Shown here: positions 1-64,000 of the stretch, piece after piece | Position numbering within the stretch: the first letter of the stretch is position 1 | Layout: each line of letters opens with the position of its first letter | Notes under the pieces: generated by a model | What the model was told of the DNA's origin: nothing | Seen by the model: the letters and a program-made list of their open reading frames with translations, nothing else | The model's database searches: none | DNA from: Nitrospirota bacterium | GTDB lineage: Bacteria > Nitrospirota > Nitrospiria > 2-01-FULL-66-17 | Assembly (NCBI GenBank): GCA_049325335.1 | Contig: JBMOMC010000037.1 | Span: 13,487-77,486 of the forward strand | Direction: 5' to 3' | Length of the DNA stretch: 64,000 nucleotides | Program-made: the position numbers and the translations under genes

Positions 1-721
1 CGGCGAGCCCGATGCTCGCTGAAATTCGTATCGTCTCGCCGACCGGTAGTCCGTCGATCGTTTTGCGAATCGTCTCGGCCACCGCGCGGGCCTGATCCGT
101 ATCGGTACGAGGCAAAAACACCGCGAACTCGTCACCTCCAAGCCGGGCCACGATATCGGTTACGCGAAGGGACTGCGGGATAATGTCGGCGACTCGTCTT
201 AGAATGGTATCTCCCGCGTGATGTCCCAGACGATCGTTGACGGCCTTAAACCCGTCGAGGTCCAGGAACAGGAGGGTTCCTTGTTCACCATATCGCCTGG
301 CCAACGCCAGTTCGCGTTCCAATTCCTTGTGAAAATATTTGGGATTCATCAACCCGGTGAGGGGGTCTAGGGTCGCCTGTCGGGCGAGTTTCTTTTCGAG
401 ACGGTTTCGTATTGCGATGATCCGAATCCCGAAGAGGGACGCGCCGCTCATCAGCAGAAGTCGGGAAAACTCTGGGACCTCATGGGGAAATGTGATGATG
501 AGATACGGAAGATGCAGGACCAGAAACCAAACAATCGCGCTCACACCAATCCTGGGCGTCATCCGGTGGGCCACGTACAGACCCAGGGCCAAGGCCGCCA
601 CATCATGGCTCTCGTGGATGTAGGGAAACACTGGATGGGCCACGACCGATTCCATGCCCGGCCACACCTCCACGAGGTCGCCGAGGGAGAACAGGGCCAT
701 GGCGCACAACACGCCAACCAT
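1..721 (-). CDS. Membrane-anchored diguanylate cyclase (GGDEF), 3' end outside the window
   Basis: Not in the ORF track because it has no stop in the window. Manual translation gives hydrophobic N-terminal segments, then ATLDPLTGLMN...LFLDLDGFKAVNDRLGHHAGD...VARLGGDEFAVFL...ISASIGLA. Start is uncertain (ATG 721 or GTG ~793); an in-frame stop lies near 845. Confidence 0.85.
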   Translation of the reverse strand, partial: MVGVLCAMALFSLGDLVEVWPGMESVVAHPVFPYIHESHDVAALALGLYVAHRMTPRIGVSAIVWFLVLHLPYLIITFPHEVPEFSRLLLMSGASLFGIRIIAIRNRLEKKLARQATLDPLTGLMNPKYFHKELERELALARRYGEQGTLLFLDLDGFKAVNDRLGHHAGDTILRRVADIIPQSLRVTDIVARLGGDEFAVFLPRTDTDQARAVAETIRKTIDGLPVGETIRISASIGLA

Positions 722-1034
722 ACACCACCGTCGACTGTACGCGCGAGGCGCGGAGGCGCCTTTGTTTTCTTGGGTACCGTGTCGGCTGATCACCGGGACG
801 TCTCGACTATGACCGATCTTCTTGAGTCCAACCGCACCGTAAGTCTAGCACACCTGAAAAAACGTGCCCCGAAGGGACCGGGCGGAGCGTGCGACATACC
901 CCCGTCACCCTCTCGTATGCTGATCGGACCGAAGCGCGCACGTATTGATGCCACCCGGCCAGCGTGGGCGCGCTCATCCTATCCAAAGGCCGGGGGATCC
1001 TTGCCTGTGAGTCTCCCTTCCCTAAGCTGACCTA

Positions 1035-1072
1035 AAAGATTCGGGCCCCATCCTCTGGCGAGGACGGGGCCC
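1035..1072 (-). terminator. Putative intrinsic terminator downstream of the small ORF
   Basis: On the minus strand GGGCCCCGTCCTC-GCCA-GAGGATGGGGCCC (13-bp stem with one G:U) followed by GAATCTTTT, just after the stop at 1078. Confidence 0.65.
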
Positions 1073-1077
1073 TTGGC

Positions 1078-1233
1078 TCACGCGGCTTTCTTCTTATGAT
1101 GGCGTTTCTCATGGTGTTCTTCAGTGGGCATCGGAGGAGCAAGCGTAGAGAGCTCGTAGCCGAAGAACACCACCCACCCGATCCCGCCCGAAATGGCGGC
1201 AAACGCGAACGCTACTGAACCCCAATCAACCAT
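1078..1233 (-). CDS. Small (51 aa) single-pass membrane protein with His/Lys-rich tail
   Basis: MVDWGSVAFAFAAISGGIGWVVFFGYELSTLAPPMPTEEHHEKRHHKKKAA. GGAGGGAG RBS lies 6 nt before ATG 1233 and a hairpin follows the stop. Confidence 0.65.
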   Translation of the reverse strand: MVDWGSVAFAFAAISGGIGWVVFFGYELSTLAPPMPTEEHHEKRHHKKKAA

Positions 1234-1519
1234 ACGCTTCTCCCTCCGGTGTGGTCGGCTGCGCACAACACGCGGCCGCGAATCATGACCCGGAAGAGGC
1301 AAGCAAGAAGAAGACCCGCAATGCATAAATGTTGGTTATCAGCTTGAGTATAACCAAATCAATCACTTAGGAAATCAGCGTGCCGACGGAACAAGCCCTT
1401 GATGTGGCCCCGATTACCCTAATCGGTAGCGCGGTTCTCATTGTCCGTTTCTTATCTGTAATGTAATGGATGAGCATATCGTATGGTATTACCTTGGTCA
1501 CCGTATGGCTTGGGGAGAA

Positions 1520-1658
1520 CACGGTGTGGTCGCTCATCCCGGAGATCTCCACGCCCGCCAGTTCCAGGTCTTTGATCGCGGCGCGGAGTTCGTCCAGCGA
1601 ATCCCAGACCTTGATGCCGATGTGGTACAAGCCCCGCCTCCGGCCCGGCGGCGGGCCC
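1520..1658 (-). pseudogene. Duplicated internal fragment of the VOC gene at 4104-4550
   Basis: 1520-1658 aligns without gaps to 4230-4368 (offset 2710) with 3 mismatches (1560, 1567, 1606). It lacks both ends of the gene. Confidence 0.9.
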
Positions 1659-1753
1659 AGGACGGCGTCGACGTCCTAGACGATTTGTCATATCCGGGTA
1701 AATTTAAACGGGATGCGTGCACACACTCCGAAGGAGGACCAACGGGAACGTAC

Positions 1754-3838
1754 ATGGGCACCCCTCTTCGCGTTTTGATCGTCGAGGACTCGGAAGACGA
1801 CGCGACCCTGCTCGTCCACGAGTTGCGGAACCAGTACGACGTGGCGTACGAGCTGGTCCAGACCGCCCAAGCCATGGCGGACGCACTGGAACGGCACACC
1901 TGGGACATTGTGATTTCGGATTACGACCTGCCGAATTTCAGCGCCCCCAAGGCGCTGGAACTCCTGAGAAACAGTGGGATCGACCTGCCATTCATCATTC
2001 TCTCAGGCTGCATCGGCGAAGATACCGCCGTCGCCGCAATGAAGGCCGGCGCGCATGACTCCCTGCTCAAGGGGAATCTGAAACGGTTGATTCCGAGTAT
2101 CCAGAGGGAGTTACGCGAGGCCGATGTTCGGAGGGAGCGCAAGCGGCTTGACAGCACGTTTCGGGCCATCATGGAGTCGGCTCCGGACGCCATTGTACTG
2201 GTTAACCGCGAGGGTCGAATCGTTCTGCACAACCCTCAAACCGAGCGGCTGTTTGGATATTCACCGGACGAACTGCGCTCCCAACCCATTGAGATCTTGA
2301 TTCCCGAGCGGCTTCGGGGTACCCACGTCGCTCACCGGACCAGCTACAGCAGCCATCCCAACCTACGACCGATGGGCGCCGGACGGGAACTGTATGGGCG
2401 GCGAAAAGACGGCAGCGAGTTTCCGGCCGAGATCAGCCTCAGTCCCGTACACACGGACGATGGAGCGTTGGTAATGAGCATCATTCGCGACATCACCGCG
2501 CGCAAGCAGGCCGAAGACTTGATACAGCACATCGCGTTTCATGACCCGCTCACGGACCTCCCGAACCGCAACCTGCTCAACGACCGTCTACTCGATGCGA
2601 TTCGCCGGGACGAGGGGACGGGGCAGCCCATGGCGTTACTGCTCCTAGACCTGGACCGATTCAAAGAGGTCAACAATACCCTGGGCCATGACCACGGCGA
2701 TCGGCTGTTACAGGAAGTCGGCCGGAGGTTGAAGGGCGCGTTGTATGAGCAGGATATGGTCGCGCGCCTTGGCGGGGACGAATTTGCGGTGTGGCTCCCG
2801 AAGATCGCGGACGGCAAGCACGTCACTCTGGTCATTCAGAAAATTCAGGAGGCGCTGAGGTCGCCGTTCATCCTTGAGAATATCCCCATCATCGTCGAGG
2901 CCAGCATCGGCGTCGCCATCTATCCCGATCATGGTGGCGGCGCCGAAACCCTGTTCCGCCGGGCGGACGTCGCCATGTACCAGGCCAAAAAATCCGGAAG
3001 CGGCTATGCCGTCTACAACCGCGACCAGGATCGGTACAACCCCATCCGGCTGGCGCTCATGGGCGAGCTACGCCATGCAATCGACCACAACGAGCTCCTG
3101 CTGCATTACCAGCCCAAGATCGGTCTGAAGACCCGAACCGTCGCCGGGGCGGAAGCGCTCGTCCGGTGGAAGCACCCGAACCGCAGGATGATCCCTCCGG
3201 ATCAGTTTATCGGCCCGGCGGAACAGACCGGCCTGATCTACCCGCTCACCCACTGGGTCCTTCAGGCCGCGATGCGGCAGTGCGGCGAGTGGTGGCGGGC
3301 CGGGGTGAAGATGCCGGTGTCGGTCAACCTGTCCGCGAGAAATCTATCCGATCCGAAGTTACCCGGACAGGTCGCCGACCTGCTGCGTATGACCGGAGTC
3401 TCGCCGGACTGGATGACGTTCGAGATCACGGAAAGCGCCATCATGGCTGATCCGGCGCATGCGGAAAGAATTTTGAATACGCTCCAACAAATGGGGATCC
3501 GGATTTCTATCGATGATTTCGGCACCGGCTACTCCTCTTTGAGCTATCTCAGGAAACTTCCGGTAGACCGCCTCAAGGTGGACAAATCGTTCGTCCTCCA
3601 TATGACGGAAAATGAAGGCGATGCGAAGATCGTGAGGTCCACCATCGATCTGGCCCATAACCTCGGTCTGAAGGTCGTAGCCGAGGGAGTCGAGACCCAA
3701 GAGGTTCTGGACCGACTCACGCACATGGGCTGCGACCTCGCGCAAGGCTACTACATGAGCAAACCACTCCCGGCCCATGAACTCACCCGCTGGCTGAAAC
3801 ATTCGCCGTGGGGACTGAAGCCTCCCGCCGCGGCGTAG
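1754..3838 (+). CDS. REC-PAS-GGDEF-EAL response regulator (diguanylate cyclase/phosphodiesterase)
   Basis: LRVLIVEDSEDD...ISDYDLP (receiver), PAS (APDAIVLVN...GRRKDGSEFPAEISLS), RLGGDEF, AEALVRW, DDFGTGYSS. Start at ATG 1754 after GAAGGAGG; the track's upstream extension runs through the VOC remnant. Confidence 0.93.
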   Translation: MGTPLRVLIVEDSEDDATLLVHELRNQYDVAYELVQTAQAMADALERHTWDIVISDYDLPNFSAPKALELLRNSGIDLPFIILSGCIGEDTAVAAMKAGAHDSLLKGNLKRLIPSIQRELREADVRRERKRLDSTFRAIMESAPDAIVLVNREGRIVLHNPQTERLFGYSPDELRSQPIEILIPERLRGTHVAHRTSYSSHPNLRPMGAGRELYGRRKDGSEFPAEISLSPVHTDDGALVMSIIRDITARKQAEDLIQHIAFHDPLTDLPNRNLLNDRLLDAIRRDEGTGQPMALLLLDLDRFKEVNNTLGHDHGDRLLQEVGRRLKGALYEQDMVARLGGDEFAVWLPKIADGKHVTLVIQKIQEALRSPFILENIPIIVEASIGVAIYPDHGGGAETLFRRADVAMYQAKKSGSGYAVYNRDQDRYNPIRLALMGELRHAIDHNELLLHYQPKIGLKTRTVAGAEALVRWKHPNRRMIPPDQFIGPAEQTGLIYPLTHWVLQAAMRQCGEWWRAGVKMPVSVNLSARNLSDPKLPGQVADLLRMTGVSPDWMTFEITESAIMADPAHAERILNTLQQMGIRISIDDFGTGYSSLSYLRKLPVDRLKVDKSFVLHMTENEGDAKIVRSTIDLAHNLGLKVVAEGVETQEVLDRLTHMGCDLAQGYYMSKPLPAHELTRWLKHSPWGLKPPAAA

Positions 3839-4103
3839 TCAACTGATACGCCGCTGATCACACGTCCATCGGGGCCGAGCTCCGTCTTTCGTCGTTGCGC
3901 ACGAGTGGTGTCCACGACACTCACGACAACGATTTCCCCGCCAATTGTCCATGATTGAGAACGGCGAAACATCGAGGGATCGGTTGGCAGTCTAGCCTTG
4001 CGCCGACTGCCAAGACGCTCAGCGGATCAAGGTGCGGCGCGACGTTCTACCTCGGCGAGCGCGCAGCCGGCGACCACCGGTTCCAGATATACACGCCCTC
4101 CAG

Positions 4104-4550
4104 CTACACGCGCAGCGGCTTGATCGGCGACAACACGGCCGCCGGGTCTTTCTGCCAGATCGCGGGGTCGGCGTCCACGTACAGTTCGACTTCGTTGCCG
4201 TCGGGATCGGCAAGGTATAGGCTCTGGCTCACGGTGTGGTCGCTCATCCCGGAGATCTCCACGCCCGCCTGTTCCAAGTCTTTGATCGCGGCGCGGAGTT
4301 CGTCCAGCGAATCCCCGACCTTGATGCCGATGTGGTACAAGCCCCGCCTCCGGCCCGGCGGCGGGCCCGGCGCGGCGCCGACTTCGATCAGCAGCAATTC
4401 GTGGTGCGTACGGCCGGACGTCAGCGCCGCCGCTTTCCCGTCGAAGATCCGCCCGACTTCCCGGAAACCCAGCAGGTCGCGATAGAACGCCAGCGAGCGC
4501 TGTAGATCTTGGACGTAAAAGACCACGTGTCCCAGGTAGTGAGCCTTCAT
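4104..4550 (-). CDS. VOC family (glyoxalase/catechol dioxygenase-like) protein
   Basis: LGHVVFYV, GLYHIGIKV and SLYLADPDGNEVELY motifs. Confidence 0.9.
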   Translation of the reverse strand: MKAHYLGHVVFYVQDLQRSLAFYRDLLGFREVGRIFDGKAAALTSGRTHHELLLIEVGAAPGPPPGRRRGLYHIGIKVGDSLDELRAAIKDLEQAGVEISGMSDHTVSQSLYLADPDGNEVELYVDADPAIWQKDPAAVLSPIKPLRV

Positions 4551-4682
4551 TGATGCCTCATTCGGTCAGACGTTGACCTGCACCTTGTCCACACAAAACG
4601 ACAGGACGAACCCTCATCCCGCGATAGCCACTATACTCCGGAGTCGGACCAGAAACCAAACCGGTTAAACCATGTAGTGTGT

Positions 4683-5228
4683 TCACAACTTGCCGCAAAG
4701 CTCTTGGAGCGCTAGGACCGTCCGCCAATTCCTCGTGGTGGCCGGCACCCCGAACGCTTTTTCAAAATACGCGTTGTTCAGCTTAGTTCTTCCGTACCCG
4801 TGAGGACAGTGCAGGAACACCACCTGCCCGACCAGCGCGGCCTGCTCTCCTGATTGGGCTGGAAGGGTGAAGTTCTGGAAACGGTTTGCTGAGACGGGCT
4901 CAAAGAGGAACGTGGCGTGAAACAACGTTTCGTCGCTGCCTGATCGTGGCCGCAGCGGACTAGACTTGGCCACGCGACTCAGGTCCTTGGCCGACAAGAC
5001 CAAGACTTCCACCTCATGTCCGAAGTCCTTGGCGATCTGAGCGCGTAACGCCGCGGCGAGTTTACGTGGGGCCGACTGATTCGCGCGAAAGACCACGTTC
5101 CCGCTTTGCAGATAGCTCCGGACATCGTTGAACCCCAAGGCCTCACAGCTCTTCTGCAAATCCGCCATGCGGATTCGCTTTTGGCCCGAGACATTGATTC
5201 CTCGGAGTAAGGCCACGAACGTGGTCAT
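4683..5228 (-). CDS. DUF1697 family protein
   Basis: VALLRGINVSG...SYLQSGNVVF...TTRNWRTV signature. Confidence 0.88.
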   Translation of the reverse strand: MTTFVALLRGINVSGQKRIRMADLQKSCEALGFNDVRSYLQSGNVVFRANQSAPRKLAAALRAQIAKDFGHEVEVLVLSAKDLSRVAKSSPLRPRSGSDETLFHATFLFEPVSANRFQNFTLPAQSGEQAALVGQVVFLHCPHGYGRTKLNNAYFEKAFGVPATTRNWRTVLALQELCGKL

Positions 5229-5238
5229 GGGTCAGGGT

Positions 5239-5787
5239 TCAGGGGTTGGGGCTGAGTCGCGTCTCGAAGGCGATCTGCACGGTTTGCCCCTTATCGCTGA
5301 TCCAGATCTGTCCATCCTGAAGGGTGCACTGTAAGTCCATATCGCGCTGCGCGAACGCGGCCAGAGCACGGCCGGCGTCGGCCGGAATGTTGGTGACCGT
5401 GAGGTTCTTCGAGCGTTCGAGCGTGGCGCGGCTTTGCTCCCACCACAAGTCCGCGCTTCGGCCACCGTAGGTGTAGATGACGACCTGCTTCGCGCGGCCG
5501 CAGGCTCTGCGAACACTTCTTTCATCCGGCTGGCCCACGTCGATCCATAGATCGATGGCGCCGGTCAGATCTTTCTGCCAGAGCGCGGGTTCGTCCTCGG
5601 TGCTCAAGCCTTTGCCAAAGGACAAGGCTTCGTGCGCGTGGCGGATAAAGGCCAGCACCCGCACCATCATGCGTTCATCGGTTTCGGAGGGATGCCGCGC
5701 GATGGTGAGGGCATGGTCCCCATAGTACGGGCGGTCCATGTCCGCGACGTGCAGCGCGACTTTATAAATCGTGGCGGTGAGGGCCAT
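5239..5787 (-). CDS. yaeQ: YaeQ family protein
   Basis: MALTATIYK...ARHPSETDERMMVRVLAF...GLSTEDEPALW...LWIDVGQPD. Confidence 0.92.
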   Translation of the reverse strand: MALTATIYKVALHVADMDRPYYGDHALTIARHPSETDERMMVRVLAFIRHAHEALSFGKGLSTEDEPALWQKDLTGAIDLWIDVGQPDERSVRRACGRAKQVVIYTYGGRSADLWWEQSRATLERSKNLTVTNIPADAGRALAAFAQRDMDLQCTLQDGQIWISDKGQTVQIAFETRLSPNP

Positions 5788-5799
5788 GGCGTCGCACGC

Positions 5800-7719
5800 T
5801 CATTCTGGGGCCGTGGCCTGCGCGTCCAACGCTTCCCAACGCGAGTAACAGACTGCCAGTTCCTTGGTCACCTGCTCCAAACGCGTTAACGTCGCGGTCA
5901 CGATCGCACTCGGTTGTTGATAGAATGCGGCTTGGCCCATCTTGGCGTGAAGCTGGACTTGCTCGGTTTCAAGCAGATCGATTTTATTCGGAAGATCATT
6001 GAGTTCTCGCTGCTCTTTAAAGGAAAGCTTCTTTGATTTCTCTCCGCGTTTTTCTCGGGATGGCGCGGTTGCTGGGACCGATGCGGAGACTCGTGTCAGG
6101 GATTCCGGCGCTGGCGTGGCCTTACCCTGCTGATAGCGCAGCCAGTCGCTGTAGCCGCCCACGTACTCGCCGATCCTGCCCGTGCCTTCGAACACCAATG
6201 TGCTCGTGACCACGTTATCTAAGAACGCCCGGTCATGGCTCACCAGCAGCAACGTGCCCTGGTATTCGAGCAGGACTTCTTCGAGCAATTCGAGCGTCTC
6301 CACGTCCAGGTCGTTGGTGGGTTCGTCCATGACCAGAAGGTTCGCGGGTTGGGTGAAGAGTTTCGCCAGGAGCAGACGGTTGCGCTCGCCGCCCGAGAGC
6401 GTGCTCACGGGCGAGCGCAGGCGGTCCTGGGGAAACAGGAAATCCTGCAAGTACCCGGTCACGTGTCGCGTGCGGCCGTTCACCGTGACCATCTGGTTCT
6501 CCGCGCCCACGCTGTCCATGACCAGGGCCTTGGGATCGAGCTGGGCGCGCTGTTGATCAAAATACGCGACCTGCAAGTTGGTACCGCGATACAACCGGCC
6601 GCTGGTGGGTTCGAGTTCGCCCACGAGGAGCTTGATCAGGGTGGACTTGCCCGCGCCATTGGGGCCGATGAGTCCGATTCGGTCTCCGCGCATGATACGC
6701 GTGGTCAAGTCCCGGATGACCACCGTGTCCCCATACGTGAACGTCACGCCTTCGGCTTCGAACACGAGTTGCCCGGAGCGCTCCGCGTCATCCAATTTGA
6801 GTTTGGCCGTGCCCACCCGCTCGCGTCGTTGGCGTCGCTGCTCGCGCAAGGCCTCCAGCGCGCGCACACGGCCCTGGTTGCGGGTGCGGCGCGCCTTCAC
6901 GCCCTGGCGAATCCACACCTCCTCTTGCGCAAGCTTCTTGTCGAACAAAGCGTTGTGGTGCGCTTCGACTTCAATCGCCTCGGCTTTTCGGACCAGGTAG
7001 TCGTCGTAATTCCCGGGCCATGAACTCAGTTGCCCACGATCCAACTCTACGATGCGCGTGGCCAAGCGTTTGAGAAACGCGCGATCGTGGCTTACAAACA
7101 AAACCGCGCCCGCGTAGCCCACGAGGAAGTCTTCCAGCCAGGTGATGGATTCGATGTCGAGGTGATTGGTGGGCTCGTCCAGCAGCAACACGTCGGGCTG
7201 GCACACCAGGGCGCGCGCGAGCATGGCGCGCCGACGGCGCCCACCCGACAGGGTCTGGATCGCGGCCTCGCCGTCCAGGGCCATGCGTTCCAACACGTCT
7301 TGCACGCGCTGCTCCAACTCCCACCCGTTGTGGGATTCCAACTGGTGCTGGAGTTCGGAGAGACGCTGCACCGCGGCCTCACTGTGCGTGTGCCCCAGTT
7401 CCGCGGCCGTGTGATGGTAGTCCGAGAGCAACCGGCCCGTCTCCGCCAACCCGGCCGCCACCACGTCGAACACGGTCTCATCGCTGTCCTGGGCCACGTC
7501 CTGCGCCAAGTGCGCGATGCGCGTGCCCGGCCTGACCCATACCGTGCCCGCGTCCGGTTTGACCTCCCCGCCCAGGATGCGCAGCAACGACGACTTGCCC
7601 TCGCCGTTTCTCCCGACCAAACACACCCGTTCCCCGCGCCGGACCTCCAGCGAGGCCCGTTCCAACAAGGGGCGTGGTCCATAGGCGAGCGAAACGTTAT
7701 CGAGACGAATCAACGGCAC
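5800..7719 (-). CDS. uup: ABC-F family ATPase (Uup-like)
   Basis: Two ABC domains (GRNGEGKS, LSGG, LLLDEPTNHLD; GPNGAGKS, LSGGE, MDEPTNDLD), linker EEVWIRQGVKARRTRNQGRVRAL, C-terminal KLSFKEQREL; no TM segments. Confidence 0.88.
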   Translation of the reverse strand: MPLIRLDNVSLAYGPRPLLERASLEVRRGERVCLVGRNGEGKSSLLRILGGEVKPDAGTVWVRPGTRIAHLAQDVAQDSDETVFDVVAAGLAETGRLLSDYHHTAAELGHTHSEAAVQRLSELQHQLESHNGWELEQRVQDVLERMALDGEAAIQTLSGGRRRRAMLARALVCQPDVLLLDEPTNHLDIESITWLEDFLVGYAGAVLFVSHDRAFLKRLATRIVELDRGQLSSWPGNYDDYLVRKAEAIEVEAHHNALFDKKLAQEEVWIRQGVKARRTRNQGRVRALEALREQRRQRRERVGTAKLKLDDAERSGQLVFEAEGVTFTYGDTVVIRDLTTRIMRGDRIGLIGPNGAGKSTLIKLLVGELEPTSGRLYRGTNLQVAYFDQQRAQLDPKALVMDSVGAENQMVTVNGRTRHVTGYLQDFLFPQDRLRSPVSTLSGGERNRLLLAKLFTQPANLLVMDEPTNDLDVETLELLEEVLLEYQGTLLLVSHDRAFLDNVVTSTLVFEGTGRIGEYVGGYSDWLRYQQGKATPAPESLTRVSASVPATAPSREKRGEKSKKLSFKEQRELNDLPNKIDLLETEQVQLHAKMGQAAFYQQPSAIVTATLTRLEQVTKELAVCYSRWEALDAQATAPE

Positions 7720-7755
7720 GTGTGCACTGGAAGCCTGATCACGGAGGTCAGGAGC

Positions 7756-8907
7756 TCACCCCTTCTTGCGAACCGCGATCCCGTGCGGATCGTTGGGCGA
7801 CTCGGCGCTCTGATCGCCGATCGGGATGATGAATTCGCGTTTGGCGGACTTGCCCCCGTCCTGAACCGACAACACGCTGACCCCCGGGGTCTTCCCCGCC
7901 ATGTCGTGCGTGCCGGTGGCGGGTTTGGGACCACGCAGCGTCACGAACATGCGGTCCCCGCCCGGCGAGACGTCCAGGAGATCCGGGGCATCGCCCACGC
8001 CGTCGATCTTGCCGACGACCTTCCCTTCGGCGCTCAGCACCGCGACATTGTCGTCCGATCGATTCGCCACCCACACGTGGCGGCCCGCCAGGGCGACCCC
8101 GTGCGCGTCGCGCCCGGTCTCCGTCAACGCGGTCGAACCGATCAGCGCGTCCTTGGAGGCATCGAACACGTAAAATTTGCCGCCCGACTCCGAGCCGGAG
8201 TTGGCGTACATGCGTGTGCCGTCCGCGCTCCGCAACGTGCCGCACCCGTTGGCCTCGATGCCGTCTCGAACCTTACCGAAGGCCTTGGTCACCTTGGCCG
8301 GGGCGGCCTGATCCGCGGGGAAGACTACCACCGCGATGCCCCCTCCGCGCAGGGTGACGTAGGCTTTGGACGAATCCGCCGTGAACATCAGGCAGATCGG
8401 CGCGCGATCCGGAAATTCCACGGCATCCGCCAACTCGGGCGCCTGCTCCAGATCGAGCGCCCGTCCGAGCTTGAACGCGCCCTTGCCGTAGTCGGTCACG
8501 ATCTCGGTCACCTTCTTGTCGTTCTGATTCGCGACCAATGCGCGCGCCCCGTCGGGCGACGGCAGCGCGGCGTGCGCCTGTTGCCCGAGGTCTTCATTGA
8601 AGACGACCTTGCGGTCGGACGCGCGCATGATGTAGACGTGGCCCGACGCCACGTTGGCGATCAACGCATAGTCATGTTTCGGCGAGAACAGGACCATGTG
8701 CGGCTTGGTCCCGCCCAGCGGCGCTAGATCCACGCGTTCGGGTTGCGCCTTCGCGTTCAGCTTGGCCCCGTCGTAGATGAGCAATGCGTTCGCGCCCTGG
8801 TCGAGCACCCAGAGCTCGTACGCGGTCTGGGCGCCTGCAGCGCCTGCCCAGGCGATCCACCCGAACGCGAACACCGAGAACATCAGAAGAGCAGATTGAC
8901 GTGTCAT
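7756..8907 (-). CDS. Secreted YncE/YVTN-like beta-propeller protein
   Basis: Signal peptide, repeated blades (ALIANVASGHVY, VWVANRSDDNVAV, PHGIAV) and AGGAGGGG RBS. Confidence 0.75.
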   Translation of the reverse strand: MTRQSALLMFSVFAFGWIAWAGAAGAQTAYELWVLDQGANALLIYDGAKLNAKAQPERVDLAPLGGTKPHMVLFSPKHDYALIANVASGHVYIMRASDRKVVFNEDLGQQAHAALPSPDGARALVANQNDKKVTEIVTDYGKGAFKLGRALDLEQAPELADAVEFPDRAPICLMFTADSSKAYVTLRGGGIAVVVFPADQAAPAKVTKAFGKVRDGIEANGCGTLRSADGTRMYANSGSESGGKFYVFDASKDALIGSTALTETGRDAHGVALAGRHVWVANRSDDNVAVLSAEGKVVGKIDGVGDAPDLLDVSPGGDRMFVTLRGPKPATGTHDMAGKTPGVSVLSVQDGGKSAKREFIIPIGDQSAESPNDPHGIAVRKKG

Positions 8908-9066
8908 ACTCCCCTCCTGGTAAGAAGACCTATCAGTTTGGGTATCCTCGGCGACGGTATCCTCGTTGCTCCGCCGGGGACCAACCGCATTCGGACCAGG
9001 TCGGTGCGCGACCCGCGCTTGTGGCGCGAGACCGTCGTGATGCGGAACGCAGGAGGCGGGACCGCG

Positions 9067-10749
9067 TTACGACCTGACCCGCGTGATCGCGCCTTCCGAA
9101 GCCGAGCCGACCATGCCGGCGTATTTGGCGAACACGCCGGTCTTGTAGCGCGGCTCAGGGGATTTCCAAGACTTCAAGCGATTCTTTAACTCGTCGTCCG
9201 GGACTCCCACGTCCAGCCGGCGCTTGGTGATGTCGAACGTGATCATGTCCCCTTCGCGCACCGCGGCGATGGGACCGCCGACCGCGGCTTCCGGCGCCAC
9301 GTGGCCCGCCATCAAGCCCTTGGTCGCGCCGGAGAATCGGCCGTCGGTCAGCAGGGCCACGCTGTTGCCCAGGCCCTCGCCCACGATCGCGGCGGTCACG
9401 CCCAGCATCTCGCGCATGCCGGGTCCGCCCCTGGGGCCTTCATAGCGGATGACGACCACGTCGTTCTCGCGAATCTGACGCTTGGTCACGGCCGCCATGG
9501 CATCTTCCTCCCGATCGAACACGCGGGCCGGACCGCGGTGCAGCAGGCGCTCATGACCCGCGACTTTCACTACGCAGCCTTCAGGCGCGAGGTTGCCCTT
9601 GAGGATCACCAGCCCGCCGGTTGGCTTGAGCGGCTTGTCCACCGGCGTCAGCACCACCTGGCCAGGGGTTTCCACCGCGCCCGCGGCTTCGTCCGCAATG
9701 GTCCGGCCGGTGGGCGTCAATTGCGCGCCGTCCAGGAATCCGGCCTTGACCAGACGTTGCGCGACTAATGGGATGCCCCCTGCGCGGTCCAGATCCGCGG
9801 CCACGTATTTCCCTCCGGGCTTTAAGTCCGCGATCAACGGCGTGCGGGCGCTCACGATGTCGAAGTCGTCGATCGTCAACGGAATGCCTGCCTCGCGCGC
9901 CATGGCCAGCAGGTGCAGGACGGCATTTGTCGAGCCTCCGGTCGCGGCCACGGACGCGATCGCGTTCTCGAACGCCTTGCGGGTGAGGATCTTGCTCGGC
10001 CGCAAATCGCGCTGCAACATGTCCATCACGATGTGACCGACTCTGATCCCGACCTGTTCCTTGCGAGGGTCAATCGCGGGCACGCTCGCCGTGTTCATCA
10101 CCGACAGGCCGATGAACTCCATCACCGTAGCCATGGTGTTGGCCGTGAACTGCCCTCCGCACGCACCCGCGCCGGGGCAGGCCGAGTCTTCGAGCATTTT
10201 GAGGTCCGCGTCGCTCATGCGGCCCGCCGCGTTCGCGCCCACGCCCTCGAACACGTCCTGAATGGTCACGTCCTTGCCATGAAACTGCCCCGGCTGGATC
10301 GACCCGCCGTAGAGCACGATCCCTGGCGTGTCGAGCCGGATCAACGCCATCGCGCCGGCCGGAATGGTCTTGTCACACCCCACCAGGACGATCATGGCGT
10401 CAAACAAGTAGCCCCGGCCCATGAGCTCGATCGAATCCGCAATGACCTCGCGGCTGATGAGCGAGGCCTTCATGCCCTCGGTGCCCATGGTCACGCCGTC
10501 GGACACGGACACGGTGTTGAACTCCATGGGCGTGCCGCCCGCCTCGCGGACTCCGCGTTTCACGTGCTGGGCCAGATCGCGCAGGCCGTAGTTGCACGGC
10601 ATGGTTTCGGTCCAGGTATTGGCAATGCCCACGATGGGACGGGCCAAGTCTTTATCGGTAAAACCGATGCCCTTGAGCATGGCGCGGGCCGGGGCGCGAT
10701 CGCGGCCATTGGTGATGGCGCGGCTGCGGGATTTGGGATCAACGGACAT
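9067..10749 (-). CDS. ilvD: Dihydroxy-acid dehydratase
   Basis: [58 protein letters not shown]. Confidence 0.97.
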
Positions 10750-10860
10750 GGGTGCAAACTCCTTGGTCAGTGCGTGAGATCAGGCCATCAATGTGGGAGG
10801 ATCATACCAAAGCCGCACGCTGGGGTGAAAGAGGGCCGCGCGGACGGCGGCCGCACGGGG

Positions 10861-11697
10861 TCATGGGATTCGACCGGATTTCATGGTGTTGACCGTGAAT
10901 ATGCGGTCGCTCAATCCCGTGTTCACCGCCACATTGCTCAGTTCAACCACCGTATGGCCCGGAGGATCCGCGGCGCGGACTTCTACCCGCTCCCACACCC
11001 AGGCGCCGCCGACCTGTTGCCACTCGATCGATTGCGTCTGGTCAACCCGCCCACCCGGCCCGCGGTACTCGATTTTCGCGATGGTCCAATTCACGGGCGA
11101 CACCCAAAACCGCCGGAGCGCGTTCGGTTCCCCGTCAACGCGTTCATCAACGATGACGTACTCGACGCCGCCGAGCGGCTCGCGCCCGGCCACTGACCGT
11201 GCGGCCTTGCCCAAGAGGCGCGTGCCCAGTTGTTCAAACCCCAGCAGCATGTCGGTGTTGCGTTTGGGGCGCTGGACGTCCTGTCCGGCGATCGTGATCC
11301 GGAGCGCCTGGCGAAGGTCCGGCAAATAGAGCCACGCCTGCGAATCCCCAGCGCGTTCCGCCTGCCGAAGCAAAAACCCCTCGCCTTTGCGGTTCAGGGG
11401 CGCCTGCGTGACCAACAATGTCAGCCCGAGCAGACCGTCTTTCCCACGCTGATTTTTCCAATACAGTCGCAGCGCGGTGCGCCCGTCCCCGTGCGCGCCC
11501 GTCGACCGGATTTCCACGTCCGCGGTTTCGTCGTCGATGGCGTTGTCCTGGCCTCTGACCAATCGCACAATGTCATCGATACTGGGGTCCTGCCCCCATC
11601 CGATTACGGGCCCTACGACGACCGCGACGATGATCAGCCCGGTCAGAGCGCCCGCGCGTGCCGTCTCTCGAATAATGTTGCATCCCGAGCGAATCAA
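10861..11697 (-). CDS. Outer-membrane lipoprotein-sorting (LolA-like) family protein
   Basis: N-terminal hydrophobic segment, DSQAWLYLPDLRQALRI and C-terminal NTGLSDRIFT resemble this family. Start is uncertain. Confidence 0.7.
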   Translation of the reverse strand: MIRSGCNIIRETARAGALTGLIIVAVVVGPVIGWGQDPSIDDIVRLVRGQDNAIDDETADVEIRSTGAHGDGRTALRLYWKNQRGKDGLLGLTLLVTQAPLNRKGEGFLLRQAERAGDSQAWLYLPDLRQALRITIAGQDVQRPKRNTDMLLGFEQLGTRLLGKAARSVAGREPLGGVEYVIVDERVDGEPNALRRFWVSPVNWTIAKIEYRGPGGRVDQTQSIEWQQVGGAWVWERVEVRAADPPGHTVVELSNVAVNTGLSDRIFTVNTMKSGRIP

Positions 11698-12116
11698 TCG
11701 CCGCCTTTCAACGTGTCCGCGTCGTAATCAAGCGCGTCGTCCGCCTGCTCGCCCAACCCGGAGCGAAACGACCGTTCCATAGCGCGAAGACGCGCGAGGC
11801 GTTCATCATCCCCGTCCGAGTCGCGCCGGAGCAGCGCCCGGCACAAGGCCAACCCCCGTTGGAAATGCTCCGCCACCGTCTCATCCATCAGATGGCTCCA
11901 GGTCGTATACACCAGAAACTCGCAAAACGCCGCGGCCTCGGGATGCCGCGCGCCGATCGCAACCAACTCCCGATATGCCTCCGACGCCTCGTCCCCCACG
12001 CCGCCAACGAACCGCTCCTGCGCCGCGATCGCCGCGTCGAGATCTTCACCCAACTCCGTGGACTCCCGCACGCGACAAAACACCTGCCAGGCCACGATCG
12101 CCGGATCAAAATTCAT
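11694..12116 (-). CDS. Hypothetical helical protein
   Basis: 140-aa ORF with GAGAGG RBS; its stop overlaps the start of the next gene by 4 nt. Confidence 0.6.
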   Translation of the reverse strand: MNFDPAIVAWQVFCRVRESTELGEDLDAAIAAQERFVGGVGDEASEAYRELVAIGARHPEAAAFCEFLVYTTWSHLMDETVAEHFQRGLALCRALLRRDSDGDDERLARLRAMERSFRSGLGEQADDALDYDADTLKGGD

Positions 12117-12197
12117 CGTCGAATCCTCTCATCATGTCGATGACGTCACCAGGCTCTCGCGGCGGGCTTTCGCCGGCGCCTGCGTCCACCGGAACGG

Positions 12198-13103
12198 TTA
12201 CGTCCTCCGCCCCACCGATGAATCCAGGAGACTCCGGATACCCTCGTTCAGCGGCCCCGACACGTCAATGGCGTTGGTCAGATGCGGCACGGTGTTGCAA
12301 GTGATCACGGCGCGACACCCCGTCGCGATCAGGGATTCGTACGCCTGTCCTGAAAACACGGCGTGCACGGCCAGGCACACCGGCGCGGCCAACCCCTGAC
12401 CGAGAACGAGTCGCGCGGCCTCGGCCAGGGTGGATCCGGTGGAAATCACGTCGTCGATGAGGACCGGCGCGCGATCGCGGTACTCGCGCAGGTCCGGAGC
12501 CTCCAGACGAACCTCGCGGTCGCCCGCGCGCGTTTTGGCCAAGACCGCGTATGGCGCGTTCACCGCGTTCGCCACCGCGTGGACCCACTGGGCGCTCTCG
12601 GCATCGGGGCCGATCAACACGGGCGCGGGAACCTGGCGCGCGATCCATTGGGCCAACAGCGGCGCGGCGGTGACGACGCGGCTCGGAATCGTGTACACCT
12701 CGTCCAACGAGCCGTACCGGTGCAGGTGCGGGTCCACGGTCACCAGCCAATCCACATGCGACGAAAGCACCCGGGCGCAGTACCGCGACGTGACGCCCTC
12801 TCCCGTCTGAAACCGCGCGTCCTGCCGCATGTACGGCAAATACGGCGCGACCAGGCCGATACGCCCCGCGCCCAAATCCTTCGCCGTGGCCGCGACCCAC
12901 AACAACGGCGCTAACTTTTCATCGGGTCCCGCCAAGTTCGCCACGATCACAACGTCTCGACCGCGCACCTCGGTCTCAAAACGGACGTACGTCTCGCCGT
13001 CGGGAAACCGCCGAAGCGTGATCGTTGCGGGATCACCCGCGATCGCGGCCACCTGCGCGGATAACTCGGGCAGGCCGAGGGACACGATTACCGGACGCAC
13101 CAT
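12198..13103 (-). CDS. prs: Ribose-phosphate pyrophosphokinase
   Basis: RFPDGETYVR, PYLPYMRQD, VTVDPH, PVLIDDVISTGST. Confidence 0.92.
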   Translation of the reverse strand: MVRPVIVSLGLPELSAQVAAIAGDPATITLRRFPDGETYVRFETEVRGRDVVIVANLAGPDEKLAPLLWVAATAKDLGAGRIGLVAPYLPYMRQDARFQTGEGVTSRYCARVLSSHVDWLVTVDPHLHRYGSLDEVYTIPSRVVTAAPLLAQWIARQVPAPVLIGPDAESAQWVHAVANAVNAPYAVLAKTRAGDREVRLEAPDLREYRDRAPVLIDDVISTGSTLAEAARLVLGQGLAAPVCLAVHAVFSGQAYESLIATGCRAVITCNTVPHLTNAIDVSGPLNEGIRSLLDSSVGRRT

Positions 13104-13240
13104 GGCTCCTCGATACCCACCCCGTCGGGCTGCGCGCCCGACGCCCGCTCCTCATCACACGACGGTTGATTGACCAACCCGAATCCCCCTCGTTATACTT
13201 TTCGGGCCATTGTGGGCCCACACTTTCCAGGCATCCACTG

Positions 13241-13945
13241 ATGGACGAAACTGCAATCGGCATCTTGCTCGCCGAAGCCGAGTCGGCGGATATCGACGTC
13301 ATCCGTCGATCCCTTATCGGCGGATCCATACACAATCCCCTGGTCGTCGCGCGGGACGGACAAGCGGCCCTCGATCTTTTGCGCGCTCGGTCCCACGAAT
13401 TCGGCGTCGCCATTCTCGACATCCACCTCCCAAAGGTCGGCGGACTCGACGTCCTCCCCGAGGCCAAACGCCTCGACCCCGAGCTTGTCGTCATCATGCT
13501 GACCGGGAGAGCCTCGGTTCACACCGCGGTGCGGTCGCTGCGCCGCGAAGGCGCCTTCGACTACGTCCGAAAATCCAAAGGACATCTGCCGAATCTGGTG
13601 GAAGCGGTCCGTCTGGCGATCACGAAACGCGCCCTCAACCGGCATCACCCGTGGACTCCTTCGTCCGGCGGCGGTCACGAACGCATGGGGCATCGGCGCC
13701 TGCTCCAGGAACGCCTCCATCTGTCGAATCGAGAATGGGACGTCATTATCTGCCTGTGTCGCGGCGACACGAACAAGGAGATCGGCGCGCGCCTCTTGAT
13801 CAGCGACCTCACGGTCAAAGGATACCTCAAACAGATCTACAAAAAAATGGGCGTCCACACCCGCGCCGCAGCGGTGTCAACCGCGTTGGCGCACACACCG
13901 CCGCCGGCCGACTCCATCGGCGTGACGCGCCCATTGCCCGCATAG
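13241..13945 (+). CDS. LuxR/NarL-type response regulator
   Basis: Receiver (ILDIHLPKVGGLDV, IMLTG, AFDYVRK) plus HTH (LSNREWDV...TNKEIG...TVKGYLKQIYKKMGV). Start placed at ATG 13241. Confidence 0.85.
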   Translation: MDETAIGILLAEAESADIDVIRRSLIGGSIHNPLVVARDGQAALDLLRARSHEFGVAILDIHLPKVGGLDVLPEAKRLDPELVVIMLTGRASVHTAVRSLRREGAFDYVRKSKGHLPNLVEAVRLAITKRALNRHHPWTPSSGGGHERMGHRRLLQERLHLSNREWDVIICLCRGDTNKEIGARLLISDLTVKGYLKQIYKKMGVHTRAAAVSTALAHTPPPADSIGVTRPLPA

Positions 13946-14122
13946 GAACGCGTGCAACCGCACATATACATCGAAAAAGACCGCCGCCCGGCGTGATATC
14001 GTCGGAGTCCGGGAGGTTTCCGGGAGTCGGTAACCGTACCCAATGCGGGGGGGGGCACGTTGTTCGCACAATCGAGGTGACGCGGCAGGAGGGGTGCGCG
14101 GTATCCTCTTGATAGATACGGT

Positions 14123-14200
14123 TGGTGTCCCCAACGGGATTTGAACCCGTGTTATCGCCGTGAAAGGGCGGTGTCCTAGGCCGGGCTAGACGATGGGGAC
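14123..14200 (-). tRNA. tRNA-Glu (TTC)
   Basis: GTCCCCATCGTCTAG...CCGCC-CTTTCAC-GGCGA...GGTTCAAATCC...GGGGACACCA; CCA is encoded. Confidence 0.97.
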
Positions 14201-14280
14201 GCAACCTCGCTTGCGGAACCGAACGGAGGGCCAGGTTTCCCGGCCCGAGGCTCGGAGAGGATCTTGTCCTGCTATAAATT

Positions 14281-14356
14281 TGGTGAGCCGCCTGGGCCTC
14301 GAACCCAGGACACCCGCCTTAAAAGGGCGGTGCTCTACCAACTGAGCTAGCGGCTC
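14281..14356 (-). tRNA. tRNA-Lys (TTT)
   Basis: GAGCCGCTAGCTCAGTTGGTAGAGC-A-CCGCC-CTTTTAA-GGCGG...GGTTCGAG...GCGGCTCACCA. Confidence 0.97.
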
Positions 14357-14378
14357 ACACTCCGTCAAAAGGTGGCGG

Positions 14379-15754
<1,376 letters not shown>

Positions 15755-15861
15755 TCAGGGCTGCGTGTCGTCTGTAAGCGACGGTATGTTGCCTTGCGCC
15801 GCCTCCTAAAGTCAAGGCGCGGAGCCTCGTTCAAGGCTCCGCGCACCGCAAACGGCCGGGC

Positions 15862-15900
15862 AAAAAAAACCGGCGCGGATCGGCTCACCGATCCGCGCCG
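15862..15900 (-). terminator. Intrinsic terminator of the di-heme/cupredoxin operon
   Basis: Perfect 13-bp stem CGGCGCGGATCGG-TGAG-CCGATCCGCGCCG followed by GTTTTTTTT. Confidence 0.9.
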
Positions 15901-15923
15901 CTCGAGACACCTCGGACACGCCG

Positions 15924-16553
15924 TTAGTGCGCCGACGCCACCGCGACACCGGCATCAACGTCCGCCGTCAACGTAAAGTCCATGTTGACGGTTTTATCGC
16001 CGCTGAGGCTCACGGTCTTGGTCATGGTGGCGGTCGGGCTGGCCCACGCCTTCACCGTATATTCGCCGTCCGGGACATTGGCAATCGCGAAGCTGCCGTC
16101 CGCGCCCGTGGTCGCAAAATACGGGTTGTCCAACACCAGAATGAACCCGTGCATATGGCTATGAATGTGACAGAACAATTCCACCACGCCGGGGTTCTTG
16201 AACACCACGAACTTCTCGCGGCCCTTTTGATACAACCCCAAATCAAAGGGGTTGGACGGGGAAATTGAAAACGCGCTGTGGAACACCGAATCGCTGTTCG
16301 GGAAGTCCACCGTGGTTCCCTTCAACACCGCCATGACGTTCGGCGCAAACTGCAGGTTGATGTGATTCATCTCCGGACGTTTGTCCGGCGCCTTGAACGC
16401 GCCGTTCACACCCTCCAGATACACCACGATATTCGAGGCGCCCTCCTTCCCCGCCACGCGCGCCTTCCCGCTGACGGTGCCCGCCTCCGCCGCCTGCGCC
16501 GCCGCCAACACCACCGCCGCCAACACTCCTGCCATTCCGTACCCGCGTTTCAT
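15924..16553 (-). CDS. Secreted cupredoxin-like protein with carboxypeptidase-regulatory-like domain
   Basis: Signal peptide; FPNSDSVFHSAFS...LFCHIHSHMHG (H...C-x2-H-x2-M type-1 Cu-like ligands); DGSFAIANVPDGEYTVKAW. GGAGG RBS before ATG 16553. Confidence 0.78.
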   Translation of the reverse strand: MKRGYGMAGVLAAVVLAAAQAAEAGTVSGKARVAGKEGASNIVVYLEGVNGAFKAPDKRPEMNHINLQFAPNVMAVLKGTTVDFPNSDSVFHSAFSISPSNPFDLGLYQKGREKFVVFKNPGVVELFCHIHSHMHGFILVLDNPYFATTGADGSFAIANVPDGEYTVKAWASPTATMTKTVSLSGDKTVNMDFTLTADVDAGVAVASAH

Positions 16554-16582
16554 CACAAGGCCTCCTTGTCTATATTGTCCCA

Positions 16583-17689
16583 TCACGACCGTGGCGGAAG
16601 TTGCGGAGGAACGATCTGGGGCAAATCACCCGTGAGTGTATTGAGGAACGCCACCAGGTCCTTCTGCTCCGCGTCGGTTAAGTTGAGCGGAATGATCTTG
16701 GGGCTCTTATTCGAATGCGAGCCGCCCCCCTTATTGTAAAACGCCACCACCTCATCGAGTGTTTCGAACACGCCGGTGTGCATGTACGGCGCGGTCATCG
16801 AAATGTTCCGCAGCGAGGGCACTTTAAACGCGCCCTTGTCTTTCGGATCTTTGGTGACTTCAAAGCGCCCATGGTCCTCGGCCAGCGGCCCCTCTTGCGG
16901 AACCCCGAGGTTTTGGAAGCTGCTGTCCGTGAAGTTCGGGCCGTTGTGGCACTGCGTACACGCAGCCTTGCTGATAAACATAGTCAATCCGCGTTTTTCT
17001 TGATCGGTCAGGGCCTTCTTGTCACCCTTGGCGTATCGGTCAAACTTCGACTCGCCCGTCACGATGGTGCGCTCAAACGAGGCGATAGCCATCCCAATGG
17101 TCTTCATGCTAGGGGGACCGCCGAAGACTTCCTTGAACTTCTCGCTGTAGAAGGGGATGCTCGTCACTTCACTGATCATCTGCTTGGGATCCGAGTTCAT
17201 TTCCCGCGACGCGACGATCGGGCCGGTCGCCTGATCTTCCATGGTCGCAGCCCGTCCGTCCCAAAACTGCGCCGTGTTGTACGCGATATTGATGACGGTC
17301 GGAGAGTGCCGCCCCAGTTCCTTCTCATCCCCAAAGCCCAACGAACGGGGCAATCCGTCGCTGTATCCGAAACTCGGACTGTGGCAGGTCGCGCACGACC
17401 AGTGGTCGTTCGCCGACAACCTGGGATCGAAGAACAGCATCTTGCCCAACTCGATCTTGGCGGGCGTCTGCGGGTTGTCCGCTGGAATCGGAACCGCCGG
17501 CAACGGCCCCAAGTCTCCGGGAAGCGCTGTCATTTGATCCAATGTGGATAGAGAAATCAGCGCTCGGCGCGCTTTTTTGACCTTCGAGTCGCCCACCGAC
17601 TCCGCCTGAAGCACCGACGACATCGCCACAACGGACGCGATGAGTCCCGCGCCACCGACGAACCATTTCCCCATTGTTCGTGCCTTCAT
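16583..17689 (-). CDS. Di-heme cytochrome c peroxidase/MauG family protein
   Basis: LGKMLFFDPRLS, CATCH, QFWDGRA, CTQCH, FKVPSLRN, TAPYMHTG; signal peptide. Confidence 0.93.
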   Translation of the reverse strand: MKARTMGKWFVGGAGLIASVVAMSSVLQAESVGDSKVKKARRALISLSTLDQMTALPGDLGPLPAVPIPADNPQTPAKIELGKMLFFDPRLSANDHWSCATCHSPSFGYSDGLPRSLGFGDEKELGRHSPTVINIAYNTAQFWDGRAATMEDQATGPIVASREMNSDPKQMISEVTSIPFYSEKFKEVFGGPPSMKTIGMAIASFERTIVTGESKFDRYAKGDKKALTDQEKRGLTMFISKAACTQCHNGPNFTDSSFQNLGVPQEGPLAEDHGRFEVTKDPKDKGAFKVPSLRNISMTAPYMHTGVFETLDEVVAFYNKGGGSHSNKSPKIIPLNLTDAEQKDLVAFLNTLTGDLPQIVPPQLPPRS

Positions 17690-17815
17690 ACTCGCTCCTC
17701 CATGGATGACGGACCACGACCCGACCCAACGGGCGATAAAGATAACAGCCGTCGTATTGCTGTCAAGAACTTCGCGGAACGCGACGGCGTGTGATTGGGG
17801 AAACCGGCAAACTCG

Positions 17816-18415
17816 TCAGCCGCGAGCGCGGCCGCCGACGGCGCGGTCGATGAGTGTCCAGAGCGCCGGGCGTCCTTCTCCCGTCTGCGAGGAGACGAAG
17901 ACGACGGCGTCGCGGTCGGCCAAGCCGAACGCCGCGGCAATCCGCTCTTGCGCGGCACGACGATGGCCGCGGGGAACCTGATCGGCCTTGGTCGCGACCA
18001 CGATTTCCGGCACGCCGTACGACGCCAGCCACCGATGCATGACGGCGTCCAGGTCGGTCGGGGGATGCCGCGCGTCCACCAGCAGCACCACCGCGCGCAG
18101 CGTGTCCCGTTGGGACACATACGCCTCGATGAACGATCGCCACGAGCGTTGCACCGCCTGAGGCACCTTGGCGTACCCGTACCCCGGAAGATCGACGAAG
18201 AATGCCGTCTTGTTCACGGCGAAAAAGTTGATCGTTTGCGTCTTGCCCGGCGTGGCGCTGACCTTGGCCAAACGCTTCCGCCCCAACAAGGCGTTCAACA
18301 ACGACGACTTGCCCACGTTCGAGCGGCCGACAAACGCCACCTCCGGCCATCCCGTTCCGGGAAAGTCCTTGGGATGCACGCACGCACGCACGAATTCCGC
18401 GTCACGAACCGCCAT
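17816..18415 (-). CDS. engB: Ribosome biogenesis GTPase EngB/YihA/YsxC
   Basis: EVAFVGRSNVGKSS, SATPGKT, VDLPGYGYA, TKAD. Confidence 0.95.
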   Translation of the reverse strand: MAVRDAEFVRACVHPKDFPGTGWPEVAFVGRSNVGKSSLLNALLGRKRLAKVSATPGKTQTINFFAVNKTAFFVDLPGYGYAKVPQAVQRSWRSFIEAYVSQRDTLRAVVLLVDARHPPTDLDAVMHRWLASYGVPEIVVATKADQVPRGHRRAAQERIAAAFGLADRDAVVFVSSQTGEGRPALWTLIDRAVGGRARG

Positions 18416-18458
18416 ACACGCTCCGCCCTTCGACCCCATCGGGAGAAATCCGGAGCGC

Positions 18459-18544
18459 ACTGTAGCGGAGCGTCCGTTTGAGTGTCAATCGTCGTGGGAC
18501 GATTCGTCCCGCGATTGACTTCAATTTTTCATTTGGTGTAGAGT
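18459..18544. promoter_or_regulatory. Back-to-back divergent sigma70-type promoters (engB / TPR gene)
   Basis: Minus strand TTGACA(18488-18483)-N18-TACAGT; plus strand TTGACT(18515)-N18-TAGAGT(18539). Confidence 0.55.
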
Positions 18545-18567
18545 TCCGCCGCGCGAGGGAGCCCGCC

Positions 18568-19296
18568 GTGTCGATCGAATTTGACGCCAAGTACGAGAAG
18601 GCCTCACGACTGTTCGACGCGGGCCGCTATCCCGAAGCGGAAGATCTGTACCTCAAGTTAATTGAAGCCGGCGGACACGGGTACGCCGACATCTACAACC
18701 GCCTCGGACTCATCACCGCGTTTCAGGGCCAGATCGAAACCGCGGCCGAATGGTTCCTCAAAGCGGTGCAAGCCAATCCGCGGTACACCGAAGCTTGTCT
18801 CAATCTCGCAGTGGCGTACGCCGACCTCAGTCGGTATGACGACGCGCAGCAAGCGTACTCTGACGCCGCCCGGCTCGTGAAGGAGGCGCCACGCGCGACC
18901 GACTTTTACGTCCGGGGACGGCTCGCGAACGAACACGTCGCGCTCGGAGACCGCTACGTGAACCTCGGATTGCACGACGAAGCGCTCGATGAGTACCGCA
19001 AGGCGCTGGGCCTCTGCCCCACCTTCCCCGACGTCATCACCAAAGTGGGAATGGTCCTGCGGGAGCAGGGCGCGTACGACGAAGCCATCCGCGTGTTTCT
19101 CCGGGCCAAAGAAGTCTCCCCCGGGTATGTGCCCGCGACCATCCACCTCGGCATTACCTACTACATGAGCGGGTTCCCCGACCTCGCGCGCGAAGAGTGG
19201 GAGTCGATCCCCGCGGACTCCATCGACGGCGATCACCCCGCGCTGTACCTGTCGTTGGCCCAAAAAGTCTGCCTGGACCCCGGGGTCGCCCCGTAG
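18568..19296 (+). CDS. Tetratricopeptide repeat protein
   Basis: Multiple TPRs (YADIYNRLG, NPRYTEACLNLA, EYRKALGLCPTFPD). GTG start after AGGGAG. Confidence 0.85.
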   Translation: MSIEFDAKYEKASRLFDAGRYPEAEDLYLKLIEAGGHGYADIYNRLGLITAFQGQIETAAEWFLKAVQANPRYTEACLNLAVAYADLSRYDDAQQAYSDAARLVKEAPRATDFYVRGRLANEHVALGDRYVNLGLHDEALDEYRKALGLCPTFPDVITKVGMVLREQGAYDEAIRVFLRAKEVSPGYVPATIHLGITYYMSGFPDLAREEWESIPADSIDGDHPALYLSLAQKVCLDPGVAP

Positions 19297-19301
19297 CCGA
19301 C

Positions 19302-20324
19302 GTGCGCGGGCAGCCTGCCTCCGTCGGCGTCACCACCTCCCCGACGCCAACCCCGCTTCTTCGCATCAGTGACCTGACCGTTGAGTTTCCGACCGCGGCC
19401 GGACCCGCGCGCGCCGTCAACCTCGTGAACATCGACGTGGCTCGCGGCGAGGTCTTGGGCGTGGTCGGCGAATCAGGCTGCGGCAAGAGCATGACCGCGT
19501 TGGCCGTGCTCAGATTGATCCCTCCCCCCGGTCGGATCTCGGGGGGCCGCATTCTGCTCGACGGCCAAGACCTCCGCTCGCTCCCGCCCATCGCGCTGCA
19601 GGCAATCCGCGGCAAACGGATCGCCATGATTTTTCAAGAGCCCATGACCGCGCTCAACCCGGTGTTGACGGTCGGCGATCAAATCGCGGAAATGCTTCGT
19701 CGTCACGTACGGCACACCCGCGCCGACGCCAGAACCCGGACGATCGAATTGCTCCGACTGGTCGGGATTCCCGCTCCGGAAAGGCGGTGGACCGAGTACC
19801 CCCATCAACTCAGCGGGGGTATGCGTCAGCGGGTGATGATCGCGATGGCCATTTCGTGCGATCCCGATATTGTGTTTGCCGACGAACCGACCACCGCGCT
19901 CGACGTCACGGTTCAAGCCCAAATCCTCGGTTTGTTGCGCGATCTTCGCGAGCGGCTCGGCATGGCGATGGTCTTTATCTCGCACAACCTCGGCGTCATT
20001 GCCCAAGTGGCGCACCGTGTCGCGGTCATGTACGCCGGACGGATCGTCGAAGAAGCCACCACGCAGACCCTCTTTACGCAGCCCCTCCACCCGTACACCC
20101 AGGGGTTGCTCGCCTCGTTGCCGCCCGCAGACCTTCGAGCCGGTCGGCTGCACCGGCTCGAAGCCATCACGGGCGTGGTGCCCGCGTTAGGTGCGATCCC
20201 CACTGGCTGCGCCTTCACCCCGCGCTGCCCGTATGCCGAGGTGCGCTGCGTGACCGACCCGCCGTTCGTCGATTCCGGGGACGCGCACCGGACCCGCTGT
20301 TGGCTCGTGGAGCGCGCGCCGTGA
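19302..20324 (+). CDS. Oligopeptide/dipeptide ABC transporter ATPase (OppD/DppD-like)
   Basis: GESGCGKS, IFQEPMTALNP, YPHQLSGGMRQR, ADEPTTALD, HPYT, C-terminal Cys motif. Start is approximate. Confidence 0.92.
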   Translation: MRGQPASVGVTTSPTPTPLLRISDLTVEFPTAAGPARAVNLVNIDVARGEVLGVVGESGCGKSMTALAVLRLIPPPGRISGGRILLDGQDLRSLPPIALQAIRGKRIAMIFQEPMTALNPVLTVGDQIAEMLRRHVRHTRADARTRTIELLRLVGIPAPERRWTEYPHQLSGGMRQRVMIAMAISCDPDIVFADEPTTALDVTVQAQILGLLRDLRERLGMAMVFISHNLGVIAQVAHRVAVMYAGRIVEEATTQTLFTQPLHPYTQGLLASLPPADLRAGRLHRLEAITGVVPALGAIPTGCAFTPRCPYAEVRCVTDPPFVDSGDAHRTRCWLVERAP

Positions 20325-21340
20325 CGCCCGCATCGGATCGATCCCCGTCGACGGCGACCGGCACCGACGTCCTGTTGGAGGTCGACGGACTCGCCAAATA
20401 TTTCCCGGTGCGATCCAGTGCGCTCGGCCTGAGCCGGGCGCAGCGCGTGCACGCGGTGGACGGCGTGTCGTTTCACATCAACCGGGGTGAGGTGCTGGGC
20501 TTGGTCGGCGAATCCGGCTGCGGGAAATCCACCACCGGCCGTCTGATCCTGCGATTAATCGACCCGTCGGCCGGGTCGATTCGATTTCTCGGCGAAGACC
20601 TGCTGTCCGCGCCAGCGGCGCGGATGAAGGGGTTGCGCCGGCACCTGCAGATCGTGTTTCAGGATCCGTTTTCCTCGCTCAACCCCCGGATGCGGATCGG
20701 GACGATTCTTGAAGAACCGTTGGTGGTCCACGGACTGGGGTCTCGTACCGAACGCGCCGACGCGGTTCGCGGCATCCTGGAAAAAGTCGGGTTGTCCGCC
20801 GATGCGCTCACCAGGTATCCCCACGAGTTCAGCGGCGGCCAACGCCAACGCGTCGGCATCGCCCGCGCGCTGATTCTCAACCCGCAACTCGTGGTCGCGG
20901 ACGAACCCGTCTCGTCGCTGGACGTGTCCATCCAGGCCCAGATTATCAATTTGCTCCAAGACCTTCAGCGCGCCTATCGCCTCTCGCTCCTCTTCATCGC
21001 GCACGACTTGGTGATGGTCCGCCACATCAGCGATCGCGTGGCCGTGATGTATCTGGGGCGGATCGTGGAACTGGCGTCCTCCGACGCGTTGTTCGCGCGC
21101 CCGCGCCATCCCTACACGCAAGCACTCATCGCGGCGATCCCGACCACGGCCCCCGGCGTCGCGCCACGCGCCACGCTCCTCGACGGCGACCCGCCGAGCC
21201 CTATTAACCTCCCGACCGGATGCCGGTTCTATTCGCGCTGTCCCAAACGCATCCCCGAGTGCCGGCAGGTCGATCCCCAGTTGACGCAGATCGCCGATGG
21301 CCACTCCGTGGCGTGTATCCTGCCCGACGCGAACACCTGA
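20321..21340 (+). CDS. Oligopeptide/dipeptide ABC transporter ATPase (OppF/DppF-like)
   Basis: AVDGVSF, GESGCGKS, YPHEFSGGQRQR, ADEPVSSLD; GTGA overlap with the upstream stop. Confidence 0.92.
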   Translation: MTPASDRSPSTATGTDVLLEVDGLAKYFPVRSSALGLSRAQRVHAVDGVSFHINRGEVLGLVGESGCGKSTTGRLILRLIDPSAGSIRFLGEDLLSAPAARMKGLRRHLQIVFQDPFSSLNPRMRIGTILEEPLVVHGLGSRTERADAVRGILEKVGLSADALTRYPHEFSGGQRQRVGIARALILNPQLVVADEPVSSLDVSIQAQIINLLQDLQRAYRLSLLFIAHDLVMVRHISDRVAVMYLGRIVELASSDALFARPRHPYTQALIAAIPTTAPGVAPRATLLDGDPPSPINLPTGCRFYSRCPKRIPECRQVDPQLTQIADGHSVACILPDANT

Positions 21341-21344
21341 CGAA

Positions 21345-22358
21345 CTACGGAGAGGTCGGCGAGGTCTCGCCGCTCAAATGCATCGCGGCGTTCACGGCGG
21401 TCAACGTTTCGGCCGCGACCGCGCGCGCGCGGTCGCGGCCGATTTTGATCGCGCGGTCGATCTGGGCGGGGTCCTGCTCCAGCGCAGCGCGCCGCTCCCA
21501 GATCGGCCGCATACGACCGACCACGCCGTCGGCCAACGCCGATTTGCAGTCGATGCACCCGATCGCGGCGGTGCGGCATTCAGTATTGACCCGGTCGATG
21601 ACGGCGGCGGGAGAAAACACCTTGTGCAGGTCGAACACCGGGCACACGTCCGGATTGCCGGGATCGCTGCGCCGCTTGCGCGCGGGATCGGTCACCATCG
21701 TCTTGAGCTTCTCCCGCACGGTCGGTTCGGGGTCGGACAGGTAAATCGCGTTATTGTAGCTTTTGCTCATCTTGCGCCCGTCGGTTCCCGGCAACTTGGC
21801 CGCCGGGGTCAACAGCGCCTTGGGCTCTGGAAAGACCTCCCCGTAAATGTGATTGAAGCGGCGGGCGATCTCGCGGGTAATCTCCAGGTGCGGCAGTTGG
21901 TCCTGCCCCACCGGCACCGCGTCGGCCCGATACAGCAAGATGTCCGCGGATTGGAGCACCGGATACCCCATGAAGCCGTAACTGGTCATGTCACGGTCGG
22001 CCAATTGCTCCTGCTGTTCTTTGTACGTTGGATTGCGTTCCAGCCACGGGACCGGCACGATCATCGACAGCAGCAGGTGGAGCACCGCGTGGTCCGGGAC
22101 GGATGACTGCACGAAAACCGTGGACCGGCTCGGATCCAATCCCGCCGCGAGCCAGTCAATGAGCAGATCCCTGGTGAACGAGCGGATGCGCGTGGTCTCG
22201 GCATAGTTGGTGGACACCGCGTGCCAATCCGCCACCATGAAAAAACACTCGTGGGTATCCTGGAGCGAGACCCAGTTCGCGAGCGCACCCATGTAATTGC
22301 CGAGGTGCAACCGCCCGCTGGGCTGCATCCCGCTCAGAATCCGAGGCCGAGCCGCCAT
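21345..22358 (-). CDS. trpS: Tryptophan--tRNA ligase
   Basis: SGMQPSGRLHLGNY, YPVLQSADIL, VPVGQDQ, KMSKS. Confidence 0.97.
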   Translation of the reverse strand: MAARPRILSGMQPSGRLHLGNYMGALANWVSLQDTHECFFMVADWHAVSTNYAETTRIRSFTRDLLIDWLAAGLDPSRSTVFVQSSVPDHAVLHLLLSMIVPVPWLERNPTYKEQQEQLADRDMTSYGFMGYPVLQSADILLYRADAVPVGQDQLPHLEITREIARRFNHIYGEVFPEPKALLTPAAKLPGTDGRKMSKSYNNAIYLSDPEPTVREKLKTMVTDPARKRRSDPGNPDVCPVFDLHKVFSPAAVIDRVNTECRTAAIGCIDCKSALADGVVGRMRPIWERRAALEQDPAQIDRAIKIGRDRARAVAAETLTAVNAAMHLSGETSPTSP

Positions 22359-22452
22359 CCGCGCTCCTTGTTTGACTTCGCCATCCAACCGCCTCGCGGC
22401 GGCTTCGCCGCGCAGACTCCGCGTTCCATGGGCTCGCCGCGAACGGACACGT

Positions 22453-23154
22453 TCACAGAATCACGTTCATCAACACCGCATGGATCGAACCCAGAATCCG
22501 TTGGACCACGTGCAGCGGATCCAGAAAGACCAGCAATAGTACGATCAGCATTCCGTAGGGTTCAAGGCCCGCCACCCGGCGGGATCCCTGCTCCGGCAAC
22601 AGGCCGACCAGGACCCGACCGCCGTCGAGCGGCGGGATCGGCAACAGATTAAACAACATCAAGAACAGGTTGATGACCACGCTGTAGACCAACATCTCCG
22701 CGATCGGCTCTGCGACCTGAAACCCGGACCCTCCCCCATCGAGTCCCGAGAAACCGGGTCCGGCAACCGCGACCAACGCCCGCAGCGCCAGACTGGAGAC
22801 CACGGCCAGGCCGAGGTTGGTGAGCGGCCCCGCCGCCGCCACCCACACCATGTCCGCTTTGGGGCGACGCAGATTCATAAAATTCACGGGCACGGGTTTG
22901 GCGTAACCGAAAACCGGTCCGGGTTGCCCCGCCAACAACAGCGGACCGGCGTACAACATCAGGGGAAGGAAGATCGTACCGAACGGGTCGATGTGGGCCA
23001 GCGGGTTGAGTGTGAGCCGCCCGAGATACTTGGCGGTCGGATCGCCCTTGCGATCCGCCACGTAGCCGTGCGCGGCTTCGTGAAACGTAATGGCCAACAG
23101 GATCGGCAACGCGACCACGGATATCCCGTGGATGATCGGCGCTAGGTCGCCCAT
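22453..23154 (-). CDS. Site-2 protease (peptidase M50)
   Basis: HEAAH and NLLPIPPLDG motifs with TM segments. Confidence 0.93.
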   Translation of the reverse strand: MGDLAPIIHGISVVALPILLAITFHEAAHGYVADRKGDPTAKYLGRLTLNPLAHIDPFGTIFLPLMLYAGPLLLAGQPGPVFGYAKPVPVNFMNLRRPKADMVWVAAAGPLTNLGLAVVSSLALRALVAVAGPGFSGLDGGGSGFQVAEPIAEMLVYSVVINLFLMLFNLLPIPPLDGGRVLVGLLPEQGSRRVAGLEPYGMLIVLLLVFLDPLHVVQRILGSIHAVLMNVIL

Positions 23155-23155
23155 G

Positions 23156-25138
23156 TTACAACGCGGGGACGAACCGGCCGTTTCGAATCTGGATCCACGA
23201 GAATCGGCGTTGCGCCTCGCCGTCCGAACCGAACCCGGTCAGACCGCTGACGCCAACGTCGCCGGCCGTCTTGGTCAACTCCTCGCGCAGCCGCTCGCCG
23301 GTGGTCGCTCCGCTCTTGATCCCCCGCACCAAGGTCGCGGCGGCATCGTACGCCAGCGCCGCGAACACGTCGGGCGCGGCGCGATACCGCGCGCGGTAGA
23401 GCTTCACGAACCGCTGCACCGCCGGGTCTTGCGAGTCGACGAAAAACGCGTCGGCGAACACCGCGTCCTCGACGTGTTTGCCGCCGTTCTTGACCACCAC
23501 GCGATCGTTCCATCCGCTACTGCCCACGAGCGGCACCGCGATGTCGAAAAACCGTAGTTGCGCCGCGACCAACCCCACGGTCTCCGCGTCGCCGGGAAGA
23601 AACGCCGCGTCGAATCCCGGCACGTACACGGGTTCCTTCGGCGGCGCTGGCTCCGTGCCGGGCGCGTTGGGCGGCGCCTTCGGCGCAACGGCTTCCGCCG
23701 GCAAGGTCTCCATCCTCCCTTCTTGTTTGAGGTCCTCTTCCTTGAGCGCCTTGATCTCGCGCCCAAAATCCACGGCGCCGGGTTCATACGTCGCGGAGAC
23801 CACCACCCGTCCCTGCCGCCGCGCCACCTCGTCGGCGAACGCCGCCGCGATGTCCTGCGAATACCGGTCGCGCGGCGACAACACGACAAACCGCTTCATC
23901 CCCAAATGCTCGATCGCGTATTGCGCGGCCGCCGCGGCTTCGGCCTTCGCGGTCAGCGCGGTTCGGAATAGGTACCGATTCTGGGGCATGACGCCGGTTG
24001 CGGTGGGACTGATCGCCGGAATCTTCCACGAGGACGCGCGGGACGTCACCGCCATGGCCTCCCGGCTCAACACCGGCCCGAGGATGCCCACGCACCGAAC
24101 CTCCCGACAGGTCTCGTCCAACACCGCGCCCAGCCGGGTCGCGTCTCCGCCGTAGTCCCGGGCGGCCAACGCCACCGGCAACTCCGATCCGGCGCCGCGC
24201 TCCACGTCGATCGCCAATTGCGCGCCGCGCAGGATACTGGTGGCGTACGGTTGCAGCGCGCCCTGGTATGGGAGCGGCGCCACGATCACGTACTTGGCTG
24301 CGCGCAGGCGGGCCCGGTTCGCCTCGACGGTTTGACGCGCCTCCGCGGCCGATTCGTGGGCGGGAAACGCGGCCAACAACGCCTTGAGCACCCGATCCTG
24401 ATCAAACAGATCACCCGAGGCGCCGTAGAGTTGCCCCGCGCGAACCAGCGCCGCGTCGGCCGGAAATCGTCCCGCGAACGCCGCGGCCACGTCCTCGAGT
24501 TGACGCGGATCATCGGCTTTCGCCACCACCTCGCGGACGCGCGCGTCGAGTGCGGTCCGGGCGTCCCCTTCCTCCGTCAACACGCGCGCGTCCATGAGCC
24601 ACGTGACTGCGCGCGGAAGATCTCGGCTGTCCGCGGCCAAGGTGCTCAACGCGTCATAGGCGTGCCGACGCAGTTCGGGCGCCGCGTCAGAAGCCGCCAC
24701 CGCGGAGAGCGCTATCTCGGCCTGCCGACGATTTCCCGCGCCCGCGTACGCCAACCCCAGATCCAGTCGAGCGCGATCCGCGTAGTCGCTGTCCGGCGCC
24801 TTGTCCACGACCTCGGCCAACAACGCGACGGCCTGCGGGTATTCTCGGTCATTGAGGTGAAGGCGGCCCCGGATGGTCAACGCTTCCGCCCGAAACCCGC
24901 TGACCGGATAGGCCTGCAGAAAGCGATCAAGCTGGGCCGCGCCGTCGATCAGATCGCCGGCGTCCAACGCGGCTTTGGCCCGCGTAAACGCGCTGCGCTC
25001 CTGGGAAGTGGGCGGCGGGGTGACGCCCTGCGCCGAACTCGGAAGGCCGGTGATAAGATGGAGGGCCGCCACGAGCCCGAACATACCGAAACTCACGGCG
25101 GCCCGACGGTGGAAACCCGTCACGACAGGAGTCTTCAA
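23156..25138 (-). CDS. TPR plus periplasmic-binding-fold protein (LpoA-like PBP activator)
   Basis: Signal peptide, N-terminal BamD/TPR-like helices, C-terminal type-1 PBP fold (GILGPV, ALAYDAA). Confidence 0.75.
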   Translation of the reverse strand: MKTPVVTGFHRRAAVSFGMFGLVAALHLITGLPSSAQGVTPPPTSQERSAFTRAKAALDAGDLIDGAAQLDRFLQAYPVSGFRAEALTIRGRLHLNDREYPQAVALLAEVVDKAPDSDYADRARLDLGLAYAGAGNRRQAEIALSAVAASDAAPELRRHAYDALSTLAADSRDLPRAVTWLMDARVLTEEGDARTALDARVREVVAKADDPRQLEDVAAAFAGRFPADAALVRAGQLYGASGDLFDQDRVLKALLAAFPAHESAAEARQTVEANRARLRAAKYVIVAPLPYQGALQPYATSILRGAQLAIDVERGAGSELPVALAARDYGGDATRLGAVLDETCREVRCVGILGPVLSREAMAVTSRASSWKIPAISPTATGVMPQNRYLFRTALTAKAEAAAAAQYAIEHLGMKRFVVLSPRDRYSQDIAAAFADEVARRQGRVVVSATYEPGAVDFGREIKALKEEDLKQEGRMETLPAEAVAPKAPPNAPGTEPAPPKEPVYVPGFDAAFLPGDAETVGLVAAQLRFFDIAVPLVGSSGWNDRVVVKNGGKHVEDAVFADAFFVDSQDPAVQRFVKLYRARYRAAPDVFAALAYDAAATLVRGIKSGATTGERLREELTKTAGDVGVSGLTGFGSDGEAQRRFSWIQIRNGRFVPAL

Positions 25139-25232
25139 TCCTCTCTAATCGCGGCGTCAAACCCACGCCGGAGTGTGGTGAGGGTTATACGAGAACCTCC
25201 ACTCAAAATCAAGGCGCCCGGCGCGGAGGCAA

Positions 25233-25261
25233 TTGACACCGGCCGCACCCTACGTTACTGT
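25233..25261 (+). promoter_or_regulatory. Sigma70-type promoter of the amidase-truA unit
   Basis: TTGACA-N17-TACTGT ending 9 nt before ATG 25271. Confidence 0.55.
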
Positions 25262-25270
25262 TCGGGCCAA

Positions 25271-26332
25271 ATGTCGCGCCGAATTCTTGTGCGACGATGC
25301 GTGGTCTGGCTGGCCTGGCTCGGCGCGTGCGGGATGGTTCCCGACGCGTCCGCCGCGGCCACCGCCGAGGCGTTGATGCGGACGGCCGCGGCCTGCGACC
25401 AGCGACTCCACGCGTCGGAACAACTCCAACGCCTTCGGTCCTCCTGGCAACGCTGCATCAAGCGGTACGCGGACGTGGTCGCGGCGGGCGGCAGGACGGC
25501 AGACGCCCATGCCGCGCTCACCCGGCAAGCCGACCTGGCGCGGGAGCTCGCGCGGCGGTCGCAACGACGCGACGATTCGCGGGAAGCGGACCGCCTGCGC
25601 GAACTCCTCCGGCGCGCGCGCGCGGCCGAGGCCCCGACCTCGGTCCGGGTGGTGATCGACCCCGGTCACGGCGGCAAGGACCCGGGCACCATCAGCGCCC
25701 GCGGCGTCCAAGAAAAGGACGTCGTGCTCGACGTCGCGATTCGTCTCCGCAAACTGTTGGAACCCCACGACCGGGTCACGCCCTTGTTGACCCGCCGCGG
25801 GGACGAATTCGTCTCGCTGGAAGATCGCGCCGCGTTCGTACGAACGCGGGAAGCCGACCTGTTCGTCTCCATCCACGCGAACTCCAGTCCGCGGCGCGAG
25901 GCCAGGGGCTTGGAGGTCTACGTGGTAGGGCACGCCAGCGACGCCGACGCCGACGCCACCGCGGCCAGGGAGAACGACGTACCGGGACGCGGCACCGCGG
26001 ACGTCGGCGCCTTGGTCCAAGACATGCTCGGCGACCTCTCGAACAGTAAACGCGACGAACGTTCGCTCGAGTTGGCGCACAGGCTTCAACAAACCATGGT
26101 CCAGCGGGTCGGACGGGACTACGATATCGTGGATCTCGGGATCAAACGCGCGCCGTTTTACGTACTGCTCCATTCCGGCGTGCCAAGCATCCTGTCGGAG
26201 TTGGCGTTCCTGAGCAACCCGGACGACGCCACCCGCCTCACGCAACCGACGTTTCGTCAACGCATCGCCGACGCGCTTGCAGCCGGCATCCTGGACTTCG
26301 CCGCGTCCACGGTGCTCGCGCAATCGAACTGA
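25271..26332 (+). CDS. N-acetylmuramoyl-L-alanine amidase (Amidase_3)
   Basis: VVIDPGHGGKDPG, EKDVVL, LFVSIHANS, PSILSELAFLSN; signal peptide from ATG 25271. Confidence 0.92.
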   Translation: MSRRILVRRCVVWLAWLGACGMVPDASAAATAEALMRTAAACDQRLHASEQLQRLRSSWQRCIKRYADVVAAGGRTADAHAALTRQADLARELARRSQRRDDSREADRLRELLRRARAAEAPTSVRVVIDPGHGGKDPGTISARGVQEKDVVLDVAIRLRKLLEPHDRVTPLLTRRGDEFVSLEDRAAFVRTREADLFVSIHANSSPRREARGLEVYVVGHASDADADATAARENDVPGRGTADVGALVQDMLGDLSNSKRDERSLELAHRLQQTMVQRVGRDYDIVDLGIKRAPFYVLLHSGVPSILSELAFLSNPDDATRLTQPTFRQRIADALAAGILDFAASTVLAQSN

Positions 26333-26345
26333 CCTCGCCGTTCAC

Positions 26346-27128
26346 ATGCCGGTGCTGCGTTTGGTCATTGAATACGACGGGACCAACTACCACGGCTGGC
26401 AACGACAAGCCGTGGCCGCGACCATTCAAGGGACGATCGAGGCGGCAATCGCGCGCATCGGCGGCAAACGCGCCGTCGTCACGGGCGCGGGTCGCACCGA
26501 CGCGGGCGTCCACGCCGAAGCCCAGGTCGCGCACGTGCAGACCCGGGCCGCGCTCGACCCCGCAACTTGGCGGCGCGCGCTCAACGCGGTGCTGCCCGAT
26601 GACGTCAAGGTCCGCTCCGTCGAATACGCGCCGCCCGGGTTCCACGCCCGGTTCTCCGCGGTCGGCAAACGGTATCGGTATCGCCTGCTCAACCGCCCGA
26701 CGCCTTCGCCTCTTGAGCGGCGCACGGCCTGGCACGTCCCGCAACCGCTGAACCTGGTCGCGATGCGGCGCGCGGCCTCGGCGCTCATCGGCCGCCGCGA
26801 TTTTCGGACATTCCAAGGCGCCGACTCCGCGCACGGCGAGGGCCATGACACGGTCTGCACCCTCTCGCGCTGCGCGATCCGAATGCGGGGCGAGATCGTC
26901 GCCATCGAGGTTGACGGCGATCGATTCCTCAAATACATGGTGCGCAACATCGTAGGCACGCTGGTGGAAATCGGGCTCGGTCGGAGGGCGGCCAGCGGAA
27001 TGTCTGATCTCTTAGCCTCGGGCGATCGGCGCCTAGCTGGGATCACCGCCCCCGCTCACGGTTTAACGTTGGTAGAGGTCTACTACGAGCGCCCGCGTCC
27101 CCGCGCGCACCGCAGCGCCCGGCGGTGA
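26346..27128 (+). CDS. truA: tRNA pseudouridine(38-40) synthase
   Basis: IEYDGTNYHGWQ, AGRTDAGVHA, FHARFS, FLKYMVRNIVG, TAPAHGL. Confidence 0.97.
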   Translation: MPVLRLVIEYDGTNYHGWQRQAVAATIQGTIEAAIARIGGKRAVVTGAGRTDAGVHAEAQVAHVQTRAALDPATWRRALNAVLPDDVKVRSVEYAPPGFHARFSAVGKRYRYRLLNRPTPSPLERRTAWHVPQPLNLVAMRRAASALIGRRDFRTFQGADSAHGEGHDTVCTLSRCAIRMRGEIVAIEVDGDRFLKYMVRNIVGTLVEIGLGRRAASGMSDLLASGDRRLAGITAPAHGLTLVEVYYERPRPRAHRSARR

Positions 27129-27143
27129 CCCGGTCGCTCCTTG

Positions 27144-27629
27144 TTATCGACCGTTGGCTTGGAAAGTGTACCGGATGATCGCTTCGCGGTCCGCGGCGGC
27201 AAGATCGGAAAACGTGACCGCGATCTCGTAGAACGCGCCGGACGGGCGCGCCAACAGCCGCTGACGCACCACTTCCCCGACCGCGCGAATGGAGACCGGC
27301 GCTTCGCCGGGCAACACCAGCGCCAGGTCCAAATATTGTCCCTCGTCGATCGGGTCTCCACTCGAAAACCGCACGCCGGACCCGCTCAGGTTAATGCGTT
27401 GAGGCTGAAGCGCCGGCGTCTGTTCGCCCGATTCCAGCCGGGCCAGCAACCGATCCACCTTGCGCTCGATCCGATCCAACGCCGCGCGAACCGGGTCGTC
27501 CTCGAGATGGAACGCCTCCCGCTCGGTCTGCGTGATCGACTGCACGCCGCCCCGCCCGACCGGCTTAAACCCGAAGGGGATGAGCACGTCCACGCGGCGA
27601 TACAGCCGCTTGTCTTCTTTAGTGTCCAT
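27144..27629 (-). CDS. PilZ domain protein
   Basis: KRLYRR (RxxxR) and INLSGSG (D/NxSxxG). Confidence 0.8.
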   Translation of the reverse strand: MDTKEDKRLYRRVDVLIPFGFKPVGRGGVQSITQTEREAFHLEDDPVRAALDRIERKVDRLLARLESGEQTPALQPQRINLSGSGVRFSSGDPIDEGQYLDLALVLPGEAPVSIRAVGEVVRQRLLARPSGAFYEIAVTFSDLAAADREAIIRYTFQANGR

Positions 27630-29022
27630 ACGCTCTGGCCTCCGGATTCTGCACGTCCGCCGACGCGTCGACGGCCGGCAACCGCACCGTGAACACGGTC
27701 CGCCCGGGCCGCGTCTGCACGTTGATCTCGCCCCGGTGCGCGCGGATCATCCCGTAACACAACGAGAGCCCCAAGCCCGTGCCGCGCCCCACTTCTTTGG
27801 TCGTAAAAAACGGGTCGAAGATCTTCGACAGATTCTCGTTCGATATCCCGTGGCCCGAATCCGCCACCTCCACTTCCACGGCGCGCGCAACGGAGCGGGT
27901 GCGCACTTCCAGGGTCCCGCGCTCGCTCATCGCGTCGTACCCGTTGTTGATCAGGTTCACCAGCACCTGAGCCAGCTGTCCCGCGTCTCCGAACACCCAC
28001 TGCGGCGTCGGCTCCGTCTCGGTGCGCACCTCGATTTCGGGGCGCGTCACGCGTTGGGGCAGGATCGACGTGACGTCGGAGACGATGCGGTTACAGTCCA
28101 CCACCGCCAGATCAAGCGGCTGGGGCCTGGAGAACCGCAAGAGGCTCTCGACAATGCCTTTGGCCGCATTCGCGCCCTCCGCCATCGCGGTCATCACGCG
28201 CCGCTCTTCCGCGTCGCGCAACGTCTCCTTGAGCAGGTGCGAGTAGGCCACTAAGGGGACCAGTTTGTTGTTGAGTTCGTGCGCGACGCCCGCCACCAAC
28301 GTCCCCAGCGCGGCGAGTTTTTCCTGCTGGAACGCTTGGCGCTGCGCGGCCTCGATTTCCCGGGTTTTGGCGTGCACCTTGGATTCGAGCGAGTGGTTGA
28401 GGTTCGCCAACTCGGCGCGCACGCTCGCGAACGCGAGGAGGTGCCCCACCACGGTCGCGAGCACGGCAAACACCGCCTCGTGGTCCTTACTGAAAAACCC
28501 CTTGTCCGGGTGACTCAAATTCAGCACGCCGATCACCTGATCCCCGGAAAACAACGGGAAGCAGAGCAACGAGCGGACCGCGGGCGAGCGAGCGAGAAAC
28601 CGCGCGTCGCGGCGGGTGTCGTTGACCCGCACCGGCCGCGCCTCGCGCGCCACCATCCCCGCGATCCCTTCGCCGATCGCAAAGGACCGCCGGGGCTCGC
28701 TCGAGGCCCCGGACGCGGCGCCGGATCCTGACACGTTCAACAGCCGCTCGCGCCGCCGATCCAGGAGCATCACGGAACACGAGTGCAGCCCCAGTTCCTC
28801 GGTCAGCACCGTCACCACCCCGTCCCCGATCGACGCGAGGTCGAACACCCCGGAGAGCGTTCGTGCCAAGCGCTGGACGATCGCGAGCGCAGCGGCGAGA
28901 TCGGGCGGTTCGGCCCGCGCCGCGCGCGCGGCGCGGGCGGTCGGTTCCGCGGTCCGATGCGCGCGTTGGGAACTCGATGAACGGCCGTCGGACGCGGCGG
29001 GCGTGCGCGGAGGATGAGTCAT
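27619..29022 (-). CDS. Cytoplasmic GAF-domain sensor histidine kinase
   Basis: GAF ([22 protein letters not shown]), H-box [40 protein letters not shown] overlap with the hydratase stop. Confidence 0.92.
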
Positions 29023-29801
29023 CGGTCGAGAAACTTGGGCTGTCGTTTTTCGAGAAACGCGGTCACGCCCTCGCGTTTGTCCGCGCTCTCGCACACCTGG
29101 CCGAACAGTTCGGACTCGAGCGCCTGGCCGTCGGCCAGGGACCGCCCGATGCCCTCGCGGATCGCGCGCATCGCGGCGCGAACCGCCACCGCGCTTTTGC
29201 CCGCGATTTTCTTGGCGAGCCCCTGCGCCTGCTTGACCACCTCACCGTCCGGCACCACCTTGTTCACCAAGCCGATCGCCTTGGCCTCGGTTCCGGGAAT
29301 CTTGTCCCCGGTGAGAATCAACTCGATCGCTTTGGCTTGCCCAACCAGACGCACCAATCGCTGCGTCCCACCGAAGCCGGGGATGATGCCCAAGTCAATT
29401 TCGGGTTGTCCCATGCGCACGCGTTCGCCCGCCACGCGCAGGTGGCAGGCCATGGCCAACTCCATGCCGCCGCCCAGGCAGAACAGGCCGTTGATCGCGG
29501 CGATCACCGGCTTGTCCATCCGTTCGATCTGGTCGAAGATGCGTTGGCCGCGCGCCGTGAGTTCGCGGCCTTTCGCGGCGTCCGCGATCCCCGCCACTTC
29601 CTGGATGTCCGCCCCGGAAATGAAGAGTTGCCCCGCCCCCGTGAACACCACGGCCTTCACGGCCTGATCCGCGGCCAGTTCGCGAAAGACGTCCTCGATT
29701 TCCGTCATCACCGGACTGCTCAACGCATTGGCCGGCGGGTTGCTAAACGTCACCGTCGCGACGCGATCCTCGGTGGTCACCGTCAGATACTGCCGTGGCA
29801 T
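29019..29801 (-). CDS. Enoyl-CoA hydratase/isomerase
   Basis: PPANAL, FISGADI, LGGGMELA, GQPEIDLGIIPGFGGTQRL. Confidence 0.93.
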   Translation of the reverse strand: MPRQYLTVTTEDRVATVTFSNPPANALSSPVMTEIEDVFRELAADQAVKAVVFTGAGQLFISGADIQEVAGIADAAKGRELTARGQRIFDQIERMDKPVIAAINGLFCLGGGMELAMACHLRVAGERVRMGQPEIDLGIIPGFGGTQRLVRLVGQAKAIELILTGDKIPGTEAKAIGLVNKVVPDGEVVKQAQGLAKKIAGKSAVAVRAAMRAIREGIGRSLADGQALESELFGQVCESADKREGVTAFLEKRQPKFLDR

Positions 29802-29821
29802 GCGACTCCTCCTTGAGTCCC

Positions 29822-31054
29822 TCAATACGTGAAAAATCCTCGCTTGGCCTTGACGCCCAAAAAGCCCGCGGCCACCATGCGTTTGAGCATCGGGGCGGGC
29901 CAGAACCGGGGGCCGATCGCGCGGGTCAATCGCTCCATTTCATTGAGCACCACGTCCAACCCGACGTGGTCGGCGTAATGCAGGGGTCCGCCCTTGTCCT
30001 GCGGAAACCCGGTCCCCGCCATCATGGCCACGTCGATGTCCGAAGCCGTGGCCACGCCCTCCTGAAGGCAGATCACGGCTTCGTTGATCAACGGCAGCAA
30101 CACGCGGTTGGGCGTGCACTCGGTCCCGCGAATCCCGGTCTGCTTCTGCACGTCCGCGAGGAGCCGCGACAACGCGCCGGCGTCGTTGCGCTCGTCGTAT
30201 GCGAAGATGCCCGCGCCGGACTTGGCGCCCATGCGCCCGGCCTTGACCATCGCCGCCAACATCGCGGCGGGCGTCATGCGCGGCCCGAACGAATCGTACA
30301 ACACGTCCGCGACCTTGGCCGCCACATCGAGGCCGATCATGTCGGTCAGCGCGAACGGTCCCATGGGCATGCCCAACGCGACCAAGGCCGCGTCCAGGCG
30401 TTTGGCTTCGTCGAGCGCGGCTTCGGGCTTTTCGATCTCCTGTAGCGCCATGGCCGCTTCGTTGAGATACGGCATCAACAGGCGGTTCACCAGAAACCCC
30501 GCGCACTCCTGCACGCGCACCGGAATCTTGCGCAGGCTTTCCGCGAACGCGACCGCGTCATCCACGGTTTCCGACGACGTCGCCATCCCGGGGATGACTT
30601 CAACCAGCTTCATCACGTGCGCCGGGTTGAAGAAATGGATGCCCACCACCTTTTCCGGGTGTTTGCGGCCCGCCGCGAGCGCGGAAATGGGCAAGGACGA
30701 CGTGTTGGTCGCGAGGATCGCGTTGTCCGGGCAGGCGGCCTCGGCCTCCGCGAACACGCGCCGTTTGATGGCCATATCCTCGAATACCGCCTCGATGACC
30801 AGGTCCACGTCGCCGAAGCCCGCGTAGTCCACGGCCCCCGAGACGAGCGCCATCTTCTGCTCCATCTCGTGCGCGGTCATCTTGCCCTTGTCCACGCGGC
30901 TCTGGTAGATCTTGCGGACCATGGACAACCCGCGTTCGACCGAATCGGGTTTGATGTCCTTGAGGATCACGGGCAACCCCGAATACGAGATGGTCTGAGC
31001 AATTTGCGCGCCCATGGTTCCCGCGCCGATCACCGCCGCCTTATAGATGTACAT
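29822..31054 (-). CDS. 3-hydroxyacyl-CoA dehydrogenase (FadB C-terminal-half type, two C-domains)
   Basis: VIGAGTMG, VIEAVFE, ATNTSSL, HFFNP, GFLVNRLL, second C-domain ASDIDVAM..GTGFP. Confidence 0.93.
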   Translation of the reverse strand: MYIYKAAVIGAGTMGAQIAQTISYSGLPVILKDIKPDSVERGLSMVRKIYQSRVDKGKMTAHEMEQKMALVSGAVDYAGFGDVDLVIEAVFEDMAIKRRVFAEAEAACPDNAILATNTSSLPISALAAGRKHPEKVVGIHFFNPAHVMKLVEVIPGMATSSETVDDAVAFAESLRKIPVRVQECAGFLVNRLLMPYLNEAAMALQEIEKPEAALDEAKRLDAALVALGMPMGPFALTDMIGLDVAAKVADVLYDSFGPRMTPAAMLAAMVKAGRMGAKSGAGIFAYDERNDAGALSRLLADVQKQTGIRGTECTPNRVLLPLINEAVICLQEGVATASDIDVAMMAGTGFPQDKGGPLHYADHVGLDVVLNEMERLTRAIGPRFWPAPMLKRMVAAGFLGVKAKRGFFTY

Positions 31055-31119
31055 ATCGCCTCCTCATCTGAATGCCCCGCAACCGGTTACCTGGCGAACC
31101 GGCCCACAACGTTCCGACG

Positions 31120-32310
31120 TTACTTTCGTTCCAACACCATGGCCGCGCCGATGCCCCCACCCACGCACATGCTCGCGACGCCAAGATGCAGATTCCGCCG
31201 CTTCATCTCGCGGAGCACGGTGATCGCGAGCCGCGTGCCGGTCATGCCCACCGGGTGGCCCAGCGCAATCGCGCCCCCGTTGACGTTCACGATGTCGCGA
31301 TTTAAGCCCAGTTTCCGCTCCACGGCCAGGTACTGGGCCGCGAACGCCTCGTTGATCTCAAAGAGCTGAATATCGGACAAGGACAATTTGGCTTTTTTGA
31401 GCGCCAGCGGGATCGCCTCGGCCGGTCCGATCCCCATCCGCTCCGGCGCGACCCCGACAAAGGCGTACGAGCGGATGTATCCCAGCGGCTCGTACCCGAG
31501 CGCGCGAGCCCGCTCCGCCGACATCACCAGCGTGGCGGCCGCGCCGTCGTTGAGGGAACAGGAGTTGCCGGGCGTAACAGTCCCCCCCTCCTTAAACACG
31601 GTGGGGTACAGCGCGAGTTGCTGCTCGGTGAGCGCGGCATTCGGTCCTTCGTCCTGCGCGAACGGCTCGGGCGTGACCTCCTTGCCCGCCATCTTCTTGG
31701 GCACCGAGACGGTCACGATTTCGTCCTTGAATTTGCCTTCCCGCACCGCGCGGAACGCCCGCTTGTGCGAGAGTAACGCAAACCTGTCTTGTTCATCCCG
31801 GGTGACTTTGAACTCCTCGGCCAAATTCTCCGCAGTGTACCCCATGATCATGCCGCAGAACCCGTCGGTCAATCCCTCCCAAATGCTGTCGATGAACGAG
31901 CCGTGTTTGAGCCGCTTGCCCCACCGCATGTCGCGCGACACGAACGGCGCCTGGCTCATGCTCTCGGTGCCGCCCACGATCTGCACGTCCGCGTCGCCGG
32001 CCTGGATGGCCTGGTACGCGTTGACCAGCGATTGCAGCCCCGAGGAGCAGTTGCGCTGGACCGTGTACGCCGGCACCGTGATCGGCAGACCCGCGTACAA
32101 CGCGATGTTGCGCGCCATGTTGGTCGCGTCGGAGTGTTGGCCCACGCAGCCGAAGATCACCTCGTCCACCGCGTCGGGCGCGATCTTGGTGCGCTCGATC
32201 ACGGCCTTGACCACGGCCGCGCCCATGGCATGGGCGGTCACATCTTTCAGGGCCCCGCCGAAATTCCCGATCGGGGTGCGAACCCCGTCAACAATGACTA
32301 CGTCCTTCAT
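31120..32310 (-). CDS. Acetyl-CoA acyltransferase (thiolase)
   Basis: RNCSSG, NEAFA, GGAIALGHP, CVGGG. Confidence 0.95.
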   Translation of the reverse strand: MKDVVIVDGVRTPIGNFGGALKDVTAHAMGAAVVKAVIERTKIAPDAVDEVIFGCVGQHSDATNMARNIALYAGLPITVPAYTVQRNCSSGLQSLVNAYQAIQAGDADVQIVGGTESMSQAPFVSRDMRWGKRLKHGSFIDSIWEGLTDGFCGMIMGYTAENLAEEFKVTRDEQDRFALLSHKRAFRAVREGKFKDEIVTVSVPKKMAGKEVTPEPFAQDEGPNAALTEQQLALYPTVFKEGGTVTPGNSCSLNDGAAATLVMSAERARALGYEPLGYIRSYAFVGVAPERMGIGPAEAIPLALKKAKLSLSDIQLFEINEAFAAQYLAVERKLGLNRDIVNVNGGAIALGHPVGMTGTRLAITVLREMKRRNLHLGVASMCVGGGIGAAMVLERK

Positions 32311-32325
32311 ACGCGCTCCAGGCTG

Positions 32326-34008
32326 TTATCCCACCAGGGCATGACGCTTCTTGCGTTCCTCGTCCAGCAGTACGCGGCGCAACACCTTCCCCACGATGGT
32401 CCGGGGCAACTCGGAACGGAATTCCACGGCCTTGGGCACCTTAAATTTCGCCAGTTCCCGCCCGCAGTACGCGACGAGTTCCTCTTCGGTCGCGGTTTCG
32501 CCCTCCCGAAGGACCACGTACGCCTTGATCATCTCGCCCATGAATTCTTCCGGTACGCCGACCACCACCGCGTCCTTGACCTTAGGGTGCCGGAACAGAA
32601 CCTCCTCGATGTCGCGCGGGTACACATTTTCGCCCTTGGTCTTGATCATGTCCTTCTTGCGATCCACGATCGTGAAATACCCGTCAACGTCCATGGTCGC
32701 GATATCCCCGGTGTACAGCCACCCGTTGCGCAACACGCCGGCGGTTTCGTCGGGCCGCCGCCAATACCCCTTCATGACCTGGGGCCCGCGGATGACCAAT
32801 TCGCCGGATTCACCGACCGGCATCTCGCGCGTTCCCGTCTCCACGTCCATAACTGTAGCCTCGGTATCGGGCAACGGCAACCCGATGGTGCCCTTGATCC
32901 GCCGCCCGAAGATCGGGTTCACGTGCGTGACCGGCGAGGCCTCGCTCAACCCGAAGCCCTCTACCACCTTGCCGCCCGTCAACGCCTCGAACCGTTCCTG
33001 CACCTCCACGTGCAGCGGGCCCGCGCCGCTGATGCAGATCCGGATACACGACAGATCGTACCGCCCCACGTCCGGAAAATTGTTGATCGCCACGTACATG
33101 GCCTGCACACCCATAAAAATCGTGACGCGCGATTTCACGATGGCGCGCAACACGTCTTTGGTCGCAAAACGCGGGAGCAACACGATCAACCCGCCGGTGG
33201 CGATCGCCAAGTTCATGCAGGCCGTCATCCCGTACACGTGAAAAAACGGAATCACGCCCAGGAACACTTCCGCTCCATCGCGCAGGGACGGCATCCACGC
33301 GCGGCACTGCAGGGTGTTGGCGACCAGGTTGCGGTGCGTGAGCATCACGCCCTTGGGCACGCCGGTGGTGCCGCCCGTGTATTGCAGCAGGGCCAAATCG
33401 TCCGGCGCGACCTCAACATCCGGGGCCTCATCGCGTCCCGACGCCAGCAGGGATTGCCAATCATACACGGGCGGAGTCTTGGGCACGGAGACACTCGTAC
33501 CTTCGCGCCACGCCTTGAGCGGGTAGAGGATGGCCAAATACCACGGCAGCGCGTCCCGGACCGAGGTCACGATGACGGCCTCCAATCCCGCGCTCGCTCG
33601 CACCGCCTCGACCCGCGGGTAAAACAGATCGAGCGCCACGATCACCCGCGCCTCCGCGTCTCGGACCTGCTGTTCAATCTCCCGCTCCACGTACAACGGA
33701 TTGACCTCGACCACCACGGCCCCGAGCTTGAGCGCGCCGTAATAGGCGATGACGGCTTGCGGCGCGTTGGGCAACATCACCGCCACCCGATCCCCTTTGC
33801 GGACGCCCAGCCCGGCGAGCGCGTGCGCGAATCGGTTGGCGGCGCGGTCCAACTGAAGATAGGTGAGGCGTCGTCCGTAAAAATCCAACGCGGGGCGCGC
33901 GGGATACTTCTCAGCCGAGGCGGCCAAGAACCGGTGCAGGGGCACGGCGGGGTACTGGAGGGAGCCGGGAATCCCCGGCTCGTAGGAATCGACCCAGCGC
34001 GGGATCAT
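32326..34008 (-). CDS. fadD: Long-chain fatty acid--CoA ligase
   Basis: LQYTGGTTGVPKG, EGFGLSE, GWLYTGD, DRKKDMI, LPRTIVGKVLRR. Confidence 0.92.
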   Translation of the reverse strand: MIPRWVDSYEPGIPGSLQYPAVPLHRFLAASAEKYPARPALDFYGRRLTYLQLDRAANRFAHALAGLGVRKGDRVAVMLPNAPQAVIAYYGALKLGAVVVEVNPLYVEREIEQQVRDAEARVIVALDLFYPRVEAVRASAGLEAVIVTSVRDALPWYLAILYPLKAWREGTSVSVPKTPPVYDWQSLLASGRDEAPDVEVAPDDLALLQYTGGTTGVPKGVMLTHRNLVANTLQCRAWMPSLRDGAEVFLGVIPFFHVYGMTACMNLAIATGGLIVLLPRFATKDVLRAIVKSRVTIFMGVQAMYVAINNFPDVGRYDLSCIRICISGAGPLHVEVQERFEALTGGKVVEGFGLSEASPVTHVNPIFGRRIKGTIGLPLPDTEATVMDVETGTREMPVGESGELVIRGPQVMKGYWRRPDETAGVLRNGWLYTGDIATMDVDGYFTIVDRKKDMIKTKGENVYPRDIEEVLFRHPKVKDAVVVGVPEEFMGEMIKAYVVLREGETATEEELVAYCGRELAKFKVPKAVEFRSELPRTIVGKVLRRVLLDEERKKRHALVG

Positions 34009-34189
34009 GCAACCCCGCCGCGTGGAAACCGCACAGGTTGCACGCCCGGTCGGGCCATACGGAGGCTCTGAATCACGTCCCTATGGTTCCCAGCATCCCC
34101 GACAAGTCTTCCTCGACCCGGGATCGATGGCGCGACAAATAGCGAAACGGTATACCCAGCATCCCCCGTCTCGTCGCCGCTCGTGGCTG

Positions 34190-34218
34190 ACTCTAGCCCA
34201 GGGGATACCCGTTGTCAA
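34190..34218 (-). promoter_or_regulatory. Sigma70-type promoter of the fad operon
   Basis: TTGACA-N17-TAGAGT, about 180 nt upstream of the fadD ATG. Confidence 0.6.
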
Positions 34219-34295
34219 GAAATCGGGACGTCGCGGCGCCGCCGCGGGCGCGGTTGCGCTGGACTTTCCGTTGAGCCGGCTATACGATCAGTTGC

Positions 34296-34898
34296 GTGGC
34301 GACCGCACTCGATAAAGGCACGTTGCTCATCGCGGGTCCCGGCCTGTACGACCCCAACTTCCGCCAATCCGTGATTCTGCTCTGCGAGCACAACGACCGC
34401 GGCAGCATGGGCCTGGTCATCAACCGGCCGACGGAACTGGTGCTCACCGAGGCCGTCCACCAACTCTCCGGGACCGACCGCGACGACGTCATCTACTCGG
34501 GCGGGCCCGTCCAACCCGATCACCTGCTGATCCTGATTCGCTCCGACGCGGCGCCGCCCTCGTCCCACCATGTGTTCGGCGACGTGTACCTGGGCACGGA
34601 TCTGCCGACGCTCAAGTCGTTACTGGACCCGAATACCGCCCGCGAGGCCGCGCCGGATGCCGCCGAACCCCACCCGATGCCGACGGAATCCGCGTTTCGC
34701 GGCTACGCCGGGTACGCCGGATGGTCGCAGGGGCAACTCGACGCGGAGATGGCAACGGATTCCTGGATCGTCGCGCCGGCGGATTCCAAATGGATCTTCG
34801 ACGCGGATCCCAAAATCGTCTGGCCGGAGTTGATGCGCGCGTTGGGCCCGCGCCACGCCAAATACGCCACCATGCCGCGCGATCCGGGATTAAACTGA
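34296..34898 (+). CDS. YqgE/AlgH family protein
   Basis: LLIA, DPNFRQSVILLCEH, GLVINRP, GGPV, GYAGWSQGQLDAE. Confidence 0.93.
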   Translation: MATALDKGTLLIAGPGLYDPNFRQSVILLCEHNDRGSMGLVINRPTELVLTEAVHQLSGTDRDDVIYSGGPVQPDHLLILIRSDAAPPSSHHVFGDVYLGTDLPTLKSLLDPNTAREAAPDAAEPHPMPTESAFRGYAGYAGWSQGQLDAEMATDSWIVAPADSKWIFDADPKIVWPELMRALGPRHAKYATMPRDPGLN

Positions 34899-34950
34899 CC
34901 GACGCTCAGCAGTAATGATTAGGGCACGCCCAGTCGCCGGGAGACGGTGA

Positions 34951-35493
34951 CTACAGCCACCCCAACGCTTCCAGCTTCTTGATCACCTTCAGCGCGCACT
35001 GCTCTACACTCTCTTGGCTCGTGCGCAGCGTGACTTCGGGGTTGAGCGGCGCTTCGTAGGGATCGTCGATGCCCGTGAACTGTTTGAGCTCACCGGCCCG
35101 CGCCTTGCGGTACAGCCCCTTCACGTCGCGCGACTCGCACACATCGAGCGGGCACTCGGCGTAGACCTCCACGAACCGCCCCACCATCTTGCGCACCTCG
35201 TCGCGCACCCCGCGGTACGGCGAGATCGCGGCCGCGATGTTGGGCACCCCATGTTTGGTCAACACGTGGCAGACCCAGCCGATGCGACGGATATTGGTGT
35301 CGCGATCCTCGCGGCTGAACCCAAGGCCCTTGCTCAGGTGCGTGCGCACCACGTCGCCGTCCAGAATTTCCACCTCTCGCCCCATCCGCTGCCGTAACAA
35401 TTCCGCCAGACGATGCGCCACCGTGGTCTTGCCCGCGCCGGACAGGCCGGTGAACCAAATGGTAAAGCCCTTCTCCCCCACTCTGGTGGACAC
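34951..35493 (-). CDS. cysC: Adenylyl-sulfate (APS) kinase
   Basis: [49 protein letters not shown] start after AAAGGAG. Confidence 0.95.
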
Positions 35494-35516
35494 CGTTATT
35501 TGCTCCTTTCGTGTGA

Positions 35517-36491
35517 TCAGAATGAGTCGCTGACGTCTCGAACTCGCGCCGATTGGCGCGGCCTCATCACAGCCGGATGGATGTGTCCCCACGGGCTCAT
35601 TGGCCGGACGTGCCACCACAACGCACGGAAGAGAGACCCGATGACGTCCATGTCCGCTCGGATCATGCCGCGACACAACCTGGCCAATACAACGATCGTA
35701 AACACCGGCACGAACGCAACCCAGTGGTACGCCGAAGCGTGCTTACGCATAAAGTAGATCCAGTTTCGCGTTCGGTAGTACGCCGTGATGGGATTGAGCC
35801 CCTTCCCTGAGCTGGCCTCACCCTTGTGGTACACGATTGCGGAGGGCGCGCACACGACCCGATAGCCGACACGCCTGCCCCGAAAACACCAATCCACCTC
35901 GTCGTAGTACGCAAAAAACACCTCATCCAATAAGCCGACCTTCTCGATAAACTCACGCGACACCAGTAACGAGCACCCGACCACGTAATCCACGTCGCGC
36001 GGCTTCATGTCAGTCTCACGGTCCGGCTGTCCGGTTGCGATGCGCCGCCGATTAAACCACAAACTCTGCGACTCGCCGCACGAGTACACGAGGTGACGGT
36101 CAGGTTCACACAGCACCTTCGGCCCCACGACCCCGATGGTTCGATCCCCACCCGCAACGCGGGTGAGTTCGGTGAGCACATCGGGATCAACAATCGTATC
36201 GTTGTTGAGGATCAAGACGTAGTCGGCGCCCCGGCGCAAGGCCCAGTGAATGCCCGCGTTGTTCCCACCCGCGTAGCCGAGATTGCTCCCCGTTTCGATC
36301 ACATCCAGTCCGGGAAAGCGCCCCGCGAGCACCTCCGGCGAGCCGTCGGTGGAGCCGTTGTCGACGACGACCGCCGTGAACCGGGGGTAGCGAAGACGCT
36401 GGACCGACTCCACGCACCGAATCGTGTCGTCGCAACGATTCCAATTCAAAACAATGACGATGACAAGCGGCACGTGCTCCTCGGCCCTCAC
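35517..36491 (-). CDS. Glycosyltransferase family 2
   Basis: [38 protein letters not shown] start overlaps the upstream stop. Confidence 0.9.
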
Positions 36492-37546
36492 GACGCGGAG
36501 GCTTTCGGACACGGCGGTGGCGATGCCGCCCAAAAGAGCAGCGCGCGGACGAGGTCCCTCCCCGCCCCTTTCATGCCTGAAGAATACCGGTGATAGCGCA
36601 GCGTCAGCAGCTCCCGAACCACCATGGGGAAACGGGACAACGGTCGGCTGGACATCAGCGCCCTCGCCCGGAGGTGCCGCACCTTCGCACGAAACAGGGC
36701 CAGAACGGGATGCGTCGGCGACTCCAAGACCGCCGCCAAACGGTCGCATGCCATCTGGTATCGATCGGCGTAGGCAACGAAGTCGTGATCCCATTTTCCG
36801 ACGTACGCGCGGGGATCCGCCCAGGCATCGGAGACGGCCGCCCGCACCATCTCGAAGACACTCGTCTCGCGTTCGCGCTTCATCTTCATCGCACCGATCT
36901 GCTGCCCGCCGTGCTGCCGGTAATCAATCAGTGGATCGGGAATGATGGCCAAGTCGGCGACGGCGGAGATCAGCAAGGCCATCCACGCATCGTGCATCCA
37001 ATCCGCGGGAATGGGGAGAATCAACTTGCGGAAGTCCGAGCGAAACACCGCCGTGGCACCGGTCACCACGTTTTCCTTGAGGAGCACCTCCAAGCCGCGC
37101 CCATCCCGTACCAACCGCCGCTGAGCGGCATCAAACCCCACAGCCTCCCACAGGCGATAGCCCAGGGGGCAAAGCGAGTCATCCACCACCTCGCCATCGG
37201 TGAACACCGCCCCGACATCGGGCGACATCGAGAACGCCGCAACAATCCGCTCCAGCTTCTCAAGCCGCCACACGTCGTCCTGATCCGACAACGCGATCAG
37301 ATCGCCTTCACACCGTTGGATTGCCTGCTCGAAATTCTTGGTGGAACCGAGAGCCGTCGGATTGAGGAAGAGACGGACCGGAAACGGCGCGTGAGACGCG
37401 AAGGCCCGAACGATGGCGACCGTGTCGTCGGTCGAGCCGTCGTCGCAGACCACCAGCTCGTGGGGCGTGAGCGTTTGCGCCGCGAGGCTCTCGAGCTGCT
37501 CCGCGAGGTACCGGCGACCGTTGTACGTGGCCAACGCGACGGACAC
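36488..37546 (-). CDS. Glycosyltransferase family 2 (rhamnosyltransferase-like)
   Basis: VALATYNG, VCDDGSTD, LSDQDDVW, MHDAW, YRQH. Confidence 0.9.
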   Translation of the reverse strand: MSVALATYNGRRYLAEQLESLAAQTLTPHELVVCDDGSTDDTVAIVRAFASHAPFPVRLFLNPTALGSTKNFEQAIQRCEGDLIALSDQDDVWRLEKLERIVAAFSMSPDVGAVFTDGEVVDDSLCPLGYRLWEAVGFDAAQRRLVRDGRGLEVLLKENVVTGATAVFRSDFRKLILPIPADWMHDAWMALLISAVADLAIIPDPLIDYRQHGGQQIGAMKMKRERETSVFEMVRAAVSDAWADPRAYVGKWDHDFVAYADRYQMACDRLAAVLESPTHPVLALFRAKVRHLRARALMSSRPLSRFPMVVRELLTLRYHRYSSGMKGAGRDLVRALLFWAASPPPCPKASAS

Positions 37547-37586
37547 GCGCCCGCCCTGAGGAGCCCGCTCGGCTCCGGCCGCCCTC

Positions 37587-40394
37587 TTAGATTCTGAAGC
37601 TAAAATCCGTCTTCTCGAGCGTCAGGTTGGGACTGTAATACGGATCGCCGGCGTCGAAGACGCGCTTCCAGCGCGTCTTCATCAACGCGATCTCCCGGTC
37701 CAGCCGCGCTCGCTCCTCCGGTTTGTCGTCATGCCCCCGGCTCACGGACTCGTGGTGATAGAGCTCGGCGTACGGGGTATAGACGACCAGGTAGCCCTTG
37801 TCCCGAATCCTCAGGCAGAGATCCACGTCGTTGAACGAATGCGAGAACGCCTCGTCGAAGCCGCCCACCTCGTCGAAGACCGTCCGCCGCATCATCATGC
37901 ACGCCGCGGTGACCGCGGTCAGGTTCTGAATGATGTTGATCCGTCCCATGTACCCCCGGGCCGACCGGGGATAGTGCTTGTGCGCGTGGTCCGCAACACC
38001 CCAGTAGCCAACGATCGTCCCGGCGTGCTGAATGGTATCGTTCGGGTAGTACAGCTTAGCTCCCACGGCCCCCACGTCGTCCCGCTGCGCGAATTCCAAC
38101 ATGGCGTCGAGCCACTCGGGGTTGATCACCTCGGTGTCATTGTTCAGAAACACCAGATAGTCCGAGTCCGTGCCGCGAACCGCGAAGTTGTTGACGGCGG
38201 AAAAATTGAAGGGCTGGTCATACCGCGCCACCCGGACCTTGGCGTGATCCGTGACGCGGTCGAAATACGCCAACGTCTCCGGCTCCCGACTTCCGTTGTC
38301 GACGATCAGGATCGTGAAGACCTCATGACGCGTCTTGGCGAGCACGGACGACACGCAGCGCTCCAGCAGATGGAGCTTGTCTCTGGTGGGCACGATGATG
38401 GTGACATGCTGGCCCGGCCGCACGCGATACTTGACGCGGTAACTTCCCAGCGCGTCGCCGTCCAGGACCTCCGCGTCCAGGCCGCGGCGAGTCAGGTGCT
38501 CCGCGATGGCCCGTTTCGCGGCGGAGACGGCATACGGCTTCACCTTCACCCCGGCCGCGGTCGATGCCGTGGCCGCCCGCCAGTGATACAGCACCTTGGG
38601 AATCCGCCGGATCGCCTGCGTCTTCTCAACCGCGCGCAGCAGCAGGTCGTAGTCCTGCGCCCCGTCATATCCCTCGCGAAACCCGCCCAACTCGTCCAGG
38701 ATCCGCTTCCTCACCACCGCGAAATGACACAGGTAGTTATAGGACAGGAACGTGTCCGGCGCCCACCCTGACTTGAACTCCGGATCATATCGCCTGGTGC
38801 CCGAGGCCGGCACCTTATCTTCGTCGGAGTAGATGATGTCCGTGGGCGAGCCCTGATTGAGCAGCTTGACGACTTCGTGCAACGCAAACGGCGCGAGCAT
38901 ATCATCGTGGTCCAGAAACCCCACGTACTCTCCGGACGCTAGCCGCAACGCTTCGTTCGCGTTGCCGGCGATCCCGCGGTTCTTGTCCAGCCGCAGGAAT
39001 TTGACTCTGGGTTCCCTGCCCGTGAACGCCTCGATGATTTCCCTCACGTACGGCTGATCGGATCCCCCGTCGACGATGCACAGCTCCCAGCGGTCGTAGA
39101 GCTGATCGGCCACGGATTCGAGACAGCGGGTCAGGGCATACCGCGTGGGATTGAACACCGGCGTCACCAGGCTGACCAGCGGCCGGTACGACCAGGCCGT
39201 GGACTCCGCCCGCATCGTCGGGAATTCAGCGCGCGTCGGCTCATGCTTCGTGATCCAAAATCGATATGGCCAGTACTCCATGTACACGAAATTGACCAAC
39301 CCATGCTCGATGATTTTTCTGGCCTTCGCGTCCACCCAACTGTAAACAGCTCGTCTCCCCGAATGAAGAGGGAGCAGCGTATCCCGTACCCGGTGGTACT
39401 TCCTCACGAGAACACGGGTCAGTTTGTAATGGATCCGATTCAATTCCGAGTCTCGATTCGCCAGCGCGGACTCCAACGCGGCCACTCGCTGCGCAAGCGC
39501 CTTCTCTGACGTGAGTCGTGCGTCAATCTCGTGCCGAAAATAGGCCGAAAACTCGGTAAATGTCCGGCGAACCTGTTCGACCGGGTTCTGAAATCCTGGA
39601 TCGGAAACCCGTACGGCGTTTCGCGCGATGTCGTCCAACATCCGGTGCAGGTGAACGACATCATCCGGCGCCTGTTCCGCCAACAGCTCCTCGCGTGGGG
39701 ACGCGTTATGCCGAAGGTCCGGCCTGAGAAACCCCTGCATGTCCTTCCGAAGTTGGGAATCGTCCTGCAGCCACAAAACGCCGAGCCCAGCCGCGCACCG
39801 CCTCAACTCAGGCTCCCAGTCGCTCATCAACCGGTCGAATGACACAAACACCGTCGGAACACCTCGAACCGCATCCAACGCGGCCAGATTCGCCGTCAAC
39901 CAAAGGCCCCACGACTTCTCGAACGGGAATCCGTCGCGCCGCTTCAACGACTTCGCGACATCAAGCGGATTGCGGACGACATAGACACAAGATAACGAGA
40001 TGCCCAACTCCGCCAACACATCCTTCCAAAGCGGAAGGATGAGCGTGGTCCGGGGATCCTTCCATGCCCATAACGGCCGTGGGCCGAACTGGGTGCGAAC
40101 CAACCTCACTAATTCATCTCGGAAGTCCTTGACCTCCGGTGATCGCTCCCATCCCGCTGGAAGCAAGCCGACCGTGTGCCATCTCCGTCCAAATCTCGCG
40201 AGAATTCTGTCGTGCAAGTCGACGACATCGCGTCGCTCAAACACCCCTTCTTGATTGTCAGGAACCGGCGGTAGAAGCTCCCTCTCTTCTCCAAGATAGG
40301 CCCCGAGAAGATTGACCGCCCGCGAGACCACCGACGTGCCGCTCCGGTGCATGCCGAGAATACACACGGCTCGCGGCGACCTCTTAGAGTCCAT
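37587..40394 (-). CDS. Multidomain sulfotransferase-coiled coil-GT2-GT2 protein
   Basis: N-terminal ILGMHRSGTS...WKDPRT...RNPLDVAKSL; heptad stretch EKALAQRVAALESALANRDSELNRI; GT2 #1 (VTPVFN, FLDHDD, GAQDYDL); GT2 #2 (IVPTRD, VDNGS, FLNNDT, NDVDLCL). Confidence 0.88.
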   Translation of the reverse strand: MDSKRSPRAVCILGMHRSGTSVVSRAVNLLGAYLGEERELLPPVPDNQEGVFERRDVVDLHDRILARFGRRWHTVGLLPAGWERSPEVKDFRDELVRLVRTQFGPRPLWAWKDPRTTLILPLWKDVLAELGISLSCVYVVRNPLDVAKSLKRRDGFPFEKSWGLWLTANLAALDAVRGVPTVFVSFDRLMSDWEPELRRCAAGLGVLWLQDDSQLRKDMQGFLRPDLRHNASPREELLAEQAPDDVVHLHRMLDDIARNAVRVSDPGFQNPVEQVRRTFTEFSAYFRHEIDARLTSEKALAQRVAALESALANRDSELNRIHYKLTRVLVRKYHRVRDTLLPLHSGRRAVYSWVDAKARKIIEHGLVNFVYMEYWPYRFWITKHEPTRAEFPTMRAESTAWSYRPLVSLVTPVFNPTRYALTRCLESVADQLYDRWELCIVDGGSDQPYVREIIEAFTGREPRVKFLRLDKNRGIAGNANEALRLASGEYVGFLDHDDMLAPFALHEVVKLLNQGSPTDIIYSDEDKVPASGTRRYDPEFKSGWAPDTFLSYNYLCHFAVVRKRILDELGGFREGYDGAQDYDLLLRAVEKTQAIRRIPKVLYHWRAATASTAAGVKVKPYAVSAAKRAIAEHLTRRGLDAEVLDGDALGSYRVKYRVRPGQHVTIIVPTRDKLHLLERCVSSVLAKTRHEVFTILIVDNGSREPETLAYFDRVTDHAKVRVARYDQPFNFSAVNNFAVRGTDSDYLVFLNNDTEVINPEWLDAMLEFAQRDDVGAVGAKLYYPNDTIQHAGTIVGYWGVADHAHKHYPRSARGYMGRINIIQNLTAVTAACMMMRRTVFDEVGGFDEAFSHSFNDVDLCLRIRDKGYLVVYTPYAELYHHESVSRGHDDKPEERARLDREIALMKTRWKRVFDAGDPYYSPNLTLEKTDFSFRI

Positions 40395-40475
40395 CAACTC
40401 CTCATGACCCCGCCCGCCGCCACTCATATCGCGATCCTCGCCATTTACGTCGGTTCCGCAACCTGCTGCCAGCGC

Positions 40476-41705
40476 TTATCCGCTACGACGACTCTTCACA
40501 TCCGAGTCTGAAAGAGCATTGACCGTCCAATGATGCGACAGCAAACACAATCCTTCCGCTTTGTATGCCGTTGATCGGACTGTGAACGAGGCGGCATCAT
40601 GTCGCACTGCGATACGACCCACTGCACTGCTCTCGAAGAACGCCACCCTGAGTCTATACGTGCCTGGGAGCACGATCGAGTCCGGATAGTGAAGCACCAA
40701 TTCATAGACTCCCGGCATGAAAGGGAGCGGCATGCCGTCTCGTTTGGTGTTGAGACCGCAAACGTTGATCCGTTCGCGGTTGAGAATCGCGACAGCTCCC
40801 ACGATGCCCGGATATTCCTTGGTAAGCCGATATGACACGCACACTGTGAACGATTCCCCGAACCCGAGTTCCGAAACAACCTCCCCTCCCTTATTTCTAA
40901 CAACGACCTGTTCAATCGAAACGACGGATTCCCCGTCATGCATAACGGTCTTGTCCTCGCGGCCCGCGGCAGCCGACTCCGCCATGACATCCGCGTAGGA
41001 GTCGGTGACGGAAACCACATCACCTTCCGCCCGGACCATCCCGTGATCGAGCCAGAGTGCCCGCGTGCAGAAATTCCGAATAACGTGAATCTGGTGGCTC
41101 ACCAATACGATAGTCCGGCCTGATCGTTGAAATGACTTGAGTCGTTCAACGCATTTCAACTGGAATGCGATGTCGCCCACCGCCAGGGCCTCGTCGATGA
41201 CGAGAATATCTGGGTCCACACTGATCGCGGTCGAGAAGGCCAACCGGACGAACATGCCGCTGGAGTAGTGCTTGACCGGTTGATCGATAAACTCCCCGAT
41301 GTCGGCGAACGCTTCAATGTCGGCAATTCGCCGGTTCATCTCGGCCCTCTTGAGCCCCATGAGCGCGCCGGTCATGTAGACGTTGTCTCGCCCGCTGAAT
41401 TCCGGATGAAAACCCGCGCCCAGTTCCAGAAGCGACGCCACCCTGCCGTTCACCTGGACGTTTCCGCTCGTTGGACGGATCACACCGCACAGAATCTTCA
41501 GCAGAGTACTTTTCCCACTGCCATTATGTCCGACAATACCAAGGGTCTCGCCTTGCTCAACCGCAACTGACACCCCGTTCAGGGCAGCAAACTCCTTCCG
41601 CGCCCCTGCGCTCTTCAGGCCCAGAAGTTGAAACAGGCGATCTTTCGGTGAGCGATACAGTCGATAGACCTTCCTGAGATCCTGAACGTCGAGCGCCGTC
41701 GGCAT
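40476..41705 (-). CDS. wzt: Polysaccharide ABC exporter ATPase with C-terminal carbohydrate-binding-like extension
   Basis: GHNGSGKST, LLELGAGFHPE, YSSGMFVRLAF, IDEALAVGD, plus about 160 aa of beta-rich C-terminal domain. Confidence 0.92.
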   Translation of the reverse strand: MPTALDVQDLRKVYRLYRSPKDRLFQLLGLKSAGARKEFAALNGVSVAVEQGETLGIVGHNGSGKSTLLKILCGVIRPTSGNVQVNGRVASLLELGAGFHPEFSGRDNVYMTGALMGLKRAEMNRRIADIEAFADIGEFIDQPVKHYSSGMFVRLAFSTAISVDPDILVIDEALAVGDIAFQLKCVERLKSFQRSGRTIVLVSHQIHVIRNFCTRALWLDHGMVRAEGDVVSVTDSYADVMAESAAAGREDKTVMHDGESVVSIEQVVVRNKGGEVVSELGFGESFTVCVSYRLTKEYPGIVGAVAILNRERINVCGLNTKRDGMPLPFMPGVYELVLHYPDSIVLPGTYRLRVAFFESSAVGRIAVRHDAASFTVRSTAYKAEGLCLLSHHWTVNALSDSDVKSRRSG

Positions 41706-41710
41706 GAGCG

Positions 41711-42523
41711 TTATAGGACGTCCGTAAACTGCGGTTTCAGCTTTCTAAATACCCCGCCCCCAAGAGCAAACACCCCCATCCCCAACGCCGCGAGATAGGC
41801 GATTCCATTGACGTCAAACGATCCGGTGCCCAACAGCGCGGCGCGGTACCCGTCCACGACGTAGATCATCGGGTTCAACGCGTACAAAGCCTTGAGCGAT
41901 TGCGGCACGAGTGTGTGGTCGTAGACGATCGGGGTGAGGAAGAACCAAATATTCACGAACACGCCGACAACCTGGCCGATGTCCCGCAGGAACACGTTCA
42001 ATGCCGACAACAGCCATGAGATGCCTAATGAAAATACCATGAGGACTGCCAAGTACGGCGCAATCAGCACAATGTGCCCCGAGACCTCGTGCCCAGAAAT
42101 CGCCAAGAGAGCCACCAGCAACATGAGCCCGATTAAATGGGTGATGACCGACGCCAAGACCCTCACAATCGAAAGCAGCTCCGACGGGAAGACCATCTTC
42201 TTGATTACGGCAGCCTGCTCGAGCACCGCATCCGACGACCGACCCAACACCTCCGCGAACATCATCCAGGGCAACAATCCTGCGATCAGCCACACCGCGT
42301 AATTCGTCCCCGCGTACTCCCCGCCCAACCGCATCTTGAGCACGACGGAAAAAACGAAATAATAGATGAGCAGTTGGATCAGAGGATGAATCACGGACCA
42401 GAACACGCCGAGAAGCGATCCGACGTACCGTTTGCGCAGATCGAGTACCACCAAACTCCGAATCATGTAACTGTTCTGCTTCAACAGCCTAAGCAAGGCT
42501 CCGATCCGTCGAAAGGGGTTCAT
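41711..42523 (-). CDS. wzm: Polysaccharide ABC exporter permease
   Basis: RYVGSLLGVFWSVIHP, GLLPW, FLRDI, TPIVY, LNPM; about six TM segments. Confidence 0.93.
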   Translation of the reverse strand: MNPFRRIGALLRLLKQNSYMIRSLVVLDLRKRYVGSLLGVFWSVIHPLIQLLIYYFVFSVVLKMRLGGEYAGTNYAVWLIAGLLPWMMFAEVLGRSSDAVLEQAAVIKKMVFPSELLSIVRVLASVITHLIGLMLLVALLAISGHEVSGHIVLIAPYLAVLMVFSLGISWLLSALNVFLRDIGQVVGVFVNIWFFLTPIVYDHTLVPQSLKALYALNPMIYVVDGYRAALLGTGSFDVNGIAYLAALGMGVFALGGGVFRKLKPQFTDVL

Positions 42524-42563
42524 GCCGGAGGATCTCGCTCAAATGCAGTAGACATGTCGTCCC

Positions 42564-43148
42564 TCACACTCCAACCTTCATAATCCTCGACGCGTCCACG
42601 CCGACAGCGCTCAACACCCTGACCGATTCCTCCGCGTTCGAATCGACCACAATCACATGGTCGAATGTAAGCGACGACACAGTTTCCGGCCCCAGAATAG
42701 GCCGCCCACACAGGGCCTGCCCTGCCTTACCGTCACACACGATCGCCGCGACATCTAAATGAGCTTCTTGAAGAGACAGCAGCGCGATCTCCGCAAGATC
42801 GCCTTTACCGTAGAGGACCACGGACCTTGCACCTGCCGCTTTCATTCCATCAAACGTCTTGGTCATACTCTTCCTTGCTTCCCGATAAAAGAAATATGAC
42901 TCTTGGATGTACTGGAAGGCTAGGCTCGTCTTCTGCGCAATACCCGATGGGGTCAACTCGTAGCGGAGACGATGCGGTTTGAGATTGACGACTTTGATAA
43001 GGCCTTTCTTCGTTAGGCGCCGAACATAGAGGTTAGTTAAACCCAGCGCCACACCAAGCCGTTGGCTCAATGTCCGCTGAGTCAGGTCCCCGCCCTTGGA
43101 CACCTCGTCGAGGATCCGAAACACGTGTACGTTGTCGCCCTGTTTCAT
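42564..43148 (-). CDS. MarR-type winged-helix regulator (polysaccharide-locus associated) with C-terminal Rossmann-like domain
   Basis: LTQRTLSQRLGVALGLTNLYVRRLTKKGLI...YELTPSGIAQK; C-terminal VVLYGKGDLAE. Confidence 0.87.
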   Translation of the reverse strand: MKQGDNVHVFRILDEVSKGGDLTQRTLSQRLGVALGLTNLYVRRLTKKGLIKVVNLKPHRLRYELTPSGIAQKTSLAFQYIQESYFFYREARKSMTKTFDGMKAAGARSVVLYGKGDLAEIALLSLQEAHLDVAAIVCDGKAGQALCGRPILGPETVSSLTFDHVIVVDSNAEESVRVLSAVGVDASRIMKVGV

Positions 43149-43171
43149 TAGCTAAGCCCAGATCACCAGGC

Positions 43172-43251
43172 GTTCATTCTCTGAACATCTAGAATCTCAA
43201 AAAGGCCGCAACAAGACGGCCTGTATATCGCATTGTTCATCTGATGAACAA
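43172..43251. promoter_or_regulatory. Two GTTCA-N5-TGAAC palindromic operator-like sites
   Basis: GTTCA-TTCTC-TGAAC at 43172-43186 and TTGTTCATC-T-GATGAACAA at 43233-43251, upstream of the MarR-type gene. Confidence 0.7.
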
Positions 43252-43395
43252 CAAAATGCGTAGCATTATTCCATTGACGACGTCAAGGAATGACATCGTG
43301 CGGTTTCGGCGCCATCAGACGGCTGTCTCACGGAAGTCGATGCGGTTAGCGTGCCTGGCGATGCCCATCCCGACGGATGGCCGAAAACGGCTTCA

Positions 43396-44271
43396 CTAAG
43401 ATTTCTGAAAAATTATCACATCCTGGAAGAAGACTCCAGGCACTTCCTTCCAGTTCCCGGGGAAGCGTTGTACCAACCCTATCCCCGCCTCAGAAATAAG
43501 GCGGTTCAGTCCGTTCTCTGTTACACCCACAGCACTTTCCGGAACTGTCGCCCACGCGGGATGAAACCAGTCATTCGAGCCATAAGCCGGTTGATCAAAC
43601 ACCCATTTGCCTTGCGAAGTCATATGATACCGTCCCGTTGCTTTGGACCTTGCATCTAGGCCCTTCTCGTAAATCTCATCCAACAGGAAGAACGTGATTA
43701 TCGCTTTGCCTCCAGGCTTAAGCACACGACCCACTTCCTTGAAATAGAATAAAGCGTCTTCTTCATTGAGGTGCGTCCAGGTCGATAACGCCGTGACCAG
43801 ATCGAAGCTAGCAGGCTTTACTGGCCAACCTACCCTCTCGCTTTTCTGGGACGGTGTATAAGCCGGGTTACTGATGTCCAGATGTATGAACTCAAAAGCC
43901 GCAGAGGGGAAATGATTCCGGCAAAACTCAATCTCCCTTTTCACGACGTCAATTCCCACGTAGCGCCCATGAGTCCCGAGAAAAGGTTCACTCGCTATCC
44001 CCAACAATCCGGTTCCACACCCTACGTCTAGAATCGAATTATCCACTTTACGGTCCACGTGCAAATACATTAGGGTCTGGAAAATTCCGACGACGTGCGC
44101 CCATTCAGCATATGAGTACTTACCACCCCGTCTATTGTCTTCCGTTGGAATCAACCGAATATTCTTTGTCCTACGGACATGATTTCTATCTAAAGGAACA
44201 TAAAAGCGGTCAAGAAGTTTGTACAGGTCAATTCCTAACGCCTTGAGGCCACGCTCGACGACATGTCTCAA
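43396..44271 (-). CDS. Class I SAM-dependent methyltransferase
   Basis: ILDVGCGTG, YVGID, FDLV, RVLKPGG. TTG start after GAGGGG. Confidence 0.88.
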   Translation of the reverse strand: MRHVVERGLKALGIDLYKLLDRFYVPLDRNHVRRTKNIRLIPTEDNRRGGKYSYAEWAHVVGIFQTLMYLHVDRKVDNSILDVGCGTGLLGIASEPFLGTHGRYVGIDVVKREIEFCRNHFPSAAFEFIHLDISNPAYTPSQKSERVGWPVKPASFDLVTALSTWTHLNEEDALFYFKEVGRVLKPGGKAIITFFLLDEIYEKGLDARSKATGRYHMTSQGKWVFDQPAYGSNDWFHPAWATVPESAVGVTENGLNRLISEAGIGLVQRFPGNWKEVPGVFFQDVIIFQKS

Positions 44272-44286
44272 TTCATTCCCCTCGTT

Positions 44287-45048
44287 TTATTTGTCCGCTA
44301 TTGAGCGAGTTCTAACCCATTCATACAGCTCACGATCCAAGTGATTGTATTCTTCGACGACTCCTAGAGTTTCTTTTTCCAGCCACGCTCTCGGCTGTGT
44401 GGTTACGTTGAGATTCGGGATCTGGTGCCGACGCCATCCACTCCGGTTTCCGATGACTCTCACCACATCACTCATTTCTTCGACAGTCCCGATGACACCA
44501 AAGTACTTCTCAACATTCTCCTTCGCCCTCTGTATAGCCTCCCTACTATCCACGATTTCGCCCGGTCTAGTCTTGATTCCCGCAAGAATTCTCGTCATCT
44601 GATTATTGGTCATTTCCGTATAGCGTCCGGCAACGAATTGCGTCAACGATAGCCCTTCCTTCACCAAAGCGAACAATGGCGACCGTGGCGTTCGCCCAAC
44701 ATGATGGTACAAGGAGACCACTCGCTCGACCGGGTCGCGAAGAATCGTAGCGTAGATGGGTGGTGTATCCAGGGTTTGGTGAAGACCGAACGAGAAATGT
44801 CCGTAGACTATCCGGATCGCTGGTCGGTTCCGATGGAAGGCCTCTGCTAATTGCGCCCGCTGTGCGTCGACGTCGCCATCCGGGCCCGGGTACCAGAACA
44901 GACGCTGATTGTCACGATACTCGGCCTCGACGACAGATCGGAACGATGTTCCGGCGCACTTCGGAATATGGCAAAACAGCAGGGGATCGCCCTTCCACAC
45001 GCCATTTCTCCTGGCAAACCTTTTAATTTCTGACCACCAACGATTCAT
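44287..45048 (-). CDS. Sulfotransferase (Sulfotransfer_2-like)
   Basis: 5'-PSB-like FCHIPKCAGTS, 3'-PB-like LRDPVERVVSLY, NHLDRELY. Confidence 0.88.
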   Translation of the reverse strand: MNRWWSEIKRFARRNGVWKGDPLLFCHIPKCAGTSFRSVVEAEYRDNQRLFWYPGPDGDVDAQRAQLAEAFHRNRPAIRIVYGHFSFGLHQTLDTPPIYATILRDPVERVVSLYHHVGRTPRSPLFALVKEGLSLTQFVAGRYTEMTNNQMTRILAGIKTRPGEIVDSREAIQRAKENVEKYFGVIGTVEEMSDVVRVIGNRSGWRRHQIPNLNVTTQPRAWLEKETLGVVEEYNHLDRELYEWVRTRSIADK

Positions 45049-45054
45049 GTCTCT

Positions 45055-45816
45055 TTAAGACGCGGCTCCAGACTGTCCGACAGACATGTGGAGACCACTG
45101 GACTTCACCCAGTCGTACAGTCCGATGTCGAGCGCATTATGTTCGACAATCGCCTGACGCGTTTCGTGATCGATTTGAGTCGGGCTGTCCGGTTTGACGT
45201 TCAACACGGGAATCGAATGGTGACGCCACGCTAGCCGGCGAGCGAGGGCGGCCAAGACCTCGTCCATCGACTCGACGGTTCCGATGACACAGAAATATTT
45301 CCGGACGTTCTCCTTGGCCAGATCCAACCACTTTTCGTCATAGGCCACCCCTCCAGGTAGCGCCGGCACGCCGGCAAGGGTTCTCGTCATGTGGTTGCTC
45401 GCCATTCCCGCGAAGGCTTTTAACGAAAGCCCTCCCTTGATTCGGTCAAAAAACGGAGACTGAAGATCGCGCCCAAAATGATGGTACAGCGAGATCACGC
45501 GAGCCACCGGCTCACGCACGATCGTTGCGTAGACAGGAGGGATGTCCAGGAAGCGATGCATGCCGAACGCAAAGTGCCCATAGATGATTTGAATGTCCCT
45601 GCGAATCCGTTGAAACCGCTCAATGAACTCTGCGCTGGGCGTCGGGAGATTCAGTTCCTCCTGCTTGTACACAAACAGTCGCTGCTTCGGTTTGTATTCG
45701 GCCTCGATGACCGCACGGAAGGACGTGCCAGCGCATTTCGGAATATGGCAAAAAAGCAATGGGTCCACGCGCCGCAAACCGCTGAGACGAACGATTCTTC
45801 TGAGAGCGGAGGTCAA
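45055..45816 (-). CDS. Sulfotransferase (Sulfotransfer_2-like), paralog of 44287-45048
   Basis: FCHIPKCAGTS, VREPVARVISLY, NALDIGLY. Confidence 0.88.
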   Translation of the reverse strand: MTSALRRIVRLSGLRRVDPLLFCHIPKCAGTSFRAVIEAEYKPKQRLFVYKQEELNLPTPSAEFIERFQRIRRDIQIIYGHFAFGMHRFLDIPPVYATIVREPVARVISLYHHFGRDLQSPFFDRIKGGLSLKAFAGMASNHMTRTLAGVPALPGGVAYDEKWLDLAKENVRKYFCVIGTVESMDEVLAALARRLAWRHHSIPVLNVKPDSPTQIDHETRQAIVEHNALDIGLYDWVKSSGLHMSVGQSGAAS

Positions 45817-45919
45817 TGCCGCCTAGCGTTTTCGGGAAACACGGGAACTGGCGCCGACGAGACGGCAGTCAGGACGTGGACGGACGACCTCACGCGCCTG
45901 GCCGGATGCCCGACCGAAA

Positions 45920-46957
45920 TCACTGCAGGATCTTCTTGAGGCGCTTTTTCGCGCCGTTCAACATGCGCCCCAAGCGTGTCGCATAGCCCTGTTCCCAGCG
46001 TTCAGACGTCTGGGGCATGGATTCTAGATCGATCTGTAGCAGTTGGGTCGTCAAGTTGGTGGTGACATTGGGAAACAGAATCGGCAAGGTCGCTATTGTT
46101 TCGGGGCGATATTTGATCGACTTGAATCGCGAGTGGGTGACGACGAACATCAACGTGTCGATTCCCATGGATTGTGCGAGGTGCTGGGCTGCCGTGATTT
46201 CCTCGTCGCTATCGTTGAATTCGAAGAGGATATATTTCCACATGATGTTCTGTTTCTTCCCAGCCACCGTCTTGGGGATGTCCTTCATGAACCGAATCAC
46301 TTCGTCCACGTTGCCGCCAATCCGATACTGTGCATAACTCTTCTGGAACACGCCGTCGCACGACACCACGATCTCGTCGATGAACTCCCCGGCAGTGGCC
46401 TTCCCATAGTCAAAGTTCCCGTTCGTGATCACCCGCTGTCGTGTTTCGGGGTACGAATCTCTGGCCGTTCTCACGAACTCCGCAAACCGCGGGTGCATTA
46501 ACGGATCGCCCTGACCGCAGTACTCGATCTCACCGACCGTATACGAGTTCTTTCGAAGACTCTTAAGCAAACCGTCGAACGCTTCGATTTCCATCAAGAA
46601 CGGCTTAGCTCTCGTTTGTCGCTGTGTCTTATTGGAACAACACGGGCACTCAAGGTTACAGGCGAGCGACGGCTCCAGTTGTATCTTGCGGATCTTCCTC
46701 TGACTCAGGTTGTCGGAGAACGGCTCGTTCGTTCGGAGCCAGGCGCAGCTATTGCAGACCTCGCCCCACGGCACCACCCCGGCCGAAAGCGTCGCCCGCA
46801 TGTGGGTGTACTGATCGTTGGTCAGGACCTTCTGGATATCCCACGAAGGGTCAAGGTGGGCGACCGTTCCAAGGAGGACCTGCTCTCCCTTGTCGCAATC
46901 GCACGGAATGTCGCCGTTGCTCCTGACGTAGATCGTTTCGAGAATCTCACAATTCAC
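45920..46957 (-). CDS. Radical SAM protein with N-terminal SPASM/Twitch-like Cys domain
   Basis: CNLECPCC (C100/C104/C107), GQGDPLMHP, ITNG, VSCDG; extra Cys at 3, 19, 21, 68 and 71. Confidence 0.85.
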   Translation of the reverse strand: MNCEILETIYVRSNGDIPCDCDKGEQVLLGTVAHLDPSWDIQKVLTNDQYTHMRATLSAGVVPWGEVCNSCAWLRTNEPFSDNLSQRKIRKIQLEPSLACNLECPCCSNKTQRQTRAKPFLMEIEAFDGLLKSLRKNSYTVGEIEYCGQGDPLMHPRFAEFVRTARDSYPETRQRVITNGNFDYGKATAGEFIDEIVVSCDGVFQKSYAQYRIGGNVDEVIRFMKDIPKTVAGKKQNIMWKYILFEFNDSDEEITAAQHLAQSMGIDTLMFVVTHSRFKSIKYRPETIATLPILFPNVTTNLTTQLLQIDLESMPQTSERWEQGYATRLGRMLNGAKKRLKKILQ

Positions 46958-47374
46958 GGCAAGTCCTTGAAAGTCTTACGTATATTAGACTTACCTGGGG
47001 TATTTTCGCAACATATGGGAGAGACAGTTACTTACTCGTACTTCATCCACTCACACGGATGGCCAACACCCCATCCAGGAAATCGGGGCTACCTCACCAC
47101 AGTTGAGACACACCATACTTTCTGCGTGGTAGGCACGACGCCTCGACAACGAGTCCGCAGAATGCATCCCGAGAGCGCCTTCTGGTGAAGGTCGCGGTCT
47201 GCGCCGGCCGTCAGGTACGCAGAGGCCCCCACGCGGCGATCCTCCAAGTGCGCTATGGTCGTCGCCGCAGCCAAATTGTCTTCACGGGTTAGCGACATGT
47301 GGTTTTCCCCCTTCTAATTACCAGGAGTTTGGCTTAGGGCGCCTAACTTCAACATGATGCCAACGGTCCTTTTC

Positions 47375-50300
47375 TTACGGCACATCGAACACCTCCACCA
47401 GCGCAATTCCGGTGGTGCCCCCGACGCCGCTAACCACGACCGAATACGGCCCCGGCGGTAACGTCACCAGCAACGCCGCTTCGTTACCGCAGTTCGGCGG
47501 TTGTGCCGTTTGTCCAGGGTTCGGCATACAGGGGTCCTTTCCGGTCGCTGAAATCTGCGCCGAGTTCCCACAAGAGGCGGCAGGGCTTCCGCATAGAAGA
47601 TCCGTGGTCTGCCAATTGTCGTTCTGGGCGATGGTCGTGCCTGCCGACACCAGCCGCATCGTCGGATTTACTAGTGTCCCCGGCACGTTGAAGGGCGCGC
47701 CGCTCATAGACGGCCCCCGCGCCCGGATCAACACCTGCTTGCTGCCGGTCCCCGAAGGACCGATGATGAAGCCGCCGTTTAACAACCCAGCCGGTGCCGT
47801 GACTACCGTACCGCGAGTGGAGATATTGACGAGCTTTAACTGAGATCCAGTGTCCGCCTCAAATGCCTCCACCAACGCAATCCCAGTGGTACCGCTAACA
47901 CCGCTCACCACTACTGAATACGGTCCTGGCGGCAACGTCACCAGAAGCGCAGCTTCATTCGCGCAACCTGGGGGAGGGGTAGTCTGCCCAGGGTTCGGCA
48001 CACACGGGTCCCGTCCCGTGGCAGTGATCTGTGCCGCGTTGCCGCATGTGGTCGCTGGACTCAGACACAGCGGGTCAGTAATCTGCCAATTGTCATTCTG
48101 CGCAATTGTTGTTCCCGCTGACACCAGGCGCATCGTAGGATTGGTTAACGTACCCGGCACATTAAATGGCGCACCACCCATGGAGGGTCCGCGCGCCCGG
48201 ATCAAAACCTGTTTAGTGCCGCCGTTTGCAGCGCCGATAATGAACCCTCCGTTCAGAGATCCCCCGGCCGCAGAGACCACCGCCCCCCTCGTGGAAATAT
48301 TCAGGAGCTTGGCGCCCGTGGCGGGACTAGCGGTCACGTCGATAGGCGACGTACTACATAATGTGTTGTTACCTTCCGCGTTCGCTTCAGAAATTACCCC
48401 GCCACTGTCAGCCATACCACAGACGTAGTAGGTACCGGCCGGAGTTGTATACGACACTGTGACCAGGGTCGTGGCGCTGTTGCTCGAAGCCGCGACCAAA
48501 GAGCTGATCGAGCGCAGCGGAGACAGGGCTATGTCATCGGTTCCTCCGTAAAGCGCATCCACCGACAGATGCAACGCGATCGTAAACGTCCCTGCATTCG
48601 AGCCCCCTTGATTCTGGACCGTGTTGGACACGGATAGGGGGCCGCCTTGCGGCACAGCCGTTGACAGCGGAGTGACCGCGCTCATTACTAAATCTGGTGG
48701 AGAAATCACAACAGTAACCGTGGTGGTGTGTACTTCACCAGCCGCCGTACCGCGGATCACCACCGGATAACTACCGATCGCAATGCTCGGCTGCGCGGAT
48801 ATCGTCAGCGTCGATGTCGCGGTACCGCTAGCCGGTACCGTTACCGTCGTAGGGATGAAACTGCCAGCCAGATTCGCGTCCATGGCACCGAGCGTCAACG
48901 CTACCGATCCGGAAAACGCACCTTGAGACGTTACCGTTACAGCATACGTGGTAGACCCGCCCGCGGTGACGGCCTGACTTACTGGAGCTGCCGTTACCGT
49001 GAAATTGGAAAGCAGTGCCCGCTGGACGTTCAAACGGCCGCCAGTCGTAGTTCGACCAGTTAAAGCGGGAATCGGATCGACGGTTGACAGAATAGCGTCC
49101 CTTACCTGTGTAAGCGTGTAAGACGGAAACTGCGACAGAATAAGTGCCGCCGCACCGGACACGTGGGGTGCGGCGCTCGACGTCCCGTTGACGGAGAGGT
49201 ATCGCGAGGGGTCGCAAAGTCCGCAGGATCCCGTGGGCACGGTGGAGAGGATTGCTGAGCCCGGAGCACCAAGGTCGACAGTGCTGGAACCGTAGTTGGA
49301 GAAACTCGCAAGCTGATCGTTTCGGGTCGTCGCAGACACGCAGATCACATTAGGCTGTGTGGACACGCACGGGTAGTCGGGGGTGACGTCGTTATTCGTC
49401 CCGTTGTTCCCCGCCGCCACGACAACAAGCACCCCGGCGGAATTTGCGTATGCAATCGCGTCTTCAAGGGCTTGCGAGTAACAGCCGACGCCATTACAAC
49501 CCCAACTGGCATTGATAATCCGCACACCCATATTCGCCGCATACAGAATTGCATCGACCGCATCGCTGGTCAGCCCGTTTCCGCCGGCATCCAGAAACTT
49601 AAGCGGCATGACCCTAGCCTGCCAAGCCACACCCGTGACGCCGACCCCATTGTTCCCAACCGCAGCTATGATCCCAGCGGTATGGCTCCCATGACCGCCG
49701 TCATCGGAAGGATTGCTGTCGTTATTGACGAAGTCCCAGCCACGATAGTCGTCGATATACCCGTTGCCGTCGTCGTCGATCCCGTTGCCGATAATCTCGC
49801 CCGGATTGACCCAAAGGTTGGCCGCAAGATCGGGATGCGTGAGATCCATGCCGCTGTCGATATCCGCAACCACGACACTCGGACTCCCGACCTGACTGTC
49901 CCACGCCTCGGGCGCGTCAATGTCCGCGTCGACCGTCCCGCCCGCCTGCCCAATGTTGTGCAGGCCCCACAAACTTGAGAACAGTGGGTCGTTGGGAATA
50001 ATCCGGGCTTGATAGATAATGTTGGGTTCCGCGTATTCGACATCGGGATTCTGCCGGTATCGTTGCAAGAGCGTTTCCATCGACTCTCCTCGCCGTGCTC
50101 TCACCCGATCGATTCCGATCTCATGAATCTCGGCGATCACGTCCACGTCTTCCCTAACGTGGGTCAGCCGCTTATTAGCCAGTGGTACGGGTTTCTTAAA
50201 TTTGACCAACACCTCACCCGGCATCTGAGCCGGACCGCCTATTCGTGCAACGGGACCTCGACTGGAATCGGATTCCGCATCCGCTATCGCCGATGATGCA

Positions 50301-50395
50301 GGAAGCCAGAGAAACGACAGAAGGAACGCGCTGACAAACAACGCCATTCCGGAGTGACTCCCCCCAAAGCGCCGCCAAGCGATCAATCTATCCAT
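47375..50395 (-). CDS. Secreted S8 subtilase with Ig/CARDB-like domains and two C-terminal NISTR-type domains
   Basis: Catalytic motifs VADIDSG, GHGSHTAG, NGTSSAAPHV and oxyanion AAGN; signal peptide; AGGAGG RBS before ATG 50395. Confidence 0.92.
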   Translation of the reverse strand: MDRLIAWRRFGGSHSGMALFVSAFLLSFLWLPASSAIADAESDSSRGPVARIGGPAQMPGEVLVKFKKPVPLANKRLTHVREDVDVIAEIHEIGIDRVRARRGESMETLLQRYRQNPDVEYAEPNIIYQARIIPNDPLFSSLWGLHNIGQAGGTVDADIDAPEAWDSQVGSPSVVVADIDSGMDLTHPDLAANLWVNPGEIIGNGIDDDGNGYIDDYRGWDFVNNDSNPSDDGGHGSHTAGIIAAVGNNGVGVTGVAWQARVMPLKFLDAGGNGLTSDAVDAILYAANMGVRIINASWGCNGVGCYSQALEDAIAYANSAGVLVVVAAGNNGTNNDVTPDYPCVSTQPNVICVSATTRNDQLASFSNYGSSTVDLGAPGSAILSTVPTGSCGLCDPSRYLSVNGTSSAAPHVSGAAALILSQFPSYTLTQVRDAILSTVDPIPALTGRTTTGGRLNVQRALLSNFTVTAAPVSQAVTAGGSTTYAVTVTSQGAFSGSVALTLGAMDANLAGSFIPTTVTVPASGTATSTLTISAQPSIAIGSYPVVIRGTAAGEVHTTTVTVVISPPDLVMSAVTPLSTAVPQGGPLSVSNTVQNQGGSNAGTFTIALHLSVDALYGGTDDIALSPLRSISSLVAASSNSATTLVTVSYTTPAGTYYVCGMADSGGVISEANAEGNNTLCSTSPIDVTASPATGAKLLNISTRGAVVSAAGGSLNGGFIIGAANGGTKQVLIRARGPSMGGAPFNVPGTLTNPTMRLVSAGTTIAQNDNWQITDPLCLSPATTCGNAAQITATGRDPCVPNPGQTTPPPGCANEAALLVTLPPGPYSVVVSGVSGTTGIALVEAFEADTGSQLKLVNISTRGTVVTAPAGLLNGGFIIGPSGTGSKQVLIRARGPSMSGAPFNVPGTLVNPTMRLVSAGTTIAQNDNWQTTDLLCGSPAASCGNSAQISATGKDPCMPNPGQTAQPPNCGNEAALLVTLPPGPYSVVVSGVGGTTGIALVEVFDVP

Positions 50396-50445
50396 ATCCC
50401 TCCTGAGCCATATAGGCCTCACCACGGTGTAGGAGACCTAGAATA

Positions 50446-50489
50446 GAATCGGGGTCAGTGGCGATCCCAATTGCCACTGACCCCGATTC
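50446..50489. terminator. Strong intergenic hairpin between the DUF11 and S8 genes
   Basis: GAATCGGGGTCAGTGGC...GCCACTGACCCCGATTC, a 17-bp perfect stem with only a weak U-tail (TATTCT) on the minus strand. Confidence 0.6.
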
Positions 50490-50526
50490 CATGTGGTCAG
50501 AATGCAATACCCCCAAACACTCTCTA

Positions 50527-53500
50527 CTAAGGCGTTATCTCAAAAACCTCAAAGAGAGCCAACCCTTGAGTATTCCCGACACCACTGACCACGACATTGT
50601 ATCCAGCAGGCGGTAGGGTCAGCAACACCGCAGCCTCGTTGGCACAATTCGGTGGGGCCACCGTCTGAAGGGGATTCGGGACACAAGGATCTAATCCGGT
50701 TGCCACGATATCCGCTGCATTCCCGCAGGCAACTGCCGGGGTTAGGCAGAGAGGATCTGTTGTCTGCCAATTGTCATTCTGCGCGATGGTAACGCCAAGC
50801 CTCACCACCCTCAGCGTGGGATTTGTAAGTGTTCCCGGCACGTTAAATGGCGCACCGCTCATCGACGGACCTCGCGCTCGGATCAACACCTGTTTGTTGC
50901 CAGAACCTGCACCAATAATGAACCCGCCATGCATCAAATTGGGCGATGCCTGGACCATTCCTCTCGTTGAAATGTTGCGTATCTTTGGTGCCGTTGTCCC
51001 ATCCACGTCGAACACCTCGAATAACCCTATTCCGGTACCGTTACTCACACCGGACAGCACGACTGAATATGGACCTGGGGGCAATGTAACTAGTAATGCG
51101 GCCTCGTTCGCACACCCAGGTGGTGCCACTGCTTGGCCGGGGTTGGGTTGGCAGGGATCTTTCAAGGTCGCCGTTATCTGCGCGGCATTCCCACACGCCG
51201 TTAGCGGGCTAAGACACAACGGGTCCGTCGTCTGCCAGTTATCATTTTGGGCAATCGTGGTGCCCGCAGAAACCAGGCGGATCGTTGGATTAACCAAAGT
51301 ACCCGATATATTAAACGGCGCTCCGCTAAGCGACGGTCCACGCCCGCGAATCAATAACGTCTTTGGCAAACTTCCCGAGAGAATGAATCCACCGTTCATC
51401 CCATTCGGGGGCAACAATACCGGAGCACGGGTCGAGATATTGATCAGCCGCGAGATGTCTCCGACATTCGCTGCCGCTGACGCGCTATTGTTCGCAGTTG
51501 TGGTTTCGCTTTCAGCGCCCGCTACACTGGCGGTGTTGCCCATCATCCCTACTGTTGCTGTTGAGGTAATCACCAAAGTAATGGTCACACTATTCCCAGC
51601 GCCAGGCGCGATGGTTCCTAAGCTACAGGTAAAAATACCTCCTGACGGAGCACCACACGTCCCCTGGGTTGTGACTACGGACACAAAGGTTCCATTTGCC
51701 GGCGGAGGCAGTGTATTTGTCAGCGTGACCCCCGTCGCCGTGTCGGGACCATTATTCGTCACCGTAATTGTAAACGTAACGTTCGCCCCAATCTCAACCG
51801 GCGTGGGTGCCGCCGTCTGAGTAACCACCAAATCCGTCGTTATAGTCTGTGGCAGCACGGAGGTAGTCGTGGACGCGGTGTTGTTACTGGACACTGGATC
51901 GGTCGTGGTGGATGAGACGCTGGCCGGGTTCGTGATCGTGCTTGGCGCCGACGGCGTGACCGTGACCACGAGCGTGACGGTCGCGCTGCCTGGGTAGTTC
52001 ACCGTACCCAGATTACAGGTCACGGTGGCGGTCCCCACGCAACCGGTGCCCTGGCTCGGAGTCGCCGAGGTAAACGTCACTCCCGCCGGCAATGTGTCGG
52101 TCACCGTGACAGCCGCGGCATTGGCCGGACCGTTGTTTGTTACGGTGATCGAGTACGTGAGGGTACCGTTGACCGACACCGGGTCCGGCGAATCCGTCTT
52201 CGTGATCGACAGATCCGCTTGGTTCGCGGGAGCATTCACCGTGGTCGTCCCCGGCGCGCTGTTGTTCGCCGTGTTCGGATCCGTTTCGTTCGCCGTCACG
52301 CTCGCGGTGTTGCTTAACGTCCCCGCCGCGGTCGGCGTGACCACGATCGTGACCGTGGCGCTTGCGCCGTTGATCAACGTGCCGAGGGTGCACGAGACCG
52401 TGGTGGTCCCGGTGCAACTTCCTTGCGTGGTCGACGACGAGACGAACGTGGCCCCGGCCGGCAACGGGTCGGTCATCACCACGTTGGTCGCGGAGTTGGG
52501 CCCGTTGTTGGTGACCGTGATCGTGTAGGTGAGGTTCTGACCGACCAAGACTGGATCCGGTGCATCGGTCTTGGTGATCGACACATCGGCCTGCGCGGTC
52601 ACGGTGGTGGAGGCGGACATGCTATTGTTCCCTGGGACCGGGTCCGAGACCGCACTGGTCACGCTCGCCGTGTTGTTCAACGTTCCCGAGACCGTGGGGG
52701 TCACCACGATGGTCACCGTGGCGCTGGCCCCGTTTCCAAGGATTCCCAACGAACACGTTACGGTACTGGTGCCGCTGCAGCTCCCCTGGCTCGGGGTCGA
52801 AGAGACCCACGTTGCCCCAACCGGCAACGGGTCGCTCACCGTTACGCTAGTGGCGCTGTTCGGTCCCAAGTTCGTGACGGTGATGGTATACGTTAGGTTT
52901 TGGCCCACCAACACAGGATCAGGCGAGTCCGTCTTGTTCAGCGCCAGGTCCGCGGACAAGCCGTTCACCGTAGTCGAGGTCGTCGCGCTGTTGTTGCCCG
53001 ACACCGGGTCAGACTCCGAGGCCGTTGCGCTGGCGGTGTTGCTCAGGGTCGGGTTCGCGACGGTCGGCGTGACGACGATTGTCACGGTGGCGCTGGCGGC
53101 ATTGGCCAGGGTTCCGAGGCTGCACGTGACCGTGGCGGTTCCACTACAGGTTCCTTGCGACGGCGTGGTCGACACCCAGGTCACGCCCGCAGGAAGCGTA
53201 TCGGTCACGGATACCCCGGTCGCGGAGTTCGGGCCGTTGTTGGTCACGGTAATCGTATACGTCAGGTTACTCCCCACCAGCACGGGATCGGGCGAATCGG
53301 TCTTAGTCACCGAGAGGTTCGCCGCGGGGTTCACCGTGGTGGTCGTGGTCCAACTGTTGTTGCCCGGAGTCGGATCTGTCACGCTGCTGGCCACGCTCGC
53401 GGTGTTGCTGAGGGTGCCCACGGCCGCGGCCCCCGGCGTCACCACGATCGTGACCGTGGCGGTCGCAGCATTGGCTACCGTGCCGAGGGCGCACGTGATG

Positions 53501-55593
53501 GTGGTGGTGCCGCTGCAGCTCCCTTGTGACGGCGTGGCCGAGACCAGGACCACGTTGGCGGGGAAGGTGTCGGTCACGGTCACGCCGGTCGCCGAACTCG
53601 GACCGTTGTTGGTCACGGTGATGCTGTACGTCAGGTTTTGGCCGGCCAGCACCGGATCAGGCGAATCGCTCTTGATGATAGACAGGTTCGCCGCCGGGTT
53701 CACCGTGGTGCCGGTGGTGGAACTGTTGTTGCTGGTGTTGGGGTCACTCACGCTGCTGGTCACGGTGGCGGTGTTGCTCAACGTGCCTGCGGCCGCGGCC
53801 GTGGGCGTCACGACAATCGTCACCGTGGCGCTCGCGGCGTTGTTCAGCGTCCCGATGGAACAGGTGATCGTCGTGGTCCCGCTGCAGGTCCCTTGCGATG
53901 GGGTGGCCGAGACCAACGCGACGTTGGCCGGCAACACATCCGTGACCGTGACACCCGTGGCCGAACTCGGCCCCGCGTTGTTCACGGTAATCGTGTAGGT
54001 CAGATTCTGCCCGGCCAACACCGGATCAGGGGAATCGCTCTTGATGATCGACAGATTCGCGGACGGAGTCACCGTAGTGGTCGTGGTGGACGTATTGTTA
54101 GCCGGCGCACTTTCGGTCGATGTGCTCGACACGATCGCGGTGTTAGTGAGCGTTCCGCCTTGGAGCGGCCGAACCACAATAGTCGCCACTCTGGTTGCAC
54201 CGTTGCTCATTGCGCCGATGGTGCACGTGACGGTCCCGCCCGACATGGTGCAGTTGGTCTGCGATGCCGGGGGGGCCGCAGTCCCCCACGTCGCGGAGAC
54301 AAACGTCACGGTGGCGGGCAGGGTATCCGTTATCTTCACGCCCGAGGCGGAATTCGGTCCGAGATTGGTCACCGTCAGGGTGTACGTCAGGTCGTTTCCG
54401 GCTACGACCGGGTCCGGACTGTCGGTCTTGACGATCCTCAAATCCGTCCCGGTGCTCCCGTTGTAGTCGTCACAATCGTCGATGTCCGTGTCCTGGTCGT
54501 GATCGTCATCCCAGTCGTCGTAGTTCGACTTGGAGTGACTGCGAATCCGCCCGTGGGAGCTCGATCCGGCGCCCGCGTGCCCCTTCCAATACAACGCCCA
54601 TTTGTCATCCCGAGTCCCCGTCTCCGCCGACTGGAAGTACACGGCCCAACGGTACTGGATCCGCTGCTGATCCACGCCCAAGATGCCGTTCGGTGCCGGG
54701 TCCTCGTCGACGCGGCCGTCCATGTCGTTGTCGATTCCATCCGCCGGATCTTCATCCACTCCGCCCTGGTTGTCTTCGTCGACACCGGAATAAAACGGAC
54801 CGGTCACGATACAGGGATTCCCCACGGTCGGCAGTTCGTTCAGCGGCGCCTCCAAGGGCCCCTTGAGCACGCAATTCTTGGTCAACTGCCCTTCGCTGAA
54901 GCCCGGCACAGAAGGTCCGGCTCCGATGTAGAATCCGGTTGAGTAATCGATGGCAAAATTCCCACCGGTCCGATAATCCTGTTCCGTGAGGAAATACTGC
55001 ACGATTGATCCTGTCACATCGCGTAACCCAACCCGGACGCGGAAGGCGATGTCGTCGCCCTCGTACCACCCCCTTACGCTGGACGCGGACCATCCGTTCA
55101 TGGGGTTTGAGCCGCTGGCCCAGGACGAGGACCCGTCATAGTTACAGTTGCCCCGGTCCTTGGAACAGCCTTGGAGCAAGTAGTGCGGACCGTCGATAAA
55201 CGTGGTGGTGGCAAGAACCGTGCTGGGGCTGGCCGCGGCGCGAACATTGGCGGTCATGATCCCGTTATACGCGGTTGCCGGTCCCCCGTCCACGATATAA
55301 AAATAGGTGAACGCGCCCACGCTGTCCGCCACCACGGTGTCGCTGCTAGGATGCTCTCCCGGCGAGTCCACGCCGTCCCCGTTCATGATCTGCCCGTCCA
55401 CGCGGACGATCTCGACGATCAGGCTGGCCCCGGGCGTGAACCCGGTCCCGTAGAGCACGGCGGTGTCGCCCATGGTGTACTCGGGCTGGTTCGCGGACAC
55501 GGACGGTTGCGCGTGGGCCGACGCGGCCAGGCCCAGATGAACGATCAGCGCTCCCGTGATCGCGACGACGGATTTGACCATGTTCGACAACAT
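50527..55593 (-). CDS. Large secreted surface protein with 8 DUF11 repeats and two C-terminal NISTR-type domains
   Basis: Signal peptide (MLSNMVKS...ASAHA), Asp-rich motifs, eight (D/N)LxxxK(T/S)DSPDPV-type Ser/Thr-rich repeats. GGGAGAGG RBS before ATG 55593. Confidence 0.9.
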   Translation of the reverse strand: MLSNMVKSVVAITGALIVHLGLAASAHAQPSVSANQPEYTMGDTAVLYGTGFTPGASLIVEIVRVDGQIMNGDGVDSPGEHPSSDTVVADSVGAFTYFYIVDGGPATAYNGIMTANVRAAASPSTVLATTTFIDGPHYLLQGCSKDRGNCNYDGSSSWASGSNPMNGWSASSVRGWYEGDDIAFRVRVGLRDVTGSIVQYFLTEQDYRTGGNFAIDYSTGFYIGAGPSVPGFSEGQLTKNCVLKGPLEAPLNELPTVGNPCIVTGPFYSGVDEDNQGGVDEDPADGIDNDMDGRVDEDPAPNGILGVDQQRIQYRWAVYFQSAETGTRDDKWALYWKGHAGAGSSSHGRIRSHSKSNYDDWDDDHDQDTDIDDCDDYNGSTGTDLRIVKTDSPDPVVAGNDLTYTLTVTNLGPNSASGVKITDTLPATVTFVSATWGTAAPPASQTNCTMSGGTVTCTIGAMSNGATRVATIVVRPLQGGTLTNTAIVSSTSTESAPANNTSTTTTTVTPSANLSIIKSDSPDPVLAGQNLTYTITVNNAGPSSATGVTVTDVLPANVALVSATPSQGTCSGTTTITCSIGTLNNAASATVTIVVTPTAAAAGTLSNTATVTSSVSDPNTSNNSSTTGTTVNPAANLSIIKSDSPDPVLAGQNLTYSITVTNNGPSSATGVTVTDTFPANVVLVSATPSQGSCSGTTTITCALGTVANAATATVTIVVTPGAAAVGTLSNTASVASSVTDPTPGNNSWTTTTTVNPAANLSVTKTDSPDPVLVGSNLTYTITVTNNGPNSATGVSVTDTLPAGVTWVSTTPSQGTCSGTATVTCSLGTLANAASATVTIVVTPTVANPTLSNTASATASESDPVSGNNSATTSTTVNGLSADLALNKTDSPDPVLVGQNLTYTITVTNLGPNSATSVTVSDPLPVGATWVSSTPSQGSCSGTSTVTCSLGILGNGASATVTIVVTPTVSGTLNNTASVTSAVSDPVPGNNSMSASTTVTAQADVSITKTDAPDPVLVGQNLTYTITVTNNGPNSATNVVMTDPLPAGATFVSSSTTQGSCTGTTTVSCTLGTLINGASATVTIVVTPTAAGTLSNTASVTANETDPNTANNSAPGTTTVNAPANQADLSITKTDSPDPVSVNGTLTYSITVTNNGPANAAAVTVTDTLPAGVTFTSATPSQGTGCVGTATVTCNLGTVNYPGSATVTLVVTVTPSAPSTITNPASVSSTTTDPVSSNNTASTTTSVLPQTITTDLVVTQTAAPTPVEIGANVTFTITVTNNGPDTATGVTLTNTLPPPANGTFVSVVTTQGTCGAPSGGIFTCSLGTIAPGAGNSVTITLVITSTATVGMMGNTASVAGAESETTTANNSASAAANVGDISRLINISTRAPVLLPPNGMNGGFILSGSLPKTLLIRGRGPSLSGAPFNISGTLVNPTIRLVSAGTTIAQNDNWQTTDPLCLSPLTACGNAAQITATLKDPCQPNPGQAVAPPGCANEAALLVTLPPGPYSVVLSGVSNGTGIGLFEVFDVDGTTAPKIRNISTRGMVQASPNLMHGGFIIGAGSGNKQVLIRARGPSMSGAPFNVPGTLTNPTLRVVRLGVTIAQNDNWQTTDPLCLTPAVACGNAADIVATGLDPCVPNPLQTVAPPNCANEAAVLLTLPPAGYNVVVSGVGNTQGLALFEVFEITP
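51465..54445 (-). repeat. Eight tandem intragenic DUF11 repeats (~360-375 nt each)
   Basis: For example CCGGATCAGG-N-GAATCGCTCTTGATGAT recurs at 54021 and 53652 (369-nt period). Boundaries are approximate. Confidence 0.85.
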
Positions 55594-56114
55594 ACGACCT
55601 CTCCCTGGTTTGTTACCGCGTGATTCGGGGTGAACGGGTTGGTCTAAAAAACACGACGACCGACGAAACACGGACCTTCGTCGGTCGTTCAAGGAACGGA
55701 ATAGGGATAGACGGGTGGCGCGGGGTGCGACGCGCATCATCAACTTCCTTCGTCTTTTTCGCCCCCCACCAACCTCCGTGGTTTGGGCGATCCTTGATGG
55801 GCGCCGAATACAACACGGCGCAGATAACTTGTGAACGGGCGTATTAGAGAGCAATTTTCGTTCCCGGGAATAATCAGGCGTCAACCATAGAAAAATAGTT
55901 TTATATTTCAATAAAGTCTGAAACCAGCACGATCAAACACGGATCAGGCCGTTGGCAGACCTGGTGCTACAAAGGGAAATTATTTGCCACAGAAAGACAC
56001 TGGGATGGAGTGTGGAACGGACATTTGTTTGTTTGTCGCGGACCGTGCGTCCCAGTCAGATGGTAACACCAACCCATGCTCCGGTTTCCCACACGGATTC
56101 TGTATAGTGGCGCT

Positions 56115-57944
56115 ATGAACAGCGTGACCCGCCTGCTCCAGACCTCTCTATGGCCGTTGGGGCTCCTCGCCGCGGTGTTGTACGTCCCGTTCCTCGCCCA
56201 CCCGTTCCAGTACGATGATACCCACACCATTGTGGAAAACAGCGCGTTGCACCAACCTGATGCGTGGCGCGCCGCCCTCACCGGGACCCTGCATTCTAGC
56301 GGGGAGGTGCAGGGCGGCCACTATCGGCCATTGACGTATCTGAGCTACTGGCTGACGATCCAACTGGCCGGTCTCGCGCCGGCGGCGTTCCAGGGCGTGA
56401 ATCTGGTCCTGCACCTTCTGACGGCCTGGTTGCTGATGATCCTGGTCAAGGACGTGACCGCGGATCGTCGCGTCGCGGTCCTGACCGGGGCCGTGTTCGC
56501 GTTGCACCCGGCCGTGAGCGAGGCCGTGTTGTATACGTCCGCGCGCGCGACCCTCCTCTCGTGCCTGTTCATCTCGACGTCGCTGGTCTGTTACGTCCGG
56601 GCGCGGCGTGAATCGGGGATCGGATGGTGGACGGGCTGGGCCGGATTCGGCGTTGCGGCGGTGTTGTCTAAGGAGTCCGGCGTGGTGCTGCCGCTCTTGT
56701 GTGCGGCGATCGATCCGTTGGTCATTCCGCGTAACGCGCCGCCCGGCCGTTGGGCCCGTTGGGGACCGCATGCGGCCGCGTGGGGCGCGCTCGCCGCGTT
56801 CACCGCCCGGCTGGGATTGTGGCAACATGCGGCCGCGACATGGGCCGCGCCCGACGCCCTCGCGCAGTATGTCGGCGCCGTGGCGAACCAGATCGCCGCG
56901 ATTGGCCTCGCGATCCGATTGTTTCTGGTCCCGTGGCCGCTCACCGTGGACCACCTCTTGCCCACGTGGCCCGATCCGGCCGCGGTCGGCCTGGCGGCAT
57001 TGGCAGGATTGTGCGCCGCGGCCGGGGCGGTCGGGCTCGCGTCACAACGCCCCGCGATTCAACGCGCCGGGTTCTGGGCGTTATGGGTGGTGATCATCGC
57101 GTTACCCACCACGCTCTGGCCGCTCAACGTCTCCTTTCAAGAACACCGCGCGTATCTGCAACATGCGGGACTGGCCGCGTTGGCGGCGTCGGGCCTCGTC
57201 CGACTGTGGGATGCGGGCGCGCTGAAACCCCGAGTTGCCGCGGCGCTCGCGGCCGTCATCGTCACCGCGTGGGGGTGGCTCATCGTCGAACAAGGTCGCA
57301 CGTGGAGCGACCCGGTCCGACTCTGGGATCACGCGCGCCGCGTGGCGCCCGCCTCGTTCCGGGCCCACACCAACGCGGGATTGGCGTTGGCCGCGGCGAA
57401 CCGTTGGGAGGACGCCTCGACCGCGTTGTCCTCGGCGCTTTCGCTCAACCCGGATTACCCCCCCGCCCTGGCGGCGCGCGGCGTGGCGGCTCAGCGCCTG
57501 GGCCGACTCGACCGGGCGCGAGCGGATTACGAACGCGCGGCGAGTTTACGGCCCGACTACGTGCCGGCCCTGTTTAACCTCGGCCTGCTCACCCAGACCG
57601 CGAACGAGCCGGGCCCTGCGGAACAGTGGTACCGCCGCGCCCTGGCTGTCAACCCGCTCCACCACGACAGCCTGCTGAACCTGAGCGCGCTGCTCATCAC
57701 GCAAGGGCGGATCAACGAGGCCGACCCGTTGTTATCGACCGCGCGCCGCGTGTCGCCGCGGTCTCCCGAGGCCCTGTACTACTCCGGCGTCATCGCCGAG
57801 CAGCGTGGCGGCGACGCGCGCAGGTTGTACCGGGCCGCCGTGGACGCGGCGCGCGCCGCGGGCAAAACCGCCTTGGCCGACGACGCGCAGGCGCGGCTCG
57901 CAACCTTGCAGGCCGACGGCCCACGTGGCGACGGCCCACGTTGA
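56115..57944 (+). CDS. TMTC-like GT-C membrane glycosyltransferase with C-terminal TPRs
   Basis: TM1 then FQYDDTHTIVEN...HYRPLTYLSY...VNLVLH...FALHP..SEAV...SKE...EHRAYL...WSDPVRLW, followed by several TPRs. Confidence 0.82.
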   Translation: MNSVTRLLQTSLWPLGLLAAVLYVPFLAHPFQYDDTHTIVENSALHQPDAWRAALTGTLHSSGEVQGGHYRPLTYLSYWLTIQLAGLAPAAFQGVNLVLHLLTAWLLMILVKDVTADRRVAVLTGAVFALHPAVSEAVLYTSARATLLSCLFISTSLVCYVRARRESGIGWWTGWAGFGVAAVLSKESGVVLPLLCAAIDPLVIPRNAPPGRWARWGPHAAAWGALAAFTARLGLWQHAAATWAAPDALAQYVGAVANQIAAIGLAIRLFLVPWPLTVDHLLPTWPDPAAVGLAALAGLCAAAGAVGLASQRPAIQRAGFWALWVVIIALPTTLWPLNVSFQEHRAYLQHAGLAALAASGLVRLWDAGALKPRVAAALAAVIVTAWGWLIVEQGRTWSDPVRLWDHARRVAPASFRAHTNAGLALAAANRWEDASTALSSALSLNPDYPPALAARGVAAQRLGRLDRARADYERAASLRPDYVPALFNLGLLTQTANEPGPAEQWYRRALAVNPLHHDSLLNLSALLITQGRINEADPLLSTARRVSPRSPEALYYSGVIAEQRGGDARRLYRAAVDAARAAGKTALADDAQARLATLQADGPRGDGPR

Positions 57945-57989
57945 CAGCGCAACCGTCGTCCCCGTATCGTGACGCGACCGTCGAGGACG

Positions 57990-59708
57990 ATGATGCGTAA
58001 ACGCTGGGAGCACCGCCCCTACAACCCGGATGTGGTTGCCGCCCTCACCCAGGGCCTCGGCATCCGTCGCACCACGGCTCGGATTCTCGCCGGTCGCAAA
58101 CTGGAGTCGATCGACGCGGCGCGTCGGTTCCTGGCGCCGTCCGCCGCGGATCTGCACGACCCCTATCTGCTGACCGGGATGGATCGCGCGGTCGAGCGCA
58201 TCGAACGCGCCATGGCCGCGCGCGAACGCATCTTGGTCGCGGGCGACTACGACGTGGACGGCGTGACCGCCACCACCTTGTACCTGGAACTGTTCGCCTG
58301 GCTCGGCACGCGGGTCGCGTATCGCATCCCGCACCGTCTCACCGAAGGGTACGGTTTGACCGAGGCCGGCGTGCGAGCCGCGCACGAACAAGGCGTCTCC
58401 CTGCTCATCACGGCTGATTGCGGCACCACCGCGCACGGCCCGATCGAACTGGCCAACGGTCTCGGCATCGACGTGATCGTGACCGACCACCACGAGCCGC
58501 AGGATCGGGTTCCGCCCGCGTACGCGTTGCTGAACCCGCACCTCCCGGGTTCGACGTATCCGGAAAAGGTGCTGTGCGCGGTCGGGATCGCGTTTAAGGT
58601 CGCGCAGGCCCTGCTCGGCCGCCAGCGCAGCCTGCTTGGTATCGACGACCGCCTCGCCTCGGTCCTCGACCTCGTCGCGCTCGGCACGGTGGCGGACGTG
58701 GCGCCGTTGCGCGGCGAGAACCGGTACTTGGTGGCCGAGGGGTTGCGCGCGTTGAGCGCGGGTCGCCGGGTGGGTGTGGCCGCGCTCAAGTCCGTGTGCG
58801 GACTGGACGGCAAACGCGTGGACGCGGGCATGGTGGGCTTTCAACTCGGCCCGCGCATCAACGCGGTAGGCCGTCTCGCCCAGGCCCACTCCGGCGTGAC
58901 CCTGCTGACCACGACCGATTTGGACACGGCGATCGCGGCCGCGCGCGAACTCGACGCGGCCAACCAAGAACGGCGTCGCATCGAGGAAGCCATGCTGGAA
59001 GGCGCGATCGCGAAGGTCGAACGCGAGTCGGACGTGGACCGCGCGCGCTCCATTGTGGTGGCCGACGAGGCATGGCACCCCGGCGTGATCGGGATCATCG
59101 CCTCGCGTCTGGTGGACCGCCGGCACCGTCCGGCAGTCGTGATCGCGGTGGGACCCGACGGCACGGGCAAAGGCTCGGGCCGCGGCATTCCCGGACTGCA
59201 CCTGACCCGCGCCTTGGAGGAATGCCGCGACCTGTTCGAGGGGTTCGGGGGGCACGCGGCCGCGGCCGGTCTCACGATTCGGGCGGAGCGGATTCCCGCG
59301 TTCCGCGAACGATTCGAAGCCGTGGTGGCCGCGGCGATGACTCCGGAGACGTCGCAGCCGATCCTGTCGCTGGACGATGAGGTCGATCTTGCGGACGTCA
59401 CCTTCCCCTTGATCGACGAGCTCTCCCGCCTCGCACCCTTTGGGATGGGGAACCCCGAACCGTTGCTCTCCAGTCGCGGGCTCGCTCCGCGCGGGGCCCG
59501 CATCGTGGGCAACAATCACCTGAAGTTACTGGTCCGTCAGGCGAACGCCGCGACGTTTGACGCCATCGGCTTCGGCCTCGGACACCTGTTGCCCACGGAC
59601 CCCAGCCCCATCGACCTTGCCTACTCCGCGCGGGTGGACTCATGGCAGGGACAGGACCGCATCCAACTGCGTCTGAAAGATCTCCGTCCGAGCCAGTCCG
59701 GCTCGTAG
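57990..59708 (+). CDS. recJ: Single-stranded-DNA exonuclease RecJ
   Basis: GDYDVDG, TADCG, TDHH, GTVADV, PRINAVGRL, GGHAAAAG, APFGMGNPEP. Confidence 0.97.
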   Translation: MMRKRWEHRPYNPDVVAALTQGLGIRRTTARILAGRKLESIDAARRFLAPSAADLHDPYLLTGMDRAVERIERAMAARERILVAGDYDVDGVTATTLYLELFAWLGTRVAYRIPHRLTEGYGLTEAGVRAAHEQGVSLLITADCGTTAHGPIELANGLGIDVIVTDHHEPQDRVPPAYALLNPHLPGSTYPEKVLCAVGIAFKVAQALLGRQRSLLGIDDRLASVLDLVALGTVADVAPLRGENRYLVAEGLRALSAGRRVGVAALKSVCGLDGKRVDAGMVGFQLGPRINAVGRLAQAHSGVTLLTTTDLDTAIAAARELDAANQERRRIEEAMLEGAIAKVERESDVDRARSIVVADEAWHPGVIGIIASRLVDRRHRPAVVIAVGPDGTGKGSGRGIPGLHLTRALEECRDLFEGFGGHAAAAGLTIRAERIPAFRERFEAVVAAAMTPETSQPILSLDDEVDLADVTFPLIDELSRLAPFGMGNPEPLLSSRGLAPRGARIVGNNHLKLLVRQANAATFDAIGFGLGHLLPTDPSPIDLAYSARVDSWQGQDRIQLRLKDLRPSQSGS

Positions 59709-59789
59709 CGGGTCCGACCCAACGGCAAGTCATCCGGACTCCCGCGGGCGCGGGCATGGCGACCGATGCCGTCGCGGTTTTCCCCGCCA

Positions 59790-59818
59790 TCGACTCCGGC
59801 CCAGTCGATCGATATAAT
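59790..59818 (+). promoter_or_regulatory. Sigma70-type promoter of rel
   Basis: TCGACT-N17-TATAAT, ending 6 nt before ATG 59825. Confidence 0.6.
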
Positions 59819-59824
59819 GAATCT

Positions 59825-61990
59825 ATGGCGTCCACCCACCCTGAATCAGCCGCCGCGTCGATCGACGACATCATCGCCAACATCACGGCCTACAACCCCC
59901 AGGCGCCGGTGGACGTGTTGCGCCGCGCGTACGACGTCTCGGCCAAGGCGCACGACGGCCAATTACGCAAGTCCGGCGAGCCGTATGTGATGCACCCGCT
60001 CGCGGTCGCGGAGATCCTCACCGCGCTTCGGATGGACGTGCCCTCGATCGTCGCGGGCCTGCTGCACGACACGGTCGAAGACACCCTGATGCCGCGCGAA
60101 ACCATCGAGCAGCAGTTCGGCGCCGACGTGATGAAACTCGTGGACGGCGTCACCAAGATCGGCAAAATTCGGTTCAAGAGCTACGAAGAAAAGCAGGCTG
60201 AAAATTTCCGCAAGATGATCTTGTCCATGGCCGAGGACATCCGCGTGGTCCTCATCAAACTGGCCGACCGCCTGCACAACATGCGCACCTTGAGCGTGCT
60301 GCGCCCGGACAAACAACAACGCATCGCGCGCGAAACCATCGAAATCTACGCGCCCCTGGCCAACCGGCTCGGCATCGGCTGGATGAAAAACGAGTTGGAA
60401 GATCTGTGCTTCAAGTACCTGAAGTCAGAGGCGCACCAAGATTTGGTGGGCAAGGTCGCCAAACAGCTCGCGGAACGGCAGCGCTACGTGGACTCGGTCA
60501 TCGAGAAGGTCAAAGCCGCCATGGCCGAATACGGATTCGTCGGCACGGTCTTTGGCCGTCCCAAACACCTGTACGGCATTTACTCCAAGATGGAACGGCG
60601 CGAGATCCCGTTCGAAGAAGTCTACGACCTCATCGGCATCCGCATCATCGCCGACACCAAGCTCGCCTGCTACGGCATCCTGGGCATGATCCACTCGCTC
60701 TGGAAACCCGTGCCCGGACGTTTTAAGGATTACATCGGCGTCCCCAAGTCCAACCTCTATCAGTCGTTGCACACCACCGTGGTCGGTCCGCAGGGCGAGC
60801 ACGTGGAGTTTCAGATCCGCACCGAAGAGATGCACCGCATCGCGGAAGAAGGCATCGCGGCGCACTGGCGGTACAAAGAACACGGGCAGATCGACGAAAA
60901 GGACAATCGGCTGTTCGCGTGGCTGCGACAACTCGTGGAATGGCAGAAAGACCTGACCGACAACCGTCAGTTCCTCAACTCGATCAAGATGGACCTGTTC
61001 ACCGACGTGATCTACGTGTTCACGCCCAAGGGCGACGTGATCGAGTTGGTCAAGGGCGCCACACCGATCGATCTGGCCTACGCGGTGCACACCGAGGTGG
61101 GGCACCACTGTACCGGCGCCAAGATCAACGGCAAGCTCGCTCCGCTCAAGAGCGTGATCAAAAGCGGCGACACGGTGGAGATCGTCACCTCCCCCAACCA
61201 GACCCCGTCCAAAGACTGGCTCAAGATCGCCAAAACGCCCAAGGCCAAGACCCGCATCAAACACTGGATCAAACTCGAAGAGCACAAGCAGGGGCTGGAA
61301 ATCGGCCGACGCCTCTTGGAGCGCGAGTTGCGGCGCAACCACCTCAGCCCCAACGAAGTGTTCAAGTCCGAGACCTTGCTGTCGGTGGCGACCGACAGCG
61401 GACTGGCCTCGGTCGATGACCTGCTGGTTGCGCTCAGCTACGGCCGTGTGTCGATCAATCACGTTCTCAATCGTCTGCTCCCGGAATCCACGCTCAAAGA
61501 AGGGCTCACCGACAAGCTCCTGACCACCATCGGCAAGCAGCCGCGCGGCGTGACGATCAAGGGCGTCAACGACATCATGATCAACCTGGCCAAGTGCTGC
61601 AATCCGGTGCCGGGCGACAAGATCCTGGGATTCATCACGCGCGGCCGCGGACTATCCATCCACGCCGCGGACTGCCCGAACGTGGACGAACTGGACTACG
61701 ACCGAGACCGGATCGTGGAAGTGGATTGGGACATCAAAAACATTGCGACCCACCCGGTCAAGGTCTCGGTCATCACGCAAGACCGTCCCGGTATGCTCGC
61801 CAAAATTTCCGCCGCCATCAGCGCGGGCGACGCCAACATCAGCCACGCCGAAGTCACCACCACGGACGAGAAAAAGGCCGTGTTCCACTTCGTGGTCGAG
61901 GTACGGGACACCAGCCACCTCGACAAGGTATTTAAAGGCATCGGAGCGGTGGAAGGCGTGATCCAGTGCCGCCGCGCCCGCCGAGGCTAA
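59825..61990 (+). CDS. rel: Bifunctional (p)ppGpp synthetase/hydrolase (long RSH)
   Basis: Intact HD (LLHDTVED), RFKDYI, YQSLHT, EFQIRT, TGS (VFTPKGD), CC motif and ACT domain. Confidence 0.96.
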   Translation: MASTHPESAAASIDDIIANITAYNPQAPVDVLRRAYDVSAKAHDGQLRKSGEPYVMHPLAVAEILTALRMDVPSIVAGLLHDTVEDTLMPRETIEQQFGADVMKLVDGVTKIGKIRFKSYEEKQAENFRKMILSMAEDIRVVLIKLADRLHNMRTLSVLRPDKQQRIARETIEIYAPLANRLGIGWMKNELEDLCFKYLKSEAHQDLVGKVAKQLAERQRYVDSVIEKVKAAMAEYGFVGTVFGRPKHLYGIYSKMERREIPFEEVYDLIGIRIIADTKLACYGILGMIHSLWKPVPGRFKDYIGVPKSNLYQSLHTTVVGPQGEHVEFQIRTEEMHRIAEEGIAAHWRYKEHGQIDEKDNRLFAWLRQLVEWQKDLTDNRQFLNSIKMDLFTDVIYVFTPKGDVIELVKGATPIDLAYAVHTEVGHHCTGAKINGKLAPLKSVIKSGDTVEIVTSPNQTPSKDWLKIAKTPKAKTRIKHWIKLEEHKQGLEIGRRLLERELRRNHLSPNEVFKSETLLSVATDSGLASVDDLLVALSYGRVSINHVLNRLLPESTLKEGLTDKLLTTIGKQPRGVTIKGVNDIMINLAKCCNPVPGDKILGFITRGRGLSIHAADCPNVDELDYDRDRIVEVDWDIKNIATHPVKVSVITQDRPGMLAKISAAISAGDANISHAEVTTTDEKKAVFHFVVEVRDTSHLDKVFKGIGAVEGVIQCRRARRG

Positions 61991-62041
61991 GACGACCGAT
62001 CGGAAATACCACAATGAGTTACTCGCCGATAGGCTATTCCC

Positions 62042-62923
62042 TTGTATGACGGCCCGAACAACGGAGCGAGGAACCCGTCGCCCCCCATCCCGATTGAAGA
62101 AGCGGCCTGCGCCCTTTGCGGTAGTGTTGAGCGCACGCTTGCTTATAGTGGGTTTGAGCCGTATGCGGTCGTGCGTTGCAGCACATGCGGCTTCTATTAC
62201 CTTTCACCTCGACCGACGCCTGACGCGCTACGGCAACTCTATGACGACGACCGCTACTTCGAAGGAGAGGGCAACGGCTATATAAGCTACGACGAACAGG
62301 AAACGGCGTTGAGAGCCACGTTCTCTGGCCTACTCCGGCACATGCAAACACATGGGCTGACCGGCGGAGCTTTGTTGGATATTGGCTGCGGGTACGGCTA
62401 TCTCCTTGAACAGGCCAAGGGATTGTATCGGATCCGAATTGGGACTGATTTTTCTTCGCGAGCGGTCAAACGCGCTGGCGCTGTGGCCGATCGAGTCTAC
62501 AAGGGGGGACTTGACCGCGTTCCTCAGGAAGAGCGGTTCGACTGTGTTGTTGCACTCCACGTCATTGAACATCTCGTGGATCCGAGCCGGTTTGTGGCAC
62601 AGGCCATCCGTCACCTGACGCCTACCGGTGCCCTGGTGGTCGCAACGCCGGATATGAATAGCTTCTGGCGGCGTCTCATGGGCCGCCGGTGGCCGTCGTT
62701 TAAAATTCCCGAACACGTCCAGTTCTTCAACCGGCAGACCCTGACCACTCTGCTCAAGAGCGCCGGCCTCGCCGATGTGCGTCCGATTCCGTACCCCCAT
62801 GCCTTCCCCCTTTCATTGGTCGCGTCCAAACTGCATTGGCGTGTCCCTCCGGCCCTCGGTCAGCTCACCGTATGGCTTCCAGCCACAACCGTCGCAGTCG
62901 TCGGACGAATCTCCCGTGGCTGA
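62042..62923 (+). CDS. Class I SAM-dependent methyltransferase with N-terminal Zn-ribbon
   Basis: CALC...CSTCG, LLDIGCGYG, HVIEHL, ATPD. Start is uncertain. Confidence 0.87.
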   Translation: MYDGPNNGARNPSPPIPIEEAACALCGSVERTLAYSGFEPYAVVRCSTCGFYYLSPRPTPDALRQLYDDDRYFEGEGNGYISYDEQETALRATFSGLLRHMQTHGLTGGALLDIGCGYGYLLEQAKGLYRIRIGTDFSSRAVKRAGAVADRVYKGGLDRVPQEERFDCVVALHVIEHLVDPSRFVAQAIRHLTPTGALVVATPDMNSFWRRLMGRRWPSFKIPEHVQFFNRQTLTTLLKSAGLADVRPIPYPHAFPLSLVASKLHWRVPPALGQLTVWLPATTVAVVGRISRG

Positions 62924-63893
62924 GACCAGCATCCCGCCCCCGTTATTTTCCGTGGTGGTACCAGTCTACTGCGAGGCCTCTTGTTTGGAGACTTCCCTAG
63001 ACGCCATTGCTCGTGAAGCAGGAACGCTCAACGAACGATTCGAAATCATTGTGGTGGATGATGGTTCGACCGATGATACGTGGGCGGTGTTGCATAGGAT
63101 CTCGATCCGTTTGCCTTTCGTAGGTGGGATCAGCTTCAGCAGGAATTTCGGTAAGGACGCGGCGATTGCGGCTGGCATCGAGTCGGCCCGGGGACAGGCG
63201 GTCATCGTCATGGACGCGGACTTACAACACCCCCCCGAGCTCATTCCCGTCATGCTGCGTCTTTGGCGGGAATCTGGGGCTGACGTCGTGGACGCAGTAA
63301 AAACTTACTCGAACCGGGAGTCGCTGGCAAAGCGACTGCGGGCCATGATCTTCTACACTCTACTGAGCAGATTGTCTGCGTACGACCTGACGGGCTCATC
63401 GGATTATAAGCTCTTGGATCGGCGTGTCGTCGACGCCTGGTTACGCTTGGATGAGCGCAGCCTCTTTTTTCGGGGACTCACGGCCTGGATGGGATTCCGG
63501 CACGTTCGGGTTCCGTTCATCGTACCGGAACGGGTTAGCGGTCAGACACGATGGAGCGTCTATCGGCTGATTAAACTCGCGGCCACGGCTGTAACCGCAT
63601 TTTCATCGCTGCCACTCCATCTGATTACGATCACGGGCATAGGGTTTTTTGCCTTTGCTGTCGTACTCGGTATTCAGACCCTTCTTGTTAAGTTTCATGG
63701 TGATGCGGTGAGTGGATTCGCCACTGTCATCATCCTCTTACTCATAATCGGAAGTGCGTTAATGATCGGATTGGGAATTATCGGAGAATATTTATCTCGG
63801 ATTTACATCGAGGTCAAACACCGACCGCGGTACATAGTCGCAGCGACAATGAGTGCCTCAGGAATAAATCCATCGAGTCAATCCCATTTTTAG
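62916..63893 (+). CDS. GT2 polyprenol-phosphate glycosyltransferase (GtrB/ArnC-like)
   Basis: SVVVPVYCE, VDDGSTD, FSRNFGK, MDADLQHPPE, two C-terminal TM helices, GIIGEYLSRIYIEVKHRPRY. Confidence 0.92.
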   Translation: MAETSIPPPLFSVVVPVYCEASCLETSLDAIAREAGTLNERFEIIVVDDGSTDDTWAVLHRISIRLPFVGGISFSRNFGKDAAIAAGIESARGQAVIVMDADLQHPPELIPVMLRLWRESGADVVDAVKTYSNRESLAKRLRAMIFYTLLSRLSAYDLTGSSDYKLLDRRVVDAWLRLDERSLFFRGLTAWMGFRHVRVPFIVPERVSGQTRWSVYRLIKLAATAVTAFSSLPLHLITITGIGFFAFAVVLGIQTLLVKFHGDAVSGFATVIILLLIIGSALMIGLGIIGEYLSRIYIEVKHRPRYIVAATMSASGINPSSQSHF

Positions 63894-64000
63894 TTGAGAT
63901 TCGATCGCGGCTCCTGTGTGATCCCTATGCTGCGTGCACGGTGGTCTCGGTGGCCGAGGCCGCTCGCCGGAGCAAGGCGGCCCGCAACTGGGGCAAGGCC

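What the first reader, a model, noticed from the sequence alone, without database searches (positions are those of the whole stretch)
34951..42523. Candidate sulfate-capped glycan system: sulfotransferase-coiled coil-GT2-GT2 polymerase/terminator with Wzm/Wzt and its own APS kinase
Seen: one co-oriented run of wzm, wzt with a C-terminal extra domain, a 935-aa protein with sulfotransferase-like domain, heptad segment (~39420-39530) and two GT2 domains, two more GT2 genes, and cysC. Established: in ABC-exported glycans whose Wzt carries a carbohydrate-binding module (E. coli O9a WbdD/WbdA, Raoultella WbbB, Geobacillus WsaE), a terminator domain caps the chain with methyl, phosphate or Kdo, and in WbdD and WbbB a coiled coil acts as a length ruler. 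Inference: here sulfate from PAPS (made by the co-encoded CysC) is the terminating cap and export signal. I know of no biochemically characterised example, but cannot exclude earlier bioinformatic predictions.
Basis: partly seen in the sequence, partly recalled or inferred. Interest (0 to 1): 0.78.

Follow-up and report, generated by a model that had tools for sequence, protein, structure and literature searches.

The report
Sulfate-capping glycan ruler and exporter
One protein joins a predicted sulfate-transferring domain, a predicted coiled-coil spacer and two sugar-adding domains, next to an exporter that has a sugar-binding domain; it likely builds a surface sugar chain and ends it with sulfate as the "finished, export me" mark, a cap chemistry I found no test of.

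Summary
Observation confirmed. The minus-strand run is wzm, wzt with a CBM (Wzt_C; model Z 16.2 to the Aquifex CBD), a 935-aa fusion, two GT2 genes and cysC. The fusion's N-domain folds as a PAPS sulfotransferase (top 19 structural hits; PAPS motifs almost invariant). A parallel coiled coil is predicted (dimer score 0.71 vs best control 0.17), followed by a DXDD/NXD GT2 pair, as in K. pneumoniae O7 ORF6.

For the cap model:
- Heptads follow this domain in 22/25 loci directly behind wzt-CBM, against 12/37 without wzt.
- All 27 adjacent CBMs have a basic residue in the Aquifex methyl pocket, against 22/66 others.
- A CBM-only search found 10/12 strong hits beside a sulfotransferase.
- cysC is the genome's only APS kinase, and assimilation appears to use an APS reductase.

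Against:
- This CBM lies outside the sulfotransferase-linked CBM clade.
- Most in-phylum family members (13/17) have no wzt nearby.
- No biochemistry exists.

Best reading: sulfate cap and ruler, about 0.6. The scan noted the same idea in at least 8 other genomes. The 2019 terminator census was unreadable, so prior prediction is open.

The parts
41711..42523 (-). wzm, ABC-2 permease (270 aa)
   Evidence: PF01061 E 1.4e-17
40476..41705 (-). wzt, ATPase with C-terminal carbohydrate-binding module (409 aa)
   Evidence: PF00005 + PF14524 above cut-off; aligns to Aquifex Wzt 8dku over residues 6-358, E 6.6e-68
40545..40934 (-). Wzt CBM. Arg353 (codon 40647-40649) lies at the position of Aquifex Thr346 in the methyl-cap pocket; Asn319 matches Asn313; the Trp362 lid position holds Val367
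   Evidence: Model pLDDT 89.4; top four structural hits are Wzt CBDs, Z 16.2/14.4/14.3/12.5, next 10.4; pocket mapping; pocket residues from PMC9445017
37587..40394 (-). 935-aa sulfotransferase / coiled coil / GT2 / GT2 fusion (candidate terminator-ruler-polymerase)
39630..40373 (-). PAPS-dependent sulfotransferase domain, residues about 8-255: 5'-PSB loop GMHRSGTS (R17), E53, K112 (KDP), 3'-PB R141 and S149
   Evidence: VIA ranks 1-19 all sulfotransferases, Z 15.8 to TPST1 (rmsd 4.0, 211 aligned), best kinase Z 9.3; Foldseek top 11; conservation in 117-119 of 119 homologues
39375..39599 (-). Continuous helix, residues 266-340. Predicted parallel coiled-coil core 279-321 (39432-39560), followed by a basic amphipathic stretch (about 321-345)
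   Evidence: AF2 helix; heptad score 1.54 vs 99th percentile 1.18, 0/2000 shuffles; in-register dimer contacts; hydrophobic moment 0.59, net charge +5
38688..39173 (-). First GT2 module (DXDD motif at D495)
   Evidence: PF00535; motifs
37752..38405 (-). Second GT2 module (NXD motif, N751-D753)
   Evidence: PF13641/PF00535; motifs
36488..37546 (-). GT2a (352 aa), likely adaptor glycosyltransferase (inferred)
   Evidence: PF00535 E 3.7e-24
35517..36491 (-). GT2b, rhamnosyltransferase-like, likely adaptor enzyme (inferred); GTG start overlaps the GT2a stop, alternative start at 36473
   Evidence: PF00535; best NCBIfam hit TIGR01556, below cut-off
34951..35493 (-). cysC, APS kinase; the only copy found in the genome
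   Evidence: TIGR00455 above cut-off; single match in the genome
42564..43148 (-). MarR_EPS-like regulator heading the wzm run
   Evidence: PF13412; TIGR04176 below cut-off; same position in L001, L006, L208, L209
43396..44271 (-). Class I SAM methyltransferase with no coiled coil; accessory cassette, absent from the closest relative's locus
   Evidence: PF13649; heptad score 0.75
44287..45816 (-). Two tandem PF03567 sulfotransferases (44287-45048, 45055-45816) with no coiled coil; accessory cassette, replaced by MBOAT/AlgX-like genes in the closest relative
45920..46957 (-). Radical SAM protein, conserved upstream in the closest relative; role unexplained
   Evidence: PF04055; L001 E 2e-183

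Best explanation
The fusion protein is likely a single-chain polymerase, ruler and terminator that ends a lipid-linked surface glycan with a sulfate group, which the Wzt binding module would read as the export signal. Inferred steps: GT2a and GT2b make an adaptor on a lipid carrier. The two C-terminal GT2 modules, held near the membrane by the basic amphipathic helices, elongate a chain that is probably rhamnose-rich. A parallel coiled coil of about 6 heptads (6-11 nm) holds the sulfotransferase away from them, so only chains of a minimum length, probably short, reach it. CysC makes PAPS from APS supplied by Sat, which is encoded elsewhere. Sulfation of the terminal sugar blocks further elongation, and a CBM pocket with Arg in place of the methyl-binding Thr accepts the anionic end. 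Shown by computation: domain identities, fold, heptads, gene order and co-occurrence. Not shown: activity, sugar, sulfate position, termination, export dependence, and the final acceptor (LPS or surface protein).
For: (1) Sulfotransferase fold and intact PAPS motifs. Homologues are fused to a PF01507 domain (P0062) or directly to Wzt-CBM (P0118). (2) Same layout as K. pneumoniae O7 ORF6, with terminator, coiled coil and two GT2 modules carrying DXDD and NXD (PMC11231755). (3) The coiled coil is predicted as a parallel dimer: 0.71 vs best of 3 controls 0.17, runs agree in at least 95% of contacts, pLDDT at least 85; the mark was reached by 20 of 30 solved homodimers and 1 of 23 single chains. 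It is the only heptad among the locus's soluble enzymes. (4) Heptads follow the domain in 22 of 25 loci where wzt-CBM lies within 1 kb upstream, vs 12 of 37 with no wzt. (5) 20 of 27 adjacent CBMs form one multi-phylum clade (SH-aLRT 99) with no methyltransferase-linked row. In a reverse CBM-only search of 752 genomes from two other phyla, 10 of 12 strong new hits have a sulfotransferase as first or second gene. (6) A basic residue sits in the four published methyl-pocket columns in 27 of 27 adjacent CBMs vs 22 of 66 others; the opposite face shows 0/27 vs 1/66; 23 of 5000 random column sets do as well. The E. coli O9a CBM (phosphate cap) also has Arg in the lid column. (7) Natural swap: L067 has a 55%-identical GT2-GT2 module with a methyltransferase-coiled coil and a Trp-lid CBM. 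(8) cysH scores as an APS reductase (TIGR02055 277 > 235; PAPS reductase 181 < 254) and sits with sat and sulfite reductase without cysC. In the genus, cysC is intact in the 3 genomes with a sulfotransferase and a fragment in the 1 without; in G108 the fusion is the only sulfotransferase found.
Against: This locus's CBM is outside the sulfotransferase-linked clade: it scores 0.5 bits against that clade's profile, sits on a long branch and is weakly joined (80) to methyltransferase-linked rows. It lacks that clade's lid Arg, so the Arg353 argument rests on one column, shared only with L001 and L171. The phylogenetically independent test of the pocket pattern has only 2 supported pairs and is not significant. 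The family is not dedicated to this role: 13 of 17 other in-phylum loci have no wzt within about 10 kb, several being TPR-containing fusions. None of the 4 plasmid relatives examined has a wzt-CBM nearby, and one lies in a capsule-type (CBM-less) ABC locus. cysC also stays in the same cluster in G171, whose locus has methyltransferases and no sulfotransferase detected. Two PF03567 sulfotransferases and a methyltransferase upstream are alternative PAPS users and cappers. C-terminal extensions are common among Wzt proteins of this phylum, so a CBM alone says little. Internal sulfation of ABC-exported glycans is known (Cobetia CPS, PMC11766843).
Confidence: 0.6

Rival explanations
1. The fusion sulfates the glycan internally or as a decoration. 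The helix is only a linker or dimerisation stalk, and the export signal is something else (the upstream methyltransferase, a terminal sugar, or no cap).
For: Internal Rha-2-sulfate is known in an ABC-exported capsule (PMC11766843). The family occurs without wzt and in a CBM-less ABC locus. This CBM groups weakly with methyltransferase-linked CBMs. A methyltransferase is in the cluster. 12 of 37 wzt-free loci also show heptads.
Against: The methyltransferase has no coiled coil and is absent from the closest relative, which keeps the same six genes. The CBM lacks the Trp lid and has Arg in the methyl pocket. Coiled coil and CBM track the domain across phyla.
Confidence: 0.2
2. The domain does cap and measure the chain with sulfate, but export does not depend on this CBM reading it (a diverged or relaxed CBM that recognises the backbone).
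For: The window and L001 CBMs sit on a long branch outside the sulfotransferase-linked clade and lack its signature residues.
Against: Fold and pLDDT are intact. Arg353 is kept in L001 at 55% domain identity, and this column is Arg only in sulfotransferase-adjacent rows, 3 of 113.
Confidence: 0.1
3. The cap is composite: sulfate plus methyl, or several sulfates added by the accessory PF03567 enzymes, analogous to the methyl-phosphate cap of WbdD.
For: Methyltransferase-sulfotransferase fusions occur among homologues (P0024 and others). Methyltransferases lie beside or are fused to Wzt in L002, L238 and L243. This locus has the accessory methyltransferase and sulfotransferases.
Against: The accessory cassette is swapped for acetylation-type genes in L001 while the core is unchanged, so it cannot be essential to the core mechanism there.
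Confidence: 0.07
4. The N-domain is a P-loop kinase or an inactive scaffold, not a sulfotransferase.
For: No family passes a curated cut-off on this protein, and no solved close relative exists.
Against: Nineteen sulfotransferases outrank every kinase structurally. The 3'-phosphate-binding Arg and Ser are invariant. PAPS-synthesis genes are linked and fused.
Confidence: 0.03

Closest known systems
K. pneumoniae O7 ORF6 (PMC11231755; passages read)
   Same: N-terminal modifying enzyme, coiled coil and two C-terminal GT2 modules with DXDD and NXD motifs, in an ABC-dependent capped O-polysaccharide system.
   Different: The terminator there is a methyltransferase-kinase giving methyl-phosphate; here it is a sulfotransferase fold. 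Sequence homology to ORF6 was not tested directly.
Geobacillus stearothermophilus WsaE (PMC2943079; passages read)
   Same: N-terminal capping domain plus two rhamnosyltransferase domains, directly after wzm-wzt, with separate adaptor transferases.
   Different: 2-O-methyl cap on an S-layer glycan; the passages seen do not describe a coiled coil. The acceptor here is unknown.
E. coli O9a/O8 WbdD-WbdA and K. pneumoniae O12 WbbB (as described in PMC11231755)
   Same: Catalytic head, then coiled-coil ruler, then membrane-associated amphipathic helix; Wzt with a CBM.
   Different: Caps are methyl, methyl-phosphate or Kdo. The coiled coil here looks shorter (comparison with WbdD's length is recalled), and polymerase and terminator are fused.
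Aquifex aeolicus Wzm-Wzt CBD (PMC9445017; passages read)
   Same: Same CBM fold (Z 16.2) and conserved Asn313 equivalent.
   Different: The methyl pocket Thr346 is Arg here and the Trp362 lid is Val, which fits an anionic rather than a methyl cap.
Sulfated Cobetia marina capsule cluster (PMC11766843; passages read)
   Same: ABC export, PAPS genes and sulfotransferase in one glycan cluster; sulfated rhamnose.
   Different: Kps-type exporter and sulfate in every repeat, not a cap.
HNK-1 sulfotransferase capping of matriglycan (only the title seen, in a reference list; the role in limiting elongation is recalled)
   Same: Terminal sulfation of a growing glycan as a stop signal.
   Different: Eukaryotic Golgi system with no ruler and no exporter check.

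Membership tests
Capped ABC-dependent glycan systems (WbdD/WbbB/ORF6-O7 type) | wzm-wzt with a C-terminal CBM on Wzt | tested here: met
Capped ABC-dependent glycan systems (WbdD/WbbB/ORF6-O7 type) | Coiled coil separating a distal modifying enzyme from the polymerase | tested here: met
   Prediction only:
Capped ABC-dependent glycan systems (WbdD/WbbB/ORF6-O7 type) | Membrane-associating amphipathic helix after the coiled coil | tested here: inconclusive
   Basic helix with hydrophobic moment up to 0.59 at residues 321-345; no control run
Capped ABC-dependent glycan systems (WbdD/WbbB/ORF6-O7 type) | The modification is at the non-reducing end and stops elongation | not testable with these tools
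   needs glycan structure and in vitro assay
Capped ABC-dependent glycan systems (WbdD/WbbB/ORF6-O7 type) | The CBM binds the cap and export requires it | tested here: inconclusive
   Pocket has Arg353, and 27/27 vs 22/66 basic, but too few independent pairs and this CBM is outside the linked clade
Capped ABC-dependent glycan systems (WbdD/WbbB/ORF6-O7 type) | Terminator is one of the characterised chemistries (methyl, methyl-phosphate, Kdo) | tested here: not met
   The domain folds as a sulfotransferase; hence a variant, not a plain member
PAPS-dependent sulfotransferases | 5'-PSB strand-loop-helix with catalytic Lys/Arg (RXG type) | tested here: met
   GMHRSGTS, R17 in 117 of 119 homologues; definition from PMC11625862
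PAPS-dependent sulfotransferases | 3'-PB strand-turn-helix with Arg and Ser | tested here: met
   R141 and S149 in 119 of 119; aligned to SULT7A1
PAPS-dependent sulfotransferases | Catalytic base (His or Glu) | tested here: inconclusive
   E53 is invariant in 119 of 119; its match to the TPST/CurM base is recalled, the paper was not held
PAPS-dependent sulfotransferases | Sulfuryl transfer from PAPS | not testable with these tools
   needs assay
Sulfotransferase-linked CBM clade (defined here, alignment A5) | CBM falls in the clade and has the lid Arg | tested here: not met
   0.5 bits vs 227 or more for members; tree; Val at the lid

The most novel reading that the evidence does not exclude
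Sulfate is a fourth, widespread chain-terminating cap for ABC-exported bacterial glycans, alongside methyl, methyl-phosphate and Kdo. It has a dedicated multi-phylum CBM clade, and this locus shows a separate CBM lineage that converged on sulfate reading by putting an Arg at a different position of the same pocket.
Probability: 0.4. Interest if true: 0.75.

Novelty: new variant of a known kind. Interest (0 to 1): 0.58.

Why it matters
If right, it adds a new terminator chemistry to a well-studied mechanism and links sulfur metabolism (PAPS supply) to surface-glycan length and export. It gives a predictive rule for CBM pockets (Trp lid for methyl, Arg for anionic caps). It also points to a large unannotated sulfotransferase family that falls below Pfam cut-offs. 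The six-gene core is compact enough to test in E. coli, and a cultured carrier of the linked clade exists (Cohnella luojiensis, L013). A sulfotransferase specific for the chain end could be useful in glycoengineering.

Tried and rejected
Sequence searches. phmmer of the N-domain against the PDB found nothing useful. phmmer of the CBM alone missed the solved CBDs; a profile found them. NCBIfam gave no family for the N-domain. The promoter/terminator scan was no better than shuffles, so operon limits are unproven.

Statistical tests. The independent-pairs test had too few pairs. The careful tree did not finish, so the quick tree was used and the AU test was not run. The heptad score is home-made; it flags only 7 of 27 methyltransferases that follow wzt, so it is either insensitive or many of these are not terminators. 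My first reading by eye that the Trp362 lid is an Arg in this protein was wrong: the alignment gives Val367.

Cultured relatives. Plasmid relatives in Azospirillum brasilense Sp7, Cereibacter sphaeroides, Burkholderia arboris and Ruegeria are not beside wzt-CBM, so they are not direct test beds.

Literature. Ten searches found no paper describing a sulfate terminator. PMC4483657 notes an unexplained sulfotransferase gene between wzt and wbbB in Aeromonas salmonicida, with no sulfate found in the O-antigen. Not held: Mann, Kimber and Whitfield 2019 Glycobiology, Whitfield 2020 JBC, the O9a CBM paper, the TPST2 structure paper and the HNK-1ST paper. No supplements were read.

Full report
Observation. 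The minus strand carries wzm (41711-42523), wzt (40476-41705), a 935-aa fusion (37587-40394), GT2a (36488-37546), GT2b (35517-36491) and cysC (34951-35493), with gaps under 85 bases. Pfam and NCBIfam assign ABC2_membrane, ABC_tran plus Wzt_C above cut-off, two GT2 domains in the fusion, single GT2s and apsK. Upstream on the same strand are a MarR_EPS-like gene, a methyltransferase, two PF03567 sulfotransferases and a radical SAM gene. The same six-gene run is present in L001, titled a Nitrospirota MAG and equal to G108 of the same genus. So the run is not an assembly artefact, and the organism is most likely a Nitrospirota member.

The N-domain. It passes no curated cut-off (PF13469 E 0.0022), though 35 of 61 aligned members match PF13469 at E 0.01 or better. 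The AlphaFold2 model of residues 1-405 has mean pLDDT 92.4. Against 48,161 chains the first 19 hits are sulfotransferases (TPST1 Z 15.8, rmsd 4.0, 211 aligned; olefin synthase ST 15.5) and the best kinase scores 9.3. Foldseek's 11 hits at E 0.001 or better are all sulfotransferase-family proteins. Among 119 homologues (the best 120 of 429 listed, minus the window's own), R17 is kept in 117, E53 in 119, K112 in 118, and R141 and S149 in 119. This fits the PSB Arg/Lys, PB Ser and His/Glu base described in PMC11625862 (passages); the match of E53 and K112 to TPST residues is recalled. Homologues are fused to a PF01507 domain (P0062), to methyltransferases (P0024) and to Wzt-CBM itself (P0118).

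The spacer. The model has one helix from residue 266 to 340. A home-made heptad score gives 1.54 against a 99th percentile of 1.18 from 362 globular segments, and 0 of 2000 shuffles reach it. The two-copy prediction of residues 1-345 scores 0.71 against a best control of 0.17, with run agreement of at least 95% and pLDDT of at least 85; the mark was reached by 20 of 30 solved homodimers and 1 of 23 single chains. Self-contacts at 286, 290, 293, 297, 300, 304, 307, 311 and 314 give a parallel in-register coiled coil. Coiled coils are a common solved motif, so the pass may reflect likeness, and a trimer was not tested. At 0.15 nm per residue (recalled) the spacer is 6-11 nm, which suggests short chains. 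A basic amphipathic stretch follows. No other soluble enzyme of the locus reaches the threshold.

The polymerase. The GT2 pair has DXDD then NXD motifs, the pattern reported for the two rhamnosyltransferase modules of K. pneumoniae O7 ORF6 (PMC11231755). Homologues of rmlA-D are in the genome. Rhamnose is therefore likely but not shown. The same module, 55-63% identical, occurs in methyltransferase-led loci (L047, L066, L067, L074). L067 has a methyltransferase with a heptad and a Trp-lid CBM, which looks like a natural swap of terminator and reader.

Neighbourhoods, centred on the sulfotransferase. I gathered 122 loci and scored 74, dropping those with under 3 kb upstream and no wzt, or truncated ones. 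Heptads follow the domain in 22 of 25 loci with wzt-CBM within 1 kb upstream, 4 of 5 with it further away, 5 of 7 with a wzt that my profile did not score as CBM-bearing, and 12 of 37 with no wzt (Fisher p 2e-5, overstated because kin are not independent, though only 5 pairs among the 27 adjacent loci reach 70% identity). Against dedication to this role: in the phylum the family is in 18 of 301 genomes, and only 4 of 17 other loci have wzt within about 10 kb. Several of the rest are ST-GT2-TPR proteins.

Neighbourhoods, centred on the exporter. Wzt_C is in 91 of 301 genomes, and most Wzt frames listed are long enough for a C-terminal domain, so a CBM alone is weak evidence. I fetched 80 of the 133 Wzt_C matches as controls, leaving out known sulfotransferase loci and near-duplicates. 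The next gene (77 loci had one) is a methyltransferase in 27, a sulfotransferase of another family in 5 and a kinase in 1. In a quick tree of 113 CBMs, 20 of the 27 sulfotransferase-adjacent ones form one clade (SH-aLRT 99) spanning Bacillota, Binatota, Myxococcota, Thermodesulfobacteriota and Nitrospirota, with no control row inside. As a reverse test, that clade's profile alone was searched in 752 genomes of two other phyla, giving 18 matches, 16 of them new. Of 12 with E below 1e-45, 10 have a sulfotransferase as first or second gene; of the 4 weaker ones none do, one being truncated.

This locus's CBM. Its model (pLDDT 89.4) matches the four solved Wzt CBD chains best (Z 16.2-12.5, next 10.4). 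It is not in the linked clade (0.5 bits against 227 or more for members; long branch). Taking the four methyl-pocket residues named in PMC9445017 (Leu300, Thr346, Ala348, Trp362) and mapping them through a profile, a basic residue is present in 27 of 27 adjacent CBMs against 22 of 66 methyltransferase-linked or other CBMs with aligned columns. The opposite face gives 0 of 27 and 1 of 66, and 23 of 5000 random four-column sets do as well. All 7 adjacent CBMs outside the clade comply. Here the basic residue is Arg353 at Thr346, three residues from an anchored Tyr, and that column is Arg only in this protein, L001 and L171. The O9a CBM, which reads a phosphate-containing cap, has Arg in the lid column. 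The independent-pairs test has only 2 supported pairs and is not significant.

PAPS supply. cysC is the only APS kinase in this 99%-complete genome. The assimilation genes on contig C2 are cysH, sulfite reductase and sat; cysH has the CC and CXXC motifs and passes the APS-reductase model but not the PAPS-reductase one. CysC is therefore probably there for sulfation. In loci with long flanks, cysC accompanies 8 of 15 sulfotransferase-plus-wzt-CBM loci, 5 of 26 without wzt and 4 of 80 controls, whose flanks differ. In the genus it is intact in G000, G108 and G171, which all have sulfotransferases, and a fragment in G231, where none was found; in G108 the fusion is the only one found. But G171 keeps cysC in this same cluster beside methyltransferases, so its position is partly inherited, and in G000 the two PF03567 enzymes can also use PAPS. 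Those two and the methyltransferase are replaced by MBOAT/AlgX-like genes in L001, which suggests an interchangeable decoration cassette.

Mechanism and verdict. The most likely reading is a terminator-ruler-polymerase that caps the chain with sulfate, read by an Arg-bearing CBM (0.6). Rivals are internal sulfation (0.2), a cap not read by this CBM (0.1), a composite cap (0.07) and not a sulfotransferase (0.03). It works like ORF6-O7, WsaE and WbdD but fails membership on cap chemistry, so I class it as a new variant of a known kind. Caps listed in PMC9445017 and PMC11231755 are methyl, methyl-phosphate and Kdo, and neither main text contains 'sulf'. Ten searches found no sulfate terminator in the open library. 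The 2019 bioinformatic census by Mann, Kimber and Whitfield, which I recall predicting new chemistries, could not be read, so an earlier prediction is quite possible. Earlier notes of this scan raised the same idea on at least 8 other genomes; they are leads, not evidence. No supplements were seen.

Noticed in passing
window 37587-40394 vs P0001: The public gene call for the fusion is 840 aa and starts after the PAPS-binding loop, so automatic annotation sees only a glycosyltransferase.
   Followed up: yes
window 43396-46957: A low-GC cassette (0.49-0.56 vs genome 0.634) of radical SAM, two PF03567 sulfotransferases and a methyltransferase. L001 keeps the radical SAM gene but has MBOAT/AlgX-like genes instead. 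The radical SAM role is unexplained.
   Followed up: partly
window 47375-55911; L001, L002, L208, L209 upstream regions: Large secreted repeat proteins (DUF11, subtilase-CARDB, PKD/Calx-beta, Big_9) repeatedly precede these glycan loci. They are possible glycan acceptors. The genome has two Wzy_C/ligase-type genes.
   Followed up: no
L028/G108:C33:19631-19735 and L206:4387-5235: cysC fragments: a second partial copy downstream of the intact cysC in G108, and only a fragment in G231.
   Followed up: partly
P0118; P0062, P0063, P0076, P0079; P0024: Fusions of this sulfotransferase family to Wzt-CBM, to a PF01507 domain, and to methyltransferases.
   Followed up: partly
L053:10633-12318, L056:10800-12389, L092:2618-4261: Sulfatase/phosphodiesterase-fold genes closely follow Wzt-CBM in several loci; L053 and L056 have Arg-lid CBMs. 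They may represent another anionic cap chemistry.
   Followed up: no
L070:4948-7899; L093:4280-9838; L244:2890-8574; L240:4512-6041: Other candidate terminators directly after Wzt-CBM: a carbamoyltransferase, a pyruvyl-transferase-containing fusion, and unannotated N-terminal regions, one with a strong heptad.
   Followed up: no
L211 (Azospirillum brasilense Sp7 plasmid p5, 11929-14004), L212, L214: Cultured organisms carry this sulfotransferase family in surface-glycan loci without wzt-CBM nearby. They would be useful for a first activity assay.
   Followed up: partly
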